The translations under genes and the position numbers were made by a program. A DNA stretch of 64,000 nt from a virus, in the IMG/VR virus record IMGVR_UViG_3300010399_000035, positions 1 to 64,000 of that record. One strand, written 5' to 3'. The notes below the pieces were generated by a model. It worked only from the letters and a program-made list of their open reading frames with translations. It made no database searches and had not been told where the DNA came from. This document shows positions 1-64,000 of the stretch, piece after piece (positions within the stretch are counted from its first letter, which is position 1; each line of letters opens with the position of its first letter).

Positions 1-245
1 ACGAGAGTTTCGAATCGGACGAGGTTGCACGAACCGGAATGGTGCCGCTGCCATCGCCCGAAGAAAAGGTAGTTGGAGGCCACTGCTGCGTCGTTGCTGG
101 ATATCGTACCGACTGGCGAACTTTCAAGGTTCGCAACTCGTGGGGTGCCGATTGGGGTCGTCAAGGCTACTGCCATATCCCCTTCGAGTATTTACTCAAC
201 AACGATTTGGCGTCGGATTTCTGGGTCGTAAGAATCGTTAAATAG
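1..245 (+). CDS. Papain-like C1 cysteine peptidase, C-terminal part (5' truncated by window edge)
   Basis: GGHCCVVAGY (catalytic His) and VRNSWGADWGRQGY (catalytic Asn) signature; frame is open back to the window start. Confidence 0.85.
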   Translation, partial: ESFESDEVARTGMVPLPSPEEKVVGGHCCVVAGYRTDWRTFKVRNSWGADWGRQGYCHIPFEYLLNNDLASDFWVVRIVK

Positions 246-279
246 CCCTACGCTACATAAGCAGGTGTATAAATATATA

Positions 280-735
280 ATGGCTCTTCCCTTTAAACCC
301 GAGATTAAAGCGAGCATCATACGCCGGATGAAGGATGGCGAAGCAGTCTCAGACTTAGCCCGCGAGTTCCGTATCCTGCCCGGCACGATCCGCAACTGGC
401 TCAAAGCGGAGCAACTGGACCTCAAAGGCCTCAGTGCTAAGGAAAACGGTCAGGTCTTAGACGAGGCTATTTTCGACTATGTCGTAACGGCCCTCGAATG
501 CTTGACGATTCAAGCCCAAGTGTTTTCAGATGAAAGTTATCTCAAAACCCAATCAGCAGAGTCCAACGCTGTCCTCCATGGTGTCGTGGCGGACAAAGCG
601 ATTCGTATTCTCGAAGCAACCTCAGCCGTTGCACCAGAGAGCGACGGACTCAGCCTCGAGGATTTCGGGAACGAGGCTTTCCCCAACCACTACGAACCAG
701 CAACGGCAACTAGCGCAGTTGAAGCCGGAGCTTAG
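280..735 (+). CDS. Putative terminase small subunit (N-terminal HTH)
   Basis: HTH-like AVSDLAREFRILPGTIRNW; immediately upstream of and overlapping TerL. Confidence 0.65.
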   Translation: MALPFKPEIKASIIRRMKDGEAVSDLAREFRILPGTIRNWLKAEQLDLKGLSAKENGQVLDEAIFDYVVTALECLTIQAQVFSDESYLKTQSAESNAVLHGVVADKAIRILEATSAVAPESDGLSLEDFGNEAFPNHYEPATATSAVEAGA

Positions 736-2203
736 CCTTCGCGCCTTCATTAAGCTAGCGTGGCACGTCGTGGAGCCAGGGAATCAGTTTGTGCCAAATT
801 GGCACTTGGACTGCATTAGCGAACATCTGGAGGCGTGCACCTTCGGGCAATTGCGCTCGCTGATCATCAACATGCCACCTAGGTGCATGAAATCCCTCAG
901 CGTGGCCGTTTTCTGGCCAGCATGGGTATGGACTTTCCGTCCAGGGAGCCGCTGGCTGTTCGCTAGTTACTCCGAAGCCTTCTCCACGCGCGACAGCATG
1001 AAGTGTCGCCGCGTGATTAAGAGCGACTGGTACCAACGTAGGTTCGGCCACATCTATACCATATCCCGCGACCAGGACGCGAAGATGAGGTTCGAGAACT
1101 CCGCTGCTGGGTTCCGGCTGGCTTCTTCCGTGGCAGGTATGGGCACTGGCGAAGGCGGAGACTTCATCTGCCCGGACGACCCTCACAAAGTGAAGGAAGC
1201 GGAATCCGACGTGATTCGTCAAGGCGTAGTAGATTGGTGGTTCGAGACTATGCCCACTCGTTTCATTGATCCGAAGACCGTAGTGAAAGTTGTCACTATG
1301 CAGCGGATCAAGGAGAACGACCTCAGCGGAGAGATCCTCTCCAGAGAATTGGGCTATGAACATCTTTGCCTCCCGATGCGTTACGAGGAGGGTAGGACGT
1401 TCTACGAAGTACCGATCAAGCTGGAAAACGGTAAGCGGGCTAGCGCGGATGGTACAGAGCTACCGAAGGATGCCATCATAGGAACCACGCTGCAACGACT
1501 CCGCCCTGAACTCCGTGATCCACGTAAGGAAGATGGAGAATTGCTATGGCCGCAGCGCCTAGACGAACTGTCGGTGTTGCAGATGGAGGGTTCCCTCCTT
1601 GAATACGGTACGGCCGGACAGCTGCAACAGCGCCCCGCCCCACGTGGCGGAGGCATGCTGCAACGAGATTGGTTCAAGCTGGTGAAGGCCGTGCCCCGCG
1701 ATAGCAAGTTCGTGCGCTACTGGGACAAGGCGGGAACCGAAGGCGGCACTGGGGCACGGACTGCAGGCGTGCTGATGGCGAAGTATCCGGACGGGCGTTA
1801 CTGCGTAGTGGACGTGGTGAAGGGTCGGTGGGGTGCTACGGGCCGCGAACAAGTGATCGTTCAGACTGCCGAACTGGATGCCAGAATGTACGGTCGCGTG
1901 GAGACCTGGATCGAACAGGAACCAGGCAGCGGTGGGAAGGAATCTGCTGAGCTAACCATTCGCGCCTTGGCAGGTTATATAATCTACGCGGAGATTGTCC
2001 GAGGCGACAAGGTCACGCGTGCGGAACCGTTCTGCTCCCAGGCCAAAGCGAAGAACGTTGATATCATGGATGGTCTGTGGAACATAGAATACTTTGGCGA
2101 GATGGAATCCTTCCCCAACGGACGCTTGAAGGATCAAATCGACGGCACCAGCGGAGCCTTCAACAAACTCGCTCCGCCCAAACTGGAGTGGATTACCCAT
2201 TAA
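530..2203 (+). CDS. terL: Terminase large subunit (start uncertain: 530, 578, 629 or 719)
   Basis: INMPPRCMKS Walker A variant, ICPDDP Walker B, RYWDKA nuclease motif, LKDQIDG C-terminal motif. Confidence 0.93.
   Translation: MKVISKPNQQSPTLSSMVSWRTKRFVFSKQPQPLHQRATDSASRISGTRLSPTTTNQQRQLAQLKPELSLRAFIKLAWHVVEPGNQFVPNWHLDCISEHLEACTFGQLRSLIINMPPRCMKSLSVAVFWPAWVWTFRPGSRWLFASYSEAFSTRDSMKCRRVIKSDWYQRRFGHIYTISRDQDAKMRFENSAAGFRLASSVAGMGTGEGGDFICPDDPHKVKEAESDVIRQGVVDWWFETMPTRFIDPKTVVKVVTMQRIKENDLSGEILSRELGYEHLCLPMRYEEGRTFYEVPIKLENGKRASADGTELPKDAIIGTTLQRLRPELRDPRKEDGELLWPQRLDELSVLQMEGSLLEYGTAGQLQQRPAPRGGGMLQRDWFKLVKAVPRDSKFVRYWDKAGTEGGTGARTAGVLMAKYPDGRYCVVDVVKGRWGATGREQVIVQTAELDARMYGRVETWIEQEPGSGGKESAELTIRALAGYIIYAEIVRGDKVTRAEPFCSQAKAKNVDIMDGLWNIEYFGEMESFPNGRLKDQIDGTSGAFNKLAPPKLEWITH
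1326..1354 (+). repeat. Dispersed motif copy (in terL)
   Basis: GCGGAGAGATCCTCTCCAGAGAATTGGGC. Confidence 0.7.
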
Positions 2204-2258
2204 CCAACCACATATACCACCCCTTCCAGAAAACTACGTCGGCCCCACCCACATTCAA

Positions 2259-2543
2259 ATGGGCGGGGTGGACTCGTTCGGCAATCCGGTTGGCCCTGGG
2301 TATCCCTTCGAAGCCCACGTGGAACCACCCGGACCCGTCGCTGTAGATCCAGATACTCTGATTGATGGCACCGGGGAACGGATACCTGCACGCTCTCCAG
2401 AAAACGCGGGGCTTTCGCCAGCCGCAATCGGCACGATAGCGGCGCTAACCTTGCCACTCGTAGCAATCGTTTATATCACGGTTTTCGTGAAACTGTTTAC
2501 TTGGATGCTTATTGCGTTTACAGGACTGCGTGTGGTTCTCTAG
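2259..2543 (+). CDS. Small membrane protein
   Basis: Hydrophobic C-terminal half; lies between terL and portal. Confidence 0.45.
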   Translation: MGGVDSFGNPVGPGYPFEAHVEPPGPVAVDPDTLIDGTGERIPARSPENAGLSPAAIGTIAALTLPLVAIVYITVFVKLFTWMLIAFTGLRVVL

Positions 2544-2568
2544 GCGCCTATACATATACCACTACCTC

Positions 2569-4608
2569 ATGGGCTTCCTCTCACGCGCACTCACCCAACT
2601 TGGCAACGAAATTAAGGCTAACGTAAAAGTACCGTTCTCCATCTACGGCTCCTTGGGCCAAGGCGACGCGGGGATGGGCTATACCTCCTCGCGGGACATA
2701 GGCTACCTCTTCACCACGAACCCAGGAGCGCAGTACGACTACCTGACAGCTGCTGGTAATCTAGCCGAGAACTCCGTGGTAGCGGCGGCTAGCGAAGCTA
2801 TAGCTCGTGCATTGCCGGATGCACCCCCAATCCTGGAAGTCAAGAACAAGAAGGGCAAATGGGAATCCGCTGGGGACCACGAAGTATTGGACTTCCTTGG
2901 TTGGCCCAACGGCGCTCCCGACAAGGACGTTCGCGGGTACTCCGCAGCCCACCTTTGGGCGGCTACCATCCGCTCCGAGTATACGAACGGTAATGGCTTC
3001 TGGCGACTGGTGGTGGCCCGCGATGGCACTCCCCTTGAAGCCTGGTGGGAACCGTTCATGTCGCCCCGCTACAATAAGACGGAGTTCATCCAAGACTACG
3101 TGATTTACGTGGATGGCAAGCCCTACTACTTGCCAGTCGAACAAGTAGTCCACTTCCGCTTAGCGCTGAACCCATACAACTCGCGCTGGGGCTACACCCC
3201 ACTGTATACGGCTGTACGCCACGTAGACGGCGACAACCGAGCAGCCACGTTCCATACCGCGCTGCTCCGAAACGGAGCAGTGGGTTCGTACAGCGTATCG
3301 CTCAACGACTCCGCTGACTATGCCAAGGCGGGTATCACGCCCAAGCAATTCGACGCGACCTTAGCCAAGTGGGAGAAGCGACTACGTGGCGAGGGTGCGG
3401 GGCGAATGATCTCCAGTTCGCTGCCAGTGAAGATTGATAAGTTGGACTATTCGCCCAACGACCTGATGCTGGATAAGTTGGTGGCCTACTATGAATCCAG
3501 GATTTGCGCCGTGTTGGGCATCCCAGCGATGGTGATTGGCATATCTTCTGGAGACAGTACCAAGACCTATTCGAACTACGAAGAAGCACTGAAGGACTTC
3601 TGGCAGCGGACGATCAAGCCGCTTAACGGACTGCATGCTTCGGAGTTGGGAGCGCAGTTACTACCGCTGTTCGGCCTTAGCCCATCCGAGTATCGTATTA
3701 ACTGGGACTACAGCAACGTATCCGCTCTACAAGAATCCGTGGACGCAGTGCATACGCGGGCGCGAGCCAACTGGCAAGCAGACGGCATCACCCTGAACGA
3801 GTTCCGAGGCCACATCGGCGAAGAGACGAAACCGGAATTCGAGGATGTGTGGTACACCAACCAAGGTCCGAAGGAGATAAGTTCCTTCGACCCAAACGAC
3901 CCATCCAACCAGCCGCCCACACCCACCCCAACCCCACTCCCAAGCGGAGCATCCTCTCCAGAAGATGGGCCAACAACTCAAACTGACGAGGAGCAGTTGG
4001 CTGCGTTAGATAAGGGCGCGACGAAGTCGGAAGACGAACCACGCGACGAACATGGTAGGTGGACTTCGGAAGGCGACGACTCCACCACTCCTACTGAAGT
4101 CATAGCGCCACGCCCCGATACCAACCAGCCAACTTCCCGCTCCGAACTCTCCAAGTTGAACCACAAAGTCTCCACGAGGGAGAAGCAGCAATACGCGGAG
4201 CAGAACGAAGTCGACTTGGCGAAGCATCTAGGTGGATACTCCCTGGAAGATAACGAGCCGCCGGACATCATCGTACCGAATAAGTCCGGTAAGGGTCACC
4301 AGCCTATAGAGCTCAAGACGATGCTGGACAACGACCGCGATCGCATTACGTTGCATGCGGATTCCCTCGCTCGCAAGCAGCAGTATGCACAGGATAACAA
4401 AACGACGTTCCATACGGTGGTATTGGACCACCGCGATCGGTTCGCTGGAGGCGTGAACGCCCACCAGCACTCCGGGCACGAGATCTACTATCGACGGGGG
4501 CTAGGCAGCTACAAGCTGTCTGCAATGTACAAGGTGAAGGACCACGCCGAGTTGAACAAGCTAATCCATATGAGCAACAGCAAACTTCCGCTAGGAGCGC
4601 GACCATGA
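2569..4608 (+). CDS. HK97-type portal protein with C-terminal extension (Pro linker, cargo tag, PD-(D/E)xK-like domain)
   Basis: VVHFR, GYTPL, ICAVLGIP, TYSNYEE, ITLNEFR portal motifs; then TKSEDEPRDEHGRWT and EPPDIIV...IELKT. Confidence 0.9.
   Translation: MGFLSRALTQLGNEIKANVKVPFSIYGSLGQGDAGMGYTSSRDIGYLFTTNPGAQYDYLTAAGNLAENSVVAAASEAIARALPDAPPILEVKNKKGKWESAGDHEVLDFLGWPNGAPDKDVRGYSAAHLWAATIRSEYTNGNGFWRLVVARDGTPLEAWWEPFMSPRYNKTEFIQDYVIYVDGKPYYLPVEQVVHFRLALNPYNSRWGYTPLYTAVRHVDGDNRAATFHTALLRNGAVGSYSVSLNDSADYAKAGITPKQFDATLAKWEKRLRGEGAGRMISSSLPVKIDKLDYSPNDLMLDKLVAYYESRICAVLGIPAMVIGISSGDSTKTYSNYEEALKDFWQRTIKPLNGLHASELGAQLLPLFGLSPSEYRINWDYSNVSALQESVDAVHTRARANWQADGITLNEFRGHIGEETKPEFEDVWYTNQGPKEISSFDPNDPSNQPPTPTPTPLPSGASSPEDGPTTQTDEEQLAALDKGATKSEDEPRDEHGRWTSEGDDSTTPTEVIAPRPDTNQPTSRSELSKLNHKVSTREKQQYAEQNEVDLAKHLGGYSLEDNEPPDIIVPNKSGKGHQPIELKTMLDNDRDRITLHADSLARKQQYAQDNKTTFHTVVLDHRDRFAGGVNAHQHSGHEIYYRRGLGSYKLSAMYKVKDHAELNKLIHMSNSKLPLGARP
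3944..3971 (+). repeat. Dispersed motif copy (portal linker)
   Basis: GCGGAGCATCCTCTCCAGAAGATGGGCC. Confidence 0.9.
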
Positions 4609-5789
4609 CTTACGAAGCATATCTCAACGGCGAGTATGCCGGTCCCGCTGCTACGGTTAAGGGATGGGGGAACTTTGGTAGGTGGACAAGATGCTTGCCA
4701 GAAGACCAGTACCCAACGCTTAGCGAACTAGAGAAAAGTGGACGCATATCGAACGCCCATCTTCTGGCAGGAGAGCTCCGCCAGGGCATGCAGCAATTCC
4801 CGCCCCGCGAAGCGGTGCGGTCCACGGCGGAAGGATTGCTGGGATATGTAGGGGATGCCAGCGAAGGCGCGGTGTTGGAGATTAGCGATGGGACGGCGGA
4901 TGATGCGGACAACTCCGATCCAGGAGAGACTAAATCCGTAGATGACGAACCAAGGGACGAACGAGGCAGGTGGACGAGTGCTGGGTCCGACCAAGAAAAT
5001 AGAGTTTCTGAATTTTCTGCTGAGCAAGGAGGAAAACACTATGACTCTATAGTACTTCCACCTAGGACGGACGGCCCTAATGTGAAGTATACTGGTCCGG
5101 GCGAGTTCGACTATGAGCTAAAGACAGAGGATGGGAGTGATAGGCTAGCTTCCAACTATAGAGCTATATACCCGGACGAGCCTCACACAGTCAGAGATAT
5201 AACATGGCCTCAGATTTACGGAAAAGGTGGTGGGGCGGTAGATACTAGTCCAGAGAACCCAAGGGTCCCGGAACAAGTATTTAAGTTTTGGGCTACTAGC
5301 GGATTTCCTGTAAACCAGAAGAATGGTATTAACCCCCACCATCATCTAATTCGTGCTGCAGCCGATAGAATACTAGGAATTCATTCTACGTCTCCAGACC
5401 CAAAAGATTTTGGCAAGACCCTAAAGCCTGAGGAATACGATAACTTGGCTAGGAAACTGATAGAAGGTATCAAACAATCACCTGCCGAGCAACCTACTCT
5501 ATGGCGTGGTATAGGCTCTGACCAACTTAAGGCACTAGAGTCGGCTAGTCCTGGAGACGAAGTACAGTGGTCTCTCGCATCTACGAGCAGGGATCCGAAT
5601 ATAGCTTCTACGTACTCTACTTCAGGTATATTGAGAATAAAGTCCGGATCTAAGGGCATAGCAGTCAGAAGTCACTACCCACAGGATCAAGAAGTGATCT
5701 CCGGAGGCAGATATAAGATTCTTGGGTTCTCGAAAACGAGAGACGGAGTTACTGTAGTGGATGTAGAGCAGACAGGAGTTCATCAGTGA
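4605..5789 (+). CDS. Head-module polyprotein: unknown N-domain, cargo tag, ADP-ribosyltransferase-like domain
   Basis: LWRG, ASTSRD and QDQEVI give the R-S-E ART triad; ATGA overlap with portal. Confidence 0.7.
   Translation: MTYEAYLNGEYAGPAATVKGWGNFGRWTRCLPEDQYPTLSELEKSGRISNAHLLAGELRQGMQQFPPREAVRSTAEGLLGYVGDASEGAVLEISDGTADDADNSDPGETKSVDDEPRDERGRWTSAGSDQENRVSEFSAEQGGKHYDSIVLPPRTDGPNVKYTGPGEFDYELKTEDGSDRLASNYRAIYPDEPHTVRDITWPQIYGKGGGAVDTSPENPRVPEQVFKFWATSGFPVNQKNGINPHHHLIRAAADRILGIHSTSPDPKDFGKTLKPEEYDNLARKLIEGIKQSPAEQPTLWRGIGSDQLKALESASPGDEVQWSLASTSRDPNIASTYSTSGILRIKSGSKGIAVRSHYPQDQEVISGGRYKILGFSKTRDGVTVVDVEQTGVHQ
4755..4781 (-). repeat. Dispersed motif copy
   Basis: rc GCGGAGCTCTCCTGCCAGAAGATGGGC. 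Confidence 0.85.
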
Positions 5790-8281
5790 TAATCAGTCTC
5801 TCTGGTCTAGATAGCAGACAGCGGATTCCCGTAGTTCCGTTACCATCAATGGAGTTGAAGTCCTTCAACGGCTACTCCTACGCCTCCACGCAGGTGAATC
5901 TCCCCGAACCACTCGCAAGCCAAATCACGGATTGGGCCGCAGCCAATATCCCTGCCGATTCGCTGCACCCCGAATCCCAGGGTCAAGACGTGCCCCACAT
6001 CACTGTAAAGTACGGAATATTGGATGACTCGCCAGCGAGTTCGGAGGCGGCATTGAAGTTTACGGGTCCACTACAGGCTACGCTCCGCGCAATGAAGGTA
6101 TTCCGCTTTTCGCCTAACTATGACGTCCTCGTAATCGCTGTAGACAGTCCTGACCTGCACAATGCGAACAGCACGTTGAAGGCGTCTGTACCAACCGTAG
6201 ATACGTTCCCCACCTACGATCCCCACGTGACGGTGGCTTACGTTAAGAAGGGCGAAGGGGAGGCGTTCGATGGGAATGCCGAGTTTTCTGGGCAGGATCT
6301 GCAGTTCGGTAGCGTGATATTCAGTTCGAAGGATGGGCAGGAGTATGAAATCCCGTTGAATGGATACGACTTCTATTCGCCATACTCCTCCGATCCAGAA
6401 GATGCGCCTGACTTCCAATTAGATCCGACAGCAGTAAAGTACTCCGACGATGAGCCCCGCGATGACTCTGGTAAGTGGACCGCTGGAGGCTCCGAACCGA
6501 CCCACGAAGTAGACCCAAACTCCGCGCCGTATCCCAGCAACATAGCTATACAATCGGCGTTCGACGGAGGTCTCTCCAAGGATGAGTACCTCGAGCTAGC
6601 TAAAGATACGCCACGGCTACGCAACGAAGCCCAAGACTACGAAACCTTCGAGAAGGCGAATGATGATTGGGTGCGGAACGCTTCTGGAGAAGCGAAGACG
6701 GAAGTGGCCCATATTCTGGCGACGAACTCAGCGGTACGGACGCTATCCCTCCACGACGCCTGGCAGCAATCTGCTAAAGCGGGAGAGAAGTTCAGCGATT
6801 GGTTGGATCGGCCCCAAGAATTGCACCGCTACGGGTCGTTGTCCGGAGATCTAGTGTCCTTCGCGGCATCGGAAGCCAGAGCGAAGGATGCCTCTGGAGG
6901 CGAAGGCACTGGTGGCCACTCCACGGTACGGTTGGCTCCGAAGTATTGGTTGGGAGCGGGGCGGGGAATGGGCGAAGTGTACGTTGATCCCTCCATTCTT
7001 CGCAATGCTTCCGAGACCAAATCATGGGAAGACGAACCCCGCGACGAATCCGGCAAGTGGACCACTGGCGATGCAGACACCGACCGCAAGCTAGCCGCAC
7101 TGCGTTGGGAGGGGCGCAAGCTACGCGAGACGCTGAAGACTCACGAAGCGAAGCTGAAGGACGCCCGCTCACGCGGCGACGAAGCTGCCATTAAGGAGCA
7201 CGACGCCAACCACCGCCGCACCGCTATAGAACTGCGCAAGCTACGCGAGCAACACCATCAGTTGGCAGGCAAGAAAGAATATAAGAATCCGTACGAGAAA
7301 CGAGCGACGGACAAGGGTAGCGGAGACTCGCTCCAGAAGAGTGGGCCAACTTCGAAGCCAGAGGCCCAAGCAGTCAGGGAGCAAATACTCTCTGAATACA
7401 AATCTGTTTCGGATAATCTAGAGAAGCTTGGATCTGATGTCGTGTCTCACCAAATGGCCCAAGGTATCCTCACTGCTCAGATCAAGCAGATGCAAGATGA
7501 GAACGACGAAACTCCAAAGTATTCAGTTAGCCAAATGCTGGATCGTCTTCGTCCACTACAGGACAAGCGAAGCGAACACTATGAACAAATGACGGTCGCT
7601 CAAGGTAAGATAAACGAACTGAACAAGAGCTTAACCGATAAGCTTCGACAGCACTTGTATCAACCAGTATCAGTCAATGACTACAAACCGTATATCAGCA
7701 ACGAACTGCGGCCAAAAGAGCACCACATACAAGCAGGATTAGATTCATTTCACAGACTGGCTGGGGATTCTATACCCGCTCCTAAAGGCATTGCGTTCCA
7801 GAAAACCAAAGGTAAGGAACGATCCAACGCTACAGCCGCTCAAGTTTCTCTGGATCCCAACGCTGAAGAGTCTGTAGTAGTGCACGAACTCGGTCATGTT
7901 CTGGAGAGCAACAATCCTCAGTTACACGAAGCAGCGGTGAAGTTCCTGGCGAAGCGGACGGCTGGGGAGAAGTTGGAGTCGCTAAAGAAAGTTACAGGAT
8001 TCCGATACGGAGCGCAAGAGAAGACGAGGAAAGATAAGTTCATCAACGCCTACATGGGCAAAGACTATACTCCTCAGTATTTTCAGGAATTACGCAAACA
8101 AGTACCCAAAGGCGAAATCCCTGTCGAGTACTATACAGACCCGAAAATAAACCAATATACCGAAATCATCTCTATGGGTCTGGAGTATATGCATTCCCAG
8201 CCTCATGTTCTGGCAGAGAAGGATCCGGAGTACTTTGACTTCATGTATAACGTATTAAGGGGCAATTACGATGCTGTTTGA
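5786..8281 (+). CDS. Polyvalent protein: 2H phosphoesterase (T4 57B/Acb1-like), tag, minimal ART-like domain, tag, zincin metallopeptidase
   Basis: HITVKYG and PHVTVAY (two HxT motifs); LHRYG..VSF..GEVYV; HELGH with downstream TEIISMG. Confidence 0.75.
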   Translation: MIISLSGLDSRQRIPVVPLPSMELKSFNGYSYASTQVNLPEPLASQITDWAAANIPADSLHPESQGQDVPHITVKYGILDDSPASSEAALKFTGPLQATLRAMKVFRFSPNYDVLVIAVDSPDLHNANSTLKASVPTVDTFPTYDPHVTVAYVKKGEGEAFDGNAEFSGQDLQFGSVIFSSKDGQEYEIPLNGYDFYSPYSSDPEDAPDFQLDPTAVKYSDDEPRDDSGKWTAGGSEPTHEVDPNSAPYPSNIAIQSAFDGGLSKDEYLELAKDTPRLRNEAQDYETFEKANDDWVRNASGEAKTEVAHILATNSAVRTLSLHDAWQQSAKAGEKFSDWLDRPQELHRYGSLSGDLVSFAASEARAKDASGGEGTGGHSTVRLAPKYWLGAGRGMGEVYVDPSILRNASETKSWEDEPRDESGKWTTGDADTDRKLAALRWEGRKLRETLKTHEAKLKDARSRGDEAAIKEHDANHRRTAIELRKLREQHHQLAGKKEYKNPYEKRATDKGSGDSLQKSGPTSKPEAQAVREQILSEYKSVSDNLEKLGSDVVSHQMAQGILTAQIKQMQDENDETPKYSVSQMLDRLRPLQDKRSEHYEQMTVAQGKINELNKSLTDKLRQHLYQPVSVNDYKPYISNELRPKEHHIQAGLDSFHRLAGDSIPAPKGIAFQKTKGKERSNATAAQVSLDPNAEESVVVHELGHVLESNNPQLHEAAVKFLAKRTAGEKLESLKKVTGFRYGAQEKTRKDKFINAYMGKDYTPQYFQELRKQVPKGEIPVEYYTDPKINQYTEIISMGLEYMHSQPHVLAEKDPEYFDFMYNVLRGNYDAV

Positions 8282-8322
8282 TTTGCCGAGCGTTGGCGGA
8301 CGGATTCGCGAAGGGGTTCATT

Positions 8323-8745
8323 ATGTCAGTTAAAGTACGCTTGGCCTCCGGCGAAGAAGCGATCGTGGACGGCTACGAATGGGTGGCGGCGGATCCCTCC
8401 TTGCGGCGAATGCTGAACTCCTTCCGCCAGCCATACGGCCCCTCCGCGAGCGACCCCGACCCGGACTATTCGCTGGCGGAAGCAGCCGTGAAGTTGTTCG
8501 GAGGGGAGATTATTAGTGCAGACCCACCGCTGGACCCACCCCAATATGGTAGCACTAGCGCCGAAGGCGCTGGTGTGGGGAGCGGAGCACTCTCCCCAGA
8601 GAACGGTCAAATAAAATCCACATCTCCTGACAGCGACGTACCCGACTTCACGGATCCCAACGTCCAGAAAAGTACCGCATCCGAATCCTATGCGCAAGCG
8701 TCTGCACCACTTAAAGAGCTCCTCGCGGCGGACGTGGTGGACTAG
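8323..8745 (+). CDS. Hypothetical protein (possible partner or immunity protein of the upstream zincin)
   Basis: ORF fills the gap in the head operon; ATG at 8323. Confidence 0.55.
   Translation: MSVKVRLASGEEAIVDGYEWVAADPSLRRMLNSFRQPYGPSASDPDPDYSLAEAAVKLFGGEIISADPPLDPPQYGSTSAEGAGVGSGALSPENGQIKSTSPDSDVPDFTDPNVQKSTASESYAQASAPLKELLAADVVD
8582..8608 (+). repeat. Dispersed motif copy
   Basis: GCGGAGCACTCTCCCCAGAGAACGGTC. Confidence 0.7.
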
Positions 8746-8747
8746 CT

Positions 8748-9380
8748 ATGGACTTCAAGCCAAAGAGTCTGCTGCGCTATTCGCGCAAGCTGCTGAAGTA
8801 CCTAGACCAGGACAATAAGGTGCTCTCCGCGAAGGCCGTGCGGAAGATAGTAGATGGCGATATAGAGGCTACCGCAGGTAGACTCTACTCTCTACTCCAA
8901 GACTTCCAGTCGGGCCAACTCAGTGAAGAACAGTTCCGTAAAGACTTCAAGAAGTCAGTGGCCAACCTTCATCTTGCTCACGTAGCCGCTGCTCAAGGCG
9001 GCTTCCGCAATATGACGCAAGCTGCCTGGGGCTTCGCGGGGCAGCGGATCCGACAGCAGTATGGGTACGTGGATGGGCTGGTTAGCGATATACAAGCAGG
9101 TAAGTTAAGCGGACCAAACGGCCTGGTCCGCATGAAATTATGGGCCTCCAGCGCGATGGATTCGTACGAGGCTATGCTTCAAAAAGTGCATAGTCCAACT
9201 GACTTCCCCTTCGCGGAGAACTTGTTGAACCAGCAGAACATTAGCGAGAAGAACTGCCCGATTTGCACCGGACTGACAGCCATTGGAATAACCGACCGCG
9301 ACGACATACCGCTCCCAGAAGACCGGCACTTCGGCTGCAATTGCGGCATTGCTTACCACCGTACGCTTGACGGAGATTGA
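8748..9380 (+). CDS. MuF/SPP1 gp7-like head morphogenesis protein
   Basis: C-terminal CPIC...HFGCNC metal-binding motif; position between portal and protease. Confidence 0.7.
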   Translation: MDFKPKSLLRYSRKLLKYLDQDNKVLSAKAVRKIVDGDIEATAGRLYSLLQDFQSGQLSEEQFRKDFKKSVANLHLAHVAAAQGGFRNMTQAAWGFAGQRIRQQYGYVDGLVSDIQAGKLSGPNGLVRMKLWASSAMDSYEAMLQKVHSPTDFPFAENLLNQQNISEKNCPICTGLTAIGITDRDDIPLPEDRHFGCNCGIAYHRTLDGD

Positions 9381-9383
9381 ATT

Positions 9384-12050
9384 ATGACTGCTACCGCTTC
9401 GCTATACGAACCAACCGACTTGGCGCTGAAGGAATACGGCTTCGGTGGCAGTGCCACCTACGGAGGCCAATCAGCTTCCGACAAAGCTGCACGGAGTGAA
9501 TTTATGAAAACTGCCGCCGATGTCCTTATTAGCTACGGATCCGAACTCAAAGCCGAAGGAACTGACGCCAATGGCGACTTCCACTTCGGCGGCTACTTGG
9601 TGCTGTTCGATAGCCACGATGTCTCGCGTCAGCGGGATAAGTATCTGAAGTCTACCGATTACGACTTCGAGGATGGGGACAAGACCACCATCTATTTCCA
9701 TCACGGATTGGACGAGACCCTCAAGGCCACCAAGCTAGGCACCGGCAAGTTGTACATGAAGGATGCTGGCGTGTGGATGGATGGAATCATCAAGGCCCGC
9801 ACGGACTACCTCGCGAAGCACGTAGACAAGATCAAGGACGGGATTAAAGGCGGGGTATTTGGGCTGAGTAGCGGCGTCCCCGCTCATCTAGTGGAGCGTA
9901 AGGCCGTCCCCGCTGGCCACGAAGTGCTGACCTGGCCTCTAGGCAAGGATGCTTCCATTACGCACATCCCCGCCGAGCCCAAAACGATGTGCTTTTCGCT
10001 CAAATCACTTATGGAAGAGGAGAGCGGAGAAGCTCTCCCAGAAGATGGCCCATTTTCTGGAGCGGATGACCTCGAACTGAAATACTCCGACGATGAAGAG
10101 AGGGATGATCATGGTCGGTGGACTTCAGGTAGCGATGAGGCCGACCAAGTACATGGTGCTACCAGCGAGGCTCGTTCAGCTACTCAAGCTGCGATAGGGT
10201 CGACCTCCGCTATTAAGGCGTCGGCAGGACGTGCGGCTACGCAATCTATGTCTGCATTAGGTGCGACTACCTCTGGCGAGGCCGAAGAAGCCCACAATAA
10301 GGCTGCTCGCTATCATTTATCCACGGCAGCCATGCATACGGAGCATGCCAAAGCGCTAAATGCTTCTGGTTCCGCAGACTCTGCGAAAGAAGCCCAGGAG
10401 CATACAGCTGCAGCTACTTTACACACAACAGCAGCTACTATGCATCGAGCCATGGCTCGTAAGGCTGGGCAGAACGCATTCAGTAATATTAACCTGGCGG
10501 AAGATGTGGTGGGCCGAGCCTTAAGAGGCAACTACGGCTTGTCTACCAAGACTGATGCGGTTAAGTCAGCCCATCGACTGATGCGAGGAGCTCAGATTAT
10601 AGTTCCTGAATCCCATCCCGCTAGACCTCACATAGACGACGCCAAGGAGTCTCTAGAGAAAGCTGTTCACTCAAACGGAGAGCGGAGGGACGCTCATTTG
10701 AGGGAAGCCAAGCAGCACATCGCCAAGGCGTACGAAAAAGGTGTGGCTGCCCCATTCAATAGATATGTTGATCCGGCGTCGGGAGTAGCTAAGAAGGATG
10801 ATGGGTCAGATGACCTCGAACTGAAGTACTCCGATGACCAGGAACGCGACGATCGTGGCCGCTGGACAGCTGGTGGGGCGAGCGATGCAAAGGACGCATC
10901 TGACAGCGCTCACGAAGCTTCGACGGGAGCCCAAGGCCCACTTTCGTCCAAGGCGTGGCATAGCTCCGATAAGGCGAAGACCTTCGCTGCCATGGCAGGT
11001 AAAGCAACCTCAGATAACAGTCGCGAAGCTTACCATGGCAATGCAGCAGCCTATCACGAAGAAGCTAGCAAGACGCATAGCGACGCTGCAGTTCGCGCTG
11101 GAGCTCAAGGCGACCATGAAAGCCAGACTGCCCACTCGGACGCCGCTGCTAAGCACACCACCGCAGCCGCAATGCACCGTGGTATGGCGAAGGCGGCTGC
11201 CGTGAGCCAAAGCTACGAGGTAAACCCTCATAGTTTGGTTAATAACACGGCAGAGCAGCTATCCTCCGTTCACGCAGGTAGGGAGACAATCCATTCGTTT
11301 GCCCAGAGGTTGAAGCAGTCTCATGATAGACTCTCGCAAGCCGTTGATCATGTCAGTACCGACCATCCAGCATATGCACACTTAGTGATGGCTAAGGAGT
11401 CTACGAACAAGGCTCTCCACTCCCGAGGGGACACTCGGAAGCAGCACGTGGCAGAAGCTATGAACCATGTGCGGAATGCTCAGATGAGTGGTATCGGTCG
11501 AGCAGCCAAATCAGAGGACGACGACAACGAAGGTGCATTCAAGTCCGAAAGCATAATTACTCCTGACGTTATACAGGTTCTGGCGGATGGTCGGCATGTA
11601 GGCCTCCGCTTCCAGGACCACCCAAAAGTGGTGCTTGCAGCCATGAAGGGATTCGTACATCGCTTGTTCGATTGGCACGTGGATCGAACTGCGAGTCGTA
11701 AGTCGGGTCAGGTATACTCCGGTGATAACTGGGATATGCACGACACCATTTGCAACGGAATGGCGCAGATGGTGCAGCAGTACCGTAATCACCTGGACGA
11801 CAACTGCCCGCCTGGACGTAAACCGTGCAAGGTCCCTGTAGTGCAACTAGGTACCGCAGCCCCACTGTCGTGGTCGGAATCGGGTGGAGCGTTAGGTACC
11901 GACCAATTCAAGGCTGATGCAGCCGACGCCAGCGCCGACGCGCTGGAACGGATGGAAGCTGAGTTGCTCGAACGTCAAGCCGCCTTCGCCCGCCTTCGGG
12001 CCGATGGGTTGCTGATCCAAGAGCGAATGGTTGCAGCTGCGGTTGACTAG
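9384..12050 (+). CDS. Prohead protease (HK97/assemblin fold) fused to two tagged Ala/His-rich modules
   Basis: GYLVLF, YFHHG, GLSSG, ASITHIPAEP protease motifs; two DDLELKYSDDxERDDxGRWT-headed modules of about 245 aa. Confidence 0.85.
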   Translation: MTATASLYEPTDLALKEYGFGGSATYGGQSASDKAARSEFMKTAADVLISYGSELKAEGTDANGDFHFGGYLVLFDSHDVSRQRDKYLKSTDYDFEDGDKTTIYFHHGLDETLKATKLGTGKLYMKDAGVWMDGIIKARTDYLAKHVDKIKDGIKGGVFGLSSGVPAHLVERKAVPAGHEVLTWPLGKDASITHIPAEPKTMCFSLKSLMEEESGEALPEDGPFSGADDLELKYSDDEERDDHGRWTSGSDEADQVHGATSEARSATQAAIGSTSAIKASAGRAATQSMSALGATTSGEAEEAHNKAARYHLSTAAMHTEHAKALNASGSADSAKEAQEHTAAATLHTTAATMHRAMARKAGQNAFSNINLAEDVVGRALRGNYGLSTKTDAVKSAHRLMRGAQIIVPESHPARPHIDDAKESLEKAVHSNGERRDAHLREAKQHIAKAYEKGVAAPFNRYVDPASGVAKKDDGSDDLELKYSDDQERDDRGRWTAGGASDAKDASDSAHEASTGAQGPLSSKAWHSSDKAKTFAAMAGKATSDNSREAYHGNAAAYHEEASKTHSDAAVRAGAQGDHESQTAHSDAAAKHTTAAAMHRGMAKAAAVSQSYEVNPHSLVNNTAEQLSSVHAGRETIHSFAQRLKQSHDRLSQAVDHVSTDHPAYAHLVMAKESTNKALHSRGDTRKQHVAEAMNHVRNAQMSGIGRAAKSEDDDNEGAFKSESIITPDVIQVLADGRHVGLRFQDHPKVVLAAMKGFVHRLFDWHVDRTASRKSGQVYSGDNWDMHDTICNGMAQMVQQYRNHLDDNCPPGRKPCKVPVVQLGTAAPLSWSESGGALGTDQFKADAADASADALERMEAELLERQAAFARLRADGLLIQERMVAAAVD
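10024..10060 (+). repeat. Dispersed motif copy with inverted half
   Basis: GCGGAGAAGCTCTCCCAGAAGATGGCCCATTTTCTGG. Confidence 0.9.
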
Positions 12051-12106
12051 TAGTTCAACGAACTAGTTCGTTGAACAGTAGCATAGTAAAGAGGAATGCA
12101 AGCACA

Positions 12107-13459
12107 ATGCCAACTTTAAAAGAGAAAAATGACCAACTCGCGAAGCTGCGAGCGGATCACCAGAAGCGGTTCGAGGCGTTCGACGCCGAAACCAACAGCG
12201 GACGCAAGTCTGCTATCCTGCAGGAAATCAACCGGGCTGAAGTGGACATCAAGTCCCTCAGCGACGAAGTGGCGCAGGAAGTCCAAGTCGTCGAAATGAA
12301 GCGGCGCAACGAGCAGGAGATGAAGGGTCTGCGGATTCCCGCTGGCGTCGGGGTGCCCTTCCCCGAGCGTGGCGGCAAGGACGGCGAGCTTCATGGCGAG
12401 CGCATGAGCGCCATCAAGTCCGTCGGTCAGTCCCTGATCGACGACAAGTCGGACATCATGCACAAGTTCCGCGAGTACAACGAGAAGTACGACGTGGTCT
12501 ACGAGTACCCGTTCCGCTCCGTGGGTGAATGGAAGGCTGCGATCCAGGCGGAAATGAAGACCACCCTCACTGAGAGCGGCTTCACCTCATACGATCGTCT
12601 GCCGAACATCATCACCCTCGGCGCTCAGGTGCCGATGGTCCGCGACTTGATCCCTCAGGGCCAGACCACCGCGATCACCATCCGCTACCCACGTGAAGTA
12701 TCGTTCACCAATGGTGCGACGAACGTCGCGGAAGGTGGCCAGAAGCCGGAAGCCGCATTCAACCTCGCTGAGGTGGATGCTCCCGTTCGGAAGATCGCCG
12801 TCGTGGCTCGTGTCACCGACGAAATGTTCGCTGACTTCCCGGCTGTCCGCGACTATATCAACATGCGGCTCCCCTTCATGGTGGAGCAGCAGGAAGATAA
12901 CCAGATCCTGAACGGCAACGGCACCAGCCCGAACCTGCAGGGCATTCTGGGCACCACTGGTGTGCTGTCCGGCGGCGCGTTGAACCAGTCGGCTGATCCG
13001 CAGAACGACCCGATCGTGAACGTGATCCTGCGTGCGATCACGCGCATCCAGGCTGAGTCCTTCTTCCAGCCTACGGGTATCGTGATCAACCCGTTCGACT
13101 GGGAGAACGTCCGCCTGATGCGTTCCGGAACCGGCGATGCTGCCGGTGGCGCGAACCGTGGGCTGTACCTGTTCGGTAACCCGGACGGTATGGGGATTGA
13201 CTCCATCTGGGGTCTGCCTGTGGTGAAGACCGTATACTGCCCTCGCGGTAAGGTACTGGTCGGCGCGTTCTCCTTGGGAGCACAGATCTTCCGTCGCGAA
13301 GGCATCACCATGCAGATGTCGAACTCCGATGGTAACGACTTCTCTTACAACCGCGTTGCTTTGCGGGTGGAAGAGCGTCTCGCTTTGGCTGTGTACCGCC
13401 CGAGCGCCTTCGGCGTCTGCACCCTGCATTCGAGCGGCGAAGCTTCCAGCAGCGCATAA
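12107..13459 (+). CDS. Major capsid protein, HK97 fold with delta domain
   Basis: VAEGGQKPE, EDNQILNGNG, LRVEERLALAVYRPSAF; AGAGGA RBS; strongly biased codon use. Confidence 0.95.
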   Translation: MPTLKEKNDQLAKLRADHQKRFEAFDAETNSGRKSAILQEINRAEVDIKSLSDEVAQEVQVVEMKRRNEQEMKGLRIPAGVGVPFPERGGKDGELHGERMSAIKSVGQSLIDDKSDIMHKFREYNEKYDVVYEYPFRSVGEWKAAIQAEMKTTLTESGFTSYDRLPNIITLGAQVPMVRDLIPQGQTTAITIRYPREVSFTNGATNVAEGGQKPEAAFNLAEVDAPVRKIAVVARVTDEMFADFPAVRDYINMRLPFMVEQQEDNQILNGNGTSPNLQGILGTTGVLSGGALNQSADPQNDPIVNVILRAITRIQAESFFQPTGIVINPFDWENVRLMRSGTGDAAGGANRGLYLFGNPDGMGIDSIWGLPVVKTVYCPRGKVLVGAFSLGAQIFRREGITMQMSNSDGNDFSYNRVALRVEERLALAVYRPSAFGVCTLHSSGEASSSA

Positions 13460-13490
13460 TCCCGGCACCCAACCGGTACTACTTTCTAGC

Positions 13491-13530
13491 CCTAGCCCAC
13501 TCCTCGATTCTCGGCGGGGAGTGGGCTAGG
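13491..13530 (+). terminator. GC-rich hairpin after capsid gene
   Basis: CCTAGCCCACTCCTCG / CGGGGAGTGGGCTAGG stem; weak U-tract. Confidence 0.6.
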
Positions 13531-13592
13531 TTCGTACCTACCACCTACGCCCAAACCCCGCCCCAACGACTATTGTTCACTATATCCTAGTC

Positions 13593-13621
13593 GCGGAGAG
13601 ATCTCTCCCAGAAGATGGCCC
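13593..13621 (+). repeat. Dispersed motif copy (intergenic)
   Basis: GCGGAGAGATCTCTCCCAGAAGATGGCCC. Confidence 0.95.
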
Positions 13622-13646
13622 TGAAAATCCGAGCAACCGAGAACCC

Positions 13647-14546
13647 ATGCAACGTAAGTATCTCCTGACTACCCAGAGCGATCCCAACGACAGGCTCCCT
13701 CGCTATCGCCCCACCATTGGGCAAGCAGCTATTTACGATAGTCATGATAGGGAAGTCAACTTCCGCGATATGTTCGTTGGGTACAGTTGCTTCCTGCTCT
13801 GCGGTGGCCCTTCGCTGGCCAGGACAGACCTCGATCCGCTCCGCGAACGTGGTATGCTAACGATGGCGGTGAACAATGCCGCTTCAGTATTCAAGCCAAA
13901 CTTATGGACGCACATGGACGCTCCTGGTCGGTTCTTGGAGAACAATTGGCTGGATGCTACGGTCATGAAGTTCTCCATGTTCTCCCACCATTGGGCGAAT
14001 ATTCGCCAGCGGGACAGAGAAACCGGAGAGCTCCTGCTAAGCGATCTGACCGTAGAGCAACTGCCGAACACGTGGTTCTACCACGCCGACGAATACTTCG
14101 ATCCTAATACCTACCTGACGAGCCATGCATTCTCTTGTGGGTGCAAGGATGGCGCTACGGATAGCTTGGGCAACGTAGGTTCAAGGTCCGTAATGCTAAT
14201 CGCCCTCAAGTTGCTCTATGTACTTGGTGTACGCACAGTATATCTCGTTGGGTGTGATTTCCGGATGCAGCATGCTACGGACGGCCATACAGCCCAGAAT
14301 TACGCCTTCCCGCAGAACCGCGCCCCAAGCACAATCGACGCCAACAATCGGGCTTACAGCACGCTTAACAGCCGCCTGAGTGCACTGCGGCCGAAGTTCG
14401 AGGATGTGGGCTACAATGTCTTCAACTGCACTCCCAATAGTGGACTGGAGGCGTTCGATAGGGTGCCGTATGAAGTGGCCGTGAAGAGCGCAAGCAAGGT
14501 CTGCAATGAACTGCCGATCATCACAGAGGGGTACTACGATACTTGA
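13647..14546 (+). CDS. Glycosyltransferase-like protein (Maf/DUF115, sialyltransferase-like fold)
   Basis: LCGGPSL, AVNNA, VYLVGCDF, VFNCT motifs. Confidence 0.6.
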   Translation: MQRKYLLTTQSDPNDRLPRYRPTIGQAAIYDSHDREVNFRDMFVGYSCFLLCGGPSLARTDLDPLRERGMLTMAVNNAASVFKPNLWTHMDAPGRFLENNWLDATVMKFSMFSHHWANIRQRDRETGELLLSDLTVEQLPNTWFYHADEYFDPNTYLTSHAFSCGCKDGATDSLGNVGSRSVMLIALKLLYVLGVRTVYLVGCDFRMQHATDGHTAQNYAFPQNRAPSTIDANNRAYSTLNSRLSALRPKFEDVGYNVFNCTPNSGLEAFDRVPYEVAVKSASKVCNELPIITEGYYDT

Positions 14547-15162
14547 ACCCACCTCAACTACTCCACCTACCCCAGCTATAGGTCCACAACCCGAATGCTC
14601 CCCGCCTACCCGCCTTTGCCCTCACCCAGAAAACTGGCGCATGTACGATGGCGAGACAGCGGAGCTCGAAGTGCTCGCTTTTCTGGGCAGCATGGTTCGG
14701 CTACTGAAGCCGTCTATCGTAGTGGAGACTGGTTCGGCCTACGGGTACAGTGCCCTCAACATGGGTCAAGTTCTCCGTTTAAATGCAGACCGCTATAATT
14801 CGCCCGGACACCTGTTTTCATACGAGGCCGATCCGGTCCGAGCCCGCGAAGCAATGGGGCGGTGCGAAGGACTTCCGGTGAGCATTCTGAACTGCCATAC
14901 GTTGGAACCGGAACCAATCACGTGGGGCGTGGGGCCGATTGACCTACTCTATTTGGATAGCGACTTAGGCGCTAGGGTGCGGGAACTCAAACTCTTCCGC
15001 GAGAACCTATCTCCACGACACGTGATCCTGCTGCACGATACTGGCGAGACGCATGCTAGTCCACGACAGCAGTTAGAGGAGTATCGGGCAGAGCACCAGT
15101 TGCAGGTAGTAAACTTGGCTACTCCGCGTGGGTTGTCGATACTACAGTTCCCCAAACTATAG
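14506..15162 (+). CDS. Class I SAM-dependent methyltransferase (Methyltransf_24-like)
   Basis: VVETGSAYGYS motif I, IDLLYLDS, ILLHDT. Confidence 0.8.
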   Translation: MNCRSSQRGTTILEPTSTTPPTPAIGPQPECSPPTRLCPHPENWRMYDGETAELEVLAFLGSMVRLLKPSIVVETGSAYGYSALNMGQVLRLNADRYNSPGHLFSYEADPVRAREAMGRCEGLPVSILNCHTLEPEPITWGVGPIDLLYLDSDLGARVRELKLFRENLSPRHVILLHDTGETHASPRQQLEEYRAEHQLQVVNLATPRGLSILQFPKL

Positions 15163-15164
15163 CC

Positions 15165-15761
15165 ATGGAAACTAAGTGCTTCTTTCTCACTCCAACCCAC
15201 CGAGCAATCCTCGAGTTGCGAAGGTATTCCAGCACCAAGTGCCCAACCCCACATGGATACCACAACGCCACCACGAACTTAGGCGAAGTCTCCACCGACT
15301 ACAGCGGAGAGGCTCCTCCCAGAGAATACCCAAAATGGCCTAGGGCGTGCGAATGTGGGTACGTCTTCTTAGACACTGACCAGTGGCAGCAGAATAAGCA
15401 TACACTGTACGAACGTTCGGATGGTGGAGCGCCCACTACTCTGGGAGAGGCTCCGCCTGGGGCGATGTGGTATGCGGATTGGCTCCTGATTAGAGATCCC
15501 GCTCCAGGGCTGGAGAACTACAATCGCGGCCCGGATGGGCATTGCTTGATGGTTCGCTGTCCGGACGGCCACGACTGGTGTGTAGATGGACAGTGCAATA
15601 ACTGCACTATGCCAACGGACTACGTTCACAAGTGCTGGGTTCGCCACGGCACACCACCGGATATCACCGTGGACAAGAATGGCAATACTTGTGCTGCTGG
15701 AGCGGGTAGCATACAGACTAGATCGTGGCATGGATTTCTGCGGAATGGGGTGCTCGCTTGA
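15165..15761 (+). CDS. Cys/His-rich hypothetical protein (DUF6527-like C-terminus)
   Basis: CECG, VRCPDG..W, SIQ..WHGFLRNG. Confidence 0.5.
   Translation: METKCFFLTPTHRAILELRRYSSTKCPTPHGYHNATTNLGEVSTDYSGEAPPREYPKWPRACECGYVFLDTDQWQQNKHTLYERSDGGAPTTLGEAPPGAMWYADWLLIRDPAPGLENYNRGPDGHCLMVRCPDGHDWCVDGQCNNCTMPTDYVHKCWVRHGTPPDITVDKNGNTCAAGAGSIQTRSWHGFLRNGVLA
15304..15456. repeat. Two convergent motif copies (15304-15331 +, 15431-15456 -)
   Basis: GCGGAGAGGCTCCTCCCAGAG; rc GCGGAGCCTCTCCCAGAGTAGTGGGC. Confidence 0.7.
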
Positions 15762-16579
15762 AGCTTGCAGCGATATACAACTGTTGGGACGGCGAGGAAT
15801 TGTTAGAAGCCTCCATCCGGCAAATTCGCGCTCACACGGAAATCATCTTGGTTGTCTATCAAGAGCAGTCCAACTTCGAAGAGCCATACTCTCCGCTGCC
15901 AACGATTGAACGGCTCCAGTCTATAGGTCTGGTAGACTGTGCAATTCCCTTCCTACCAACCTTCAACATAGGCAGGGGTGGGGGTACGGTGAACGAAACT
16001 GTCAAACGGAACCTTGGCTTAGCGCAAGCCCGAGAACTGAATGCCACTCACTTCCTCCATATAGACTGTGATGAATTCTATGATACTGATCAATTCCGTC
16101 GTGCCAAAGCAACCCTGGAGCGTGGTTGGTTCGAGAGTTCAGCCTGCCATCTACAGACCTATTATCGCCGCCCACAGTACCAGTTATCCCCTCCAGAAGA
16201 ATACGGCGTTCCATTTATCCATAAGTTATATCCAGGTACCCACTGCGGACATCAGACGGGCGCAACCAGATACCCGGTTGAATGCGACCCGACCCGCTCA
16301 GTCTCGCACACTGAGGAGAACGGCAACGTAGGCAACTTCAAGCTTTTCAGTCGCGACGAGCTAGAAATGCACCATATGTCTTTCGTGCGTAAGAATACTG
16401 AATCCTTTAAGCGTAAATTACGTAATCATAGTAGTTGGTGGAAGCTAACCGAGAACCTGGAACAGGACGCTACGATGTTCGAGCAGTATGAGCCTGGACA
16501 ACCTCTGGTATGGTTCAAAGGCCATTCGCTGCTTAGCGTCCCGGACCAGTTTGGAATAGAGGGGATTTGTGAACAGTAA
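15725..16579 (+). CDS. GT-A fold glycosyltransferase
   Basis: ETVKRNLGL, HIDCDEFY (DxD), MHHMSFVR. Confidence 0.75.
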   Translation: MAWISAEWGARLKLAAIYNCWDGEELLEASIRQIRAHTEIILVVYQEQSNFEEPYSPLPTIERLQSIGLVDCAIPFLPTFNIGRGGGTVNETVKRNLGLAQARELNATHFLHIDCDEFYDTDQFRRAKATLERGWFESSACHLQTYYRRPQYQLSPPEEYGVPFIHKLYPGTHCGHQTGATRYPVECDPTRSVSHTEENGNVGNFKLFSRDELEMHHMSFVRKNTESFKRKLRNHSSWWKLTENLEQDATMFEQYEPGQPLVWFKGHSLLSVPDQFGIEGICEQ

Positions 16580-17837
16580 TACCGTACGTGTCAGACAAGT
16601 AGTACCACCAGCTGATCCAACACAGCAGGCCCAAACAGCTACAGGATTGGTGCGCACTCCGACACAGCAGCCAACCAAACCGACCAACTCTACTCCAACT
16701 CCACTCGCATCTAGCGCTAGGCCGCTCGTCACCGTCATTACAGCAACTCGCAACCGACCCGAGGCGTTCGAACTACTCGAAATCTGGATGGGAATGCAGA
16801 CCTATATCCAAGAGGAAATGGGGCCGCTAGAGTGGATCATCGTAAATGACGGCAAGTGGCAATACCCAAGCTCTACTCCACTAGCCGAGTTCCCACTTTG
16901 CTCTGCCCAGAAAATCGCGCGAACTCACGATTCGATGTCCGGCCATTCGATGTGCGGCAATCTTCTGGCCGCGATGGATGCATCCCATGGAGAAATCTTC
17001 GTGATAGCCGAGGACGATGATTACTTGGCTCCAGAATACATAGAGCGATTGGTACGGGCGCTGAACGAAACCTGGAACGATGAACAAGGAATGCGGACCG
17101 TTCAACTAGCCGGTTCCGCTCCGGCACTCTACTATAACCTCTACCTTCGTAAGTGGCGGGATATTCTGAACGAAGACCACTGCTCCCTAGGCCAGACTGG
17201 ATTCCGTAGTTCCGTGCTCCCACTGATGCGCGAGATTTGCACGCGTGGCAACCCGCTAGTGGACTTAGCAATCTGGGCAGAGTATGAGGGCCCCAAGGAG
17301 ATCTACCCTAACGACAACCTCCATGTCTCGATGAAGGGACTTCCTGGAGAACCAGGCATTGGGGCGGGGCATGGCGCGTGGCGTGGGTTCAGTAAGGACA
17401 CGCCCCGATTCGACAAACTCGAAGAGTGGATTGGGGATGATGCCGACCTTTATCGAGACTTATACAACCGTATGCTGTTCCGCAACGGTGTACAGTATTG
17501 GGTGGCCGACCAGGAGTACTGCTATAACCGCGATGAGACGAAGATAGTTTCCTCCCGCCATCGAGATGCTCACCACCTACTGGTGGCCGCAGGCGTAGAG
17601 CTGCCCCTCGCGGACGCCCAACGGATAGGCGTAGTCTCTCCAGAGAATTGGGCTCCATCGAAGAAGCCACCCATCCAGTTAGAACCGCGTAAGGAAGACG
17701 TGGAAATGGAGATGCGGCAGCAGTTTGCTGCTCGCCCATCCGTAATTAACACGATTGAGCGTGGTCCCATCGACCTTCGCACCGGACTTCCGCCAGGGCA
17801 AATCGCTCCGCTACCAACTGAAGATACCGACAGCTAA
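16569..17837 (+). CDS. GT2-family glycosyltransferase with C-terminal extension
   Basis: VTVITATRNRP, WIIVNDG, IAEDDDY. Confidence 0.8.
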   Translation: MNSNTVRVRQVVPPADPTQQAQTATGLVRTPTQQPTKPTNSTPTPLASSARPLVTVITATRNRPEAFELLEIWMGMQTYIQEEMGPLEWIIVNDGKWQYPSSTPLAEFPLCSAQKIARTHDSMSGHSMCGNLLAAMDASHGEIFVIAEDDDYLAPEYIERLVRALNETWNDEQGMRTVQLAGSAPALYYNLYLRKWRDILNEDHCSLGQTGFRSSVLPLMREICTRGNPLVDLAIWAEYEGPKEIYPNDNLHVSMKGLPGEPGIGAGHGAWRGFSKDTPRFDKLEEWIGDDADLYRDLYNRMLFRNGVQYWVADQEYCYNRDETKIVSSRHRDAHHLLVAAGVELPLADAQRIGVVSPENWAPSKKPPIQLEPRKEDVEMEMRQQFAARPSVINTIERGPIDLRTGLPPGQIAPLPTEDTDS

Positions 17838-17842
17838 AGCTA

Positions 17843-18532
17843 ATGGCAGATCCAGACTACACCCAATACCCCCAACCTACCGACATCCAGCAGTTGCTTG
17901 CGCTCACCAACCTATGGCCATCGCAGCCCACGGATGGAGCCAAGCAATCAGCACTGCTGGCGGAGTTCCAGATTCAACTGAACTCTGTGAAGCGGACCAT
18001 TGCGGAGAAGACAGGCTGGAAGCCATTCCTAGCGGACCCAACCCCATCTACTAGAACCTTCGACGCTTCCGATGGGTTCGGGTTTCTAGACCTCACGCCA
18101 GCGGAGACCGGCATAGTAGACGCGGCGAATAACCCTCCCACCATCATCATAGATGGTCGAACGCTAGTATTGAATACTGACTTCTTCTTGCAGACCAGCG
18201 ACGACGCAGCGGAGCTATGGCCGTACGATGGCATCCAGTTTGTCTCCGCGCCCTATGCAGGGCAGGTATTCGCCCTACCCAACAAGATTGCCATCACCGC
18301 CAGATTTGGATTCTGTAGCTCTCTCCCAGAAAATCTGTGGAGCGCCATTCGCGGCGAAGTCGCCGCAAAGACACTGAACATCATGGGCCTGACCTCCTTC
18401 CAGACAACGGTGCGTTCCCGGTCGCAAGAAGGCTTCTCCGAAACCTATGACTTTGGACCACTGATTGCGGATCGAATCAAGAGTTGGAGCGACGACTTCA
18501 AGGTAGCATACAGTCCGTACATACGACCATAG
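17843..18532 (+). CDS. Head-tail connector/adaptor (gp6-like)
   Basis: Position; ITARFGF..LP..L and SETY motifs typical of adaptors. Confidence 0.6.
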   Translation: MADPDYTQYPQPTDIQQLLALTNLWPSQPTDGAKQSALLAEFQIQLNSVKRTIAEKTGWKPFLADPTPSTRTFDASDGFGFLDLTPAETGIVDAANNPPTIIIDGRTLVLNTDFFLQTSDDAAELWPYDGIQFVSAPYAGQVFALPNKIAITARFGFCSSLPENLWSAIRGEVAAKTLNIMGLTSFQTTVRSRSQEGFSETYDFGPLIADRIKSWSDDFKVAYSPYIRP

Positions 18533-18536
18533 ACCA

Positions 18537-19208
18537 ATGCCTTCCTACTTAGCCCGAGGTTTCCTCAACCAACTCGCTAATGGCGATCCGTATCGCCTCT
18601 GGCAGGCTATCACCGTGGGTGCGGAGAACCCCAGCACCGGCTACCGCGCCCCAGTCAAGGCGACTGGGCAAGCCAAGGATGGCAGAGTTTACGTCGAGGT
18701 GCCGTTGCCCTCAACGGCGCGTGCGCTGAAGATTCGGAGCTCTATCGACATCGATTACAGTGCCCAAGGAATGGGCTTCTATCCGAAAGGTTCGCTAGCG
18801 GTACGGCTGGATCCCAACATTGCCTGGCCTGCCCATATGGATCGAATTACCTTGACGACTAGGTATCGATCAGCACGGATCAATGGGATTAACCGAACTG
18901 CTGGCAATAGTACGGACAAGTTGAAGCATCCGTTCATTAGTCAGATTCAACAGGTTCGCCAGTTCGATCAGATTTACGTGTTGGGGACGGACTACCAACT
19001 GGTACCCAATACTGACGTAAACGCGCCGTTCGCTTTCGATAGTATAAATTGGATAGGTAGCAAACCTGCCGACAACACATCCTACGGTATTAGCTACTTG
19101 TGGACGCCATATTACAACTTCCTATCTACGCCAGACAGCGAACCGATGCTTGGACTGGATAATCTGTGGCTGCCCATCACTGGTGTGTTGGATCAAGTGC
19201 TGACGTAG
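18537..19208 (+). CDS. Neck/head-closure protein
   Basis: Position; YVLGTDYQL..INW..P...YGISY beta motif. Confidence 0.5.
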   Translation: MPSYLARGFLNQLANGDPYRLWQAITVGAENPSTGYRAPVKATGQAKDGRVYVEVPLPSTARALKIRSSIDIDYSAQGMGFYPKGSLAVRLDPNIAWPAHMDRITLTTRYRSARINGINRTAGNSTDKLKHPFISQIQQVRQFDQIYVLGTDYQLVPNTDVNAPFAFDSINWIGSKPADNTSYGISYLWTPYYNFLSTPDSEPMLGLDNLWLPITGVLDQVLT

Positions 19209-19246
19209 TTTTCTATTTTTAGCGCCGTTTTTCTGGAGAGGACCTA

Positions 19247-19624
19247 ATGCAACATAACATCGCCGTGACGTGGAACAATGGTGGGAGCCCGAAGCAGGGT
19301 AACTTCGCCAAGACCGGAACCGCTGAACTCAACATCGATGAGTCGATCGCAGGTAGCACTACGAATCAACTCATCCCCTTCGCACTGACTCGCTCCCAGC
19401 TGGCGGCGTTGTTCATCGTGAGCGATCAAAACCTGGTGCTGAAGGCGAACTCGTCCAGTTCACCTACTACCACGCTCACCATGGTGGCCAACGAACCACT
19501 GATCTGGATACCCTCCAACAACACTACCGACCCAATCACCGCTGATATTACGACCGGCCTTTACGCTACTAATGCTGGAACAGTAGCCGCCAATCTGACC
19601 ATTCGCGTTCTGCTCAATATCTAA
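19247..19624 (+). CDS. Virion structural protein, hypothetical
   Basis: GGAGAGG RBS; beta-rich Thr/Asn composition. Confidence 0.6.
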   Translation: MQHNIAVTWNNGGSPKQGNFAKTGTAELNIDESIAGSTTNQLIPFALTRSQLAALFIVSDQNLVLKANSSSSPTTTLTMVANEPLIWIPSNNTTDPITADITTGLYATNAGTVAANLTIRVLLNI

Positions 19625-19656
19625 CTCCGCTATATACTGCTCGCTATTTACGGATA

Positions 19657-19684
19657 GCGGAGCATCTCTCCCAGAAGATGGCCC
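19657..19684 (+). repeat. Dispersed motif copy (supplies the ATG of the gp10-like gene)
   Basis: GCGGAGCATCTCTCCCAGAAGATGGCCC. Confidence 0.95.
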
Positions 19685-20562
19685 AACCTCGGAACCTCTT
19701 CGAACTCGCTCAAGGTCATGTACCTGGGTTGCCCGCTCTTTCTGGGAGAGGTAGTCATAGCTCTGCGCAACGAGCTCGTCGTTCAGCAGACTTGGGAGCG
19801 ACCGCTACCAATCTGTTCCAACGAGCGGGGAGCTACGTAGCTAGTGTTAGTGGAGCTCCATCCATTCAGCTAGAGTCTCCGCAAATGGGCGGGGTGGAAG
19901 CTACCTTGCGCCGCAACTTAGATGGTATCGAACTCCTTGAAAAGGACGATTACTTCGAAGCCAACCAAGTGATGGACGAGATCGTGGCGTTGGCGCGGAA
20001 CTTGTCGCATGGTCCATTCAAGCAGCAGCAGTTGAACGAACTTGGGCATCCGTACAAGCAGCAAGGGAGAGCGCCACTCCCACGAGCTATGGCGGCGCGG
20101 TTGCGGCATGCTCGCGGAGTACGGGGTTGGGTACCATCCCTGACGATAGTCAACGAACAAAGCGGAGACCTAGCAGATTCGTGGTATGGTCGCATTAGCG
20201 TGGACGAGGGTGGCGTTAATTGGATTCTTGGGAACTCCTCTCCAGAATCCGTCTACGTAGCCTACGGTACGAACCGGATGATTGCCCACGGACCGTTCAC
20301 GTACGCACTCTTACAATATGAGAACCGCATCGCTTCGGTGATGGGTAAGTTACAGTATGGAATCCAACAGCTACGCCAAGCGTTAGCTGACTCGGCAGCC
20401 CAAGCGGAATCCAATGGGGAGCAGGTATCTGTTAATCAGGCTGGGGAGCCTATCGAAGCTCCAGCGGACGGTGTGGAGAATCTGCTGGGAGAAGTCGTGT
20501 CGCTAACTGCTGAAGAGATAGAAGAGTTCGTGGTGGCTGGGTTCGAAGTGTTCTTGTTGTAG
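19678..20562 (+). CDS. HK97 gp10-like tail completion protein
   Basis: SGDLADSW and YVAYGTNRMIAHGPF motifs. Confidence 0.6.
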   Translation: MAQPRNLFELAQGHVPGLPALSGRGSHSSAQRARRSADLGATATNLFQRAGSYVASVSGAPSIQLESPQMGGVEATLRRNLDGIELLEKDDYFEANQVMDEIVALARNLSHGPFKQQQLNELGHPYKQQGRAPLPRAMAARLRHARGVRGWVPSLTIVNEQSGDLADSWYGRISVDEGGVNWILGNSSPESVYVAYGTNRMIAHGPFTYALLQYENRIASVMGKLQYGIQQLRQALADSAAQAESNGEQVSVNQAGEPIEAPADGVENLLGEVVSLTAEEIEEFVVAGFEVFLL

Positions 20563-20582
20563 GTATAGTAGTATAGTATATA

Positions 20583-21134
20583 ATGCCCTACTCTCCTCGC
20601 AATCCCTCCGATGCCGACATCGATGCCTCCCTGTCTCTGTTGGGTGGGCGGCTTTCGGTGGCTTGCAATGAGGTGCTCCGATTGCTAAGGGACAATGCTC
20701 CAGCGCAAGTGGCGCGGAAGGCAACGGAATTAGGTATCGACATTGCTCCACCGGAGAACTTCTTCCTAGATCCTGGTGACCTATCCGACATTACCTTAAA
20801 CACAGTACTGGTAGGCTTCAGCACTCGCTATCAGACGGAGTCGCCACGCACGCTGAAGAAGGTCACGCGAATCATGATCTTCTGGGTACAGGAAGCTGCC
20901 GTCACCGGGATGCAATCAGCGATTGATGCCCGCTATGATGGCGGCGATATTCTGGCAGCGATCCTGCATCCATATATCAACGGACAGAATGACCCATACG
21001 GCCGCAAAGCGTGGAACCACCTGATTGCGGCGAGCGCCGAGATGTTGCCCAACTGGAGACAATACTCCGGACCGTTAATTGGTTTTGAATTACATCAGTT
21101 CCCCGGCAACAATAGCTGGGATGCGGTTAGCTAA
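20583..21134 (+). CDS. Putative tail terminator
   Basis: Position just before tail tube gene. Confidence 0.45.
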   Translation: MPYSPRNPSDADIDASLSLLGGRLSVACNEVLRLLRDNAPAQVARKATELGIDIAPPENFFLDPGDLSDITLNTVLVGFSTRYQTESPRTLKKVTRIMIFWVQEAAVTGMQSAIDARYDGGDILAAILHPYINGQNDPYGRKAWNHLIAASAEMLPNWRQYSGPLIGFELHQFPGNNSWDAVS

Positions 21135-21181
21135 TCTATTAGCTACTACCTTGGATTAGCAGCGATAGTTCAGGAGATACT

Positions 21182-22180
21182 ATGCCAGCACCAGCTATTA
21201 ACATCATTGGTGGGGATCAAGCAATTGTACGCTTCTTGCCTGAATCCACCGACCTAAGTCTATACCCATTCTCTACCATGCCTTCGGTGCCGGGTGGAAC
21301 GCCACAGCTGTTCGGCGTGACTCGCGTACCGCAAAAAGACCGTCAGCGGAGCAACAAGAAACTGTTCTCGGCGGGATCTCCGTTCGGCATTGCCAACGTT
21401 CGCGGCGTGCGAGCGTACATGGTGAATGTAGAAATCAACATTGCCAACTTGGCAGTGTTGGCTTATTGCGTTCGCAACGGCTACAACAATAGCGTACAGA
21501 CTACAGGCTATAAGGGTCTACCCGACCTATGCTTGTTCATCGACTATGTAGACACCTATGGCGAGGGCAACGGGTACTCCTGGATCATTCGCTATGCCAA
21601 GTGCGACACCGGCTCCATCTCCATCCAGATGAACGGGCCGGAAATTACGGCACAGCTTCGCTTCATTGGTATTGCAGAGTATCCGAATGGTTCGCCGCTC
21701 TCCATGACGATGTCCCAGCTGGACACCGCCATCCGCACCTTCGGCGAAGCACTGACTTACCACCATTTGGTTTCGTTGACGGTGGGTAGCGATCTCCGCC
21801 CAATCCTGAGCGGCATCAACTACCAGTTCAACAACAACGTGCACGGTTCGCAAGCAGCCCGCCCCTCTTCTGGAGCGGACGGTCGCTTATGGAACACGCA
21901 CTACTCGCTGAAGCCTGGGAACCTGAACGTCTCCGCAGACTTATCCTTGGATAGTGATATTCCGGCAGCCCTAGCTACCAGTGCTTTCACGTCAGACGCA
22001 TGGGGCGACATCATTGCAACCATCAACAATGCGGGGACTGGCGGATCCAAGGTACAGGTAATTACCCTCACAGATGCACTGCTAGGCACCGACTCTGCTG
22101 GAGGCGGAGATTCTGGCCAGGACATCCCCTTCTCCGCCAACGTGACCGGCGACGCATTGGTGATTGCGAATACGTTCTAA
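21182..22180 (+). CDS. Major tail (tube) protein
   Basis: AGGAGA RBS; size and position before the chaperone and tape measure. Confidence 0.7.
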   Translation: MPAPAINIIGGDQAIVRFLPESTDLSLYPFSTMPSVPGGTPQLFGVTRVPQKDRQRSNKKLFSAGSPFGIANVRGVRAYMVNVEINIANLAVLAYCVRNGYNNSVQTTGYKGLPDLCLFIDYVDTYGEGNGYSWIIRYAKCDTGSISIQMNGPEITAQLRFIGIAEYPNGSPLSMTMSQLDTAIRTFGEALTYHHLVSLTVGSDLRPILSGINYQFNNNVHGSQAARPSSGADGRLWNTHYSLKPGNLNVSADLSLDSDIPAALATSAFTSDAWGDIIATINNAGTGGSKVQVITLTDALLGTDSAGGGDSGQDIPFSANVTGDALVIANTF

Positions 22181-22186
22181 CCGAAA

Positions 22187-22283
22187 GCCCATCTTCTGGG
22201 AGAGATGCTCCGCGTTCTTTGCTACCTACAACAGCTTGCTGTATACTGGTAGTGTGTGCGGAGATCTCTCCCAGAAGAGGGCC
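22187..22283. repeat. Divergent motif pair (22187-22213 -, 22258-22283 +)
   Basis: GCCCATCTTCTGGGAGAGATGCTCCGC ... GCGGAGATCTCTCCCAGAAGAGGGCC. Confidence 0.95.
22219..22247 (+). promoter_or_regulatory. Sigma70-like promoter bracketed by two repeat copies
   Basis: TTGCTA-17 nt-TATACT between repeats at 22187-22213 and 22258-22283. Confidence 0.5.
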
Positions 22284-22322
22284 ATAAATTCGACTAAATC
22301 CGAGAGTAGTTGAAAAGGAATC

Positions 22323-22898
22323 ATGCCCGACGAACCGACCAACCTATCCGAGAAGATGGCCGCAACTGCTGCTAGTGATCCAGAAGCTGCATCCTACCTA
22401 GAGCGCAAGGCCCGCGAAGCTGAACAGCAGCAAACGAAGTCCGTCGTGGGTGATACCAAGCGGCTGAAGTTCACTTCGGTGAATGGCAAGCCAATGAAGT
22501 ACATCACGCGCCCTTCGCAACGTACCGAGGATACCTACGAACTTGTGGTGCATCTGGAGCCTGGGTTTGCGGTGGCCATTGATATCCTGCCGGAGATTAC
22601 CTTAAGGGAGCGTACGCGTGAGCTCCAGCGTATCCAATCCGATGGGCGGGCGTTGGCGAATGTGGATATGAAGGAGTTAGATAAAGCCTATGATAGGGCT
22701 GACGAGTTAGCGGACGAAGAGAAGGCCCTCTACGTAGATGTCATCCGTAGCCAATGTAAAGGCTGGACTAATCCGGAACCGTTCAACGTAGATGAGTTGC
22801 TGGCCGACTTGAACGCTATCGGCCGCACCACGCTTGGCGACGAGATCATTGGATCCTCTTCGACAGGGCGTCCGGGCACTGTGCCGCTAAAAAACTAG
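22323..22898 (+). CDS. Tail assembly chaperone (G)
   Basis: Between tube and tape measure; ends in slippery A AAA AAC TAG. Confidence 0.75.
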   Translation: MPDEPTNLSEKMAATAASDPEAASYLERKAREAEQQQTKSVVGDTKRLKFTSVNGKPMKYITRPSQRTEDTYELVVHLEPGFAVAIDILPEITLRERTRELQRIQSDGRALANVDMKELDKAYDRADELADEEKALYVDVIRSQCKGWTNPEPFNVDELLADLNAIGRTTLGDEIIGSSSTGRPGTVPLKN

Positions 22899-23149
22899 TC
22901 TACCGGGTCGTTGAACAGGGTGAACCGGCACTCCAGAAACTTGGTCGTGGAGAGACTCAAGCAGACTTAGACCTACTGAAAGACTTCCTGTGGTCCTTGG
23001 GCTCACCGGAAGTCTTTTCGTTAGAGGAGATGACCCAGACGAATAGGTTGCGATTGCGCGACTTGGCCGTATCCTGGCATTTGAACCAAGCCCATATCCT
23101 ATTCGATATAAGGAAGTTGCTGTTGAAGTTGCTGCAGAAGCCGGTGTAA
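22889..23149 (+). CDS. -1 frameshift extension of tail chaperone (GT)
   Basis: Heptamer A-AAA-AAC at 22889-22895; -1 frame open for 84 codons (LVYRVVEQGEP...LLQKPV) to TAA at 23147-23149. Confidence 0.8.
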   Translation, partial: KKLVYRVVEQGEPALQKLGRGETQADLDLLKDFLWSLGSPEVFSLEEMTQTNRLRLRDLAVSWHLNQAHILFDIRKLLLKLLQKPV

Positions 23150-23162
23150 CCTATAACTGCTA

Positions 23163-24953
23163 ATGGCCTGGTTTAACAACGTAGCTTCGATCCGTACCAG
23201 AGCCCGCATCTCCAGCCACGGAGTTGGCGGGACCATCTCCGGCAATGCCCTCGGCGGCGCTATCGCGGCACGCGCTCGCTTGGGGGCACACCCCAGCCTG
23301 ATGCTGGGTGGCAACCCAGACACGGCCCTGGGTAGTGTAGTGCAGATGTCGGTGTTGGCGTTGGGCTTGTTCGGCACGGCGCTAGGCAGCATTGTGCTCA
23401 CCGTTCACAAAGTTGAACGCGCGATGAGCGAGTTCTCCAGCAATATTCAGACCCTGTCCAATAATACGGGGATGGGGTACGGTCAATCTATTGGCGTACA
23501 GGGTCGCTTCGGGGCGTTCGGCATGAATGCGGCGGAGATGTTCTCTGGGACGGAGAGCATGCCGATGTTCTTCCGCGCCAAGGCCCAAGGCTATGGTCTG
23601 CCAGGGTACGAGGATCCCCATTTTATATCATCGCTAGCACAGAGGTATCAGGCCCAAGCCAGCCAAGGACCTACTGGCCTGCTCATGGCGCGGACCATGC
23701 TGCAGAATCTGGGGCTGGATTCACCGCAAATGCTGAATACGGTGAACCTCTCTCCCAGAAGAATCCGCGAACAAGAACAGTTCCAGACTCGGATGCAGAG
23801 TGCTTTCGGATTGAACCCTGCGGCCATTCGCCGTTGGGCGGAGGAATTCCCGCTGCTTCAGGCCAGGGTTGGCTCGTTCTTCCAACTGCTTTGGGTGAAG
23901 ATAGGTACGCTAGTTTCGCCCTATATTCTGGGAGCACTGAACTTAGCTACAGCGCTCATGGAGCGGTTTGGCGGGGTTATTGGGCGTGGGCTGCAGAAAG
24001 GTGCGGAAGTTGGCACGTACTGGATTGGTAAACTATTCGGACTGTTCTATGTATACGGACCGCTGGCGTTCCTAAGTATGGAATCTGCAGCACTGAAGAT
24101 GATGAGCATTATCGGCCATCTTGGCATCATGATTGCGGCGCTCTATAAGAATACTATAGGCAGGTTCCTTAGTCCAACGCTTGGTTCTATGGCCGCTCAA
24201 GTACCGCAAGCCTTGGGGGACGCTTCCTTGGGTGCGGAAGCCGTCACGAACTGGGTTGCCAATAAGGTAGGCGGGGCTGTCGTAGATCCGTGGCAGCCAG
24301 GCAGCCCAGCTAAGTCTAACCAAGTGCCAGCAGCCGTTAAACACAGAGCCACCCATTCGGTACATAATCGTATAAAGTCACGCCATATGGGCTTCGATCC
24401 GTTCGGTATAGACGAAGCCTTGAATCCAATGCTGCAGCACGGTATAGACAATCTGAAGTTCTGGTTTCGGCCGCTACCTGACCATCACTACGGTCTGGAC
24501 GATCTGACGGAGGGCTACCGCTATATGCGTGGCGGTGGTGGAGGCCACCAGCAATATATCCAGAAGCGGTCTGCCGACATCCAGCACCAGCAGCGAGCTA
24601 TAAAGCAGTGGCAAGCTAGCGGAGCGAATCCACGTACACGTCCAGTTACGCCCGATATCCCTTCTGCCCAAGGCGGCAACCAAGGACCAGAGGACTCCAA
24701 CTTCATCACCGCTTTCACCGATCCCAAGATTGCTGAAATCGATAAGCAGATCGCCCAAATCAACACAGGCTCTCGCCAGAAAGACTGGGACAAGATATGG
24801 GGCGATATGCTGAACGAGATCAAGGGTCTCCGCCAGGATATCGACGAGAAGTCAGGTGCGGTTGGCTTCCCTGAGTTCCGTGCCCTGATGAAGTTGCTAG
24901 GTCGGGAGATGGGCTCCGATATTCTGCGAACCTCGTATAAGGGTGGTGGGTAG
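23163..24953 (+). CDS. Tape measure protein (short, 596 aa)
   Basis: Follows G/GT; Ala/Gly-rich helical sequence with hydrophobic segments. Confidence 0.75.
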   Translation: MAWFNNVASIRTRARISSHGVGGTISGNALGGAIAARARLGAHPSLMLGGNPDTALGSVVQMSVLALGLFGTALGSIVLTVHKVERAMSEFSSNIQTLSNNTGMGYGQSIGVQGRFGAFGMNAAEMFSGTESMPMFFRAKAQGYGLPGYEDPHFISSLAQRYQAQASQGPTGLLMARTMLQNLGLDSPQMLNTVNLSPRRIREQEQFQTRMQSAFGLNPAAIRRWAEEFPLLQARVGSFFQLLWVKIGTLVSPYILGALNLATALMERFGGVIGRGLQKGAEVGTYWIGKLFGLFYVYGPLAFLSMESAALKMMSIIGHLGIMIAALYKNTIGRFLSPTLGSMAAQVPQALGDASLGAEAVTNWVANKVGGAVVDPWQPGSPAKSNQVPAAVKHRATHSVHNRIKSRHMGFDPFGIDEALNPMLQHGIDNLKFWFRPLPDHHYGLDDLTEGYRYMRGGGGGHQQYIQKRSADIQHQQRAIKQWQASGANPRTRPVTPDIPSAQGGNQGPEDSNFITAFTDPKIAEIDKQIAQINTGSRQKDWDKIWGDMLNEIKGLRQDIDEKSGAVGFPEFRALMKLLGREMGSDILRTSYKGGG

Positions 24954-24973
24954 CTCCAGCTGGAGCGAGTAGT

Positions 24974-26905
24974 ATGGGGACCTTCCGCGCATATACACTT
25001 AATAGCAAACAATACGTAGAGATAATTGCTACTGCTCTACCCGCCACAGATCGTAAGTGGGCAGGACTGTATGCACCTACTATACTAGGTAATATGGTAG
25101 ACGGCGAATGGTTCTACTTTTGGGGCGCATACGCTCACTATGATTCATTTACTATAGACCTAGATCACCCGCAGAATACAGGGCCTTTCGTCTGGAGCAG
25201 CAGAGCACCGCTACCCAACTTCGTGACTATCACAGACCTAGGTGGAGGTAACTTCAATTGGACTGTGCTCGTTAGCGGACCCAACTTCGACAATAGTAAC
25301 GCTCAGCTGCCTGGAACGTTATACTTGATGAGCGGTGGGGTGCTATATCGCGCATATGTTGAAGTTATGACTGATAGCGAGAATGCATTCGTTCTGTCCG
25401 GTAGCGCTATGAGACGGAGGTTTACCGCAGAAATAGTATGGCGGCCTGGATTCCAGTATGTATCGTTTCCAGGGCCTACAACATTAGGGGCTCCAGCAAC
25501 CTACGAGTGGATAGTGGTTCACGAAGATGGGAGCTCTGAATCGGTTTCTACGCTCCCAAAGCTAGATATAGACCCTCTCAAGCCAGCGTCGGGTGGGTTG
25601 TACAATACAGGACAAAGTCCATATCTACCTAAGCTATACGCTCACACCTTAGACAGCCACGGTACAGAGGCCGACTGGTATCCGTCGAATGCTGGAGGTA
25701 TCTTTGGATCATTTGGGTTCTACTGGAACTACTTCATCCCTACCGCCAAAATCAAGGTAGATAACGGTACTAACCTCGGTTCCGGTAACTGGAGCGTGGA
25801 CGACACCTTGGCTATTCTGGACGCTTCGGACTCGTTCGATCCCGACGGTACTATCGTAAACTATCATTGGATGATTGGATCTCCGCTCCAGAAAACGTAT
25901 GATACTCCGGGACCCATCCTTCCGCTTGACTTCGACGAAGGCTATCATAACTTGATTCAAGTACAGGTAACGGACAACGAAGGCTTCCAAGCTACTAGTC
26001 CGTATATCTCGCTACAGGTAGGAATCCGTGCTCGGCTGCTCTACGATAAGCATCTTCGTGCCCTATACTACTTCTATGCGGGATATCCGTTGTTCGTCAA
26101 GTGTGCTACTTCGTTCAACTTGGCTAGCTTCGATACTTCCCAGGCAGTGTACACGTATCTGCACTTCTTTACCTTCGGAGAGCAGGCCATAGCGGCCACT
26201 AGCGCACTAGCAGCCTTCATGCTAGGCTCCATGCCTGCAGTAGCCTATACCTCCGGAGACTACGGTATCCAGTTATTCTACTCCAAGGATCATGGCGCGT
26301 CGTTCGTGCATACTCCGCTCTACGCAAACGCAGGGCTTTACGGCGGACTTTACAACGAACACACACGATCGCTCTTCATGCTGGGTATCACTACATACGG
26401 AGGACCTATTCGCCGCTTTTGCGCCCGCTACAATGGAGCGAACTGGACCACCGAACCAGCCGTAGACATACCTACGCTACCTTCAAGCAGCGTGGCGAAT
26501 TGGCACCTTTTCTGGAGAGGCTCCACGTTGATGGTTGTGGTGGAGCACGACTCCGTAATCGAAATGTATGCCTCCAAGGATGACGGCTATACCTTCACCC
26601 TCCAGCACACCATTCCTGGCGGATATTCCCCGATGAGCGCCCGGTGGAATGATCATACACTGTCGGCGTATATCCTGTCCAGAAAAACGGGCGACCAAAC
26701 CAACGTTTATAGGATCGTGGCCCGCACCAATGGCAATGGGGATTGGGCGCATGACGATATAGCCCCAGTTAGCGGGATTCTAGCCGACTCTACGGGACTG
26801 GCGCACGAGATCGGCCAAGGGTCCGCCTATGCGATTTCTCGCGCTGGAACGGCTTTAAACGCTGTGATTTCGAAGGATGAAGCATACAGCTACTCGGGGA
26901 TTTGA
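24974..26905 (+). CDS. Tail protein with PKD domain and Asp-box (BNR) repeats
   Basis: LDASDSFDPDGTIVNYHW (PKD); YSKDHGASF, ASKDDGYTF, ISKDEAYSY. Confidence 0.65.
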   Translation: MGTFRAYTLNSKQYVEIIATALPATDRKWAGLYAPTILGNMVDGEWFYFWGAYAHYDSFTIDLDHPQNTGPFVWSSRAPLPNFVTITDLGGGNFNWTVLVSGPNFDNSNAQLPGTLYLMSGGVLYRAYVEVMTDSENAFVLSGSAMRRRFTAEIVWRPGFQYVSFPGPTTLGAPATYEWIVVHEDGSSESVSTLPKLDIDPLKPASGGLYNTGQSPYLPKLYAHTLDSHGTEADWYPSNAGGIFGSFGFYWNYFIPTAKIKVDNGTNLGSGNWSVDDTLAILDASDSFDPDGTIVNYHWMIGSPLQKTYDTPGPILPLDFDEGYHNLIQVQVTDNEGFQATSPYISLQVGIRARLLYDKHLRALYYFYAGYPLFVKCATSFNLASFDTSQAVYTYLHFFTFGEQAIAATSALAAFMLGSMPAVAYTSGDYGIQLFYSKDHGASFVHTPLYANAGLYGGLYNEHTRSLFMLGITTYGGPIRRFCARYNGANWTTEPAVDIPTLPSSSVANWHLFWRGSTLMVVVEHDSVIEMYASKDDGYTFTLQHTIPGGYSPMSARWNDHTLSAYILSRKTGDQTNVYRIVARTNGNGDWAHDDIAPVSGILADSTGLAHEIGQGSAYAISRAGTALNAVISKDEAYSYSGI

Positions 26906-26907
26906 TC

Positions 26908-27354
26908 ATGGCAGACGAACCGGCTACCAAGATCGAACTAGATCGAATGGAGGCACACTTTCGCGAGCTACTGACGGCAGAGCGGGATGCTCGCCAGACA
27001 CAACAGACTACCAATAAAGAAGCCTTAGACTTGCAGGCGAAAGAGTATGGACGGCGATTAGATGAGCTGAACCATGCACACGCGACTGCCCTAGAGGTAC
27101 AATCCAAGACTGTAACGAGAGAGATGTTCGATCAGTATCGAGAGAGCCAAGCGAAGGAACAAGCCTCGTTCGAGCATGAGATTCAAACGTTCAAGGATTC
27201 AGTGAATCGATTCATCACCCAAGAAACGACTAAGTCGATGGAGTATGCGGGACAGTCTGCTCGCAGTTGGGCGGTTGGAATGTTGATTCTGTCGGTGATT
27301 GCTACTGTCATTCTGCATTTTATTTTCCCTGCAACAACCGCATTTCCTAAGTAA
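26908..27354 (+). CDS. Coiled-coil protein with C-terminal TM helix (holin/antiholin-like)
   Basis: Charged coiled coil followed by WAVGMLILSVIATVILHFIF. Confidence 0.55.
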   Translation: MADEPATKIELDRMEAHFRELLTAERDARQTQQTTNKEALDLQAKEYGRRLDELNHAHATALEVQSKTVTREMFDQYRESQAKEQASFEHEIQTFKDSVNRFITQETTKSMEYAGQSARSWAVGMLILSVIATVILHFIFPATTAFPK

Positions 27355-27356
27355 AA

Positions 27357-30047
27357 ATGCCCTACAATCAATCCACGGAAAACCGAATACGGGTCTACAA
27401 TGCGAACTCCATCCCGAACTTGGATCGTAACTCCTACGCACACGCGGTGGACCTCACCAGCGTAATGGGCCGCAACTTCGGGCAGAGTGCGGATAACCAG
27501 AATGTAGGCATGGGCTTGGCTGGCATTGGCAACTCGCCGAACACTTGGTACGGACAACCACAGTTCAATGCGAACGAACTGTCGTGGTTCCGCTTGGGGC
27601 CGGATGGTACCTTCTATCAGGGGATGGATTCGCTGGGGCATACCAACGAACTCGGGCTCCAAGGCTTCATGCTGGTGCGACGAGAGTTGCCGTACGACTG
27701 CCAGATCATCCCCGCGAAGACTGGCGATACGCAGCCCATCGGTGCCCTCGGCTTCAACCCGATGCATTGGATTCCCACAACTGGACTTACACTACCAAAT
27801 GGGCAGAGTGCATGGAAAACGGTAGGTTCATCTACCAGTCCACTGGCCACGCGGATTGCCCACCTTACGCAAGCGCCCAACCAACGCGTGATTGCAACTA
27901 GTGTGGAGTCGGCTCCAGCGGACCTATCCTTCATGGTTCCGATCGACTTCATGGGGATTGCGGAAGGACATCTAGTCCCACCCTACCTCCGCTATACGTG
28001 GGCGAATGGGAAGTATGCCATCCTCTTGATGCACAATCACTACCCAGTGATTGAACGGTGGACTAACGATCCCGCGTGGAATAATGGCATTCCCAGTTTA
28101 GCGCCCTGGCGAACGCTCTCCGCTACGGCTAAGATTCGCATGGATGGCCCTAAGCAGCACTCCCATATGGTGCTGATTGTGCGGCAAGTAGGCGGCATGC
28201 TGGTCGTAGACTTGGACTTCGGCGACTTCTGCTATCGCGAATGGATCGCGGACATCATCGCGCCCACACTCTCTGCGGACACCCCATGGGGTAGCCCAAG
28301 CAACCAAGATATCCGCATTCGGGATATCTCGTGGGATCAAGGCGTATACTCTGTAGAGCTCTACGGTGCACTGGCCACTGTGGGCTACGCAGCTATTGTA
28401 TATCGAGATGTACTCGTCCCAGGACAACCGGCAACCGGACTGTCGGGCACATTCGAACAGTTCATCGCCACTACCTACGCTCCACCAGGCGGGTCTGCCA
28501 GTGGGGGCGGATCGGCAGCTGGTTGGATCCGTAAGAACACCAACGTAGACATTCAGAGTACCTGGACCACGGCCAACAAAGGTGGCTTGCTGCATACCCG
28601 CGTGACGCTGAATGCCGACGACCCTGAATATGTAGGGGCTGCTCCCGGTATCCATACTCCGGTTGTCTATAGATATGTAACTAGTACTACCAATCTTCTT
28701 GCTCCGGGAGGCCCACCCTACTTGGAGCTCCAGCAGTTCCTGAAAGGGTCGGGTAGTATTCAGTCTGGGGAAGAAGATGCCGTAATGGCGGAGGCAGACT
28801 TTACCCTCGACCGTGACCGGATGCAAGATACACCTGGGTATAGCACATGGCAAACATATCTGCAGGATCGACATCTGGTGACCTGGGAGCAGCAATGGAC
28901 GGACTCCGCCCAGACTCCAGGCGGCTTCGTAGAACTCTTCCGTGGGTACATCTCCGGTATTGACGAGACTTCCGGATCCGAACCGTTCGAGTTCGACGCC
29001 ACCGTCCACATGCAGGACATGATGATGTGGCTAAGCGAAGGCTACGCGGTTGTAGATGAGCGATACTTGCCGCTGGATTGGTTAGTGATGCAAACTGGCG
29101 AACCTCTCTATGGCACCGCTGGCTTCCGCTACATGATTAAGCTGGTGTTTGGTCAGGACGAAGCGGACAAGGTCAACGGTGGACCAGACAACGATCTACG
29201 TTGGTTCTCCGCAGGACATGCGGCCCTGATTGACGGCATCAACGATCAGTATGGTATTGTTCCTTCGCTGACCACGCTCCAACTCCAACCAGCCACGCGC
29301 AGTGGATTTAAGTACCCACCGCCACGTGGAGATAGTGTGCTCTCGTGGGCGAACACGATCCGCGAACAAGACAGGGCCGTGATTATATATGGCATCCCTC
29401 CGGGGCAGACCACGCGCTGCTTCATGTATGGGCGGCTGGACCTCATCGAAGCGGAACGGGCTGCTCAACCATTGATCGAACTATTCGATACGAACTACAC
29501 CACCGCTTCGATCAACGGTCTGCTGGGCGAGATGTCTACGCATACCCTCCCCGGTACCTCGTACAACGTGATCGAAATCATCTGGGGCGGAGGCGTGAAG
29601 GCTAGCCAGATGGGCATCCTTCCGCCAGCTTTCGTTGTCAGCGCACGCTTGCCGGACACCGATCCATACAACTCTCCTGCTTTAACCGGCGAGCGGAAGC
29701 TGGTGATGCAACTCGAGTGGGTCACGGATCGGCGTATGGCGCAGGAGATTGCAGACTACACGGTCAGCTTGTTTGCTAACACTCGTCACGAAACTATCCA
29801 ATTGAATGCTTTGCGTGGCGTGCAAGGGACAGACTTCGGCAGACTCTGTGCACCGCGCCTGAACGGAACCTATTCGGATACTACGATCAACTTAAACGCC
29901 TACGGCAGTGGGAGCACAGTTCAACCAGACAGCGAGTTGCTAATCATGCACTATCGCCACGACTTCGCCTTCGATGGCGATAGTCCGGACAGAGCGTTCA
30001 CAACTAACCTAAGTTGCCGCTTCAAGACAAGAGTCGCGGGGGTATAA
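27357..30047 (+). CDS. Large tail/baseplate hub protein
   Basis: 896 aa in tail region; LFRGYI hub-like strand. Confidence 0.55.
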   Translation: MPYNQSTENRIRVYNANSIPNLDRNSYAHAVDLTSVMGRNFGQSADNQNVGMGLAGIGNSPNTWYGQPQFNANELSWFRLGPDGTFYQGMDSLGHTNELGLQGFMLVRRELPYDCQIIPAKTGDTQPIGALGFNPMHWIPTTGLTLPNGQSAWKTVGSSTSPLATRIAHLTQAPNQRVIATSVESAPADLSFMVPIDFMGIAEGHLVPPYLRYTWANGKYAILLMHNHYPVIERWTNDPAWNNGIPSLAPWRTLSATAKIRMDGPKQHSHMVLIVRQVGGMLVVDLDFGDFCYREWIADIIAPTLSADTPWGSPSNQDIRIRDISWDQGVYSVELYGALATVGYAAIVYRDVLVPGQPATGLSGTFEQFIATTYAPPGGSASGGGSAAGWIRKNTNVDIQSTWTTANKGGLLHTRVTLNADDPEYVGAAPGIHTPVVYRYVTSTTNLLAPGGPPYLELQQFLKGSGSIQSGEEDAVMAEADFTLDRDRMQDTPGYSTWQTYLQDRHLVTWEQQWTDSAQTPGGFVELFRGYISGIDETSGSEPFEFDATVHMQDMMMWLSEGYAVVDERYLPLDWLVMQTGEPLYGTAGFRYMIKLVFGQDEADKVNGGPDNDLRWFSAGHAALIDGINDQYGIVPSLTTLQLQPATRSGFKYPPPRGDSVLSWANTIREQDRAVIIYGIPPGQTTRCFMYGRLDLIEAERAAQPLIELFDTNYTTASINGLLGEMSTHTLPGTSYNVIEIIWGGGVKASQMGILPPAFVVSARLPDTDPYNSPALTGERKLVMQLEWVTDRRMAQEIADYTVSLFANTRHETIQLNALRGVQGTDFGRLCAPRLNGTYSDTTINLNAYGSGSTVQPDSELLIMHYRHDFAFDGDSPDRAFTTNLSCRFKTRVAGV

Positions 30048-30048
30048 A

Positions 30049-30270
30049 ATGGCCGACGTCACCGGACACCAATGGCAAGAACGACTTCGCGGGATGGCCG
30101 TACGCAAGGCCGTAGACCAATCCATCAAACTAGGGCCGCTACGCGAAGCAACTCTGTCGGGCTCCAACCCACCCAGCGTAGGTACCAGCGGCATGTTTGA
30201 GCAAGACGGCACCTTCAAAGGCTGGATGCGTTGCGGAGATTTGCCAGGCTCCGCGAAGCCATTGATATAG
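30049..30270 (+). CDS. Small hypothetical tail protein
   Basis: Starts 1 nt after the upstream stop. Confidence 0.5.
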   Translation: MADVTGHQWQERLRGMAVRKAVDQSIKLGPLREATLSGSNPPSVGTSGMFEQDGTFKGWMRCGDLPGSAKPLI

Positions 30271-30273
30271 AAC

Positions 30274-30323
30274 GCGGAGCACTCTCTCCAGAAGATGGCC
30301 GCTCTTCTGGCAGAGATCTCCGC
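30274..30323. repeat. Palindromic motif dimer
   Basis: GCGGAGCACTCTCTCCAGAAGATGGCCGCTCTTCTGGCAGAGATCTCCGC. Confidence 0.95.
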
Positions 30324-30345
30324 CCGACTCGTATAGGATACCATA

Positions 30346-32748
30346 ATGACTACCACACCAGCATTACAATTAGAAAATGACTTCATTGACGGAACTTCAA
30401 TATCGTTCCCGAATGGTACTCCTATACCCGCTGGATATCTGAATCAGATATCCAATGACTTAGATACGTTCAGCCAGAGTCTCTGCGCGGCACTTGGGGC
30501 GGGGTTGTTGGCTTGGCCTTCCAATACTTCGTTCGCCCTTAGCTTAGGTACTGGGGCGAATGTGAACGTAGCTAGCGGAGCAGGAATTGCCTATTCCTCG
30601 GCCCATGGCGCATGGGTACCTCTACGCAGCGCGTCCGGGCGTTCGAATGCGGTGGCAGGTGGTATCCCCGCTGGTACTTGGTTCCTCTTCGCTGCGGCCG
30701 GATTCTCCAGCACACCTACGCTGGACTCCATGCAGAGTGGGTATAACACTATTGCCTACGGTGCCACAGCGGTGATGGACGGCGGAATACTACTTGCCAA
30801 GGCAGTCTCTACTGGGAGTGCCATAACAACATTGACGGACATGCGCGATCAATCTAGGTTGGTGCCCTGGGATCCGTTCGGTATGGACCCGAATACTTCT
30901 ACTGGTCTGGTTTTTGGTACTAAGAAAGGTGTAACTAAAGACAGTAGTAGCGTGTACCACTTAGTAGCCGCCACTACCTCCACCCTAGCTGCCAGCACCG
31001 CGAATCAGTTCCTGCAGGTGAACCCAGCTAACGGAGCACTCTCCGTCACCACCACGCCCAACAACGCCTACGTATCGCTCTGGAGTTTTGACACTGATGG
31101 CGCTAACATTACGAGGGCGGATAGACTCTTCCCCGCAGCACAAATTGGTGGGGCTGCTGGAGTCGCCACCCTAGGTACCACCGCACCAGTTACAAACACG
31201 GGCACTTCAACCAACCCAGTAGTAGCCTTGACTGCTGGTGGAGTCGACGATAGCTTCCTAGGCAACCGTACTATTGACCAGACGCAAGTTCCGGCTACGG
31301 ATACCGACACGCCCACGAAGTTGCTGTCTTACCTGGCGAACCGGATTAAACATATCACCAACAAGGCCAACTGGAAGACGGATGGCGACATCCAGTTAGA
31401 CGCCGTGGCAACTCACGTAGCGGCAGCGGCTCCACACTCCGGACACTTGAAGGCGGACGGCTCCGTGGCACTGAGTGGGGCGCAATCTCTTGGTGGACAT
31501 AAACTCACGAACGTTCAGGATGGTTCCTCAGCGCAGGACGCCGCTACCTACGGACAGCTGACTGCTGTAGCCGGTGGGTTCCTGCCTCGTCTAGCTGCAG
31601 TCTGCGCTGCTACAGGTAACGTGAATATCTCCAGTCCAGGGACCAACGTCTTCGATACCGTCTCAGTCAGCAATGGAGACAGCGTTGCGCTCATCAACCA
31701 AACGACTACAACCGAAAACGGTATCTATATATTCAATGGCAATTCGTCCGCCATGACGCGTCGTTCGGACTTGGATAGCTCTGGAGAGCTCGTGCCTGGC
31801 ATCCGGGTACCGGTTAGCAGTGGGGCCACGTACGGTCACAAAGCCATCTATATCTACTCCGCTGGCACAATGGGTACGGACCCGATCCTCTGGACAATAG
31901 ATGCTTCCAATGCGGGCGGGGAAGCGAACACTGCTTCCAGCCAAGGCTCAGGACAATCTCTCTTCTACCAGAAGAGCGGAGTTGACCTTCAGTTCTATGG
32001 GATTGCTGCGGCAGACAGTACGGTTGCAGTAGCGTTGGATGGCACCAATAAGAACGTGACAGTGGGTGTGAACCAAGCGAACCTGGACGTGGCGAACTTC
32101 ACCAATCCAGTCGGGCCAACCAAGGGTGGAACCGGGCTGAGCGCGTTCGGCATCGGCAGCTTCCTGATTGCCACGGCAGCAAACGTATGGAGCGCGCTCG
32201 CAGGGAACACCACTACAACGCGCAAATTCCCGGTTAGTGTAGGGGTAGCTGGAGTAGCGACCGCACCTTTTCTGGACACGATTCAGCCGGGTGACCTACC
32301 TGTCATGGGGGCCAGCGGGGGAAGCCACGCACCAGGGGCCGCGCCCGATCCGGGGGCTACTGCGGGAGCGGTGCGCTTCCTATGTGAAGACGCAACTTAT
32401 AAGATTCCTGGAGCCGCGACCACGCCAGCAGCCGTGCCGCTTACAGATGCTGCTACAATTGCTACCGACGCGTCTACTGGAGTCGTGTTCTTCGTGTCCA
32501 GTGCAGTAGACCGCACCATGGGCGTACCAACAAATGCTGCGGTTGGAATAGCCTACAATTGGTTCTGGAAGAATACGGATAGCTCCGCACATACACTAAC
32601 TCTAACGACCAGCGGAGCAGGCAGCTTCCGCTATGGGAACAATGTAACAGTACTCCCTTCGGTACCAGCCGGCAAACTGCTCCGCTTTACTGCAATGTTA
32701 GATCCAATAGATGGCAAGTTGGGCGTATCGGCTTACGATATTTTCTAA
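30346..32748 (+). CDS. Tail fiber protein
   Basis: G/A/T/S-rich; KLTNVQDGSSAQDAATYGQL and NQTTTTENGIY fiber motifs. Confidence 0.75.
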   Translation: MTTTPALQLENDFIDGTSISFPNGTPIPAGYLNQISNDLDTFSQSLCAALGAGLLAWPSNTSFALSLGTGANVNVASGAGIAYSSAHGAWVPLRSASGRSNAVAGGIPAGTWFLFAAAGFSSTPTLDSMQSGYNTIAYGATAVMDGGILLAKAVSTGSAITTLTDMRDQSRLVPWDPFGMDPNTSTGLVFGTKKGVTKDSSSVYHLVAATTSTLAASTANQFLQVNPANGALSVTTTPNNAYVSLWSFDTDGANITRADRLFPAAQIGGAAGVATLGTTAPVTNTGTSTNPVVALTAGGVDDSFLGNRTIDQTQVPATDTDTPTKLLSYLANRIKHITNKANWKTDGDIQLDAVATHVAAAAPHSGHLKADGSVALSGAQSLGGHKLTNVQDGSSAQDAATYGQLTAVAGGFLPRLAAVCAATGNVNISSPGTNVFDTVSVSNGDSVALINQTTTTENGIYIFNGNSSAMTRRSDLDSSGELVPGIRVPVSSGATYGHKAIYIYSAGTMGTDPILWTIDASNAGGEANTASSQGSGQSLFYQKSGVDLQFYGIAAADSTVAVALDGTNKNVTVGVNQANLDVANFTNPVGPTKGGTGLSAFGIGSFLIATAANVWSALAGNTTTTRKFPVSVGVAGVATAPFLDTIQPGDLPVMGASGGSHAPGAAPDPGATAGAVRFLCEDATYKIPGAATTPAAVPLTDAATIATDASTGVVFFVSSAVDRTMGVPTNAAVGIAYNWFWKNTDSSAHTLTLTTSGAGSFRYGNNVTVLPSVPAGKLLRFTAMLDPIDGKLGVSAYDIF

Positions 32749-32755
32749 GGATACC

Positions 32756-33091
32756 ATGCCAAACTACGTAGTAAGCGGAGCAGGGGATGCGGGATATAAC
32801 GGTACCTACATTGATATAGGAGTAGCCTACCCAGGTTTCACTCCATATGTTGTCTACCAGTTGGACAGCACTCACTTCCTGTTCAATTCCAGCGGATTCT
32901 GGTATCTGTCTTCCTCGGTGGATAGCGCTGGTATCAGCGGAAACACCCATTACTACCAGAGCGATGGCGGCAACCCATCAGTAGTAATACTTGGACCCTA
33001 CGTGAATGCAGGCGGTATGACAAATCCTGCACCCACCGTTGCCGTCGCGGGGGCTGCAACCCACACAGGTGACATGTTCCTTGGCGGATAG
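32756..33091 (+). CDS. Small tail-fiber-associated protein
   Basis: AAGGA RBS; VSGAG...NGTY motif; last gene of the + arm. Confidence 0.55.
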   Translation: MPNYVVSGAGDAGYNGTYIDIGVAYPGFTPYVVYQLDSTHFLFNSSGFWYLSSSVDSAGISGNTHYYQSDGGNPSVVILGPYVNAGGMTNPAPTVAVAGAATHTGDMFLGG

Positions 33092-33141
33092 AGGAGATCT
33101 CTCCCAGAAGATGGGGCCATTCTTTGGAGAGGGTCCTCCGC
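33091..33141. repeat. Palindromic motif dimer at arm convergence
   Basis: GAGGAGATCTCTCCCAGAAGATGGGGCCATTCTTTGGAGAGGGTCCTCCGC. Confidence 0.9.
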
Positions 33142-33294
33142 TGTTGGTGCTCTGTTCGGCCGTAGCCCGCTTGGGCCGACGACGGGCCGCTCGACCAAAA
33201 CCGGCGAGCCCACTTGGGTGGTTGGGCGTGAACTCGGCGGTTTTGGAAGCGGAAGCGACAGCCATTAGAGTAGCGATAGAGCAGCAAAGCCGCT

Positions 33295-33504
33295 CTATCG
33301 CTGTTTTACGTTTGCGGCGTCTACACGTTCCACTAAACGCAGATCTTCCTCGGGGAAGCGGACTTTCCAGTCTACGTTATACCCCGCCAATCGCACAGTC
33401 AGCCCACCGTGCTCGCCATGAACAGCAGAAACTTCGCCAACGTCCCCATGGACCTCAGAATGGTCCAGCACTTGTACCATATCTCCAACTTCGAATTTGC
33501 TCAT
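33295..33504 (-). CDS. Small SH3/KOW-like protein
   Basis: FEVGDMVQV...FPEEDLRLV. Confidence 0.6.
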   Translation of the reverse strand: MSKFEVGDMVQVLDHSEVHGDVGEVSAVHGEHGGLTVRLAGYNVDWKVRFPEEDLRLVERVDAANVKQR

Positions 33505-33520
33505 TATATACCCCGCAAGC

Positions 33521-34273
33521 TTACTCTATGTAGGCGGCTTCCCCGAAGGCTTGCGCCATGTACGGTGGAACGCCGTTGCCTATAGCACGATATAGCTCAA
33601 TCTCCCACTTGGTATATGAGCCTTCGAACCACGTAGGTTTCCTGTACCACTGCTTGGGAATCTCGAAGCCCATGTAGTAGGCGCACTCTTCAAGAGTAGG
33701 TTTGCGGCCGAACCAACGAGAAGCACGGCGACCGTCGGTAGCGCACCCCTTATACTCCGTAGCGCCAATTCCAGGACAGAGATCGTATTCGTGATAGTAT
33801 CGCTTGTAAGGCCTATGAACCTGTGGCTCTGGATACCTACCCCCAATGATACGGTTCCGGCACATGTTGGGCGTTGGGAGGAATTGAGCAGCGTTGTAGG
33901 CTCTACCCCATGTATTGCCGCTCTTGTGCTGTGTAGTCACGTTCTCTACCCAAAGAAGTGGATGCGGAAGCTGAAGCGAATACTCCAATAGGTCCGTCAT
34001 ATCTCGCGTGAAGGCTATCCCAGCAAAGTCACCTGTAGGAACTCCGGCTGTTCGCGATGATGAACGCCACTGACAAGGCGGGGAGGCCCAAATTCCTTCG
34101 TATCCCGATAGGTCTTGATCCAGCACATCCCCAATAATACACTCGCCAGCGCCAACGAATGTAGAAAGGTAGTGGGCGATCGGGTTGAGTTCAATACCTA
34201 CACAGAAGTGGCCAGCCCACTCCAAACCTTGGCGAGCCAGCCCAGCGCCGTCGAAGAGAACCGCTATTTTCAT
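33521..34273 (-). CDS. DNA cytosine-5 methyltransferase (compact)
   Basis: LFDGAG (I), SPPCQ (IV), ENV (VI), RNR (VIII), IGNGV (X). Confidence 0.88.
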   Translation of the reverse strand: MKIAVLFDGAGLARQGLEWAGHFCVGIELNPIAHYLSTFVGAGECIIGDVLDQDLSGYEGIWASPPCQWRSSSRTAGVPTGDFAGIAFTRDMTDLLEYSLQLPHPLLWVENVTTQHKSGNTWGRAYNAAQFLPTPNMCRNRIIGGRYPEPQVHRPYKRYYHEYDLCPGIGATEYKGCATDGRRASRWFGRKPTLEECAYYMGFEIPKQWYRKPTWFEGSYTKWEIELYRAIGNGVPPYMAQAFGEAAYIE

Positions 34274-34275
34274 AC

Positions 34276-34542
34276 TTAAGTAAGGATCAGTCGGTTAACC
34301 AATTCAATGATTCGGTTAGCGTCGGTACAGTCGGGGCCATCTACTGCGAAGTTCCACACTATGGATTCCTCTGGCAGGAGTTCGTTGGCATCCAGCCGGT
34401 CGTGGAGGCACGAGAATGGTGTATTCGCAGACTCTCCCGCATTTGTACGGCGGATAGACTCTTCTCGCGCGTATTGCCGATCAGAGTCAGATAGCGACGC
34501 GTAGATGGCGTTCGCGGCAGCTTGGATTTCTTTCAGGGTCAT
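34276..34542 (-). CDS. Hypothetical protein
   Basis: In operon downstream of early-type promoter. Confidence 0.6.
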   Translation of the reverse strand: MTLKEIQAAANAIYASLSDSDRQYAREESIRRTNAGESANTPFSCLHDRLDANELLPEESIVWNFAVDGPDCTDANRIIELVNRLILT

Positions 34543-34691
34543 GAGAGCACCTGCTTGCTTTTGGCGAACAAAACGAACATCATGTGAGGCTCCCCAGCCT
34601 CTACTTGCTTGCGCATTTCGGATTTATCCGCTTCGCTAGCGCGTAGTTTTTCAATGACTTCAAGCGCACGTTCCTTGGTGAATGGCTTCAT
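34539..34691 (-). CDS. Small hypothetical protein (50 aa, not in ORF track)
   Basis: MKPFTKERALEVIEK...; ATGA overlap with next gene; GGGAG upstream. Confidence 0.55.
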   Translation of the reverse strand: MKPFTKERALEVIEKLRASEADKSEMRKQVEAGEPHMMFVLFAKSKQVLS

Positions 34692-34732
34692 TGATTTGGA
34701 GCTCCCGAACAGTTATTCGACCGTCACCAATC

Positions 34733-34792
34733 ATTATAACCGATCAACACTCGTTTGAGGGGCTTTTCCAGAAAAAATAATATTATTTTTTC
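34733..34792 (-). promoter_or_regulatory. Early-type promoter CAAAC-N7-GATCGG-TTATAAT with upstream 22-bp perfect palindrome
   Basis: Same architecture at 58.3 and 63.6 kb; palindrome GAAAAAATAATATTATTTTTTC at 34771-34792. Confidence 0.65.
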
Positions 34793-34826
34793 AACCCCCT
34801 CCTCGGGAGAGAGTACTCCGTGTGGT

Positions 34827-36983
34827 TCATTCAGCCCTCCGTACCTTCACTCTCCTAATTCCAGGCTTCGTAACAGGCGTGGCCTTCTTCAATCCAGCCG
34901 CTTCCCACAGATTCACTATATGGTCCGTAGCCCCATATAAGTAACGCGGAGCGCCCCGCCCAAATGGATTCTCCGTGCGGGTCTTGGTGACTGCTCCCAG
35001 AAGATAGAGGTCTTCCAGTTGGTCGCGCAATGTTGAGAGGGGAATATCCAACTTCTCGCAGAGCGGTTCGATGAAGAAGTCTCCGTCATTACAGAATGCG
35101 GCCACCGCTTCCAGATTAAACCCCACGCAAGTATCCAAGGCTACGCGACTTACGATAGAGTAGTTGTCTTCGTCCAGCTTAGGTGTGTGGGACAGCAGCG
35201 AGAGCCCGTAGGTTAGCTTAGTCAATTGCTTGCCAATGCGGGTACCCATTTCATGCTGGGGACGGTACTGCAACTTCTCTTGCCCGCCCGACCAGGCTCG
35301 GTTCACATTAGCGCGAAGGATGCCGACCAGCGAAGCCAGCGCTACAATCTTCGTGATGAGCCACTCCGGCATGGCGGGTAGCGTATACGGATCTATCTTT
35401 ACCTCCACGAACCTACGTACGATGTCGTGAAGGTCCTCGCGCATGCCAATCTCTTGGCCTACGTTGCCTATGGCGGTGCGGATGGCGGCGTCCGCGTTCG
35501 GGTTGTGGCCTACTCCCTTGACCAAGTGGAACATCAAGAACCGCTCGCCAAGGGCTGCGGTTCGCTCACCGAACACGGCATGCGTCACGCCGCTGATCAT
35601 GTTGAATTGGACTTCGTAGTTGCGCACCAATCCGTTGCCGTAGTGCTTGGTGACGGAACCGTCGTAGGCTCCGCGTAGGGTGCCGTAGATTTCGTCGCGT
35701 TGGGTGGCAGGCAGGTTCAGTATCTCGGTGAAGTCCTTCAACACGAATGTCTTCTTGTTCAGCCTGGGGAGCAGGGACGGATCCCCACCGCCCCGCGTAG
35801 CGAAGCCGCTAACTAGGCTATGCGCCGTCAAGGTACTGGCGAAGTAGCAACTAGGGCAGCCGCTGAGAGGCATCAGGAGTTCCGTCTTCGCCGTCCCTGG
35901 AGGAGATACGATATGCATCCAGAGCGGATCCCCACCGATCTGGTTCGAGAGCACCACGGCGAAGATTAGCTTAAGGCCCGTCACCATATCGTCCGACATC
36001 TTCAGGTGCTGCCGGAACACAGATAGTACTTGGTCGAAGGTTGGGCGTTCGGTGGAATCTGGGGGCGGAAGCGATTCTATATGGGCAGCTTGCTCCGCTT
36101 GTTCGTTGATTTGGGCTTCGGAGACATAGATGGTAACTAGGGATTGGAGTTCCTGGTAGGTACCTCCGCTAACCACAAAGTCGCGGATGTCGAACTTATT
36201 AGGAAGAGAGGATGGCCACTTGACATGAAGGAAATCTTTGGCATGTCCGGCGAGTTTGCCGGCCAAACGATCGGTGCCCTTGACTCCGCCCGCGTCATGG
36301 TCGAAGCAGCATATGACGGTCCGCCCCGACACATACTCCGACCAACGATCCTTCCATACTCCTGCTCCGGGCACACCAATTACAACGCCTTCAGCGGAGC
36401 TCTGCTCCAGAAGATGGCGTAGGGCTATCGCATCCCATTCACCCTCGCAAACGTAGACAGGTTCGCAAGCCTTGGCTAGGTCCAGCAACGCAGCCAAGTT
36501 CCATATAGAGAGTTCCAGACCCCAGATGGACTCTAGCTTGAAGTCTTCGCCGCACCGACGAAAGTTAACGATTTTTCCGTGGCCATTGTAGATCGGGATG
36601 TACCAATGGACGCCATCGTGAACAATGCCAGTTGATTGTAGGACTTGCGGTGGTAGGTGGCGGCTAGCGGCTAGTTCGGCTAGCCATTCGGGCACCAGAC
36701 TAGAACTTAGTTCAGTCCCATTTAGTTGCGCGGTGGGAGTGGGCTGCGCGTACATGCGGTACCACTCCGCTAAGAACGTATAGGTATTACCGTTCAACCC
36801 ACAGGAGCCAGCCTTGCAATCCCACTGACCCGTTGCGGCGTTGATGTACAGCTTCTTGCGTCCTCCACAAAAGAGGCAGTCGCCGTAGTATTCGTCTCCC
36901 GCATGATTATCCGCGTGATATTCGAAGCCTAATGCGATGAACGGTCTAAGTTTGGGAGGAACTTCGGATGAGCTCCTCGCCAT
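34827..36983 (-). CDS. Primase-helicase (Zn finger, TOPRIM, AAA+/MCM-like, wHTH)
   Basis: CLFC..CKAGSC; CEGEWD, FDHD; SPPGTAKTE; LKDFT. Confidence 0.85.
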   Translation of the reverse strand: MARSSSEVPPKLRPFIALGFEYHADNHAGDEYYGDCLFCGGRKKLYINAATGQWDCKAGSCGLNGNTYTFLAEWYRMYAQPTPTAQLNGTELSSSLVPEWLAELAASRHLPPQVLQSTGIVHDGVHWYIPIYNGHGKIVNFRRCGEDFKLESIWGLELSIWNLAALLDLAKACEPVYVCEGEWDAIALRHLLEQSSAEGVVIGVPGAGVWKDRWSEYVSGRTVICCFDHDAGGVKGTDRLAGKLAGHAKDFLHVKWPSSLPNKFDIRDFVVSGGTYQELQSLVTIYVSEAQINEQAEQAAHIESLPPPDSTERPTFDQVLSVFRQHLKMSDDMVTGLKLIFAVVLSNQIGGDPLWMHIVSPPGTAKTELLMPLSGCPSCYFASTLTAHSLVSGFATRGGGDPSLLPRLNKKTFVLKDFTEILNLPATQRDEIYGTLRGAYDGSVTKHYGNGLVRNYEVQFNMISGVTHAVFGERTAALGERFLMFHLVKGVGHNPNADAAIRTAIGNVGQEIGMREDLHDIVRRFVEVKIDPYTLPAMPEWLITKIVALASLVGILRANVNRAWSGGQEKLQYRPQHEMGTRIGKQLTKLTYGLSLLSHTPKLDEDNYSIVSRVALDTCVGFNLEAVAAFCNDGDFFIEPLCEKLDIPLSTLRDQLEDLYLLGAVTKTRTENPFGRGAPRYLYGATDHIVNLWEAAGLKKATPVTKPGIRRVKVRRAE
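36394..36418 (+). repeat. Dispersed motif copy (in primase)
   Basis: GCGGAGCTCTGCTCCAGAAGATGGC. Confidence 0.8.
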
Positions 36984-38008
36984 TAGATAGTTGCTCCCTC
37001 CAAAAGTAGACCGCACTCGCGCAACTTGTCCAGCAGATAGGTGCCCATGCAATCGTCTACCAACTTCATAGTGGTGCCGAGTTCGTCATACGAAGAAATC
37101 CACGAAGGCTTGAGCGGCTCCGGGAAGTACATCTTGGCTCCCTCAATCCACCCTTCGCGAATCCACCGACCAAGCTGCTCAGCGGAGGGACGGTCACGGA
37201 GGGCTAGCTGGGCAAGGTCGGATAGCGTCAAGCCGGTATTCTTCTGAACTTGAACCACGCGATCATCCCATAGGGACTGCATGCGGAAGTCCTTCACGTT
37301 CGTCACCGGCAACTCTAGGCCAATGTGCTGCGCGCACCACTTCTCGACTACATCCCTGGCCTTAGAAGCATCGCGGGTGGGGTCGTCGCGGACGGATACC
37401 CGACTGGTGAAGATCCGCACGTCGTGGCCGCTGCAAACCCACTCGCGCACCCTAGAGACCATAAGCGGGATCGGTTCGCCAATGTAGTTGATACCTTTCC
37501 AAGAATCATACTCGGCCAAGGTACCGTCGAGGTCTACACCAATCCAACCATGCCGCTTGACCATCTCTCCCAGAAAAACCGGAGCTCCATTTTTCTGGGC
37601 AGCATTCACCGCGTACTGCTGGAGGTTATGGAGAGTGTGGTTTGGGTCAGTGGGGTGGGGTTTGGCTTCCATCCACAAATAGACATCCTTGGCTCCTTCC
37701 ACTTCGCGGAGGTAGCTACAGAACTTGGCTAGGTCCAAGCTGGGGCGGACTACATTCTCAGGCTGGAGGAAGTATGGCTTGGTGAGGGCGAACATCTTCG
37801 TGGTGCCCGAAGGCGTCCACATGAGCATCTGGTGCATGCGGTCCGAACGGACCTTGCGAATGGCGAACAAGCAGCCATCATACTGCCCGACGCCGCTGGT
37901 AATCTGGAAGCGATGGTCGGCTTCCTCGAGTTGGATGCCTTTTGGCTGTGGGGTGGGGGCGGGCTGCGGGGTTTCGGTGGACTCGGTTGAACTAGTTGTC
38001 TGACACAT
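36983..38008 (-). CDS. HAD-family phosphatase (PNKP-like) with N-terminal extension
   Basis: WIGVDLDGTL, IFTSR, LWDDR. Confidence 0.75.
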   Translation of the reverse strand: MCQTTSSTESTETPQPAPTPQPKGIQLEEADHRFQITSGVGQYDGCLFAIRKVRSDRMHQMLMWTPSGTTKMFALTKPYFLQPENVVRPSLDLAKFCSYLREVEGAKDVYLWMEAKPHPTDPNHTLHNLQQYAVNAAQKNGAPVFLGEMVKRHGWIGVDLDGTLAEYDSWKGINYIGEPIPLMVSRVREWVCSGHDVRIFTSRVSVRDDPTRDASKARDVVEKWCAQHIGLELPVTNVKDFRMQSLWDDRVVQVQKNTGLTLSDLAQLALRDRPSAEQLGRWIREGWIEGAKMYFPEPLKPSWISSYDELGTTMKLVDDCMGTYLLDKLRECGLLLEGATI

Positions 38009-38043
38009 AAATATAGGCTCCTTCTACGGCTTATCCGACTTGG

Positions 38044-40197
38044 CTATACGTCGATCGCTACCTTATCATCCCAGGACGACACGCAACGCTTAAACTCAAC
38101 CGGCATGGGGACATCAATGCGGCCTTCGTTGTCGGACATGATATCAATCATGCCGCGAACCAGCCAACGGTAGGCATCTTCCTGGTGTACTTCGAAGATG
38201 ATTTCGTCATGCACTGGCATGACAACGTAGGCGCGAGCGCCAACCTCCTTGAAGTACTTCTCGCACCGGACCATGGAATCCTTCACCATACAGGCTGCGG
38301 TGGATTGAATCATGTAGTTGACCGCTTTGTAAGGCTTATCTTCCTCGATGTGAACCTTACGACCGTATGGGTTCACGATGTACCCATCCCGCGATGCTTG
38401 CTTGATGAGCATATCCATATACTGCCGCATCTCTGGGAGCGCTCCGCTCAGTTCGCGGAGGAATTGGGTGGCTTCCTGGAGCGAACAGTAGAGGAGCTCC
38501 GTAATGGTGCTTGGCCCTCCACCATAGATCATAGCGAACATGATGACTTTTGCTCGACCCCGACTGTTACTCTTGCCGACGGACTTCTCTGCCTTGACGA
38601 TGTCGTAGTTATGTCTGGCCAGAAAATGGTCCGCCAACTCCTGGGAGCGTTGGGAGTAGAATCCATAGGTCATAGCGGCCTTGGAGTTCCACTCATACTC
38701 CTGCCAGAGCGCGGCCACTTCTGGGGACGAAGGTTCGTTTCGACCTAGGTCCAGCGCATACGAAGCCGCCTTCAACGCGGAGGGATTGTTGCGCCCACCC
38801 CAAGCCTTGTTTGCGCAAGCGGAGTTGGGGTCTCGTCCGGCGGATATCTCTTGGAGTAGGAAGGGGATTTGCCCAATGGAGGCGAAGAGACGCAACTCCT
38901 GCTGTGCATAATCTCCAGCGTACCAGACGTGACCAGCACGAGGGCCGAAAGGTATCCTTGGACGATAAGAACCAATGTTCGCGTGTGCTGTCTTCGGGTT
39001 ACCGACTTGCTGTAAGTTCGGATTGTTGCAACTGAGCCGGAACGTGGTAGTTCCGCATTGATTCACCGATGGGTGGACGCACATACCTCCCGGTGCCAGC
39101 GGGTCCGGCAGCATGAGTTCAAGATACTTATCGAAGAAGAGTTTGATCGCCTGCTCCGCAGCCCGGTAGCCTACGAGCTCCAACACGAACGGTTCCGTCA
39201 TGAGTTCGCGGAGGGCATTCTTGTCGGTGGAATATTCGCCGCTGTCCGATGTTCGCGTGGTCGTTAGGCCTAATCCACCTTGCTCTGGCGGGTTGTACAG
39301 CAAGCGGCGAAGCTGAAGCGGAGAGTTGGGATTGAATACCAAGTCTTCAAGACTAACTACAGTGGCATATGCTTCTGGACTGTGCGGCCGCAGCCCTTTC
39401 TCTTCAATCATCCGCAACATCGATTGATGGTGCTTGTTCAACGCCGTTCGTGCCTTGGCCAATTCCTCTTTGACTTTTTCTGGTGAGAGTCGCATCCCTC
39501 GGCGTTCCAACTTCACCATGATCGGCCAGAGTTCACGCTCCGCCTCGTACCCCGCTGCCAGCAGAGGATCGTTGGCGAACTTCTCCTGATAGTAGAGATG
39601 TAGCCCCATGGTACGGAAGGTATCCATGCGACAGTACTGCTCGCAGCCTTCGGAATCCAGATTGAAGCACTTAGGGAGCCAGTAGTCCTGTTCCGCTACT
39701 TCGCCAAGTTTAATTAGCGGAGAGTTGGTTTTAGCAGCTTGCCGATTGAGCGATTGGCAATGTCGCCGCCACTTCTTCACTTCCTCGCGAAGGGTAGACT
39801 CATCGTCGATCGGGATGCCGAGATACTTGCGGGCGAGCGGCTTGAGTTGGTAGGTATACTCCAGATTGTAAGCCACGCGGGCCTCAATGTGGGTGTCGTG
39901 GATTGGCCCGGCCATGGGGATACCCAGTGTCTCCAGCATGAAGCAGTCGAACTTCGCATTATGGAAGATTTTCGGTAAGTCGCTCCGGGCACACAGTGCC
40001 CGAAGCCACTCTATATCTTCTTCCACCACTTCTGGTTCCCTGGTATACGGATCCACACCCCACTCCACATAAGCGGTGTTGCCATCTTGATCGCACAGTC
40101 CCACGGCGAACGGCTTATCGCCGTGCCAATGCATAATTCCGCTTGTTTCGGTGTCTATGGCGACAGCTTCGGTTGGGTTGAACTTGCCTATGTCCAT
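38044..40197 (-). CDS. polA: DNA polymerase family A (3'-5' exonuclease plus polymerase)
   Basis: DTET, FHNAKFD, YCRMD; DYAQQELR, RAKVIMFAMIYG, VHDEI. Confidence 0.95.
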   Translation of the reverse strand: MDIGKFNPTEAVAIDTETSGIMHWHGDKPFAVGLCDQDGNTAYVEWGVDPYTREPEVVEEDIEWLRALCARSDLPKIFHNAKFDCFMLETLGIPMAGPIHDTHIEARVAYNLEYTYQLKPLARKYLGIPIDDESTLREEVKKWRRHCQSLNRQAAKTNSPLIKLGEVAEQDYWLPKCFNLDSEGCEQYCRMDTFRTMGLHLYYQEKFANDPLLAAGYEAERELWPIMVKLERRGMRLSPEKVKEELAKARTALNKHHQSMLRMIEEKGLRPHSPEAYATVVSLEDLVFNPNSPLQLRRLLYNPPEQGGLGLTTTRTSDSGEYSTDKNALRELMTEPFVLELVGYRAAEQAIKLFFDKYLELMLPDPLAPGGMCVHPSVNQCGTTTFRLSCNNPNLQQVGNPKTAHANIGSYRPRIPFGPRAGHVWYAGDYAQQELRLFASIGQIPFLLQEISAGRDPNSACANKAWGGRNNPSALKAASYALDLGRNEPSSPEVAALWQEYEWNSKAAMTYGFYSQRSQELADHFLARHNYDIVKAEKSVGKSNSRGRAKVIMFAMIYGGGPSTITELLYCSLQEATQFLRELSGALPEMRQYMDMLIKQASRDGYIVNPYGRKVHIEEDKPYKAVNYMIQSTAACMVKDSMVRCEKYFKEVGARAYVVMPVHDEIIFEVHQEDAYRWLVRGMIDIMSDNEGRIDVPMPVEFKRCVSSWDDKVAIDV

Positions 40198-40217
40198 TAT
40201 ATAGTCGATTCGCTAGT

Positions 40218-40270
40218 CGCGGAGCATCTCTCCCAGAGAATGGGCCATCCTCTGGCAGAGGCGCTCCGCG
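40218..40270. repeat. Palindromic motif dimer upstream of polA
   Basis: CGCGGAGCATCTCTCCCAGAGAATGGGCCATCCTCTGGCAGAGGCGCTCCGCG. Confidence 0.95.
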
Positions 40271-40276
40271 TGCCAC

Positions 40277-40594
40277 CTATAGTACCCAGAACTTATCGTA
40301 CAATGCTAGTGCGCTCGCCCGTTCGTCGAGCGTCATAGCCCGAAGTAGGTTAATACACCGCTGGCACACGTCGGCAAGATGGGTGGATTCTGTCGGGTCG
40401 GTTCGCGCTTGGTTAACCTGCTGCTGGCAGAAGTCTAGGTGATCATCTTCGAGGTTCCAGTCGTCGATCACGATATGTAAGTGGCCACCTGTACTGTGTA
40501 AATTGTATACCTCAGCAATTGCGGTGGCCGATTGGTATACCAAGGTGTTGTCGAGCATAGGAGCGCCATACTTCTGCCAGCAGCCGTAGCACAT
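40277..40594 (-). CDS. Hypothetical protein
   Basis: MCYGC...GGHLHIVIDDWNLED; TAATG overlap with SDR. Confidence 0.55.
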   Translation of the reverse strand: MCYGCWQKYGAPMLDNTLVYQSATAIAEVYNLHSTGGHLHIVIDDWNLEDDHLDFCQQQVNQARTDPTESTHLADVCQRCINLLRAMTLDERASALALYDKFWVL

Positions 40595-41349
40595 TAGACG
40601 CCCATCCCTCCCGGCATAGTCAGTACGGTGCCGGAGCACTGTTCGGGCAGACTGTTCACGGCGAAGTCGTACAGCTTCCAGACTTCCTCGAAAGTACATC
40701 CGCGTCCGAATGGGCTCTGGGAGAAGTACTTGGTGGCTTGCTCTTCGGACATGCCCCGCGTCCGCTGGAGCTCACGGATGGCTTGCGCCTTCATCTCCGT
40801 GTCGTCAATGCCGCCAGGGGCGATGGAGCACACAACGATGGGCAACCGCCCCGCGAACTCCTTCGCGAAGACCTTCGTCAAGGCATCCAGTCCAGCCTTC
40901 GAAGCACAGTACCCAGGGCTAGCTCGGAGGCTAATTTTGGTGCCCATGGACGAAGTGTTCACAATGCGGCGAAGTCGTTCTCGGGGGACGGATTCGTCGT
41001 TTTTAACTCGACGGGCGAATTCCCGGCAGAAAAGGAACGGAGCCACCAGGTTCACATTTAAAACGGCGCTGAAATCCCCCAAGGAATGGTTCTCGAGGAA
41101 GTCGATCTTGGTCATGCCTGCATTGTTAATGAGGACGTCGATTGGGCCACCCATGGAAGCTTCAGCCTGGTCGAAGATGTGGTTAAGTTCTTCTTCGAAC
41201 GAGTATGGTTCGGGGTAGGTGGCGTTGAAGTCGCTCTCGAAGTCCGGTCCGCCCAAGCCCACGCCGAACACCTCATGCCCTTGCTCCAGCAGTCGTTCCC
41301 GGATATAGGCTCCAATGCTGCGCGAGCAGCCTGTCATTAAGATTCTCAT
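40594..41349 (-). CDS. Short-chain dehydrogenase/reductase (SDR)
   Basis: TGCSRSIG, LINNAG, NTSS, YCASK. Confidence 0.9.
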   Translation of the reverse strand: MRILMTGCSRSIGAYIRERLLEQGHEVFGVGLGGPDFESDFNATYPEPYSFEEELNHIFDQAEASMGGPIDVLINNAGMTKIDFLENHSLGDFSAVLNVNLVAPFLFCREFARRVKNDESVPRERLRRIVNTSSMGTKISLRASPGYCASKAGLDALTKVFAKEFAGRLPIVVCSIAPGGIDDTEMKAQAIRELQRTRGMSEEQATKYFSQSPFGRGCTFEEVWKLYDFAVNSLPEQCSGTVLTMPGGMGV

Positions 41350-41702
41350 TCTTTCCGTTCCCTTCTAGTGTCTACCTGCTTCGACAAGCGGGAGAAATTC
41401 TCCATATCGTCGTAGGTGTCTTCGTTGTAGTCGTACGGTCGAGCCGCACGGACAGCCTTGATCATGACCATGACCAATCCCGCTACATGTGGCGGAATGG
41501 CGTGTGGTAGCTTGATGTTGTAGTGTGCCTCGATGAGTCCAGTGAGCGCGATGCCCGTAGCGCGGAAGGAGTCGTTGGCGTCGCCGTAGACCTTGGACCT
41601 CTCGGCGGTGATGGCGTCTAGCTTTCCGTTGCCATTTAAATTGCGTTTAGAGCCATTTACAGGCGACTTGGGCGGTTTGGCGAAGGAAGCGCTGTGGCTC
41701 AT
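41346..41702 (-). CDS. DUF6378-like phage protein
   Basis: ERSKVYGD..F, MVMIKAVR, EDTYDD. Confidence 0.65.
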   Translation of the reverse strand: MSHSASFAKPPKSPVNGSKRNLNGNGKLDAITAERSKVYGDANDSFRATGIALTGLIEAHYNIKLPHAIPPHVAGLVMVMIKAVRAARPYDYNEDTYDDMENFSRLSKQVDTRRERKE

Positions 41703-42934
41703 GATTGGTCTCCTGGAAGGCCATTCATGGCGTCGAAGCCCCACACTTCGGAGAACTTGGCCGCGTTACGTTCCAGCATCTCGGCTTCGACGGGTCGGGT
41801 GGGGGTCCAGTTGCGGATATCCTTCGCCTGCTCAAGGTCATCTCGACCGTTACGCGCCATCCAAGCTGGGTTGTCTATTCCGCTAACTTTTCCGGAGAGC
41901 GCATCGTCTACAGCCTGCAGTGCCTCTTCCGTCTGATATCGTATGAAAATGGGGCAAGGTGGCATACCATCACTACCCTGGATCCGCTCCACATTCGTCC
42001 CGGCGACGGGGCAGCCAACGTACTTCCCCTTCTTGATGCACTTGGGCAAGCCTACCACCGCGAAGAGCGGATCGACTTCCACCAAGCATTTGCGCATGCC
42101 CATGATGACAGGTTCCCAAAGGCCAGCCTGTGCGACCCAAGATGCGCGCTTCCCCAGAATATGGATCATCGCGGCCAGATTCACGCTCCACGTGATGTCT
42201 CCGGTGGCACCGACGGGGACGAGTTGGCGGCAGTCTTCGATGTGGACTCCTGCTTTCTGCAACTTGCGGTATGCGTCCTGTAGCTGCTTCATTACATCCC
42301 GGTAGAACTTCTCCGCCGGAATTGGCGCTGGTACCCAACCATTCTCTCCGTCGTGGACGTGGTTCTCTACCATCTTCCCCTTCAACGACTCCGGCACTAT
42401 GTACCGACCTTCGTCGTAGAAGGTATCGAATGGGATTACACGCGAGGTCTGCGCCCACCAACTCGAATCGTGGAAGTTGGGAATCTGGTCCATGTGCTGC
42501 AACCCCTCCCCAGCCAATAGGTGCTGTATGGGTTCGGGGATGATATCCACCCCAACACGCGGATCCAACTTCGTGCCCAGACGATGGCGCACCAACTGTT
42601 CGCGGAGGGAGATCGGGATACCTTGCAGATGGAAGACGAAGTTGAGGTTCTCTACAACTGGGATGCTCTCGGCGAGGATCATCTCGACTTCGGCGCGGAT
42701 GGAAGCGGCGCAGTCACGAACTGCGTTGGTATCCTTATCGAATCCAAGCATTCTACAGTCGGACAGGACTGCATCGTGCTTCCAACCAAAGGTTGGCATT
42801 CCGTCCTTACTGGCTTTCAGAATGCTTTCTATATCCTCGGGGCTCGGCAGTGGCTTGTTCGAGCGCGACTGACGCCAAATGTAGAACAGCGTGCCAACAG
42901 GGTGGGATGGGGCGGAGATGAGACTGACTTTCAT
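41699..42934 (-). CDS. thyX: Divergent ThyX-like flavin-dependent thymidylate synthase
   Basis: REQLVRHR; QTSR after an insert; EDCRQLVP...VNL..HILGKR. Confidence 0.75.
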   Translation of the reverse strand: MKVSLISAPSHPVGTLFYIWRQSRSNKPLPSPEDIESILKASKDGMPTFGWKHDAVLSDCRMLGFDKDTNAVRDCAASIRAEVEMILAESIPVVENLNFVFHLQGIPISLREQLVRHRLGTKLDPRVGVDIIPEPIQHLLAGEGLQHMDQIPNFHDSSWWAQTSRVIPFDTFYDEGRYIVPESLKGKMVENHVHDGENGWVPAPIPAEKFYRDVMKQLQDAYRKLQKAGVHIEDCRQLVPVGATGDITWSVNLAAMIHILGKRASWVAQAGLWEPVIMGMRKCLVEVDPLFAVVGLPKCIKKGKYVGCPVAGTNVERIQGSDGMPPCPIFIRYQTEEALQAVDDALSGKVSGIDNPAWMARNGRDDLEQAKDIRNWTPTRPVEAEMLERNAAKFSEVWGFDAMNGLPGDQS

Positions 42935-42960
42935 GATTCTCGGTTCCTTTTTAACGGCTT

Positions 42961-42987
42961 GGCTATCTTCTGGGAGAGATGCTCCGC
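42961..42987 (-). repeat. Dispersed motif copy upstream of thyX-like
   Basis: rc GCGGAGCATCTCTCCCAGAAGATAGCC. Confidence 0.95.
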
Positions 42988-42990
42988 AGT

Positions 42991-43308
42991 TCACGTAACG
43001 GGTACTTTGGCGGCGGAGGTTGGTGGGAAGTCCATCCAGCCGTGCTCGACAATACGGACATCCCAGTATTCAGGCATTTCGGCGCACATGAGCTCGGCAG
43101 ACTCGCGGTCCGCGAAGTGGAGTCCTTTGTTGGGATCGGTGGTCCAGCAGACGCCTTGGGTGTGCTGGTCGATCCGCCACGATATGAATCCGGTGACTCC
43201 GTTCGGTGTGTCCGCGATTAGTTCCGGAGTGTACTTGTCCAGGCGCGGTTCGAATGGCGTGCCTTGGAAGTACTGCTCGATCATCCAACAGGTTTGTCCT
43301 GGTTCCAT
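42991..43308 (-). CDS. Hypothetical protein
   Basis: WTTDPNKGLHFADRESAE; in operon. Confidence 0.5.
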   Translation of the reverse strand: MEPGQTCWMIEQYFQGTPFEPRLDKYTPELIADTPNGVTGFISWRIDQHTQGVCWTTDPNKGLHFADRESAELMCAEMPEYWDVRIVEHGWMDFPPTSAAKVPVT

Positions 43309-43340
43309 AATTTCTCTTCTGTGGTTGGGTCGGGTTGGAG

Positions 43341-43964
43341 TTACAAGCTAATGGAATGCCCTGCCCGCTTCATGATTTCCTTGACGAGCTCCACCGTCTG
43401 GTCAACTAAGGGACGGATGAAGTCGTACCGAGGGTTCATGAATATGGCGGTGTAGTCGCGCATAGTTTGGTAGTTTTCTACCACGGTGGAGTTAGCGTTC
43501 GTGACCTCAGCGTAGAGGTAGCTCACCACGGACAGGTAGTCGGCGAAGGCTACGATGGCACCCTCGTTAGTGGAGTCCTTCGCGTTGGCCCACATTACCG
43601 CCATGCGCGTGGCGTAGGTCGGGTCTGGGTAGAGCACACTAATGAGGGTCTCTATCTCCTTTTCCGCAGCTGCATCCAACGCATCTTTAAGTTGCGGATT
43701 GGAGTATTTGAACGGCCTCTGAAAATCGCCTGTGCGGGCTTCGTCCATGTCGTGAATCAACGCACGACGGAGCACCTGCAGTTCGTCAACGTCGGTGCGG
43801 TGGGTCTCCTTGCGAATCCAATCGCAAATGAACATGGAATAGACGGCAACGTACGCGGTGTGCTCTGCAACATTCTCCCGATGCAACACCAAACTGGTCG
43901 AATGCCGGTTCACATAGCGAAGCCGGTTCACGTCGCCCGTCAGCAGTGTTCGTATGTTTAGCAT
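43341..43964 (-). CDS. HD-domain 5'-deoxynucleotidase (YfbR/DatZ-like)
   Basis: ENVAEH, LIHDMDEARTGD, FAD. Confidence 0.85.
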   Translation of the reverse strand: MLNIRTLLTGDVNRLRYVNRHSTSLVLHRENVAEHTAYVAVYSMFICDWIRKETHRTDVDELQVLRRALIHDMDEARTGDFQRPFKYSNPQLKDALDAAAEKEIETLISVLYPDPTYATRMAVMWANAKDSTNEGAIVAFADYLSVVSYLYAEVTNANSTVVENYQTMRDYTAIFMNPRYDFIRPLVDQTVELVKEIMKRAGHSISL

Positions 43965-44683
43965 TCGGCCTCCACTTCAACCATACGCGGAGTATCCTCT
44001 CCAGAGGAGGGCCCAGTTTCTGGTAGGGTTTCCTGCTGGGCAGCCCAGGCTTCGCAAACGGACCAGTTGAAGTGTTGGGCCTTCACCGGCAAATTAGCGA
44101 GCTCACCACTGATGCCATATACGCTGGTGAGACGGCTACGATCGTAGATAGAGTTGGGGATGCAGCCGCTGAGTTCGGAGTCCAGGAACAGTGCCAACCT
44201 GGAGTACCCAGACAGGAGCCCGTCGCAGCCATGCGTCAACATAACGTTCAAGTGCTCAGCCTTCTTCGTTGGGTGGAAGCCGACGACAAGCTTGCCTAGT
44301 CCTCTGGCCGTACCCATCTCCCAAACTGTACCTGTGTCGGGGAGTTCGAGCTCCCTTATAGGCACGGTGATATCCACCTTCAAATCGGTGTATTCGCTGT
44401 GCTTCGGTTCCAACTTGCAAGCGCAAATGCGCTCGTTCGGCGGTAACGCATACGCAAGCACCGCCAAGAGCAAATCACACTCCTGGATGGACTGCTCGTT
44501 CCAGTTGAAGAGGGGGAGCCAAGCGGCAGGATTCTTGCGCTGGTCCTTCGGGGGTAGGAAGGGCTCGCTGCCGAGTCGAGGGGAGAGGAATTCGTGTCCG
44601 GCAGAGGTGATTATGTCTTCAATTGTGGCAATGATGCCGCGTTGGGGCTCGTTGAAGAGCGGTGCGGCTATGTAGATTTTCAT
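43958..44683 (-). CDS. Nucleoside 2-deoxyribosyltransferase-like N-glycosidase
   Basis: IYIAAPLFN, DTGTVWEMG, LNVML. Confidence 0.85.
   Translation of the reverse strand: MKIYIAAPLFNEPQRGIIATIEDIITSAGHEFLSPRLGSEPFLPPKDQRKNPAAWLPLFNWNEQSIQECDLLLAVLAYALPPNERICACKLEPKHSEYTDLKVDITVPIRELELPDTGTVWEMGTARGLGKLVVGFHPTKKAEHLNVMLTHGCDGLLSGYSRLALFLDSELSGCIPNSIYDRSRLTSVYGISGELANLPVKAQHFNWSVCEAWAAQQETLPETGPSSGEDTPRMVEVEAEC
43987..44033. repeat. Degenerate palindromic motif dimer
   Basis: GCGGAGTATCCTCTCCAGAGGAGGGCCCAGTTTCTGGTAGGG. Confidence 0.8.
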
Positions 44684-44704
44684 TATACTCCTTGAACGGC
44701 TTAC

Positions 44705-44737
44705 CCAGGGAGTAGCGCCTACGGCGCTACTCCCTGG
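44705..44737 (-). terminator. Perfect 15-bp hairpin after SSB gene
   Basis: CCAGGGAGTAGCGCC-TAC-GGCGCTACTCCCTGG. Confidence 0.6.
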
Positions 44738-44761
44738 TTTAGTTGTGCAACGAACAAACGA

Positions 44762-45505
44762 CTACGCCGTTGGAACTTCCAAACCTTCCGGTTCGACTTC
44801 GAGATCGGAGTAAGCCACTTCATGCTTCACGAACTTTCCGTTCGCGCCCGGCACCTTGATCAGGGCAATCTCGGTATCGTCGTCGAGGGAGTCCACGGTG
44901 CCTTCGGTGCGAGCACCGTCCAAGTCGAAGAAGGCCTTCATGCCCTTGCGGAGCTCTACTTCCTCTGGAGCAGAAGGTGGTTGCTGCGCCGAAGGCGCGG
45001 CAGCCGACTGCTGCACACCATTGGAAGTTGCGGGGGTTGGCCGCTGCACTGGGGCCGGTTCCCCTTCGTCTTCGGCATTGTAGTTGGGGAGCAACTTCAC
45101 GACCCTTAAGTTCTGAAAGTCGGAGTTGGGTGGGGTCTTGAGCGTGATCTTCATCACCAGGTGCTGCTCGACGAGATCTTCCAGTACGGTCTCGAGTTGG
45201 GTCAGGTCAATAGCGGCAGCATCCACACCTAGTGCGGAGAGTCGCCACACCAGCGGCTCCAGGCCACGCTGGCCTTCCAAGCCCAAGTACTCGTACTTCG
45301 TGGTGCCAGCCTTGTCACCTTCGAGGAAGGTGTAGCCCCAGCGGATCTGGATCTTACCGGAGTTCTTGGACTCGTCCAAGTCGGCGCTGGTGAGCTCCGC
45401 AATGTAGGAGCCGTCCGGTGGGTTCTCGAAGTTGCCCTTCTTGGCCTTCTCGACGGTTTCGGCCCATTCTTGGTTTGCGTTCTTGAGGAATCTGTTGAGG
45501 TTCAT
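44762..45505 (-). CDS. DUF669-like single-stranded DNA-binding protein
   Basis: PPDGSYIAE..SKNSG; follows Sak4; acidic C-terminus. Confidence 0.7.
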   Translation of the reverse strand: MNLNRFLKNANQEWAETVEKAKKGNFENPPDGSYIAELTSADLDESKNSGKIQIRWGYTFLEGDKAGTTKYEYLGLEGQRGLEPLVWRLSALGVDAAAIDLTQLETVLEDLVEQHLVMKITLKTPPNSDFQNLRVVKLLPNYNAEDEGEPAPVQRPTPATSNGVQQSAAAPSAQQPPSAPEEVELRKGMKAFFDLDGARTEGTVDSLDDDTEIALIKVPGANGKFVKHEVAYSDLEVEPEGLEVPTA

Positions 45506-45599
45506 TCCATGTACCCTTTACCTTTTCGTAGGTATACCTTTGCGTAGATTTGTTGACATTGTGGTGCCGGTCGTACAGCTTGAGTGCAGGTAGTTTTTA

Positions 45600-45626
45600 G
45601 GCCCCTCTTCTGGAGAGAGTCTCCGC
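45600..45626 (-). repeat. Dispersed motif copy (intergenic)
   Basis: rc GCGGAGACTCTCTCCAGAAGAGGGGCC. Confidence 0.9.
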
Positions 45627-45662
45627 AGTCCATAGGTAGTTGTGTGCGCATAGCGCAACCAA

Positions 45663-46571
45663 CTATCGCCTTCCGGCAGGAAGCTTCGCCTTCGTCTCAG
45701 AGAGGCCGGTGCGGACCTTCGGTTCCATCGTGTCCGCTTGGAGGTTATTGAAGGCGTCCAAGATGTTGGAGTAGCCTTCGGCGGCTGAAGCGCCCATGGG
45801 GATAGAGTGGATTCGCTGTTTGGGATCCTCAGAAGAAACGAAGTGACCATCGACGCGATGGCCGGCATCAACCATATCGCTCCCAGAAATCGTGAGCAAC
45901 CGGTCGTGACCGTAGTAGCCGTAGTAAGCAATGATGTCTACGAAGCCGGTCACGAACTTGCGCGCTTGTCCGGGCATGGTGGGGATAATCTTGTTGTACT
46001 TCCCGCCAGAAGCTTCCTGGAATTCGGACTCCGTGGCGTGGCTGAGGAACATCACGCCACGCCCTGTAGCAATCAGTTCCAGAATGGTGCTGGTGAATTC
46101 CTGCTTGATGATGCTCCAGGTCTTGCCGAAGTCGTTGTTGTCGGAGGGGTGATCGAAACCTTCGCGTCGCCCCACGAACTGCACGCACCGCTCGTAAGCG
46201 ATGTCAATCGTGTCGATCACGATGGTGGAATACTGACTAGTGCCCTTCAGCGCCTTCAGGTAGCCTTTGAAAGCATCCCAAGACGGACACTCCACTTGGT
46301 AGATGGAGAGCCCCTTGCCGCCAGGCTCGAACATCATGAAGAGTGCCTCGGGGAATTGAGCCGCCAGGGAGGTCTTGCCAATCTTCCGCTCCCCGTAGAT
46401 GAGCCAGGTGTAGTCGCCGAGTTCCGGTTTGGGTTCGGAGCGAGTGGTGGGCAAGGCGAAGGCCCCACCGCTAGATTGGGTGGGGGTAGCACCATTAGAT
46501 GGTGCGAACCGGTTAGTGTCGGTTGGTGGCTGATTGAGCGGGGTACTACTTCTTACGGGGACGGATGCCAT
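45663..46571 (-). CDS. Sak4-like AAA ATPase (ssDNA annealing)
   Basis: YGERKIGKT Walker A, IVIDT Walker B, FLSH. Confidence 0.8.
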   Translation of the reverse strand: MASVPVRSSTPLNQPPTDTNRFAPSNGATPTQSSGGAFALPTTRSEPKPELGDYTWLIYGERKIGKTSLAAQFPEALFMMFEPGGKGLSIYQVECPSWDAFKGYLKALKGTSQYSTIVIDTIDIAYERCVQFVGRREGFDHPSDNNDFGKTWSIIKQEFTSTILELIATGRGVMFLSHATESEFQEASGGKYNKIIPTMPGQARKFVTGFVDIIAYYGYYGHDRLLTISGSDMVDAGHRVDGHFVSSEDPKQRIHSIPMGASAAEGYSNILDAFNNLQADTMEPKVRTGLSETKAKLPAGRR

Positions 46572-46890
46572 TGAAATACATCTCCTTTAACTGCTTTACT
46601 GACGGTGGTTGGCTACGCTGTTGGTCTATGAGCGGGATGTCAACATCGTAGCGTATGTAAATGAAACGACAGTCTTCATGGTGAGGTCGGTGGCGGTTGG
46701 GGCACTGGAGGCGGAGCTCGGATGGCGTTAGCTTCTTGAAGAGACCTTTAGTGTCGTCTTCCCTTTCCAACACAACCGTAGCCCCACAAGCTGAACACCT
46801 TCCAGTTCGGCCAACCCACCACTTGTTAGGTAGACGGGTAGGGTTCAGCTTGTGGGGTTGGGTGGTTGGGGCGGTTGCACTAAACGACAT
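46546..46890 (-). CDS. Zn-ribbon hypothetical protein
   Basis: CSAC...CPN..C. Confidence 0.45.
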   Translation of the reverse strand: MSFSATAPTTQPHKLNPTRLPNKWWVGRTGRCSACGATVVLEREDDTKGLFKKLTPSELRLQCPNRHRPHHEDCRFIYIRYDVDIPLIDQQRSQPPSVKQLKEMYFNGIRPRKK

Positions 46891-47179
46891 CGGTACCTAC
46901 CAAAGGTTCACCGTCCGTGCCGACCGCGACCACATTCTGCTCCTGAAGGATCCGCTGATCCTCTGGAGAGAGTTTGGGTTGCTTGCCTGCGGCCTTGCGC
47001 TCCGCAATGGCCTTAGTGCAAGTCGGGCAGAGATCGATAATCGACTGCAGCTTCCAACCTGCAGCGACGGCTTGCTGCTTCGCTTCGGCTGCCGAGGCAG
47101 CTTCGTAGTTAGCAGTGGAGCCCTCGTGCGGGTCGCCGTTGGAACACTGGAGCGAGAGAACGAATCTTCCGTTTTTCAT
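46880..47179 (-). CDS. Small Zn-finger protein
   Basis: C...AGW...DLCPTC. Confidence 0.55.
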   Translation of the reverse strand: MKNGRFVLSLQCSNGDPHEGSTANYEAASAAEAKQQAVAAGWKLQSIIDLCPTCTKAIAERKAAGKQPKLSPEDQRILQEQNVVAVGTDGEPLVGTDVV

Positions 47180-47420
47180 AATATCACCTACTTCCGTTGC
47201 GTTCGATACATATCCGAAGGTTGAGTTGTCTTAGTAAGTTCTTCCAGACACTTCGCTATTCGAGAGAGCGGTTCGTGGACGTACATCGCTCCCAGAAAGA
47301 TGGAGGCTGAAAGAAGAAAAATGGCGGAGGCTATCAGAAGGGATTCCATTTATCGAGCTCCAAGATATGAGCCAATGAAAATGGCTATGCAGCACGCGAC
47401 TATAAGAATAGGTTCCATAA

Positions 47421-48800
47421 TCAATCCACCGTCGCCACCAAATCCCCATCGAGTTCAGGGAATACGTGCTCCCGACTGGTTAGGTTACTTGTGTCTTTGT
47501 ACGCACACAGCCGCAGATACTCACAGGGGCGGTTCCACATCTGGCACGCGCCTGAGTTGCGGTAAGTATGGTCTGGGTTGTTAGCCCAACGGTATAGATG
47601 GGCCATCATTCGCTGAAGGTCTCTATTGGCCCACTCGTCCAGTTCGTCGGGCGTAACGGACACGTTGTAGCGTACGAAGTATTCTTCTGGACGAGACTGG
47701 ACATCTGCCGTAATACGATCGCAGAAGTCATCTAAGGATTCCTTCACCTTCTGCCTTAAGAGGGGCCGCTTCACGATGTTGTATAGCACTCCGCGTGGAG
47801 TTTCGCCGTAGGTCTGTTTCATGGCCCACAGGTAGAGCATGACTTGTAGCTCGAAGTTGAGGCGATCGGACAGAGACTGTTCGTCAATGTAGGACTTGGT
47901 CTTGGTTTCGAAGAGCCACAAATCCCCGGTTGGCGAAGTGCTGGTAGGTATGGAACGGAACACACCATCGAACTTGCCACGAACTGGGAACTGGACGGTG
48001 TTCGTTGGGGCGTTGAACGGATAGCCGAAGCCGGGGTCTCCTGGTTGGAGTTGGTGGGTATATTGAACGCGGAAGGTGCGCTCTAGGTCTACCCAGTTCA
48101 GTTCGCGAAAGTCCGTCTCCCAGTGGCGGAAGTACATCCGCAGCATAACCTTCGCCAAGGAACAGTTTACTTCAAGGGCGATGAGTTCCGTGGGGGAGGC
48201 TGTACTTTGGAGTAGTGTAGTTCGGTCCGTCTGGTAGATCTGGATGATGGCATCTTCCACGAACGAGTCCATGTTCGTGATGAAGAACTCTGGAACGTAT
48301 TCGCTTCCTTGTTCCGCCTTCGCTAGACCATAGACGTTGTCTAGTGCACGGTGGAACACATCCCCGAAGGCTAAGGCTCCGGACTTGCTTGGGCTGGAAA
48401 GCCCCTGCTTCATTTTGATTGCCGCTTTTTCTGGACAGAGTGCCACGAGGGCGAGTAGTCCTTGCGTGACGCCATCGCGGGTCAGTTGCCAGAAGTCGGT
48501 GGGTGGTTGGGTATCTATGGGCGGCGCAGTTGGGATGGTAGAAGAGACTGGTACGAACGATTGCATCCGCTCCAGAATAGCAAGCTCTTCTTCGCAGCTA
48601 AGCGGTCCGCCGAAGAACTCCGCCTGGCCAGCCGCCACTATAGGGTCTGGCGTGCCAACTGTAGCGGCCACGAGGTCCATGGCTTCCTTGGCGGGGAGAC
48701 CGTCCAGGTTGGGAGCCCCACAAGGCAGCAAGGAATCCGCTAGGGCTTCGTTCTCCTCGATTATGGTTGGTTGGGTTGAGCGGACTTTAACTTTAGCCAT
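47421..48800 (-). CDS. RecB/Cas4-like PD-(D/E)xK exonuclease
   Basis: RGKFDG, ETKT, QVMLY; one N-terminal plus three C-terminal Cys. Confidence 0.8.
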   Translation of the reverse strand: MAKVKVRSTQPTIIEENEALADSLLPCGAPNLDGLPAKEAMDLVAATVGTPDPIVAAGQAEFFGGPLSCEEELAILERMQSFVPVSSTIPTAPPIDTQPPTDFWQLTRDGVTQGLLALVALCPEKAAIKMKQGLSSPSKSGALAFGDVFHRALDNVYGLAKAEQGSEYVPEFFITNMDSFVEDAIIQIYQTDRTTLLQSTASPTELIALEVNCSLAKVMLRMYFRHWETDFRELNWVDLERTFRVQYTHQLQPGDPGFGYPFNAPTNTVQFPVRGKFDGVFRSIPTSTSPTGDLWLFETKTKSYIDEQSLSDRLNFELQVMLYLWAMKQTYGETPRGVLYNIVKRPLLRQKVKESLDDFCDRITADVQSRPEEYFVRYNVSVTPDELDEWANRDLQRMMAHLYRWANNPDHTYRNSGACQMWNRPCEYLRLCAYKDTSNLTSREHVFPELDGDLVATVD

Positions 48801-49050
48801 TGGATTGCTTCTTCACTAACTGTTCAATTCGCGCATTATCTTCTTCAGTAATCGGATTCCACCACAGGATCATGCCTGGATCTTCACCATTCAGGAACTG
48901 CAGCACATCTTTAATGGCTCGTTCGTACCCGTTGTCAAAGCCCTGCTTCATACAAGTACCGGGATGCCCGCTATTGTAGTGTTTCAGGATAACCTGTTCG
49001 ACTTCGCGGAGCACCTCCCGTAACTTAGCGCGTACTTCAGCATTGGTCAT
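48793..49050 (-). CDS. Hypothetical protein
   Basis: Overlapping operon organisation. Confidence 0.5.
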   Translation of the reverse strand: MTNAEVRAKLREVLREVEQVILKHYNSGHPGTCMKQGFDNGYERAIKDVLQFLNGEDPGMILWWNPITEEDNARIEQLVKKQSNG

Positions 49051-50488
49051 GGCGTTTCGATTCGTTTCCTAGAGATCACCTTATACTGATCGGGGCGGAG
49101 CACCATACGGTACCCCTTCATCACGACTTCAACGGAGCCGTTCGCCAATAGCTGCTTTACTTGATACTCCGACCCCTTCCAGAAAAGCTGCTCGTTCCGC
49201 CGAACATTGCAGCGGAGTTGTATACGAGTCGGAACTCTACGAAGAATTGGATTGTTCGGTGCCAAGGTAATTATCCCTCTTTCAGCGGCCTTTGAGGGGC
49301 CGTTCAGAAAATAGATTGCGGGTTATTTTGCTACTTGTTGGCGCAGTGCGACGTGTGTAGAAACTTTCTACGCAAGCGAGCAGTTGCTTCGGCTTGAGTA
49401 CGGGCACATTGCGCCTCGGGCACCACGTTCGCCAAGGCTTCGGTGGATTGCTTGGGTTGATCCAATTGCCAAGCAGCTATAACCATAGCTACGGCTTGGT
49501 CGCGGGTGTAGCGAAGCGTTTGTAGGGCGGTGAGTATAAGTTGTATATCTTCCGCCGTGTAGAGCGGTGCGGTATGTCGGGCGAGTTTAATCGCTGTGCG
49601 TGAGAGGTTCATTGTTGATACCATGATTGGTAGCGGAGAGATCTTCAGTTAGCTTGTCGCCTGGGACAGGTTCGTAGCGGATAGGTTCGTTATCCATGTC
49701 GTGTAGCGGTATAACTGCGCGGCTCAGCGGAGTCGTTGTTGGCGGATAGGCTAATAACGATGGTGGCATCCGAACTGGTTGAACTTTGTACTTCGGATAG
49801 CGTACCTTCACTCCAGTCTGCAAGTTCCACGTTTCGAAGTATTCGCGGTATTCCAGAATCACGTGTACGTTGTCCAACCACGGACACAGCACGACTTCAA
49901 TCGGGCGAAGGTAGGCGACTGGTTTGCTGGGAGCAGTCCGTTCTTCTAGGAGCGATAGCAGATGGTGGTTCATTCGAACGGAGAGTGGAATGCTGTCGGC
50001 TATATGGCGAAGCTCTTCCATTCGAGTTTGGAGATCCTCGAAGGTGGTCGGTTTGGTGGGTGCGGAAGCGGTGGTGGCATTCAACGCGAACAAGCCTGAA
50101 GGCGATTCGTGCTTTGGCCGTTGGCCGACGTACTCAGCGAACTCGGCTGGTATTGGATTAGTTGGGTGGTTTGATTCAGAGTTCATTGTTAGTAGCAAAC
50201 CTTTCCATTCGTTCTATCTCTTCCATCGTCTGCGCGATGGGGCCGCAGAAACCTAGGTAATGGTCCGGGGCATCAGTATGCACCATGACCACGATACCTG
50301 CCTGGGCAAGGTCTATCAAAGTTTCTCGCCATTCTTCTGGGCAGGATACCCAGGCGTTCAGCGAGACCACGATCATGCCTTCGGGTGGTGGGTCGCTGGG
50401 GCGGGTGGGTATCAGTTGCCGTAGCTTGCCCATAGTGAGCAGGCCGATTTCGCGGGTGTGGTCTGGGTCGAAGAAGGGCATTATGTAG

Positions 50489-51187
50489 TTACTGAGAACC
50501 TTTAGGTAGTGCAGCTGGCGGCATTGGTCCAGGGGCCATCGCTTCGCGGAGGTCTTCTATATATTGCTGGGTAGCGGCGTCCTTATCCAATTGGCGGACC
50601 ACCCACGATGGGTGCCGCACGGCGCGTAGCCGGAACGTATGGCCGGAACGCTGTGCGATGTTGGGTGCGTAGTCTAGCGGAACTTTGCCGGTTACAATGA
50701 TGATTCGCGGTTGGAGTAGGCGAACGAGTTCGGTTAAGCGGGGCGCGCAGGCCTCTATTTCATTATGGTCCGGAGCACGGTTCGCTGGATGGCTGGGGCG
50801 GAGTGCCCATGGGCGGCAAGCCAGTAAGTTGGTCAGGGTATAGGGGGCGGTGTTGCCAGTGGCAGCGATACACTCCCGCAGAAGCTGCCCTGCAGGGCCG
50901 ACGAAGGGCCGTCCAAGGACGTTCTCCCCAACTCCGGGCCCTTCGCCGATAAACATGAATGGGGGCTTTAAATCGGCGTGTACACCATATACGGGCGTGG
51001 TGGGGGCGGACGTCGTCGCTGTAGTATTCGGTGGCAGTTCGGCTAGCGGTGGCTGAGCCGGGACCACGATTTCGAACAGCACATGATGCTTCGCGGAGAC
51101 TCCTAGTGGGCAGCGTTGGCAGGTAGACCACTCATTTACGAGCGGTTCAAGGATTGGGAGGGAGCGGAGGATGGTGTCGTTAGACAT
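50489..51187 (-). CDS. Uracil-DNA glycosylase family 4-like
   Basis: CQRCPL, IGEGPG..E...GRPFVGPAG, CRP..NRAP, HPS. Confidence 0.88.
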   Translation of the reverse strand: MSNDTILRSLPILEPLVNEWSTCQRCPLGVSAKHHVLFEIVVPAQPPLAELPPNTTATTSAPTTPVYGVHADLKPPFMFIGEGPGVGENVLGRPFVGPAGQLLRECIAATGNTAPYTLTNLLACRPWALRPSHPANRAPDHNEIEACAPRLTELVRLLQPRIIIVTGKVPLDYAPNIAQRSGHTFRLRAVRHPSWVVRQLDKDAATQQYIEDLREAMAPGPMPPAALPKGSQ

Positions 51188-51531
51188 TAGATTGGTTCGT
51201 AGGACCGGGCGAATTCGTCGGGAGTTAAGACTCCGAAGTGCTTACTTTCGACATGTTGAACTACCCAGTGATCCGGTGGGATTTCTAGTAGGCTTGTTTC
51301 CAGCTGAATCACAAATAAACCATTCTTATGGGCGAACACTGCGCCAAATGTCTCTGGAGCTCTATAAAATCGGTCGCGGAACCATGTCGGCCATTCCAGG
51401 TGAGCGTTAGCCTCGTACTTCATCTGGAAGGCTTCAATTAAGATTGGGCGGTGGCGGTATCGTTTAACCATCAGCTGGGTCCTCTCCACGATGATAGTTG
51501 TCTGCGAGTAGCTGGCGGCGAAGGAACTCAC
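51187..51531 (-). CDS. Conserved phage protein (RHRPILIEA...FARSYE type)
   Basis: Pattern recalled from a widespread small phage family. Confidence 0.55.
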   Translation of the reverse strand: MSSFAASYSQTTIIVERTQLMVKRYRHRPILIEAFQMKYEANAHLEWPTWFRDRFYRAPETFGAVFAHKNGLFVIQLETSLLEIPPDHWVVQHVESKHFGVLTPDEFARSYEPI

Positions 51532-51690
51532 CGGCTCCTTCTAAGTATCGTGGATGCGGATATCCTACTACGAACTCAGGCAGTCCAAGCGCCGCACAGC
51601 AGCGTTCCTCCGCGAAGTGCTGTAGGCGAAGAAGCTCGTCCAGAGAAGGGGCATCCACTTTGAGTGGAATGAACTGGATTGAAGTAGCCA

Positions 51691-51921
51691 TTAAGATTGC
51701 TTCGGGAGTACCAATGGCACGTTGCTCTCGCACCCTGGCGTCGGACAGCCGATGTACCGCTTCAGGACCTTGTCGTGATGGTCCTTCACTTCCACTACGC
51801 GGCTTGTATCAGTAGGTTCGAGTTCGAACTGCGTGCCGCACTGGGGACAGGTACCGGTCGCGCCGACAAGGGGCGAGACAGATTTGTGCTGGGAGATCTT
51901 GCCTGGCTTGGTGATTTTCAT
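51691..51921 (-). CDS. Zn-ribbon protein
   Basis: CPQCG...CPTPGC. Confidence 0.55.
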   Translation of the reverse strand: MKITKPGKISQHKSVSPLVGATGTCPQCGTQFELEPTDTSRVVEVKDHHDKVLKRYIGCPTPGCESNVPLVLPKQS

Positions 51922-51930
51922 TGTGGTTTT

Positions 51931-51959
51931 GGGCGCTCCTCTGGGAGAGATGTCTCCGC
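51931..51959 (-). repeat. Dispersed motif copy (intergenic)
   Basis: rc GCGGAGACATCTCTCCCAGAGGAGCGCCC. Confidence 0.9.
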
Positions 51960-51982
51960 GAATAGTAAATAGCTAATGATAG

Positions 51983-52531
51983 TTAGGTATCGGTAGATCG
52001 GGCGGGCTTCGGTTTAGTCCTGTCAAGTAGGTCCACTACATACTTCAAGCGGAGAGAGTTGCGTTCAATGTCGTCCAAGATCTCATGAATGGGGCGCAAG
52101 TTTACGTATACAGCGAGCGCCTCCTTGGTCAGTTTAGCTTCCGTCACCATCCAGTAGTTTGGGCGGGTGATGGCGTCGATGCCGGATAGTTTCTTCTTGA
52201 GCTCCGCGAAGGCGTTGAAGTAGTCGGTGAGTTCGGTGCGGAGTTGCTGCAGTCTGTCGTGCAACTGTTCCTGCTCCGCCAGTAGTAGTGCCCGTTGGAG
52301 GATCGTGAGCGACTGTGGTTCGAGGTTATCTGGATTGGTGATGGTGCTCTGCAGGAATTCGTACATTGCAGAGTCGTAGGCAAGTTGAGCCATTTCATCC
52401 GCTTCGTAGTACTCTTGACACGCTCCAGGATAGGATTGGAACTCCATCATACACTTCTGAAGCCGTTGAGCAGCTGCAATACGCTGTTCGTTCAGGTCGA
52501 TTAAAGACTCAGGGATTATGGGTTCGGACAT
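51983..52531 (-). CDS. Coiled-coil hypothetical protein
   Basis: Helical heptad pattern; fits operon. Confidence 0.5.
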   Translation of the reverse strand: MSEPIIPESLIDLNEQRIAAAQRLQKCMMEFQSYPGACQEYYEADEMAQLAYDSAMYEFLQSTITNPDNLEPQSLTILQRALLLAEQEQLHDRLQQLRTELTDYFNAFAELKKKLSGIDAITRPNYWMVTEAKLTKEALAVYVNLRPIHEILDDIERNSLRLKYVVDLLDRTKPKPARSTDT

Positions 52532-52549
52532 GGGCTTGGTTCGGTTGGA

Positions 52550-53092
52550 CTAATACTTCTTGCCTCCGTCAAGCACTCTATTGGCTGGCTTATGGTCCTC
52601 GCGGACGGAGTTGTAGGCCAACTTCTCCGCCATGATTTCCGGTAGGTCCGGGGCATATTCGCCCGCCATATCATAGATGCGAATCAAGCAATCGGCAAGT
52701 TCGGTGGCGAACATGGAGCGGTGGGGCAGCTTATCATCTTGGAGGCCTTTGCGATGGCCTTCCATGGCTTCGGCGAGTTCGCTCACCGTAAGCATGAGCA
52801 GTTCGCCAATGTTGCGCTGGAGGGGTTGATGGGTGTGTGGATCGTTCCACCAACCACAGGCAACCGCATTGCCGTGGCATTGGGCGACTAGGATTTGGGT
52901 GGCACCAGAGACCGCGACTGGATCTAGAGCGAAGGTGCCAGTGGAGGGATCATACGGCGCGGCGTCGAAGCGGTCGGTTTGGTACAGCGGTTGCGAGGCG
53001 TTCTCGGTTGTTTCGGACATTGTTGATTCCTTTAAATAGTGTTCGCCGAGGAGTTCCAGGTATGGATACTCCGATTCAAGTAGCTTTCTCAC
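52550..53092 (-). CDS. MazG-like NTP pyrophosphohydrolase
   Basis: SELAEAME, ELADCLIRIYD, KLAYN..R. Confidence 0.8.
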   Translation of the reverse strand: MRKLLESEYPYLELLGEHYLKESTMSETTENASQPLYQTDRFDAAPYDPSTGTFALDPVAVSGATQILVAQCHGNAVACGWWNDPHTHQPLQRNIGELLMLTVSELAEAMEGHRKGLQDDKLPHRSMFATELADCLIRIYDMAGEYAPDLPEIMAEKLAYNSVREDHKPANRVLDGGKKY

Positions 53093-53616
53093 TGTTGATT
53101 GAAGTGCCCCTTCAGGTACAGACCCATCCCCACACTGTCCGATATATGCTCGTCGAACTTCATGCCTAGCCGATGCTCAATACGTCGATCTACCACCTTC
53201 TTCGGCATGGTTCCCTTCCACTCGTTCACTGGAAGGAAAGAGTAGTACCCACACCTGCTCTGGGCCACTTGGGCCAGGCGACCTACCATCACGGCTAGCT
53301 TCACTAGGTCGCCTCGGGTGGCCGTGACCGCTCCACCGGACAGCATGAGCGCAGGGTATTCGATGTGCACGATAGTGACTTTGGACTCTTCGGTGCCAGG
53401 AAACTGGAGCGAGATCATTAGGTCGGTGAACTGAGATATGATGGAGTCACATCGCTCTTCCCAGGTGCCCCCATTCGTCCAAGTATTAGCATGGGCCTTG
53501 GCGGGGCGGAAGCAGTCCACGGTTACTGGCGGTACTAGGTCGGGCCACAATGGATTACTCCACTGGGCAACTCCGGTGCCGCCTACGCCTGGGTCAACGG
53601 TTAGCGTAAAGTACAT
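53089..53616 (-). CDS. RuvC-like Holliday junction resolvase
   Basis: TVDPG..GTG, HIEYP, EWKG, DSVGM. Confidence 0.75.
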   Translation of the reverse strand: MYFTLTVDPGVGGTGVAQWSNPLWPDLVPPVTVDCFRPAKAHANTWTNGGTWEERCDSIISQFTDLMISLQFPGTEESKVTIVHIEYPALMLSGGAVTATRGDLVKLAVMVGRLAQVAQSRCGYYSFLPVNEWKGTMPKKVVDRRIEHRLGMKFDEHISDSVGMGLYLKGHFNQQ

Positions 53617-53849
53617 TAGGTAAGTTGTTGGACCTCGGCAATCGCCAAATCAAATACGTCCATCAAGTCTACCAATTCATACTCTCTCAACATGAGAGTC
53701 ATCTGATCTCCGCTCCCATCTAGACACTTGAGACTGAAACCAATTAGCCCAGGAGTAGCGCTATCCACTGTCAGAGTGATGTAGTACTTTCCGTCTAGAT
53801 CAGATGTATATTGGTTTATTGTTCGAGTTGCCTGTAGTTCTTGGTTCAT
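53616..53849 (-). CDS. Hypothetical protein
   Basis: Overlapping operon organisation. Confidence 0.5.
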   Translation of the reverse strand: MNQELQATRTINQYTSDLDGKYYITLTVDSATPGLIGFSLKCLDGSGDQMTLMLREYELVDLMDVFDLAIAEVQQLT

Positions 53850-54181
53850 TTTGTTGGTTGGTTCCTCGGCAGCAACCGGCTATGCGCCTCTATCGAGGCA
53901 ATCTCATTAGCCTCGTTCACCTTCAGTAGAGGTTCGCAGAATTTGGCATCATAGGCGGCAATCCAGGCTTCTACGATAGCTATCACGAATGATTTGGTAA
54001 TGTGGCCGCTGGTTCGCTGGAAGCGGATGCAGGCTCGCGTTAGCACCGCTTGGAGGCGTGGGTTCAGCTTCCATAGTTCGAATGGTGGATCGTCGGTGTG
54101 GGCGTCGAATAGATATAGGCGGGCGAAGTCCAGGGCTTCGCCAAGGGTAAGTCGGGTGATGGGTTTGGTGATCGGATCCAT
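53846..54181 (-). CDS. Hypothetical protein
   Basis: ATGA overlap with next gene. Confidence 0.5.
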   Translation of the reverse strand: MDPITKPITRLTLGEALDFARLYLFDAHTDDPPFELWKLNPRLQAVLTRACIRFQRTSGHITKSFVIAIVEAWIAAYDAKFCEPLLKVNEANEIASIEAHSRLLPRNQPTK

Positions 54182-54237
54182 TAGCTTTGATGGAGACGGT
54201 TCTATGTGGTGGGGGCTCCGCTAGTTTATTGATTTTT

Positions 54238-54511
54238 GGGCCCATCTTCTGGGAGAGATACTCCGCTATCCGTTTGGGCGTGGGTATCGATGAAGTCTGC
54301 TATCTGATGTAGGAACCGGGCGCGTTCGCAGCGGAAGTGGCTGCCTGATGGGGTGGGTTCATCATCATAGATGGTGGTGAAGAGTAGCGCGTTCAGGACG
54401 CTTTCGGCGTCTAGTTCGACGTACTCATACGGTGGGTCTTGGTTGGGTCGTGGGATGGATAGTTTGGTTCGGTGCATAGTAGGTGCGGAGCTCCTCCCAG
54501 AAGATGGGGCC
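54238..54511. repeat. Two motif copies (54238-54266 -, 54485-54511 +)
   Basis: rc GCGGAGTATCTCTCCCAGAAGATGGGCCC; GCGGAGCTCCTCCCAGAAGATGGGGCC. Confidence 0.9.
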
Positions 54512-54796
54512 TTTGGTTTAGTCGTCATCGAATTGAGTGTCGGTTGGCGGCTGATTTCCCTCCAAAACCCACGCCAGGGCAACGGCAGGCCAGAACAAAA
54601 CCCAGCCAAGGAAGCAGCATCCAGCGGCTGCTGCGGCCAAGAGTTGAGTGGGGGCGGACCGCTGTCCGGCGAACAAGCGGAGGGAGAATAGGACGGAGAC
54701 AACGATACCGACTAAGATGTAGAGGAAGAATAGCATGGTTGTTAGTCTGATTCCTCTCCGCGAGCATAGGTCTCCGGAGATTTGTGTGCTGGGCAC

Positions 54797-55072
54797 TTAC
54801 ACTCGGAGGCGGTCTCTTCGCCGTCGAACGGCCAATAGTACCACTCCCCCAGCTTGATCGCAGCCTTCTTCCTCGCAGAGGTATTCGATAGGGAAGGGCG
54901 ACGTAAGCGGACCGGACCACTCTCCGTCTACAGCACCAAGCAGTATTTCTCCCGTGAGGCCGATTGAAGACACCATCGGGCCATCAGGTGTGCCGAATCC
55001 AGAGACGAACACTATTTCAGGTGTGCCGCCTTCTTCCTTCAACCAGTAGTAGCCGTCTTTAGTGGGTTTCAT
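54797..55072 (-). CDS. Hypothetical protein
   Basis: MKPTKDGYYW..EWSGPL pattern. Confidence 0.5.
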   Translation of the reverse strand: MKPTKDGYYWLKEEGGTPEIVFVSGFGTPDGPMVSSIGLTGEILLGAVDGEWSGPLTSPFPIEYLCEEEGCDQAGGVVLLAVRRRRDRLRV

Positions 55073-56655
55073 TGTTGACTGTTTAGTTGCCTCCTCCAGA
55101 AGTTTGCGTCAATTGCCGCCATGAATAGCTTTGCGTTCGTTACCTTGGCGTTGACGGCGGCTACGATATCTTCGTCGATGGTGCGTTCGGTGACGAGATC
55201 GATGTAGAGCAGCGGCGTGGTCTTGTGTGGGTGGTAGATCCGATCCTCGCTTTGGGCGTTCACTTCGCAGCTGTAGGAGCGACTGTAGTTGATGATGGTG
55301 TCTGCAGCGGATAGGTTCAGGCCCATCTTCACGAGGGTTACTTGGCACAGGAGCACGCGGTTGGGTGGAGAGTCGGAGGAGGCGAACCACTCCAGTATTC
55401 GGGTGCGCTCCTTGGTGGTGGTTGAGCCAATCAGGATATCGTTCGGTATATTGTTAGCATTCAATAGTTGGGCGACGTGCCGCAGTTCGCTGTTGAAGCG
55501 GAAGTAGACTACTACCGGTTGATTCGCCAGTTCGCTGGTTAACAGGCGTAGAAGTTCGTTGCGTTTGCCGGGGTAGAGTAGGTTGCCTTCGATGTCGCAC
55601 CCCCCAGCTAGGCGAGCCAACCAGAGTTGCTTCACAATCACGTGTTGCGTCTCGTGGCGGATGGTGAGCGGTGGACAGTTACCGACGATTGTATGGTTGG
55701 TGGATTCGGTGTCGAAGCCTTCTAAATCCAGTATGGCCGGAGGCCGGGGTTGGGCTGGGTTGGGTGGTTGGACGGTGGAATGGGTGCGGTGGGCGATATC
55801 GGTGACCAGAGCAGCGAATTCCTTCTCGATCATCCTATACTGCTTGAGTTGCTCTGGGGTGGGTGGTATGGTGTAAGTCTCCCGGACTTTATGGTTCGGT
55901 AGGTTCACGTCCTGGCGGCGGAGCACGAAGGAGCGGGTGTGGACGGCATCATGGATGGTTTGGCGGGTGTGGGGGAGGGGATCCCAACCGTCGCGGGAAT
56001 CTATACCATTGGCGGGGGTATAAAACTTAGCGCGGAAGTGGTAGTAGTTGTCGCAGCCTAGGAACGTACTGTGAAGGAACTTGAACTGTTGGAATAGGTC
56101 CAGGTCAGACTCGGGTGATGGTAAGCCGGATAGGATCATACGATGAGGGACGGTACGGAAACCAGCGCACATCGTGCGGGAGATCTGCGCTTTGGGGTTA
56201 CGGAAGCAAGTTGATTCGTCGGCGATCACGACCTTCCAGGACATCGCGGCAATGGTGGGGTCAGCACGTAAGGCTTCATAGTTCAGCAGCACCCAGCGGC
56301 GTTGGTACCCGTTAGTAATAGAAGGGCGAAAGGCCCACTGCATGCGGAAGCGCCGTTTTTCTGGAGAGAGTCCAGTCGATAGGATGAAGGTTTCTTGTTC
56401 TTCGGTGAGTTCGGTGCGCCAAGCGTTAAGTACAGTTAGGGGAGCTAAGACTAGTACGGGGACGGGAGTGGTGGCCGGGGTCGGATACCACTGCTGAACG
56501 GTACGTATACTCAAAATCGTTTTTCCTAACCGCAAATCGAGGAGGTACGCGGGGTGGCGAATACTGTTAGTGGTCAGCCACCGCAACGCGTCCTGCTGGT
56601 GGAGCATGAGGGTACGTTTGGGTTTGGTGGTTGGGGTGGAGTGGGTGGTGGTCAT
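55069..56655 (-). CDS. SNF2-like SF2 helicase
   Basis: HQ, LGKT, ADES, LSGLP, GLNL, QSEDRI. Confidence 0.85.
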   Translation of the reverse strand: MTTTHSTPTTKPKRTLMLHQQDALRWLTTNSIRHPAYLLDLRLGKTILSIRTVQQWYPTPATTPVPVLVLAPLTVLNAWRTELTEEQETFILSTGLSPEKRRFRMQWAFRPSITNGYQRRWVLLNYEALRADPTIAAMSWKVVIADESTCFRNPKAQISRTMCAGFRTVPHRMILSGLPSPESDLDLFQQFKFLHSTFLGCDNYYHFRAKFYTPANGIDSRDGWDPLPHTRQTIHDAVHTRSFVLRRQDVNLPNHKVRETYTIPPTPEQLKQYRMIEKEFAALVTDIAHRTHSTVQPPNPAQPRPPAILDLEGFDTESTNHTIVGNCPPLTIRHETQHVIVKQLWLARLAGGCDIEGNLLYPGKRNELLRLLTSELANQPVVVYFRFNSELRHVAQLLNANNIPNDILIGSTTTKERTRILEWFASSDSPPNRVLLCQVTLVKMGLNLSAADTIINYSRSYSCEVNAQSEDRIYHPHKTTPLLYIDLVTERTIDEDIVAAVNAKVTNAKLFMAAIDANFWRRQLNSQQ

Positions 56656-56719
56656 GCGTTCAGGATATCCCAACCGAATGGATCGTACAAGTCGTAGCCA
56701 TCCCAGCCTTCCGTGTCGG

Positions 56720-56748
56720 GCGGAGAGTTCTCTCCAGAAGACGCGCCC
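56720..56748 (+). repeat. Dispersed motif copy
   Basis: GCGGAGAGTTCTCTCCAGAAGACGCGCCC. Confidence 0.8.
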
Positions 56749-56821
56749 GAATGCTTGGCCCAAACTGCGAGTAGGATGCCGGCGAAGAGCAGAGAGGCAA
56801 GCGCGATTAGGAGTGATCGGT

Positions 56822-57181
56822 TCATGACTTCGCTTTGGTTGGTGGTGGTTCGGTAGTGCTATTTAGCTTAGAGCGGAACTTCGAATCCACCTTGTTCAAG
56901 TCGAGCACTTGGTTCCCTGGCTTCGAGAGTTCATTGATTAGGATGCGGGCTAGCTTATGGCCTGTCTCTATGGCGGGAACAGAGATAAGCGGAATCGGGC
57001 GCTCATCGTCGGTTAGCTTGCAGTAAAGGATTGGGGTTTTGGTGTTGGTAGTGTGGGCCGTCCATAGCTTCGATACGTGGGCGAAGTTAATGGTAGTGTG
57101 TAGGGTGGTGATCACCCATTTCTGGGTGAGCTCCATTGGCATGGGTGCTATCGGTGGTTGGGGTTGGGGGTGGAGGGCCAT
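56822..57181 (-). CDS. Hypothetical protein
   Basis: ORF in early region. Confidence 0.45.
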   Translation of the reverse strand: MALHPQPQPPIAPMPMELTQKWVITTLHTTINFAHVSKLWTAHTTNTKTPILYCKLTDDERPIPLISVPAIETGHKLARILINELSKPGNQVLDLNKVDSKFRSKLNSTTEPPPTKAKS

Positions 57182-57372
57182 TAGAGTTTGCTACTGAAGT
57201 AGTTATCGCGTTGGAGTGCCTTGGCGGTTCGCTTGCGGCGGAGCGTGTTGCGAAGCCGGGGCACGAAGAACGGTACATGGGAGCCCATACCGACGCGGTA
57301 TGATAGGTAAAGGATTGTTAGTGCGAGCGGCGGGAGGGTGTAGTGGATTAGGGTGTTCATTGTAGTTTGGGT

Positions 57373-57396
57373 GGTATTCTGGGAGAGATGCTCCGC
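57373..57396 (-). repeat. Dispersed motif copy overlapping a hairpin (57390-57426)
   Basis: rc GCGGAGCATCTCTCCCAGAATACC. Confidence 0.85.
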
Positions 57397-57444
57397 TCTC
57401 GGTTTGGGTGGCGGCGAGAGCGGAGCTAGCTGTGGGTTGGTTAG

Positions 57445-58272
57445 TTAGTTAAAAGAAAGGTGGATTTCCTGTTGGTCGGCGGCGACTTGAGTGTAGTCCG
57501 AAACCAGACTACGGAGTTTTTTCAGCGTGTTAAATTGCACCGCTGGGCTGAAGTTCTTCGCCACTTCCGTGAATGCATTGTAAGCGGAGAAGAGGGTCCT
57601 TGGTTCGAACTCGGGGTGGGGCGGGTTGGTCCACAGATGGTATACGTCCTCAAGGTGCCGCCACTTGAAGATTCCCCGCTCCCCAGCCTTCATGATGGCA
57701 TAGGAGGCGTCGCGGTCGTCCATCGGGACTTGCTGCATGCCAACTGCCAGCAGTTGCACGGAGTCCAGTTCTTGGAGGTAGTTTTCCACGCCCTCGGCTA
57801 CGGTCTCTTCCAGGTAAAGGCGGGATAGGTCCTCGGGGCTGAGTTCGGGGGTTTTGGATTGGGTGTAGGTATTCGGTTTGAGATGCCGATGCTTTAGCAC
57901 GAAATCTCCGGAGAACATCCCATTGGCGCAGACAGCAATGCGCGCACCCACCGCGAAGGAGATCGCGTAGCGACCCAAGTTATCATGGCGGACGCCGAGG
58001 GAGAACGTGGCGGGGGAGCCGGGAATGTTTAGGTGGAAGTCGGTGTTAGAGGTATCCAAGTCGATCGCGCCGAAGAGGGCGCTTCCGTTGGGGTTGGTGT
58101 ACCAACCTTCAGACTGGATAGAAAGGCCAACTTTGGTGCAGTAGTTGACGATGGTGTCCGCCAGGACGCCATGGTTCACGCCTTCCCAGAGGCGACCTAC
58201 GTCGGTTCGCGGTGGCACTGGCACTTCGTGGAGTTGGGCTCGGGTCTGGGCGATGCCTGAGTTGTACAGCAT
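57445..58272 (-). CDS. DUF932-like protein
   Basis: GARIAVCANGM, KHRH, AYNAFTE; AAAGGAG RBS. Confidence 0.7.
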   Translation of the reverse strand: MLYNSGIAQTRAQLHEVPVPPRTDVGRLWEGVNHGVLADTIVNYCTKVGLSIQSEGWYTNPNGSALFGAIDLDTSNTDFHLNIPGSPATFSLGVRHDNLGRYAISFAVGARIAVCANGMFSGDFVLKHRHLKPNTYTQSKTPELSPEDLSRLYLEETVAEGVENYLQELDSVQLLAVGMQQVPMDDRDASYAIMKAGERGIFKWRHLEDVYHLWTNPPHPEFEPRTLFSAYNAFTEVAKNFSPAVQFNTLKKLRSLVSDYTQVAADQQEIHLSFN

Positions 58273-58326
58273 TTGGGTGGGCTCCTTTGGTAGGGTCGGT
58301 CTTGGTACGACTTGGTTGACAGAGTA

Positions 58327-58386
58327 TATTATGCCCGATCTTGGGGTGTTTGGGTGGGGTTTATTGGGGTATTTTCGGAATTATTT
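58327..58386 (-). promoter_or_regulatory. Early-type promoter CAAAC-N7-GATCGG-GCATAAT
   Basis: Matches the promoters at 34.7 and 63.6 kb; upstream of the DUF932-like gene. Confidence 0.6.
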
Positions 58387-58610
58387 GATGGTAGGTTTCG
58401 TACCCAGAAATCTTTGATGGCGGCTTCCTGGTTTTCGTAGGTATAGGGAAGTGTGGTTAGTGACTGATTTGGGGCGGTTGGCAAGTATTCGCGTAGTAGA
58501 TCGACGTAATAGTCGCATAGTCGCTCCACTGATTTCAGGTATTTAGCTTGCCGTTGGCAGCGGCGATAGGCGTGATGTGGGTTGCGGAGCCTTGGGTTGC
58601 TGATGAGTTT

Positions 58611-58638
58611 GGGCGTTCTTCTGGGAGAGATGCTCCGC
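58611..58638 (-). repeat. Dispersed motif copy
   Basis: rc GCGGAGCATCTCTCCCAGAAGAACGCCC. Confidence 0.9.
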
Positions 58639-58711
58639 GTTCGATATATAGTGTTTAATTGCCGCGAATAGGTTGGGTGGCCGTATATGGTGGAAGGGTA
58701 GGTTGGGTGCT

Positions 58712-58936
58712 TCATTTCGATTGGTGGGTGCGGGCTAACTGAGCTTTATAGTTTAGTGCGACAGTCTTCCACTGATCCCGCTCCCAGGTGCGAGTTTCGA
58801 GGATCATTTGTGTAGTTTGAAGTTGGTGGTTGGCGGACTGATGTTGCAATTCGTCAACGATCATAAACGCGGTAACCAATGCGGCTAGCACAAGCTGAAC
58901 CAGACCTATAAACATAGTGTCGTTGCGTGGTTTCAT
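58712..58936 (-). CDS. Small membrane protein
   Basis: N-terminal TM segment. Confidence 0.45.
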   Translation of the reverse strand: MKPRNDTMFIGLVQLVLAALVTAFMIVDELQHQSANHQLQTTQMILETRTWERDQWKTVALNYKAQLARTHQSK

Positions 58937-59883
58937 TGTGGCTCGCTTGGCTGGCTATGGTGGTAGCGGAGGGCTTGTTGGATGAAGTCATGGACGTGGT
59001 CCGCTAGATTCACGGATTTAAGGAACTGAACTTCTTTCAACTCTAGACAGTTAAGGCTGCCTGGGTGGTTTCGTTCCGCCTCGCGGAGGGAGTCATACGG
59101 TACGACTGTGTAGAACAAGTGGATTTGGTATTGGGTTGGTTGGGTTTGGTCGGGTTGATACGCTGGGAATGCAGAGTAGTAAGTCCAATCATCGTAGCTG
59201 GTAGAAAGGCCGGTCGTGGCTTCGAAGACCTCGGCCATAGCGTGGTTGAACGAGTAGGCTGGATCGGTTTGGGTGGTTTGGGTGGTTTGGGTGGGCGGGT
59301 AGAGAGTACCTACCCCGCTCCACAGATGATCATCGTTAAGCGGAGGTAGGGTTAGCTTGTCGGACTCGCGCAGGAGTACGCGTTTGAAGTCGGGCGTGAA
59401 GGCGAAGCCAAGTACGTAGTCGGTGTGGGATTGGGATGGTGTGAGCGGATGGTTATCTAACAAAGTTATGAATTGGTCCGCCATTGCCACTGCTCTGGAT
59501 AGGGCCGCTTGTTGGTCGGTGTCGGTGTTGCGAATGAAGTGGGTGGCGAACTTCAGAGCTATCTGGTCGCGGCGGGATAGTTGAGTAGGCGCGGCCCAAG
59601 CGGATATGGCTGTGAGTTCGCTATCGTTATTAGTAATTGGGGTGAGTGTGGGTTGAGTGAATGGGTTCGGTTCGGAGCGGGGCGGAGTGTATGGTGCTTC
59701 GGGATCGGTAGAGGCGTTGGCTTCCAATAGCGATAGATAGTCTAGGAAGCCAGCGTAGTCGAAGGTTAAGTATTCCTCCTTGCCTAGTTCGTGAGAGCGA
59801 ACTCTACCTTCGTGGATGGTGGCGCGGAGACCTAGTGCGGTGGCACGGTCGAGGGTTACTTGTTCGTTGGTAGTTGGTTCCAT
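58933..59883 (-). CDS. Protein with degenerate NUDIX-like C-terminal domain
   Basis: YVLGFAF..VLL, WSGVG, AMAEVFEATTG. Confidence 0.5.
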   Translation of the reverse strand: MEPTTNEQVTLDRATALGLRATIHEGRVRSHELGKEEYLTFDYAGFLDYLSLLEANASTDPEAPYTPPRSEPNPFTQPTLTPITNNDSELTAISAWAAPTQLSRRDQIALKFATHFIRNTDTDQQAALSRAVAMADQFITLLDNHPLTPSQSHTDYVLGFAFTPDFKRVLLRESDKLTLPPLNDDHLWSGVGTLYPPTQTTQTTQTDPAYSFNHAMAEVFEATTGLSTSYDDWTYYSAFPAYQPDQTQPTQYQIHLFYTVVPYDSLREAERNHPGSLNCLELKEVQFLKSVNLADHVHDFIQQALRYHHSQPSEPQ

Positions 59884-59893
59884 GGTATTTTTA

Positions 59894-59921
59894 GGGTCGT
59901 CCTCTGGGAGAGATCCTCCGC
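59894..59921 (-). repeat. Dispersed motif copy (intergenic)
   Basis: rc GCGGAGGATCTCTCCCAGAGGACGACCC. Confidence 0.85.
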
Positions 59922-59994
59922 GTTCGAGCCTTTCGCGTTAGTAGTTAGTGTTGATTTGGCGAGTTTGCATAGGAGCATTCGGTGGGTGGGCTCA

Positions 59995-60459
59995 TCATGG
60001 TTGTTTGAATCGGTTCCAATTATGTATAGCTGTCGCGTTCGTGTAGCATTCGGGGCCACGCGCTGCGCACCGAGGGCAGCGAACGTAGAGGATTGGTTTG
60101 TAGGTTGGGTGGGTATTTTCACGTTGGACGGCAGGAAGTGTTTTGTCGTCTTGGCAGAATGGGCAAGCGGAGATTGTGGGTAGTTCGGGTGTTGGTTCTG
60201 TGGTATTGGTATTGGTATTGGTATTGGTATTGGTATTGGTATTGGTGGTGGGTTTATATATTGCTTGGAAGTAGACTGGTGGGTATGGATCTCCGGGGCG
60301 GGCTTCGTTCGGGTTGGGCTGAATAATGGCAATGCCGCCGATGGGTTGCCAGCCGGTGTTGTGGGTGGCTTGGGCGACTTGCTGGCATAGCTCATAGCAG
60401 CCGTCAGCGGAGATGATGCGATAGTTGATATCGTCTGGTATTTGAATTGGTGGGTTCAT
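59995..60459 (-). CDS. DUF1737-like domain, TN-repeat linker, Lar-like Zn ribbon
   Basis: GWQPIGGI..FQA; CPFC..VRCPRC..GP..AIHNWN. Confidence 0.65.
   Translation of the reverse strand: MNPPIQIPDDINYRIISADGCYELCQQVAQATHNTGWQPIGGIAIIQPNPNEARPGDPYPPVYFQAIYKPTTNTNTNTNTNTNTNTTEPTPELPTISACPFCQDDKTLPAVQRENTHPTYKPILYVRCPRCAARGPECYTNATAIHNWNRFKQP
60201..60246. repeat. Hexanucleotide microsatellite (TGGTAT)7
   Basis: Seven perfect units plus a partial unit. Confidence 0.95.
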
Positions 60460-60461
60460 TA

Positions 60462-61034
60462 TTATTGTTCGCTTGGTGGACGCACTCGGACCACCCGCCT
60501 CGGTTTCGGTTGGTATTCGATCATTCGCTTGAGTTCTATGTCTACTTCAATCGCGCGGGGATCGTCCGGAGGGTAGCAGTCAAGCTTCACAAGTAGCTTG
60601 TAGAGTTCGAGGATATAGGCTAAGTTGGGAATGGTGGGATCGCATAGATTGATAAGAATGGAACGAGCGGTTTCGATTCGCCTGGCACGGTGGCGAGCTT
60701 GAGTCTGGGGATTGGTGAAGGTGGCGGTGAAGTCTATGGTTGGTGGTGGCGGTTCGTAGGTGGGCGTGGGCTGGTCGGTGGAATCTGTGGGTTGGGTTTG
60801 GTATAGTTTGGTGACCTCTTCTAGCTCGGTGTAGATGTCGTCGAGAGCGGGGTCTTCCTCGTCCAATGCTTCTATCTTACCTAGCAGATAAAGCATCCGA
60901 TAGACGGACTTAACCTTGGTAGTATCGGGTAGGGTGGGGTCCGCTAAGATTTCGCGTAGATTGTTTACGGATTCAGCCCGTTGTATTTCCTTAGCAGTTG
61001 GTGGTTGGTTGGGTAGAAACTTATTCAGGTTCAT
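60462..61034 (-). CDS. Hypothetical protein with internal duplication
   Basis: LADPTLP..Y.ML and LCDPTIP..Y.LL halves. Confidence 0.5.
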   Translation of the reverse strand: MNLNKFLPNQPPTAKEIQRAESVNNLREILADPTLPDTTKVKSVYRMLYLLGKIEALDEEDPALDDIYTELEEVTKLYQTQPTDSTDQPTPTYEPPPPTIDFTATFTNPQTQARHRARRIETARSILINLCDPTIPNLAYILELYKLLVKLDCYPPDDPRAIEVDIELKRMIEYQPKPRRVVRVRPPSEQ

Positions 61035-61407
61035 TCTCGGTACTCTCCTGTGGTGGTCTCTTTGGAGGATTTTCGTATGGGAATGCAGCTTCTAGACGTT
61101 CGTTATCTTCGATGTACTTGGCGCGGCGGATAGCGGTTTGGTAGGCTTTACACTGTTTGCGCAGATTATACTCAACTATTGCAACGGCTTTCTTGTGGCA
61201 GTTCTCGCAAACCATCCGCTGCTTAGTCATGTAGCGATCGTTTATGTGGTCATGCTGGGAGTTGATTCGCTGAACATATTCGGTGATGTAGCAGAAGTTA
61301 TACGATCCGCAGTAGTGGCAGCAGAGGAGCTCGCTGAGTTTCCTGCCCACTTCAGCTTCGCCTTCCAGTGTGACGTCGGCGACAGGCAAGTGGATATCGT
61401 TAGGCAT
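61021..61407 (-). CDS. Zn-finger hypothetical protein
   Basis: CHYCG...CENC. Confidence 0.5.
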   Translation of the reverse strand: MPNDIHLPVADVTLEGEAEVGRKLSELLCCHYCGSYNFCYITEYVQRINSQHDHINDRYMTKQRMVCENCHKKAVAIVEYNLRKQCKAYQTAIRRAKYIEDNERLEAAFPYENPPKRPPQESTENEPE

Positions 61408-61450
61408 CTTATGATTTACCGAATTATAGGCTCTAGAAGTTGTATGAATT

Positions 61451-61924
61451 CTACTGTGGTTTTGTTCGGTTCTTGTAGGCTTTCATCAGGTCGTTGAATA
61501 GTTCAAGGAAAAATTCAGCGTGCATGGTGGGGTCCACTTCTAGGAATAGTAGCTTGAGACGTTCGAGGGTTTCCGTGTGGCTATCGGTGGCTGCTAAATC
61601 TGGGTTCCGTAGCGCGTTATATAAGGAGAGCGGGCGGATCTGCGTGATGGGCTTGGCCCAACCGGAGCGCTTGCCTTGTTTGATTGCGCGTGGCGTGGCG
61701 GGCTTGCCGTAGACGATATCTCCTGGTTCGGCGTCGCAAAGCGGATACTCCAGCGCCAGCGTATGATCCTCGAGCAGCTGACGTGGCGAGCGATGCTCCG
61801 CTCGTTGCCCGCGTAGGAAGGCACATTCGCGCGACACCACAGTATATACGTGTCGATTTGGCGCTCCGCCCAAAGTCAGGTACCCGAGGTACACGTAATA
61901 TTTGCTTTGCAATTCGCCCTCCAC
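61451..61924 (-). CDS. Hypothetical protein
   Basis: ORF in early region. Confidence 0.4.
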   Translation of the reverse strand: MEGELQSKYYVYLGYLTLGGAPNRHVYTVVSRECAFLRGQRAEHRSPRQLLEDHTLALEYPLCDAEPGDIVYGKPATPRAIKQGKRSGWAKPITQIRPLSLYNALRNPDLAATDSHTETLERLKLLFLEVDPTMHAEFFLELFNDLMKAYKNRTKPQ

Positions 61925-62018
61925 CAGAAATTATGCCTCAATCTGAAGCGGCTGCGGGGCCTGTGAGAAAATAAATTGGAGGTTATTTTCGTACCACAAT
62001 TCGACAGCGTCAAGTTTT

Positions 62019-62045
62019 GGCCCATCTTCTGGGCAGGATTTCCGC
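62019..62045 (-). repeat. Dispersed motif copy
   Basis: rc GCGGAAATCCTGCCCAGAAGATGGGCC. Confidence 0.8.
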
Positions 62046-62311
62046 TGTGGTGGGCCGCGTGGCAGGCGAAAACAGGGTACGGACATGGACTCGTCCGTAA
62101 CTTAAGACTGACTGGGCTTAAAGCTGGGTTGGCTCATTTTGAGTGCTCCGGTTTTAATCGGCCTCGCCAAAATACGACCAAACCTTATTAAAACGGTGTT
62201 TCAAAGGGGCGAGACGAAGGACTGAAAATCGCCCCTCTCGCAGGGCTGTGTCACCGTTTTAAAGATTTCTGTTCGGAGTTCGAGCAAATCTGCGAGTATC
62301 CTGGATTAAGG

Positions 62312-62662
62312 TCTAGAAACGGTCACCCCAGAAGTTGGGACAGCGCACAGAAAATGTGCGTTTTTGGGCTCATCTGCGGATTTTGTAGATGGCTCAAATT
62401 CCACCGTTTTGGTTTTTGTATTTGGCAATTATTTACTTAAATTGACCATATATTAAAATATGATATTACTTAAAAATATCATGACAAAAAGCAAAAAGCG
62501 CATGACGAACGATACCCACCCATCCAGCAGTCGCAAGCGAACTCCCTGTCGCCGTTACCATAAGACGGACCAGGCGAAAACAGGGCTGGCCCGGTTCGGG
62601 GGCACCCTCGCCGCCCAACGCATCCGATGGCTGTCCCAACTTTCAAGGTGACCGTTTCTAGA
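62312..62662. repeat. 33-bp inverted repeats flanking an AT-rich core
   Basis: TCTAGAAACGGTCACC-N4-AAGTTGGGACAGC at 62312-62344 and its reverse complement at 62630-62662. Confidence 0.85.
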
Positions 62663-62762
62663 GTTCGACCTTTTCAGCGAGAAAAACGGAATTCCGCACA
62701 AATCCGCCAAAACCGCCCACTTCGCGCCGCGCCCAACCCGCCACCACTCGCTAACTATCAAC

Positions 62763-62790
62763 GCGGAGGATCTCTCCCAGAAGATAGGCC
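62763..62790 (+). repeat. Dispersed motif copy
   Basis: GCGGAGGATCTCTCCCAGAAGATAGGCC. Confidence 0.95.
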
Positions 62791-62826
62791 AAAAGAAAAC
62801 CCCAGCAGTGTGTAGCTGCTGGGGTT
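62791..62826 (-). terminator. Rho-independent terminator
   Basis: AACCCCAGCAG/CTGCTGGGGTT stem followed on the - strand by a U-rich tract (TTCTTTT). Confidence 0.75.
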
Positions 62827-62845
62827 GCTCCAAACTACCACGACT

Positions 62846-63223
62846 TCATAGACGATCCAACAGCCCACCTAACAGATGCACCATCATCGCGGCAGCTGCA
62901 GCCTCACGGAAGTGGGCCACTTGCCAGCCATCGCCGTTGTGGGAGATGGAGCCGGTGTGCAACCCGAGCAACTTGTTTAGGGCGTAGTCGTAGTCGCGCT
63001 GGACGGACTCCTTCAACTTGTCCTGCTCCGGATACTGCAGCGCGATTTCGGTGGAGCGAATGTAGCTCAGCTTCGCCTTGGCGATGATCCAAGCTTCGGT
63101 GTACATCTCCAACGACTCGGCGCTGGTGTAGCGATTTGGCACGACTTCGCACACAGCTTCCTTCGCGGACACTTCCGCTTGGTGCAACGCTTCTACGACT
63201 TCGGCCACGGACTCTAACTTCAT
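62846..63223 (-). CDS. Hypothetical early protein
   Basis: AAAGGAGA RBS before ATG at 63223. Confidence 0.6.
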   Translation of the reverse strand: MKLESVAEVVEALHQAEVSAKEAVCEVVPNRYTSAESLEMYTEAWIIAKAKLSYIRSTEIALQYPEQDKLKESVQRDYDYALNKLLGLHTGSISHNGDGWQVAHFREAAAAAMMVHLLGGLLDRL

Positions 63224-63388
63224 GATGTCTCCTTTGTTTTCGCTGTCGGTTTCAGGTCGGGATTCCGCCCCAAGGCCGGTTTGGGGCACTGGGGCGGAAG
63301 CGGGTAAAAGTGGGGGCTAAAGGGGCGCTGAGTGTCCGGAGCGGCCAAGTCAAGTTGGGTCGCTCCCGCACGGATTGCACGCCACCGA

Positions 63389-63580
63389 TCAGAACTCGTC
63401 GTCCTCGTCGGACGGCGGCAAGACTACGACGGTCTTATACCACTTAAAGGTCTTGGTACCGTCGGCATGGTGCACGATGATGTCTTTGCCGACCCGCTCC
63501 ACCTTGGTCGCCTTCACGGTCCGACGGTTGGATATCAGGACCTCCATCCCGCGAACGATTTCGTATGCTTGGACTTCCAT
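63389..63580 (-). CDS. Small early protein
   Basis: GGAGG RBS; directly downstream of promoter. Confidence 0.65.
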   Translation of the reverse strand: MEVQAYEIVRGMEVLISNRRTVKATKVERVGKDIIVHHADGTKTFKWYKTVVVLPPSDEDDEF

Positions 63581-63618
63581 TGCTTGCCTCCGTTGGGCCT
63601 GTCGCCCTTACCATTAAT

Positions 63619-63681
63619 AATTATAACCGATCGGTACAGGTTTGGGGGCCTTTTTAGAAAGTATTTTCGAAAATACTTTCT
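63619..63681 (-). promoter_or_regulatory. Early-type promoter with 26-bp perfect palindrome
   Basis: CCCCCAAAC-N7-GATCGGTTATAAT; AGAAAGTATTTTCGAAAATACTTTCT at 63656-63681. Confidence 0.7.
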
Positions 63682-63963
63682 GGCCGCTACCCGCCTAGGG
63701 CCTGTAGAAGGTGTCGCTGTTGAAAACTTCGTCTGTAGTGGGTCTATATTGCGCGTTCGCGGGGCGGGCGGAGCCTTGGGGCTGAAGGCGGGCAAACGGC
63801 CCTAGAAATGGCGCTGAGCGCGAAGAGCGGGGTATTTGGGGGTGTGGGGCGGGCGAATGGATGGTCCAAGCCACGCGGCGACCAAACATCGCACGAGGTA
63901 GGTGGACACCACCACGGCGATTGGGCCACACCAAGATGATTCGCTAATTTCCAAGCGTGGTCA

Positions 63964-63992
63964 GCGGAGGTATCTCTCCCAGCAGATGGGCC
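63964..63992 (+). repeat. Dispersed motif copy
   Basis: GCGGAGGTATCTCTCCCAGCAGATGGGCC. Confidence 0.9.
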
Positions 63993-64000
63993 TAAAGACG

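What the first reader, a model, noticed from the sequence alone, without database searches (positions are those of the whole stretch)
4021..10870. Six cleavage-plus-tag motifs define a putative capsid-cargo polyprotein system
Seen: TK-SEDEPRDEHGRWT (portal, 4021), TK-SVDDEPRDERGRWT (4929), VK-YSDDEPRDDSGKWT (6434), TK-SWEDEPRDESGKWT (7016), LK-YSDDEERDDHGRWT (10077) and LK-YSDDQERDDRGRWT (10821). Each follows an acidic or Pro-rich linker and precedes a different domain: PD-(D/E)xK nuclease-like, ART, a second ART-like domain, zincin, and two Ala/His modules. Known: the HK97 prohead protease cuts after Lys (K103-S104), this capsid protein has a matching EMK-TT junction, and polyvalent and MuF-linked phage effectors are described. 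Inference: the protease releases effectors that all start with the same N-terminal tag, used for capsid retention or ejection. Portal and protease would act as carriers, and the tag DNA could serve as a swap joint.
Basis: partly seen in the sequence, partly recalled or inferred. Interest (0 to 1): 0.88.

Follow-up and report, generated by a model that had tools for sequence, protein, structure and literature searches.

The report
Tagged cargo cassettes in phage head
An uncultured 85-kb phage attaches enzyme modules to its portal, its head protease and two polyproteins, and six of the seven modules start with the same ~15-residue peptide just after a probable head-protease cut site; the peptide is widespread among phage head genes and I found no description of it, but its role is untested.

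Summary
Six copies of K-[SY]-x-[DE]-D-[EQ]-[PE]-R-D-x-x-G-[RK]-W-T lie at the stated coordinates. They are the only six in the whole 85-kb genome, against none in 200 shuffles.

Codon usage differs between copies, so selection acts on the peptide.

Each copy heads a module: a PD-(D/E)xK nuclease on the portal, an R-S-E ADP-ribosyltransferase, an orphan domain (not ART-like), an HExxH module, and two Ala/His modules inserted in the linker of an HK97-type (S78) protease.

A relative with 97% capsid identity carries different cassettes, and homology breaks at the tags.

A tag profile finds 1,033 protein clusters, with up to 10 tags per protein, fused to portal, MuF or S78 domains and carrying ART, GNAT, Acb1, zeta-toxin and other effector domains.

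The residues before the tag are constant within a phage and follow the head-protease family. Here they match the capsid maturation site (E-M-K163|T), whose Lys is invariant in nine related capsid proteins.

Best reading: protease-delimited, tag-headed capsid cargo. Cleavage and the tag's reader are inferred, not shown.

I found no description in Pfam, NCBIfam or the literature. This scan has noted the same tag family in several other genomes, and the bold reading of one related tag later fell.

The parts
530..2203 (+). Large terminase (context: start of the head module)
   Evidence: phrog_38 E 3e-59; Terminase_6C weak
2512..4026 (+). Portal protein proper plus Pro/acidic linker; carrier 1
   Evidence: PF04860 E 5e-34, aa 88-432; phrog_2662
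4024..4065 (+). Tag 1: K|SEDEPRDEHGRWT (one residue shorter than the others)
   Evidence: conserved in L001 and P0161, while the linker after it has indels
4066..4605 (+). Cargo module M1: PD-(D/E)xK nuclease fused to the portal C-terminus (PPD at nt 4258, IELK at nt 4306)
   Evidence: AF2 core pLDDT 76-90. Foldseek top hits are Hjc resolvases, SPARDA nuclease, HincII and RecU, prob 1.0. D..E-x-K is conserved in homologues P0001 and L027, which also sit behind a tag.
4605..4931 (+). N-terminal ~109-aa domain of polyprotein 1 (possible carrier; function unknown)
   Evidence: Conserved with L001/P0106 only; AF2 pLDDT <40
4932..4976 (+). Tag 2: K|SVDDEPRDERGRWT
4977..5786 (+). Cargo module M2: R-S-E ADP-ribosyltransferase in its C-terminal half (LWRG nt 5499, LASTS nt 5574, DQE nt 5685)
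   Evidence: An iterated HMM reaches the PF01129 region of P0025. AF2 plus VIA: the top 14 hits are C3, Vis, iota, VIP2, ExoS, Certhrax, SpvB and HopU1-type ARTs, Z 7.0-8.6.
5786..5860 (+). Leader of polyprotein 2, ending in a tag-less junction E-L-K25|S (GTG start overlaps the previous stop; an ATG at 5849 is an alternative start)
   Evidence: DNA homology with L001 starts exactly at the K25 codon (5858), where L001 reads T-E-T-K|SFNGYS inside one long ORF.
5861..6436 (+). Cargo module M3: 2H phosphoesterase (HITVKYG nt 5996, HVTVAY nt 6224), Acb1-like; no tag in front
   Evidence: PF13563 33.4 bits (cut-off 27); Acb1 PF23474 24.6 bits (below 27)
6437..6481 (+). Tag 3: K|YSDDEPRDDSGKWT
6482..7018 (+). 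Cargo module M4: orphan domain, absent from the 97%-capsid-identity relative
   Evidence: No Pfam/NCBIfam hit; no homologue in the local pool; hhalign to the ART family prob 0.2%. The indel is flanked by tags 3 and 4, both of which align to the single L001 tag.
7019..7063 (+). Tag 4: K|SWEDEPRDESGKWT
   Evidence: peptide identical in L001
7064..8278 (+). Cargo module M5: coiled coil plus HExxH metallopeptidase-like domain (HELGH nt 7883-7897)
   Evidence: phrog_33618 E 1e-28; phrog_19443 'minor head protein'; Reprolysin_3 E 0.027
8748..9380 (+). Stand-alone MuF-like head protein (CxxC...HxxCxC)
   Evidence: hhalign to a MuF alignment prob 97.9%, E 4e-13. Homologues form the N-terminus of the tag-bearing polyproteins P0164 and P0168.
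9384..10079 (+). HK97-type (S78) prohead protease domain plus start of its linker; carrier 2 (His107 nt 9702, Ser162 nt 9867)
   Evidence: Own Pfam hit weak (PF04586 E 0.017). Homologues at 51-54% identity carry PF04586 and the name 'phage head maturation protease'. H107 and S162 are invariant in 17 sequences. hhalign to an S78 alignment gives E 9e-5.
10080..10124 (+). Tag 5: K|YSDDEERDDHGRWT
   Evidence: DNA homology with L001 ends at 10123
10125..10823 (+). Ala/His-rich helical module 1, inserted in the protease linker
   Evidence: Tag-free protease homologues P0203-P0213 go from 'SLKSL' through a short linker to the C-terminal tail. The module holds many internal [EA]-x-K-[STYA] sites.
10824..10868 (+). 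Tag 6: K|YSDDQERDDRGRWT
10869..11549 (+). Ala/His-rich module 2, a tandem paralogue of module 1
   Evidence: phmmer cross-hits between the two modules
11550..12047 (+). Conserved C-terminal tail of the protease (the usual partner of the protease domain in tag-free homologues)
   Evidence: 91% DNA identity with L001 from 11553; similar tail in P0203-P0213
12071..13459 (+). HK97-fold major capsid protein with ~163-aa delta domain; predicted maturation site E-M-K163|T164 (nt 12557-12562)
   Evidence: PF05065 E 7e-36. HK97 gp5 chains match at E 1e-46, with residue 176 aligned to mature residue 17. Lys is invariant and followed by T/A in 9 of 9 capsid proteins of phages with the same protease subfamily.

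Best explanation
The six motifs are copies of a widespread short linear peptide. Its general consensus is h-x-K|Y-S-x-D-Q-P-R-D-x-x-G-R-W-T-x-G-G. It marks the N-terminal boundary of exchangeable cargo cassettes in phage head-module proteins.

In this phage the cassettes ride into the procapsid in three ways. One is fused to the portal C-terminus, which faces the capsid interior. Two are inserted in the linker between the HK97-type protease domain and its C-terminal tail. The rest are strung on two polyproteins encoded between the portal and the MuF-like gene.

Inferred step: inside the procapsid the S78 protease cuts after [E/A]-x-K. This is the same site type that removes the capsid delta domain (E-M-K163|T). 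The cut would free each module with the tag at its new N-terminus.

More weakly inferred step: the conserved core (D-[EQ]-P-R-D-x-x-G-R-W) is a small hairpin read in trans by a conserved head component, for substrate recruitment, retention or exit. Tag and cut site are separable units. The tagged junctions are also where cassettes differ between relatives.

Shown: the motif, its modular position, its distribution, its linkage to head genes, and the covariation of the upstream residues with the protease family.
For: 1. The motif is real, unique to the head module and conserved as a peptide.

2. Tags head modules rather than tail them. In 88 of 201 tag-bearing proteins the first tag lies within 40 aa of the N-terminus, after a short leader. 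The median spacing between tags is 248 aa, and a median of 269 aa follows the last tag.

3. A tag profile finds 1,033 clusters at E<=1e-3 and 200 at E<=1e-10, with up to 10 tags per protein. Carriers are Phage_portal, Phage_Mu_F, Peptidase_S78 and S78_2. Cargo includes ADPrib_exo_Tox, ART-PolyVal, GNAT, Acb1/2H, Zeta_toxin, NUDIX, ParB and InPase. In 33 of 35 IMG/VR tag loci, head genes lie within 10 kb.

4. A relative with 97% capsid identity has a different module behind tag 2, lacks cassette M4, and has another cassette set in its protease. Homology blocks end at 4909, 5858, 6486/7019, 10123 and 10823.

5. Tag-free homologues of the protease show that the two Ala/His cassettes are insertions in its linker.

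6. Residues just before the tag are constant within a protein but differ between phages: xxK|, LLA|, RRA|, LR|, DA|G and GGGG|H. In S78 loci 11 of 12 have K/R there; in phrog_530-protease loci 0 of 3 do (Fisher p about 0.009).

7. The capsid maturation boundary carries the same P1 residue in the same phage. Window: EMK|T against E-x-K| tags. L041: AIK|A against SIK|Y. L042: EVR|G against SIR|G. L043: ETR|S against ATR|S. L044: ETR|D against EER|S. P0194: GGGGGGG|S against GGGG|H.

8. Lys at the window's K163 column is invariant in 9 of 9 related capsid proteins. HK97 cuts at K103/S104 (PMC10275583).

9. The three tag-bearing lineages within this protease subfamily all use [E/A]-x-K|.
Against: - There is no proteomic or experimental evidence for cleavage, packaging or injection in this or any tag-bearing phage.
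- The match between capsid sites and tag prefixes rests on six phages. Apart from the window's own site, the boundaries were chosen by eye, and a seventh (L045) was ambiguous.
- Constancy of the prefix within a protein could partly reflect cassette duplication or gene conversion.
- Only 3 of 80 fetched phages with this protease subfamily carry tags, so the tag is not needed by the protease.
- The core tag is the same in phages with different protease and capsid families, so its reader is not obvious.
- Some tags in K-type proteins lack the Lys (W-D-E-S-x-H-P-R-D variants).
- E-x-K-[STYA] also occurs inside folded modules, for example the catalytic IELK|T of the nuclease, so specificity must involve more than this motif.
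- An earlier scan note on a related tag (e1-3065813) is marked 'its bold reading fell', with no reason shown.
Confidence: 0.6

Rival explanations
1. The tag is only the primed-side part of the protease recognition site, or an exosite that recruits free-floating cargo to the protease. It has no role after cleavage in retention or ejection.
For: The tag always sits immediately downstream of the lineage-specific P-side residues. Every module has its own tag even when the carrier (portal, protease) already ensures packaging. This fits a per-junction need.
Against: - The capsid site and the ELK|S junction before the 2H module lack the tag.
- The core is unchanged across phages with different protease families, S78 and phrog_530 type.
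- Many proteins carry a tag a few residues from their own N-terminus, where a cut separates nothing of size.
- Some tags lack the P1 residue used by the other tags in the same protein.
Confidence: 0.2
2. The motif is mainly a demarcation and recombination joint, like the VENN or Rhs pre-toxin motifs of polymorphic toxins. It keeps cassettes exchangeable, and the polyproteins work uncut.
For: Cassette content differs between near-identical phages, and homology breaks at the tags. One tag in L001 aligns with both tags flanking the window's extra cassette. The same modules recur behind tags in unrelated polyproteins.
Against: - Selection is on the peptide, not the DNA: 56-73% nucleotide identity, with synonymous changes.
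- The linker before the tag also differs at the one indel examined.
- A pure DNA joint would not explain why the upstream residues follow the protease family and the capsid maturation site.
Confidence: 0.12
3. Processing at the tags is done by the metallopeptidase module (HELGH) or by autoproteolysis, as proposed in general for polyvalent proteins, and not by the prohead protease.
For: Iyer et al. 2017 (PMC5512222) propose that zincin-like domains process polyvalent proteins. This locus has an HExxH module.
Against: Metallopeptidase families are rare among tag bearers: SprT-like 1, ATLF 2 and M43 1 of 88 scanned. The upstream residues follow the head-protease family instead. A 15-residue disordered peptide is unlikely to cleave itself.
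Confidence: 0.05
4. The similarity is chance or compositional, arising among acidic linkers.
For: Linkers are acidic and low in complexity.
Against: Six hits were observed against 0.0 expected, maximum 0 in 200 shuffles. Seven columns are invariant. More than 1,000 other protein clusters match the profile significantly.
Confidence: 0.01

Closest known systems
Phage-type polyvalent proteins (Iyer, Burroughs, Anand, de Souza, Aravind 2017, PMC5512222)
   Same: Several unrelated effector domains (ART, nuclease, 2H, metallopeptidase) lie in one polypeptide encoded among late or virion genes. They are thought to be packaged and delivered with the DNA, with proteolytic processing suspected.
   Different: A term search of that paper found no shared junction peptide and no link between junctions and the prohead-protease site. 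Here every junction but one carries the same tag, and the carriers include the portal and the protease itself.
T4 capsid targeting sequence on internal proteins IPI-III and Alt, removed by prohead protease gp21 (Mullaney and Black 1996, as cited in PMC10052503; my own knowledge)
   Same: A short peptide next to a prohead-protease cut site marks proteins that are loaded into the head and injected.
   Different: The T4 signal is an N-terminal leader that is cut off, and the protease is T4-type cutting after Glu. Here the conserved peptide lies after the cut and would stay on the cargo. It is repeated inside polyproteins, and the protease is HK97-type cutting after Lys.
phiKZ/SPN3US head and ejection proteins processed by the prohead protease (PMC10052503, PMC7411985)
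   Same: Many head proteins, the portal included, are trimmed at a shared motif by the prohead protease, and a bolus of proteins is ejected into the host.
   Different: Those cuts remove N-terminal propeptides (13 of 14 mapped sites). No conserved tag on the retained part is reported, and there are no chains of exchangeable enzyme cassettes.
MuF polymorphic toxins of temperate phages (Jamet et al. 2017, PMC5576092)
   Same: A head-assembly domain carries a variable C-terminal toxin. Many tag bearers elsewhere have a MuF domain.
   Different: In this window the MuF-like protein (8748-9380) stands alone, and the cargo rides on the portal, the protease and the polyproteins. A term search of the paper found no junction motif or cleavage.
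HK97 gp4 protease and gp5 capsid protein
   Same: The capsid protein is homologous (E 1e-46). The protease is S78-type with His and Ser conserved. The maturation site after Lys lies at the equivalent position (K103/S104 in PMC10275583).
   Different: The HK97 protease gene carries no foreign cassettes. Here about 500 residues of tag-headed modules are inserted between the protease domain and its tail.
Pre-toxin demarcation motifs of polymorphic toxins (VENN in CdiA, DPxGL in Rhs) and encapsulin cargo-loading peptides (my own knowledge, not tested here)
   Same: A short conserved peptide separates constant from variable parts and can serve cassette exchange. In encapsulins a short peptide docks cargo to the inside of an HK97-fold shell.
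   Different: The sequence, position (N-terminal to each module) and system differ. No docking has been shown for this tag.

Membership tests
Phage-type polyvalent proteins (Iyer et al. 2017) | Two or more unrelated effector domains in one polypeptide | tested here: met
   ORF 5786-8281 holds 2H, an orphan domain and an HExxH module. ORF 4605-5789 holds an N-terminal domain and an ART.
Phage-type polyvalent proteins (Iyer et al. 2017) | Encoded among late/virion genes of a phage | tested here: met
   The proteins lie between the portal and the capsid gene.
Phage-type polyvalent proteins (Iyer et al. 2017) | Delivered to the host with the DNA | not testable with these tools
   No virion proteome or infection data exist for this uncultured phage.
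MuF polymorphic toxins (Jamet et al. 2017) | N-terminal MuF domain fused to a C-terminal toxin | tested here: not met
   The MuF-like protein 8748-9380 (hhalign prob 97.9%) is 210 aa with no fused module. The effectors are on other proteins.
MuF polymorphic toxins (Jamet et al. 2017) | Cognate immunity gene next to the toxin | not tested
   No candidate was examined. ORF 8278-8745 has no family hit.
T4-type capsid targeting sequence system | N-terminal leader removed by a T4-type (gp21) protease at L/I-x-E | tested here: not met
   The protease is S78/HK97-type. The junctions are [E/A]-x-K|. The conserved peptide lies after the site.
Peptidase S78 (HK97 prohead protease) | Sequence membership in PF04586 | tested here: inconclusive
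   The protein's own score is 15.7 bits, below the cut-off of 21. Homologues at 51-54% identity, E about 1e-50, carry PF04586. hhalign prob is 59% with only 3 query sequences.
Peptidase S78 (HK97 prohead protease) | Conserved catalytic His and Ser | tested here: met
   H107 and S162 are invariant in 17 aligned sequences.
HK97-fold capsid protein with cleaved delta domain | Homology to HK97 gp5 and an N-terminal extension of about 100-160 aa | tested here: met
   PDB 1ohg/2gp1 match at E 1e-46, and the capsid domain starts at residue 176-177.
HK97-fold capsid protein with cleaved delta domain | Cleavage after Lys at the delta/N-arm boundary | not testable with these tools
   Position and conservation fit: K163 is invariant in 9 of 9 sequences. 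No protein data exist.
PD-(D/E)xK nucleases | Restriction-endonuclease-like fold with a D...E-x-K motif | tested here: met
   Foldseek hits Hjc, RecU, HincII and SPARDA at prob 1.0, TM about 0.6 on the target. PPD...IELK is conserved in three lineages.
R-S-E ADP-ribosyltransferases | ART fold with Arg, S-T-S and [EQ]-x-E motifs | tested here: met
   VIA gives Z 7.0-8.6 to 14 R-S-E ARTs. LWRG and LASTS are present. The third motif reads D-Q-E where relatives have E-x-E.
2H phosphoesterase / Acb1 | Two H-x-T/S motifs and a family HMM match | tested here: met
   HITV and HVTV are present, and PF13563 scores 33.4 bits, above its cut-off of 27. The Acb1 model PF23474 scores 24.6 bits, below 27, so Acb1 membership itself is inconclusive.
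YD/RHS repeat (pattern Y-D-x-x-G-R-L) | Match to the RHS_repeat model | tested here: not met
   PF05593 finds nothing in the genome at E<=10. The resemblance is a recalled pattern only.

The most novel reading that the evidence does not exclude
The core peptide is a general, portable address for phage capsid cargo. Once the head protease exposes it at a new N-terminus, the small R-D-x-x-G-R-W hairpin docks in trans to a conserved site inside the head. One candidate is the edge of the capsid P-domain sheet, which the scaffold strand vacates on maturation. Docking would hold each enzyme in the filled head until it leaves with the DNA. The variable residues before the tag set which protease releases it. 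If so, one could read the injected effector repertoire of thousands of uncultured phages from sequence, and load chosen proteins into capsids.
Probability: 0.15. Interest if true: 0.85.

Novelty: new variant of a known kind. Interest (0 to 1): 0.62.

Why it matters
Phage proteins that travel in the capsid act before any phage gene is expressed, so they are prime counter-defence tools. Here the cargo includes an Acb1-like phosphoesterase, an ADP-ribosyltransferase and a nuclease. Finding such proteins today needs virion proteomics.

A short sequence label that marks them, paired with a cut site that follows the head protease, would allow several things:
- Effector repertoires could be listed from metagenomes.
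- It would explain how near-identical phages exchange such modules.
- It would offer a handle for loading foreign proteins into HK97-type capsids.

It would also extend the T4 and phiKZ picture of protease-processed internal proteins to mid-sized HK97-type phages, with the protease and portal themselves as carriers.

Tried and rejected
- **Literature.** Literal motif strings and xx-style motif names gave no paper. Term searches of Iyer 2017 and Jamet 2017 found no mention of the motif. Two broader searches found only the T4, phiKZ and SPN3US work.
- **Family models.** Pfam at E<=5 and NCBIfam at E<=1, run on modules that start with the tag, found no model covering the tag.
- **Cultured phages.** tblastn of a 40-aa tag stretch found one weak hit, Nocardia phage P3.1. 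Its 'capsid maturation protease' starts MARRK|FNPRQPRDLRGRW. A six-tag protein found nothing useful. Plasmids gave no match. These searches are insensitive for a 15-residue motif, so absence means little.
- **'Second ART-like domain' (M4).** hhalign prob was 0.2% and there were no homologues.
- **YD-repeat resemblance of the tag.** The RHS_repeat model does not hit.
- **Frameshift fusion of ORFs 4605 and 5786.** The upstream frame is open for only about 24 codons.
- **Second tag type.** The one seen in the relative (TGWRTIDGRHVYF) was not found in the 202 pooled proteins.
- **PDB sequence search with the protease domain.** No hit.
Full report
**1. Observation**

The window opens with a phage head module on the + strand:
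- large terminase, 530-2203
- portal, 2512-4608
- two long ORFs, 4605-5789 and 5786-8281
- two small ORFs, 8278-8745 and 8748-9380
- an 888-aa ORF, 9384-12050
- an HK97-type capsid gene, 12071-13459

The regex RD[DE].G[RK]W hits nothing else in six frames of the window or of the whole 85,035-bp virus record. It hit nothing in 200 shuffles.

Seven columns are invariant: K, D, R, D, G, W, T. Codons differ freely between copies, with 56-73% nucleotide identity over 45 nt. Selection is therefore on the peptide.

**2. What the modules are**

| Position | Module | Evidence |
|---|---|---|
| Portal C-terminus, behind tag 1 | PD-(D/E)xK nuclease | AF2 core pLDDT 76-90; Foldseek top hits are Hjc resolvases, SPARDA, HincII and RecU; PPD...IELK conserved |
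| Behind tag 2 | R-S-E ADP-ribosyltransferase | HMM link to a PF01129 region; LWRG/LASTS/DQE alignment; VIA Z 7.0-8.6 to C3, Vis, iota, VIP2, ExoS and others |
| Start of ORF 5786 | 2H phosphoesterase, no tag | PF13563 above cut-off; Acb1 just below |
| Behind tag 3 | Orphan domain | The 'second ART' label fails |
| Behind tag 4 | Coiled coil plus HELGH domain | PHROG 'minor head protein' hits |
| ORF 8748-9380 | MuF-like | hhalign 97.9% |

ORF 9384-12050 begins with an HK97-type protease. Its own Pfam score is sub-threshold. Homologues at E about 1e-50 carry PF04586, and His107 and Ser162 are invariant.

Tag-free homologues consist of the protease domain, a short linker and a conserved tail. 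In the window, two tag-headed Ala/His modules, which are tandem paralogues, sit in that linker.

**3. Cassettes move**

Two IMG/VR contigs share 97% capsid identity with the window, yet their cargo differs:
- One 883-aa polyprotein replaces the two ORFs.
- A different module follows tag 2.
- Cassette M4 is absent.
- The protease has a ~300-aa N-terminal insertion with another motif and only one RDxxGRW cassette.

DNA homology blocks end at 4909 (just before tag 2), start at 5858 (the Lys codon of ELK|S), and end at 10123 (the end of tag 5). The relative's single tag aligns with both tags that flank the window's extra cassette.

This fits exchange at cassette boundaries. However, the linker before the tag also differs, so a crossover inside the tag DNA is not shown.

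**4. The tag elsewhere**

A 38-column profile of the six tags, searched against 1.84 billion representatives, found 1,033 proteins at E<=1e-3 and 200 at E<=1e-10. Proteins reach 3,849 aa and carry up to 10 regex-defined tags.

The consensus is h-x-K-Y-S-[PED]-D-Q-P-R-D-[ED]-H-G-R-W-T-x-G-G-G. Tags are a median of 248 aa apart. The first tag lies within 40 aa of the N-terminus in 88 of 201 proteins. It often follows an amphipathic leader such as '..DLLxLRxxLxK|YS'.

Carrier domains are portal, MuF and S78 protease. Cargo domains are ARTs, GNATs, Acb1/2H, zeta toxin, NUDIX, ParB, pyrophosphatase and others. In 33 of 35 IMG/VR tag loci, head genes lie within 10 kb.

Modules M1, M2 and M3 recur behind tags in unrelated polyproteins.

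**5. Is the Lys a protease site?**

The window's capsid protein aligns to mature HK97 gp5 so that the mature N-terminus projects to about residue 160, and E-M-K163|T164 is there. HK97 is cut at K103/S104 (PMC10275583).

In nine capsid proteins from phages with the same protease subfamily, the aligned column is always Lys, followed by Thr or Ala, while the upstream sequence varies. Junctions in the window and its relative read E-T-K, E-L-K, E-A-K, A-T-K and A-V-K. The two other tag-bearing lineages with this protease subfamily read E-L-K, A-T-K, A-I-K and E-W-K.

Across phages, the two or three residues before the tag are constant within a protein but lineage-specific: LLA|, RRA|, LR|, DA|G and GGGG|H. 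Among loci with a typed protease, 11 of 12 S78 loci have K/R there, against 0 of 3 loci with a phrog_530-type protease (Fisher p about 0.009).

In five further phages the capsid boundary shows the same P1 residue as the tags. I picked those boundaries by eye, and a sixth (L045) was ambiguous, so this is suggestive only.

**6. Tag and cut site are separable**

The 2H module is preceded by ELK|S with no tag, in both relatives. Some tags in K-type proteins lack the Lys. The core tag is the same under different protease and capsid families.

Both AF2 models place a beta-bridge between the Arg and the Trp, making a hairpin on D-x-x-G, but at pLDDT 28-52 within disordered linkers. This is what one expects of a short motif read in trans.

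Only 3 of 80 fetched phages with this protease subfamily have tags. The tag therefore goes with the cargo, not with the protease.

**7. Caveats**

Nothing here shows cleavage, packaging or injection. E-x-K-[STYA] is enriched in the head proteins (15 observed against about 4 expected) and occurs inside folded modules too. The Ala/His modules hold many [EA]-x-K-[STYA] sites, so they may be degraded like a scaffold rather than delivered.

**8. Known or new**

Protease-processed internal head proteins (T4, phiKZ/SPN3US), polyvalent proteins and MuF toxins are known. A shared junction peptide placed after the cut site, repeated inside polyproteins and inside the protease and portal genes, is not in Pfam or NCBIfam. 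It did not turn up in the papers I could search.

This scan has already noted the same tag family on other DNA (e1-5907929, e1-5842170, e1-6010458, e1-5985874, e1-6093113, e1-5985887). A related tag note (e1-3065813) is marked as having lost its bold reading. These are AI notes. I re-tested the protease-covariation and protease-insertion claims myself.

**9. Verdict**

- Observation: confirmed.
- Interpretation: partly supported.
- Class: a new variant of a known kind of system.
- Interest: 0.62.

Noticed in passing
window 3944-3975 and 10024-10055 (also 1326, 8582, 13593, 15304, 19657, 22258, 30274 and minus-strand copies): A genome-wide ~27-bp DNA motif, GCGGAG-N3-5-CTCTCC-CAGAAGATGGCC, contains a small hairpin. 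It has copies about 75 bp upstream of tags 1 and 5, where it encodes 'SG...PEDGP' in the linkers.
   Followed up: partly
L001 7092-8060 (relative IMGVR_UViG_3300005339_000005): The relative's protease gene has a ~300-aa N-terminal insertion after Y-T-E-T-K|A. It begins with a different motif, DDDTGWRTIDGRHVYF, followed by Ala/His/Lys-rich sequence. This may be a second tag type. It was not found in the 202 pooled tag-bearing proteins.
   Followed up: partly
proteins P0010, P0012, P0038, P0052, P0091, P0144, P0152: Many tag-bearing proteins start with a similar amphipathic leader, '..(D/E)LLxLRxxLxK|YS', before the first tag. This may be a removable targeting helix, analogous to the T4 capsid targeting sequence.
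   Followed up: no
window 8748-9380: This 210-aa protein is MuF-like only by profile-profile comparison (prob 97.9%). Its homologues form the N-terminus of the tag-bearing polyproteins P0164 and P0168, so in other phages this domain is a cargo carrier.
   Followed up: partly
window 5861-6436: A 2H phosphoesterase with two HxT motifs scores just under the Acb1 cut-off. If packaged, it would be a pre-delivered anti-CBASS-type enzyme (also noted in e1-6108650).
   Followed up: partly
window 9384-12050: The protease ORF holds 12 [EA]-x-K-[STYA] sites against 3.9 expected, many inside the Ala/His modules. Two (RAAK|SE, GAFK|SE) lie at the border with the conserved tail. This suggests the inserts are chopped up like a scaffold.
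   Followed up: partly
window 4665-4700 (ORF 4605 aa 21-32): The N-terminal domain of polyprotein 1 contains 'KGWGNFGRWTRC', a G-R-W-T string outside any tag. Its meaning is unknown.
   Followed up: no
L003 6004-6714 (Nocardia phage P3.1, MW582532, QSL67859): A cultured actinophage protein annotated 'capsid maturation protease' is a very basic 236-aa protein starting MARRK|FNPRQPRDLRGRW. It carries a tag variant and looks unlike a protease, so it may be mis-annotated. It could serve as an experimental entry point.
   Followed up: no
L041 3-905 (minus strand; protease of the phage of L030): The protease tail reads 'KHGDHDQSEHGNWAHSDGG', which looks like a degenerate copy of the tag.
   Followed up: no

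Follow-up and report, generated by a model that had tools for sequence, protein, structure and literature searches.

The 85-kb record IMGVR_UViG_3300010399_000035 comes from an uncultured soil phage assembled from a standard soil metagenome, and its first 64,000 nucleotides are the window analysed here. The original prediction had placed in it an NDT, an HD protein, a divergent ThyX, a DUF6378 protein and an SDR. All five genes are present on the minus strand at the positions it gave, and Pfam matches support every family assignment. In the coding direction, the module starts with the NDT gene (43958-44683, 241 aa; PF05014, E 2.9e-12), preceded by an AAGGAG Shine-Dalgarno sequence. It continues with an HD phosphohydrolase of the YfbR (5'-deoxynucleotidase)/OxsA/DatZ clade (43341-43964, 207 aa; PF12917 YfbR-like, E 2.6e-24), the ThyX-like protein, hereafter ThyXl (41699-42934, 411 aa; PF02511, E 2.7e-16, 60 bits), DUF6378 (41346-41702, 118 aa; PF19905, E 2.8e-07) and a classical, FabG-like SDR (40594-41349, 251 aa; adh_short, E 1.1e-29). 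The longest reading frames for ThyXl and DUF6378 are 41699-42994 and 41346-41744, respectively. Translation of ThyXl probably begins at the ATG at 42934, just downstream of AAGGA, for a 411-aa product, and that of DUF6378 probably at the ATG at 41702, with GGAG ahead of it. A small gene between HD and ThyXl, orf105 (42991-43308, minus strand), has no family match and is not conserved, even in a 76%-identical relative; orf140 (40277-40699, minus strand), with no assigned function, is kept solely in that relative, and its start is uncertain because its longest frame runs into the SDR gene.

The genes are tightly packed, as had been predicted: there is a 7-nt overlap between NDT and HD, the ThyXl stop and the DUF6378 start share an ATGA, and the DUF6378 stop overlaps the SDR start by 4 nt. 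Directly downstream lies PolA, a family A DNA polymerase (38044-40197, minus strand, 717 aa). This predicted neighbour is firm, whereas the HAD-type phosphatase named with it (36983-38008, minus strand, 341 aa) stays putative: it has a DLDGTL motif read from the translation and weak PHROG matches (3e-06 and 2e-05), lacks a Pfam match and does not resemble the NT5C-like protein encoded in type-B loci. A search of the coding strand from 40277 to 44683 found no terminator-like sites, and NDT, HD, orf105, ThyXl, DUF6378, SDR and orf140, followed by PolA, are predicted to form a single transcription unit. A GC-rich palindrome with a perfect 15-bp stem (44705-44737), located in the DUF669-NDT intergenic gap, is the upstream boundary of the module; no U-run follows it on the coding (minus) strand.

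The predicted structure of ThyXl has the ThyX fold, which is common to ThyX/FDTS enzymes (PF02511; TM0449, M. tuberculosis) and the UMP/dUMP methylase PolB. Its AlphaFold model (pLDDT 89) gave VIA Z-scores of 13.4 with Mtb ThyX, 13.1 with T. maritima ThyX and 12.1 with PolB, and Foldseek matched it to known ThyX structures with E ~1e-05. In an 81-member family alignment, R111, Q113, R116, R165, R236, R263 and Q269 are invariant. The equivalents of canonical Q75, R78, H79, R80, S88, R90, E144, R147, N163, R174 and Q180 are conserved, among them the residues (Q75, R78, R90, R147 and R174) that, by homology, would hold the (d)UMP phosphate and uracil. Flavin-site residues are mostly kept. The equivalents of His59 and His178, in contrast, are replaced, and the ThyXl of the window carries Gly and Ser in place of His245 and Cys265, both of which most relatives keep.

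Position 166, equivalent to Tyr91, is V/I/M/L/A in 81/81 members and never Tyr, and the segment corresponding to His53 holds no conserved His across the 81 sequences. Tyr91 is the general acid of the methylene-transfer/reduction half-reaction of ThyX. Together with Ser88 it is described as strictly conserved, flavin oxidation becomes 1000-fold slower when Tyr91 is mutated, and the folate stacks against His53 (PMC11940539); in PolB, the Y99A substitution nearly abolishes activity (PMC5003785). ThyXl also has three elements absent from canonical ThyX: an N-terminal helical insertion (~residues 23-83), an insert of ~37 aa between RHR and the substrate-recognition peptide, and a C-terminal extension of ~110 aa with invariant C299, C308 and C327. 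The second of these bears out the split RHRx7S motif noted originally, since RHR and the [S/T]xR peptide are 44 residues apart, against 7 in canonical ThyX and 25 in most ThyXl relatives.

The partner proteins proved less distinctive than the original prediction supposed. The NDT carries its catalytic Glu in the motif PDTGTVWEMG and is lengthened by ~40 residues inserted internally and by a C-terminal extension; in its family, D116, G118, E122, N146 and M148 are invariant (alignment A4). Its profile retrieved true nucleoside 2-deoxyribosyltransferases from the PDB (6evs, 7o62 and 1s2d, E 5e-25 to 1e-06, 6evs being the best), with which it shares fold motifs and the catalytic Glu, while the dNMP/CMP N-glycosidases DNPH1/Rcl, MilB and BlsM reached only E 0.1-0.5. 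The NDT looks like a true transferase and not a MilB/DNPH1-type glycosidase, and the argument that had been built on those enzymes does not hold. The HD protein shares its fold and the HDxxExxxGD motif with E. coli YfbR, OxsA and S-2L DatZ. It matches phrog_7076 ‘dATP triphosphohydrolase’ (E 4e-20), but among PDB entries it ranks Lin2634 (2e-08) and YfbR (7e-07) above OxsA (5e-04) and DatZ (2e-03), and it falls under the NCBIfam YfbR equivalog cut-off (54.5 vs 122 bits). It is, thus, a predicted phosphohydrolase of that clade nearer YfbR/Lin2634 than DatZ, and the comparison with DatZ does not hold. YfbR-family nucleotidases also occur in ordinary-DNA phages, such as Dmp of T5.

DUF6378 was modelled as a four-helix bundle (pLDDT 90) for which Foldseek returned no match. 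The top VIA matches were enriched in MazG-like proteins at Z-scores of just 4.1-6.3, with a weak match to S-2L MazZ (Z 4.7), and the fold may be MazG-like, with motifs that differ (R, YGD, K..R, D...D). Its family is a very large phage family (5525 representative clusters) and in F. prausnitzii phage FP01 it adjoins a ThyX of the canonical kind; the support first drawn from it does not hold. The SDR carries the TGxxxxxG, NNAG and S...YxxxK motifs, its best PDB matches are FabG enzymes and every NCBIfam match lies far under the equivalog cut-off; it is a generic FabG-like enzyme, optional to the module and found in just 7 other loci, which removes the weight originally placed on it.

The ThyXl family comprises 57 IMG/VR loci, all on viral contigs, and 40 clusters among 5.8 billion proteins. 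A pattern scan of 185,579 species genomes gave zero cellular occurrences, and the family appears to be phage-only. The neighbourhood search proposed with the original prediction recovered the order NDT-HD-DUF6378-(SDR)-ThyXl-PolA in ~30 loci; recurring in that many independent viral contigs, it is far from a chance arrangement. Variable accessory genes adjoin ThyXl, encoding the SDR, radical SAM/SPASM proteins, SAM methyltransferases, dCMP deaminases and paralogues of unknown function. A derived clade keeps ThyXl within a conserved block that also encodes an omega-aminotransferase, an amine-oxidase-like flavoprotein, an NT5C nucleotidase and a Tmk-like kinase. A canonical 219-aa ThyX co-occurs with ThyXl in one record, four records encode a further Cys-motif paralogue, and the first RHR arginine is missing from a sister paralogue (4 loci). 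We scanned 50 records, 17 of them near-complete, for ThyA and PurZ, and found neither a ThyA-type enzyme nor an adenylosuccinate-synthetase (PurZ) homologue, 20% of the present genome being missing from its record. ThyXl is the sole thymidylate-synthase-type gene in the majority of those 17 near-complete genomes.

The nearest cultured relative of ThyXl is gp124 of Listeria phage LIS04 (LIS04_124; profile E 1e-44), which shares the N-terminal PVGTL..W..SR, the WxQTSR and the KRxSWIAQxxLW motifs; its locus also holds PolA, an HD protein and an NDT. In LIS04_124, RHR reads RSK and the spacing is canonical. YerA41 gp081 is more distant (hhalign 94.8%, E 5e-08) and has the C-terminal signature GKRxxWIAQ...N.ERI.G.D in common with ThyXl. 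In YerA41, an HD gene lies immediately upstream of the polymerase, with two SDRs nearby. Both proteins lack the Cys triad, and the similarity between the PolA of the window and the YerA41 DNA polymerase is confined to generic palm features. LIS04 and YerA41 are members of a phage group known for hypermodified thymidine, which has been shown experimentally in YerA41, SP-15 and Carin-5 (PMC13697223, PMC12686479, PMC9023294). SP-15 clusters an NDT (gp127), a FabG-like SDR (gp129) and a Thy1-like protein (gp130, 413 aa), the last two genes overlapping; the authors of the SP-15 study put gp130 forward as a hydroxymethyluridylate synthase (PMC5977210). This cluster resembles the module in arrangement alone; gp130 shows no detectable orthology to ThyXl (hhalign probability 6%). 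SP15-like phages are myoviruses of 145-222 kb with UDG-fused polymerases and sugar-building clusters, unlike the 85-kb record and its ordinary-length PolA, which is not of the SP15-like type; even there, the biochemical role of the ThyX-derived proteins is putative. ThyA-based thymine replacement or hypermodification (5-hmdU in SPO1/phi-e; M6, ViI and PaMx11; Lee et al., PMC8989533) follows a shared logic, with a thymidylate-synthase relative beside replication genes, nucleotide-pool hydrolases and variable tailoring enzymes (radical SAM, flavoprotein, PLP enzyme), but the one-carbon enzyme of the module is built on the ThyX fold, unrelated to that of ThyA.

Taken together, we tentatively favour the module as a candidate non-canonical C5-pyrimidine pathway beside the polymerase, with a probability of about 0.45. 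The locus would reshape the deoxypyrimidine pool of the infected cell. Because Tyr91 and a conserved His53 are missing, and an active-site-loop insert and a three-Cys extension have been gained, ThyXl probably does not perform standard reductive methylation and may release not dTMP but another C5-substituted dUMP, most simply 5-hydroxymethyl-dUMP, formed when the exocyclic methylene captures water. The SDR, whose gene is translationally coupled, might then act on the C5 side chain (alcohol/aldehyde redox), and DUF6378, as a MazG-like pyrophosphatase, might provide or sanitise the nucleotide substrate. Competing canonical nucleotides or nucleosides could be drained or diverted by the HD 5'-deoxynucleotidase and the NDT, and PolA would incorporate the product in partial or full replacement of thymidine. 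If so, the product of a phage ThyX-fold enzyme may be an altered, thymine-like building block for DNA in place of ordinary thymidylate. The idea that more than dTMP is made is strengthened by the residue losses, the phage-only distribution, the synteny with NDT and HD, and the cultured relatives, even as several of its first supports fail; the SP-15 and YerA41 gene adjacencies, the co-occurring canonical ThyX and Cys-motif paralogues, and the aminotransferase/amine-oxidase-like block of the derived clade point the same way.

It is almost as probable that the locus serves ordinary nucleotide economy. ThyXl would then be a true, if strongly divergent, flavin-dependent thymidylate synthase raising the dTMP supply for replication, with HD, NDT and possibly the HAD protein recycling host-DNA breakdown products, DUF6378 a generic phage accessory or perhaps a dUMP supplier, and the SDR unrelated or a redox helper. 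ThyXl passes the Pfam Thy1 threshold and shares the ThyX fold, its dUMP-binding Arg/Gln residues are all invariant, and its standing as the sole such gene where ThyA is absent is as expected for plain dTMP synthesis; conserved Trp159/Trp160 could stand in for Tyr91. The transferase-like NDT, the FP01 arrangement, the rarity of the SDR and the YfbR-type nucleotidases of ordinary-DNA phages fit this account as well, and the His245 and Cys265 replacements, the unrelated SP-15 gp130 and the different PolA weigh against a non-canonical pathway, as does the failure to find in this record a dedicated dNMP kinase, 5-hmdU DNA kinase, aGPT-Pplase or nearby glycosyltransferase. Simple dTMP supply, however, sits poorly with the absence of Tyr91 from all 81 members and of a conserved His53, both important to canonical catalysis, with a score below the NCBIfam thyX equivalog cut-off (TIGR02170; 49.5 vs 87.9 bits), with the additional ThyX and paralogues, with an aminotransferase block that has no role in dTMP synthesis and with relatives in T-hypermodified phages.

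That ThyXl is no mononucleotide C5-transferase at all is improbable. It would be a dead or regulatory ThyX derivative, or would act on dCMP, a ribonucleotide or uracil within DNA/RNA, its helical insertion and Cys-rich extension binding nucleic acid. The three invariant Cys could make a metal site and the sister paralogue lacks an RHR arginine, but the LuxR/GerE-type helix-turn-helix match of the N-terminal insertion (Z ~5 over ~55 residues) is at noise level for helical segments, strong conservation over 81 sequences speaks against a dead protein, and the invariant arginines for the 5'-phosphate and uracil O4/N3 argue for a free (d)UMP substrate. A 2-aminoadenine (Z-genome) purge, with HD as DatZ and DUF6378 as MazZ, could draw on the phrog_7076, DatZ and MazZ matches, and is effectively ruled out by the absence of PurZ from the 50 records scanned and the closer kinship of HD to YfbR/Lin2634. 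As regards the favoured C5-pyrimidine pathway, bulky T-modifications make phages resist sequencing (PMC12686479), whereas these genomes assemble normally from ordinary metagenomes, which counts against the pathway and fits ordinary dTMP supply; any such modification would, thus, be small or partial.

The module is genuine and conserved, and at its core stands a new ThyX subfamily that shows signs of altered catalysis. All its genes lie on the minus strand, and the tight packing claimed in the original prediction was confirmed. In order of transcription, they encode an NDT-family protein (43958-44683), a YfbR-like HD phosphohydrolase (43341-43964), the unconserved orf105 (42991-43308), a ThyX-like protein, hereafter ThyXl (41699-42934, or to 42994 from an alternative start), a DUF6378 protein (41346-41702, alternatively to 41744) and a classical SDR (40594-41349), with NDT, HD and SDR assigned by family searches. 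Start-site inspection placed the beginning of ThyXl at the ATG at 42934, which has AAGGA in front of it, and that of DUF6378 at the ATG at 41702, where it overlaps the ThyXl stop in an ATGA. The NDT and HD genes also overlap, as do those for DUF6378 and SDR, and no terminator-like site was found on the coding strand within the module block. At 44705-44737, in the DUF669-NDT gap just upstream of NDT, lies a perfect palindrome (GC-rich stem of 15 bp, loop of 3 nt), without a U-run after it on the coding strand.

Upstream of NDT are genes for a DUF669 protein, a Sak4-like ATPase, a PD-(D/E)XK nuclease, a family-4-type UDG and an SNF2 helicase. The SDR gene is followed by orf140, a 717-aa family A polymerase (PolA), a HAD-like protein and a primase-helicase. 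The expected polA neighbour was thus found, while the HAD phosphatase named with it is weakly supported; no similarity was seen between this HAD-like protein and the NT5C-like one present in a subset of related loci (type B). The window represents the first 64 kb of an 85-kb record assembled from a soil metagenome, with an estimated completeness of ~80%. Its plus strand carries structural genes up to ~33.5 kb, and its minus strand the replication/early region thereafter. A single DNA sequencing run, from a soil metagenome and probably the source, contains the stretch, and no RNA run is listed for it. A Megablast search of 12 kb against cultured phages gave no match.

ThyXl passed the PF02511 gathering threshold (60.3 bits against a cut-off of 24.8) but missed the trusted cut-off of the NCBIfam equivalog TIGR02170 for thyX (49.5 against 87.9 bits), and a sequence search of the PDB reached ThyX only at E ~0.1. 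An AlphaFold model built on 81 relatives was confident (pLDDT 89) and superimposed on the ThyX of Mycobacterium tuberculosis (2af6; VIA Z 13.4, rmsd 3.0 over 207 residues), that of T. maritima (5chp; VIA Z 13.1, rmsd 2.8 over 201 residues) and PolB (VIA Z 12.1), with Foldseek matching it to the ThyX fold at E ~1e-05. By its predicted structure, ThyXl clearly belongs to the ThyX fold. The model adds to the core an N-terminal helical insertion (residues ~23-83), a low-confidence insert (120-160) and a C-terminal extension of ~110 residues. The N-terminal insertion gave weak matches to helix-turn-helix domains of the LuxR/GerE type, at a Z of ~5 over ~55 residues, which is the noise level for helical segments.

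The RHRx7S motif is indeed split, as first noticed, with 44 residues instead of 7 between RHR and the [S/T]xR peptide. Among the 81 relatives, this spacing is 25 in 49 sequences and the canonical 7 in only one. In the family alignment, whose register is backed by a HMMER alignment to T. maritima ThyX, the equivalents of the dUMP-binding residues Q75, R78, R90, R147 and R174 (Q113, R116, R165, R236 and R263 in ThyXl) are invariant across the 81 sequences, as is that of Q180, and those of H79 and R80 are nearly so. The column of Tyr91 is occupied by V (39), I (28), M (11), L (2) or A (1), and never by Tyr, and the segment of His53, which precedes the IPVxEN strand, has no conserved His across the 81 sequences. 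In ThyX, Tyr91 and Ser88 are described as strictly conserved and critical, mutation of Tyr91 makes flavin oxidation 1000-fold slower, and His53, which is paired with Tyr91, lies stacked on the folate (PMC11940539). PolB loses nearly all of its activity through a Tyr99Ala change (PMC5003785). With its dUMP residues intact but no equivalents of Tyr91 and His53, ThyXl thus retains the nucleotide site without the canonical acid/folate pair. Three cysteines, C299, C308 and C327, are invariant in the family, while C265 (67/81) and His245 (77/81) are replaced in the window's own protein by Ser and Gly, respectively.

In all, the family numbers 40 clusters in a set of 5.8 billion proteins and 57 IMG/VR loci. 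No relatives turned up when 185,579 species genomes were scanned by pattern, and cultured phages had no close copy (best identity 26%). Using tblastn and ORF clustering, the neighbourhood proved to be conserved: about 30 loci share the window's order of SNF2, UDG, PD-(D/E)XK, Sak4, DUF669, NDT, HD, DUF6378, (SDR), ThyXl, PolA and primase-helicase. Counting distinct loci outside the window, HD accompanies ThyXl in 27, NDT in 21, DUF6378 in 19 and SDR in only 7. The interval between DUF6378 and ThyXl is variable in relatives, where it may hold a radical SAM/SPASM enzyme (11 loci), unknown paralogues, a SAM methyltransferase, a dCMP deaminase or NADAR. Four loci encode a second, shorter Thy1-family paralogue with the same C-terminal Cys motif, without the first RHR arginine and without the insert, upstream of the radical SAM/SPASM gene (L014:319-1227, L021:6739-7647, L026:1759-2643 and L060:5290-6171).

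In a second group, of ~20 loci from DnaE-type phages, ThyXl is part of a conserved block of overlapping genes whose other products are an amine-oxidase/DAO-like flavoprotein, an NT5C-like nucleotidase, a class III (omega) aminotransferase and a Tmk-like kinase. Examples are L010, L015 (L015:7087-11691), L027, L029 and L043, along with ~15 more loci. The chemistry of this block would fit the conversion of an aldehyde into an amine on a C5 side chain. In a quick tree, the DnaE-type group formed a derived clade and the window fell in a separate long-form clade; the context of the DnaE-type block therefore carries over to the window weakly.

The NDT protein passed PF05014 (47.2 bits against 28.8) and retains the catalytic Glu motif D-x-G-T-x-x-E-x-G, with D116, G118 and E122 invariant in 18 relatives. 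Its profile matched a genuine nucleoside 2-deoxyribosyltransferase (6evs) at E 5e-25 and barely reached MilB, BlsM and DNPH1/Rcl (4jen, E 0.12; 5vto, 0.25; 4fyh, 0.38; overall 0.1-0.5), so that it is closer to the transferases than to the dNMP/CMP N-glycosidases, and the proposed analogy with MilB and DNPH1 did not hold up. The HD protein passed PF12917 at 86 bits and missed the NCBIfam equivalog NF003009 (54.5 against 122); it is closest to Lin2634 and YfbR, then to OxsA and DatZ, and also matches proteins of YerA41, LIS04 and the RHph Rhizobium phages. PurZ, the adenylosuccinate-synthetase homologue, was found in none of the 50 records searched, 17 of them near-complete, nor in the window's own record. 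A Z-genome system (PurZ-DatZ-MazZ) is therefore effectively ruled out, and the proposed analogy with a DatZ/MazG purge of canonical dNTPs did not hold up either.

The SDR is a classical one (adh_short, 103.7 bits; TGCSRSIG, NNAG and YCASK motifs in the translation). Its residues 4-249 align to FabG 2p68 and its top matches are all FabG-like, giving no support for a FolM or pteridine reductase. Judged from its sequence, it is a generic FabG-like enzyme, which, together with its rarity among related loci, speaks against the SDR as a key step. DUF6378 belongs to a very large, mostly viral family (5525 representative clusters) and was modelled as a four-helix bundle (pLDDT 90). MazG-like pyrophosphatases are over-represented among its top structural matches, at Z 4-6 only, and all VIA hits (2p06, Z 6.3; 2yxh, 5.2; 4qgp, 4.9; 7ody, 4.7; 3c90, 4.3; 2a3q, 4.1; 3cra, 4.1) fall within the noise range of helical bundles. 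Its conserved residues are R35, Y39, G40, K82, R85, D95 and D99, with no EExxE motif. It had no sequence match in the PDB, no Foldseek match and nothing outside its own family in the ESM Atlas, with no informative domain fusions; a word-indexed search returned 2 proteins only, and two DUF6378 proteins used as tblastn queries had no match in cultured phages. DUF6378 adjoins a canonical ThyX in the F. prausnitzii phage FP01 (PMC13432834) and is, therefore, not diagnostic of modification.

Among cultured phages, the closest parallels came from the SP15-like group. The ThyXl profile matched LIS04 gp124 at E 1e-44, with family-specific motifs outside the Thy1 core in common, and the LIS04 locus likewise holds PolA, an HD protein and NDT; we know of no analysis of LIS04 DNA. 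YerA41 gp081, listed as that phage's thymidylate-synthase homologue (PMC12686479), shares the C-terminal signature of ThyXl (hhalign 94.8%, E 5e-08), and in YerA41 an HD gene lies directly upstream of the polymerase with two SDRs close by. The Cys triad of ThyXl is missing from both the LIS04 and YerA41 proteins. SP-15 groups an NDT (gp127), a FabG-like SDR (gp129) and a Thy1-like protein (gp130) that its authors hypothesised to be a hydroxymethyluridylate synthase (PMC5977210). However, orthology of gp130 with ThyXl was not detectable (hhalign 6%), and the similarity of gp129 to the window's SDR is only generic. Experiments have shown T-hypermodification in three members of the group, YerA41, SP-15 and Carin-5 (PMC13697223, PMC9023294). 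The window's PolA is not SP15-like and resembles the YerA41 polymerase only generically. The replication module of the window also includes a stand-alone UDG-superfamily protein (50489-51187, minus strand), whereas SP15-like phages have an active UDG fused to the polymerase.

We favour a non-canonical C5-pyrimidine nucleotide pathway, to which we assign a probability of roughly 45%; the original prediction is partly supported, its direction being reasonable and several of its supporting analogies having failed. In such a pathway, the SDR would act on the new C5 side chain, HD and NDT would drain the canonical competitor, and DUF6378 would handle a nucleotide substrate. Phages with bulky T-modification resist sequencing (PMC12686479), while these genomes assemble from ordinary libraries, so any modification is likely small or partial. 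Close behind comes the reading of these genes as an ordinary, if unusual, module for thymidylate supply and salvage. None of the 50 records, of which 17 have a completeness of at least 90%, encodes a member of the ThyA family (PF00303) and hence the ThyA-type dUMP hydroxymethylase of the hypermodification system of Lee et al.; nor did the scanned proteins of the ~80% complete record include a Pfam family for a 5-hmdU DNA kinase or aGPT-Pplase. One record in 50 (G033, 71.7 kb, type B) encodes a canonical 219-aa ThyX alongside ThyXl (L063:5742-6401; 119 bits). As sources of dUMP, trimeric dUTPase, dCTP deaminase and dCMP deaminase were all sought and not found in the window's record. If ThyXl makes plain dTMP, the 'strictly conserved' Tyr/His pair is dispensable for ThyX function, which would bear on the design of ThyX-targeted antibiotics.

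A bolder form of the C5-pyrimidine pathway, which we regard as rather unlikely, would make ThyXl the first ThyX-fold enzyme with a non-methyl product: a flavin-dependent C5-transferase, possibly metal- or Fe-S-assisted, yielding 5-hydroxymethyl-dUMP or a further-tailored dUMP before replication. Oxidation or reduction of the new side chain would then be the task of the SDR in the window's clade; among the DnaE-type phages, the equivalent could fall to the amine-oxidase-like flavoprotein and the omega-aminotransferase, for example from 5-formyl- to 5-aminomethyl-dUMP. Soil phages and others would thereby have a widespread, undescribed family of thymidine replacements made before replication. 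To our knowledge, all phage routes to 5-substituted pyrimidines with an established biochemistry begin with a ThyA-fold enzyme, and a route through the ThyX fold has been no more than a conjecture, made for SP-15 gp130. The family merits attention for its wide distribution in viral metagenomes, its signs of changed catalysis and its fixed partner genes. A non-methyl product would represent new flavin chemistry, help to explain how the pathway starts in hard-to-sequence T-hypermodified phages and allow modified DNA in metagenomes to be flagged by a sequence marker.

Elsewhere in the window, the late region at 13647-19208 (plus strand) contains overlapping genes, notably 14506-15162 and 16569-17837, that include a Methyltransf_24 SAM methyltransferase and a family-2 glycosyltransferase; these could serve virion-protein glycosylation or, less likely, DNA glycosylation. 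A 250-aa ORF at 33521-34273 (minus strand) matches the C5 cytosine DNA methyltransferase family at its C-terminal part only (profile positions 208-321 of 324) and may be truncated or split. Among 66 ORFs scanned in bulk, one matched the 2H phosphoesterase and anti-CBASS Acb1 families. In the rest of the record, a protein with a response-regulator receiver domain and a DUF6745 protein are encoded at L061:16685-17323 (plus strand) and L061:11676-12791 (minus strand).
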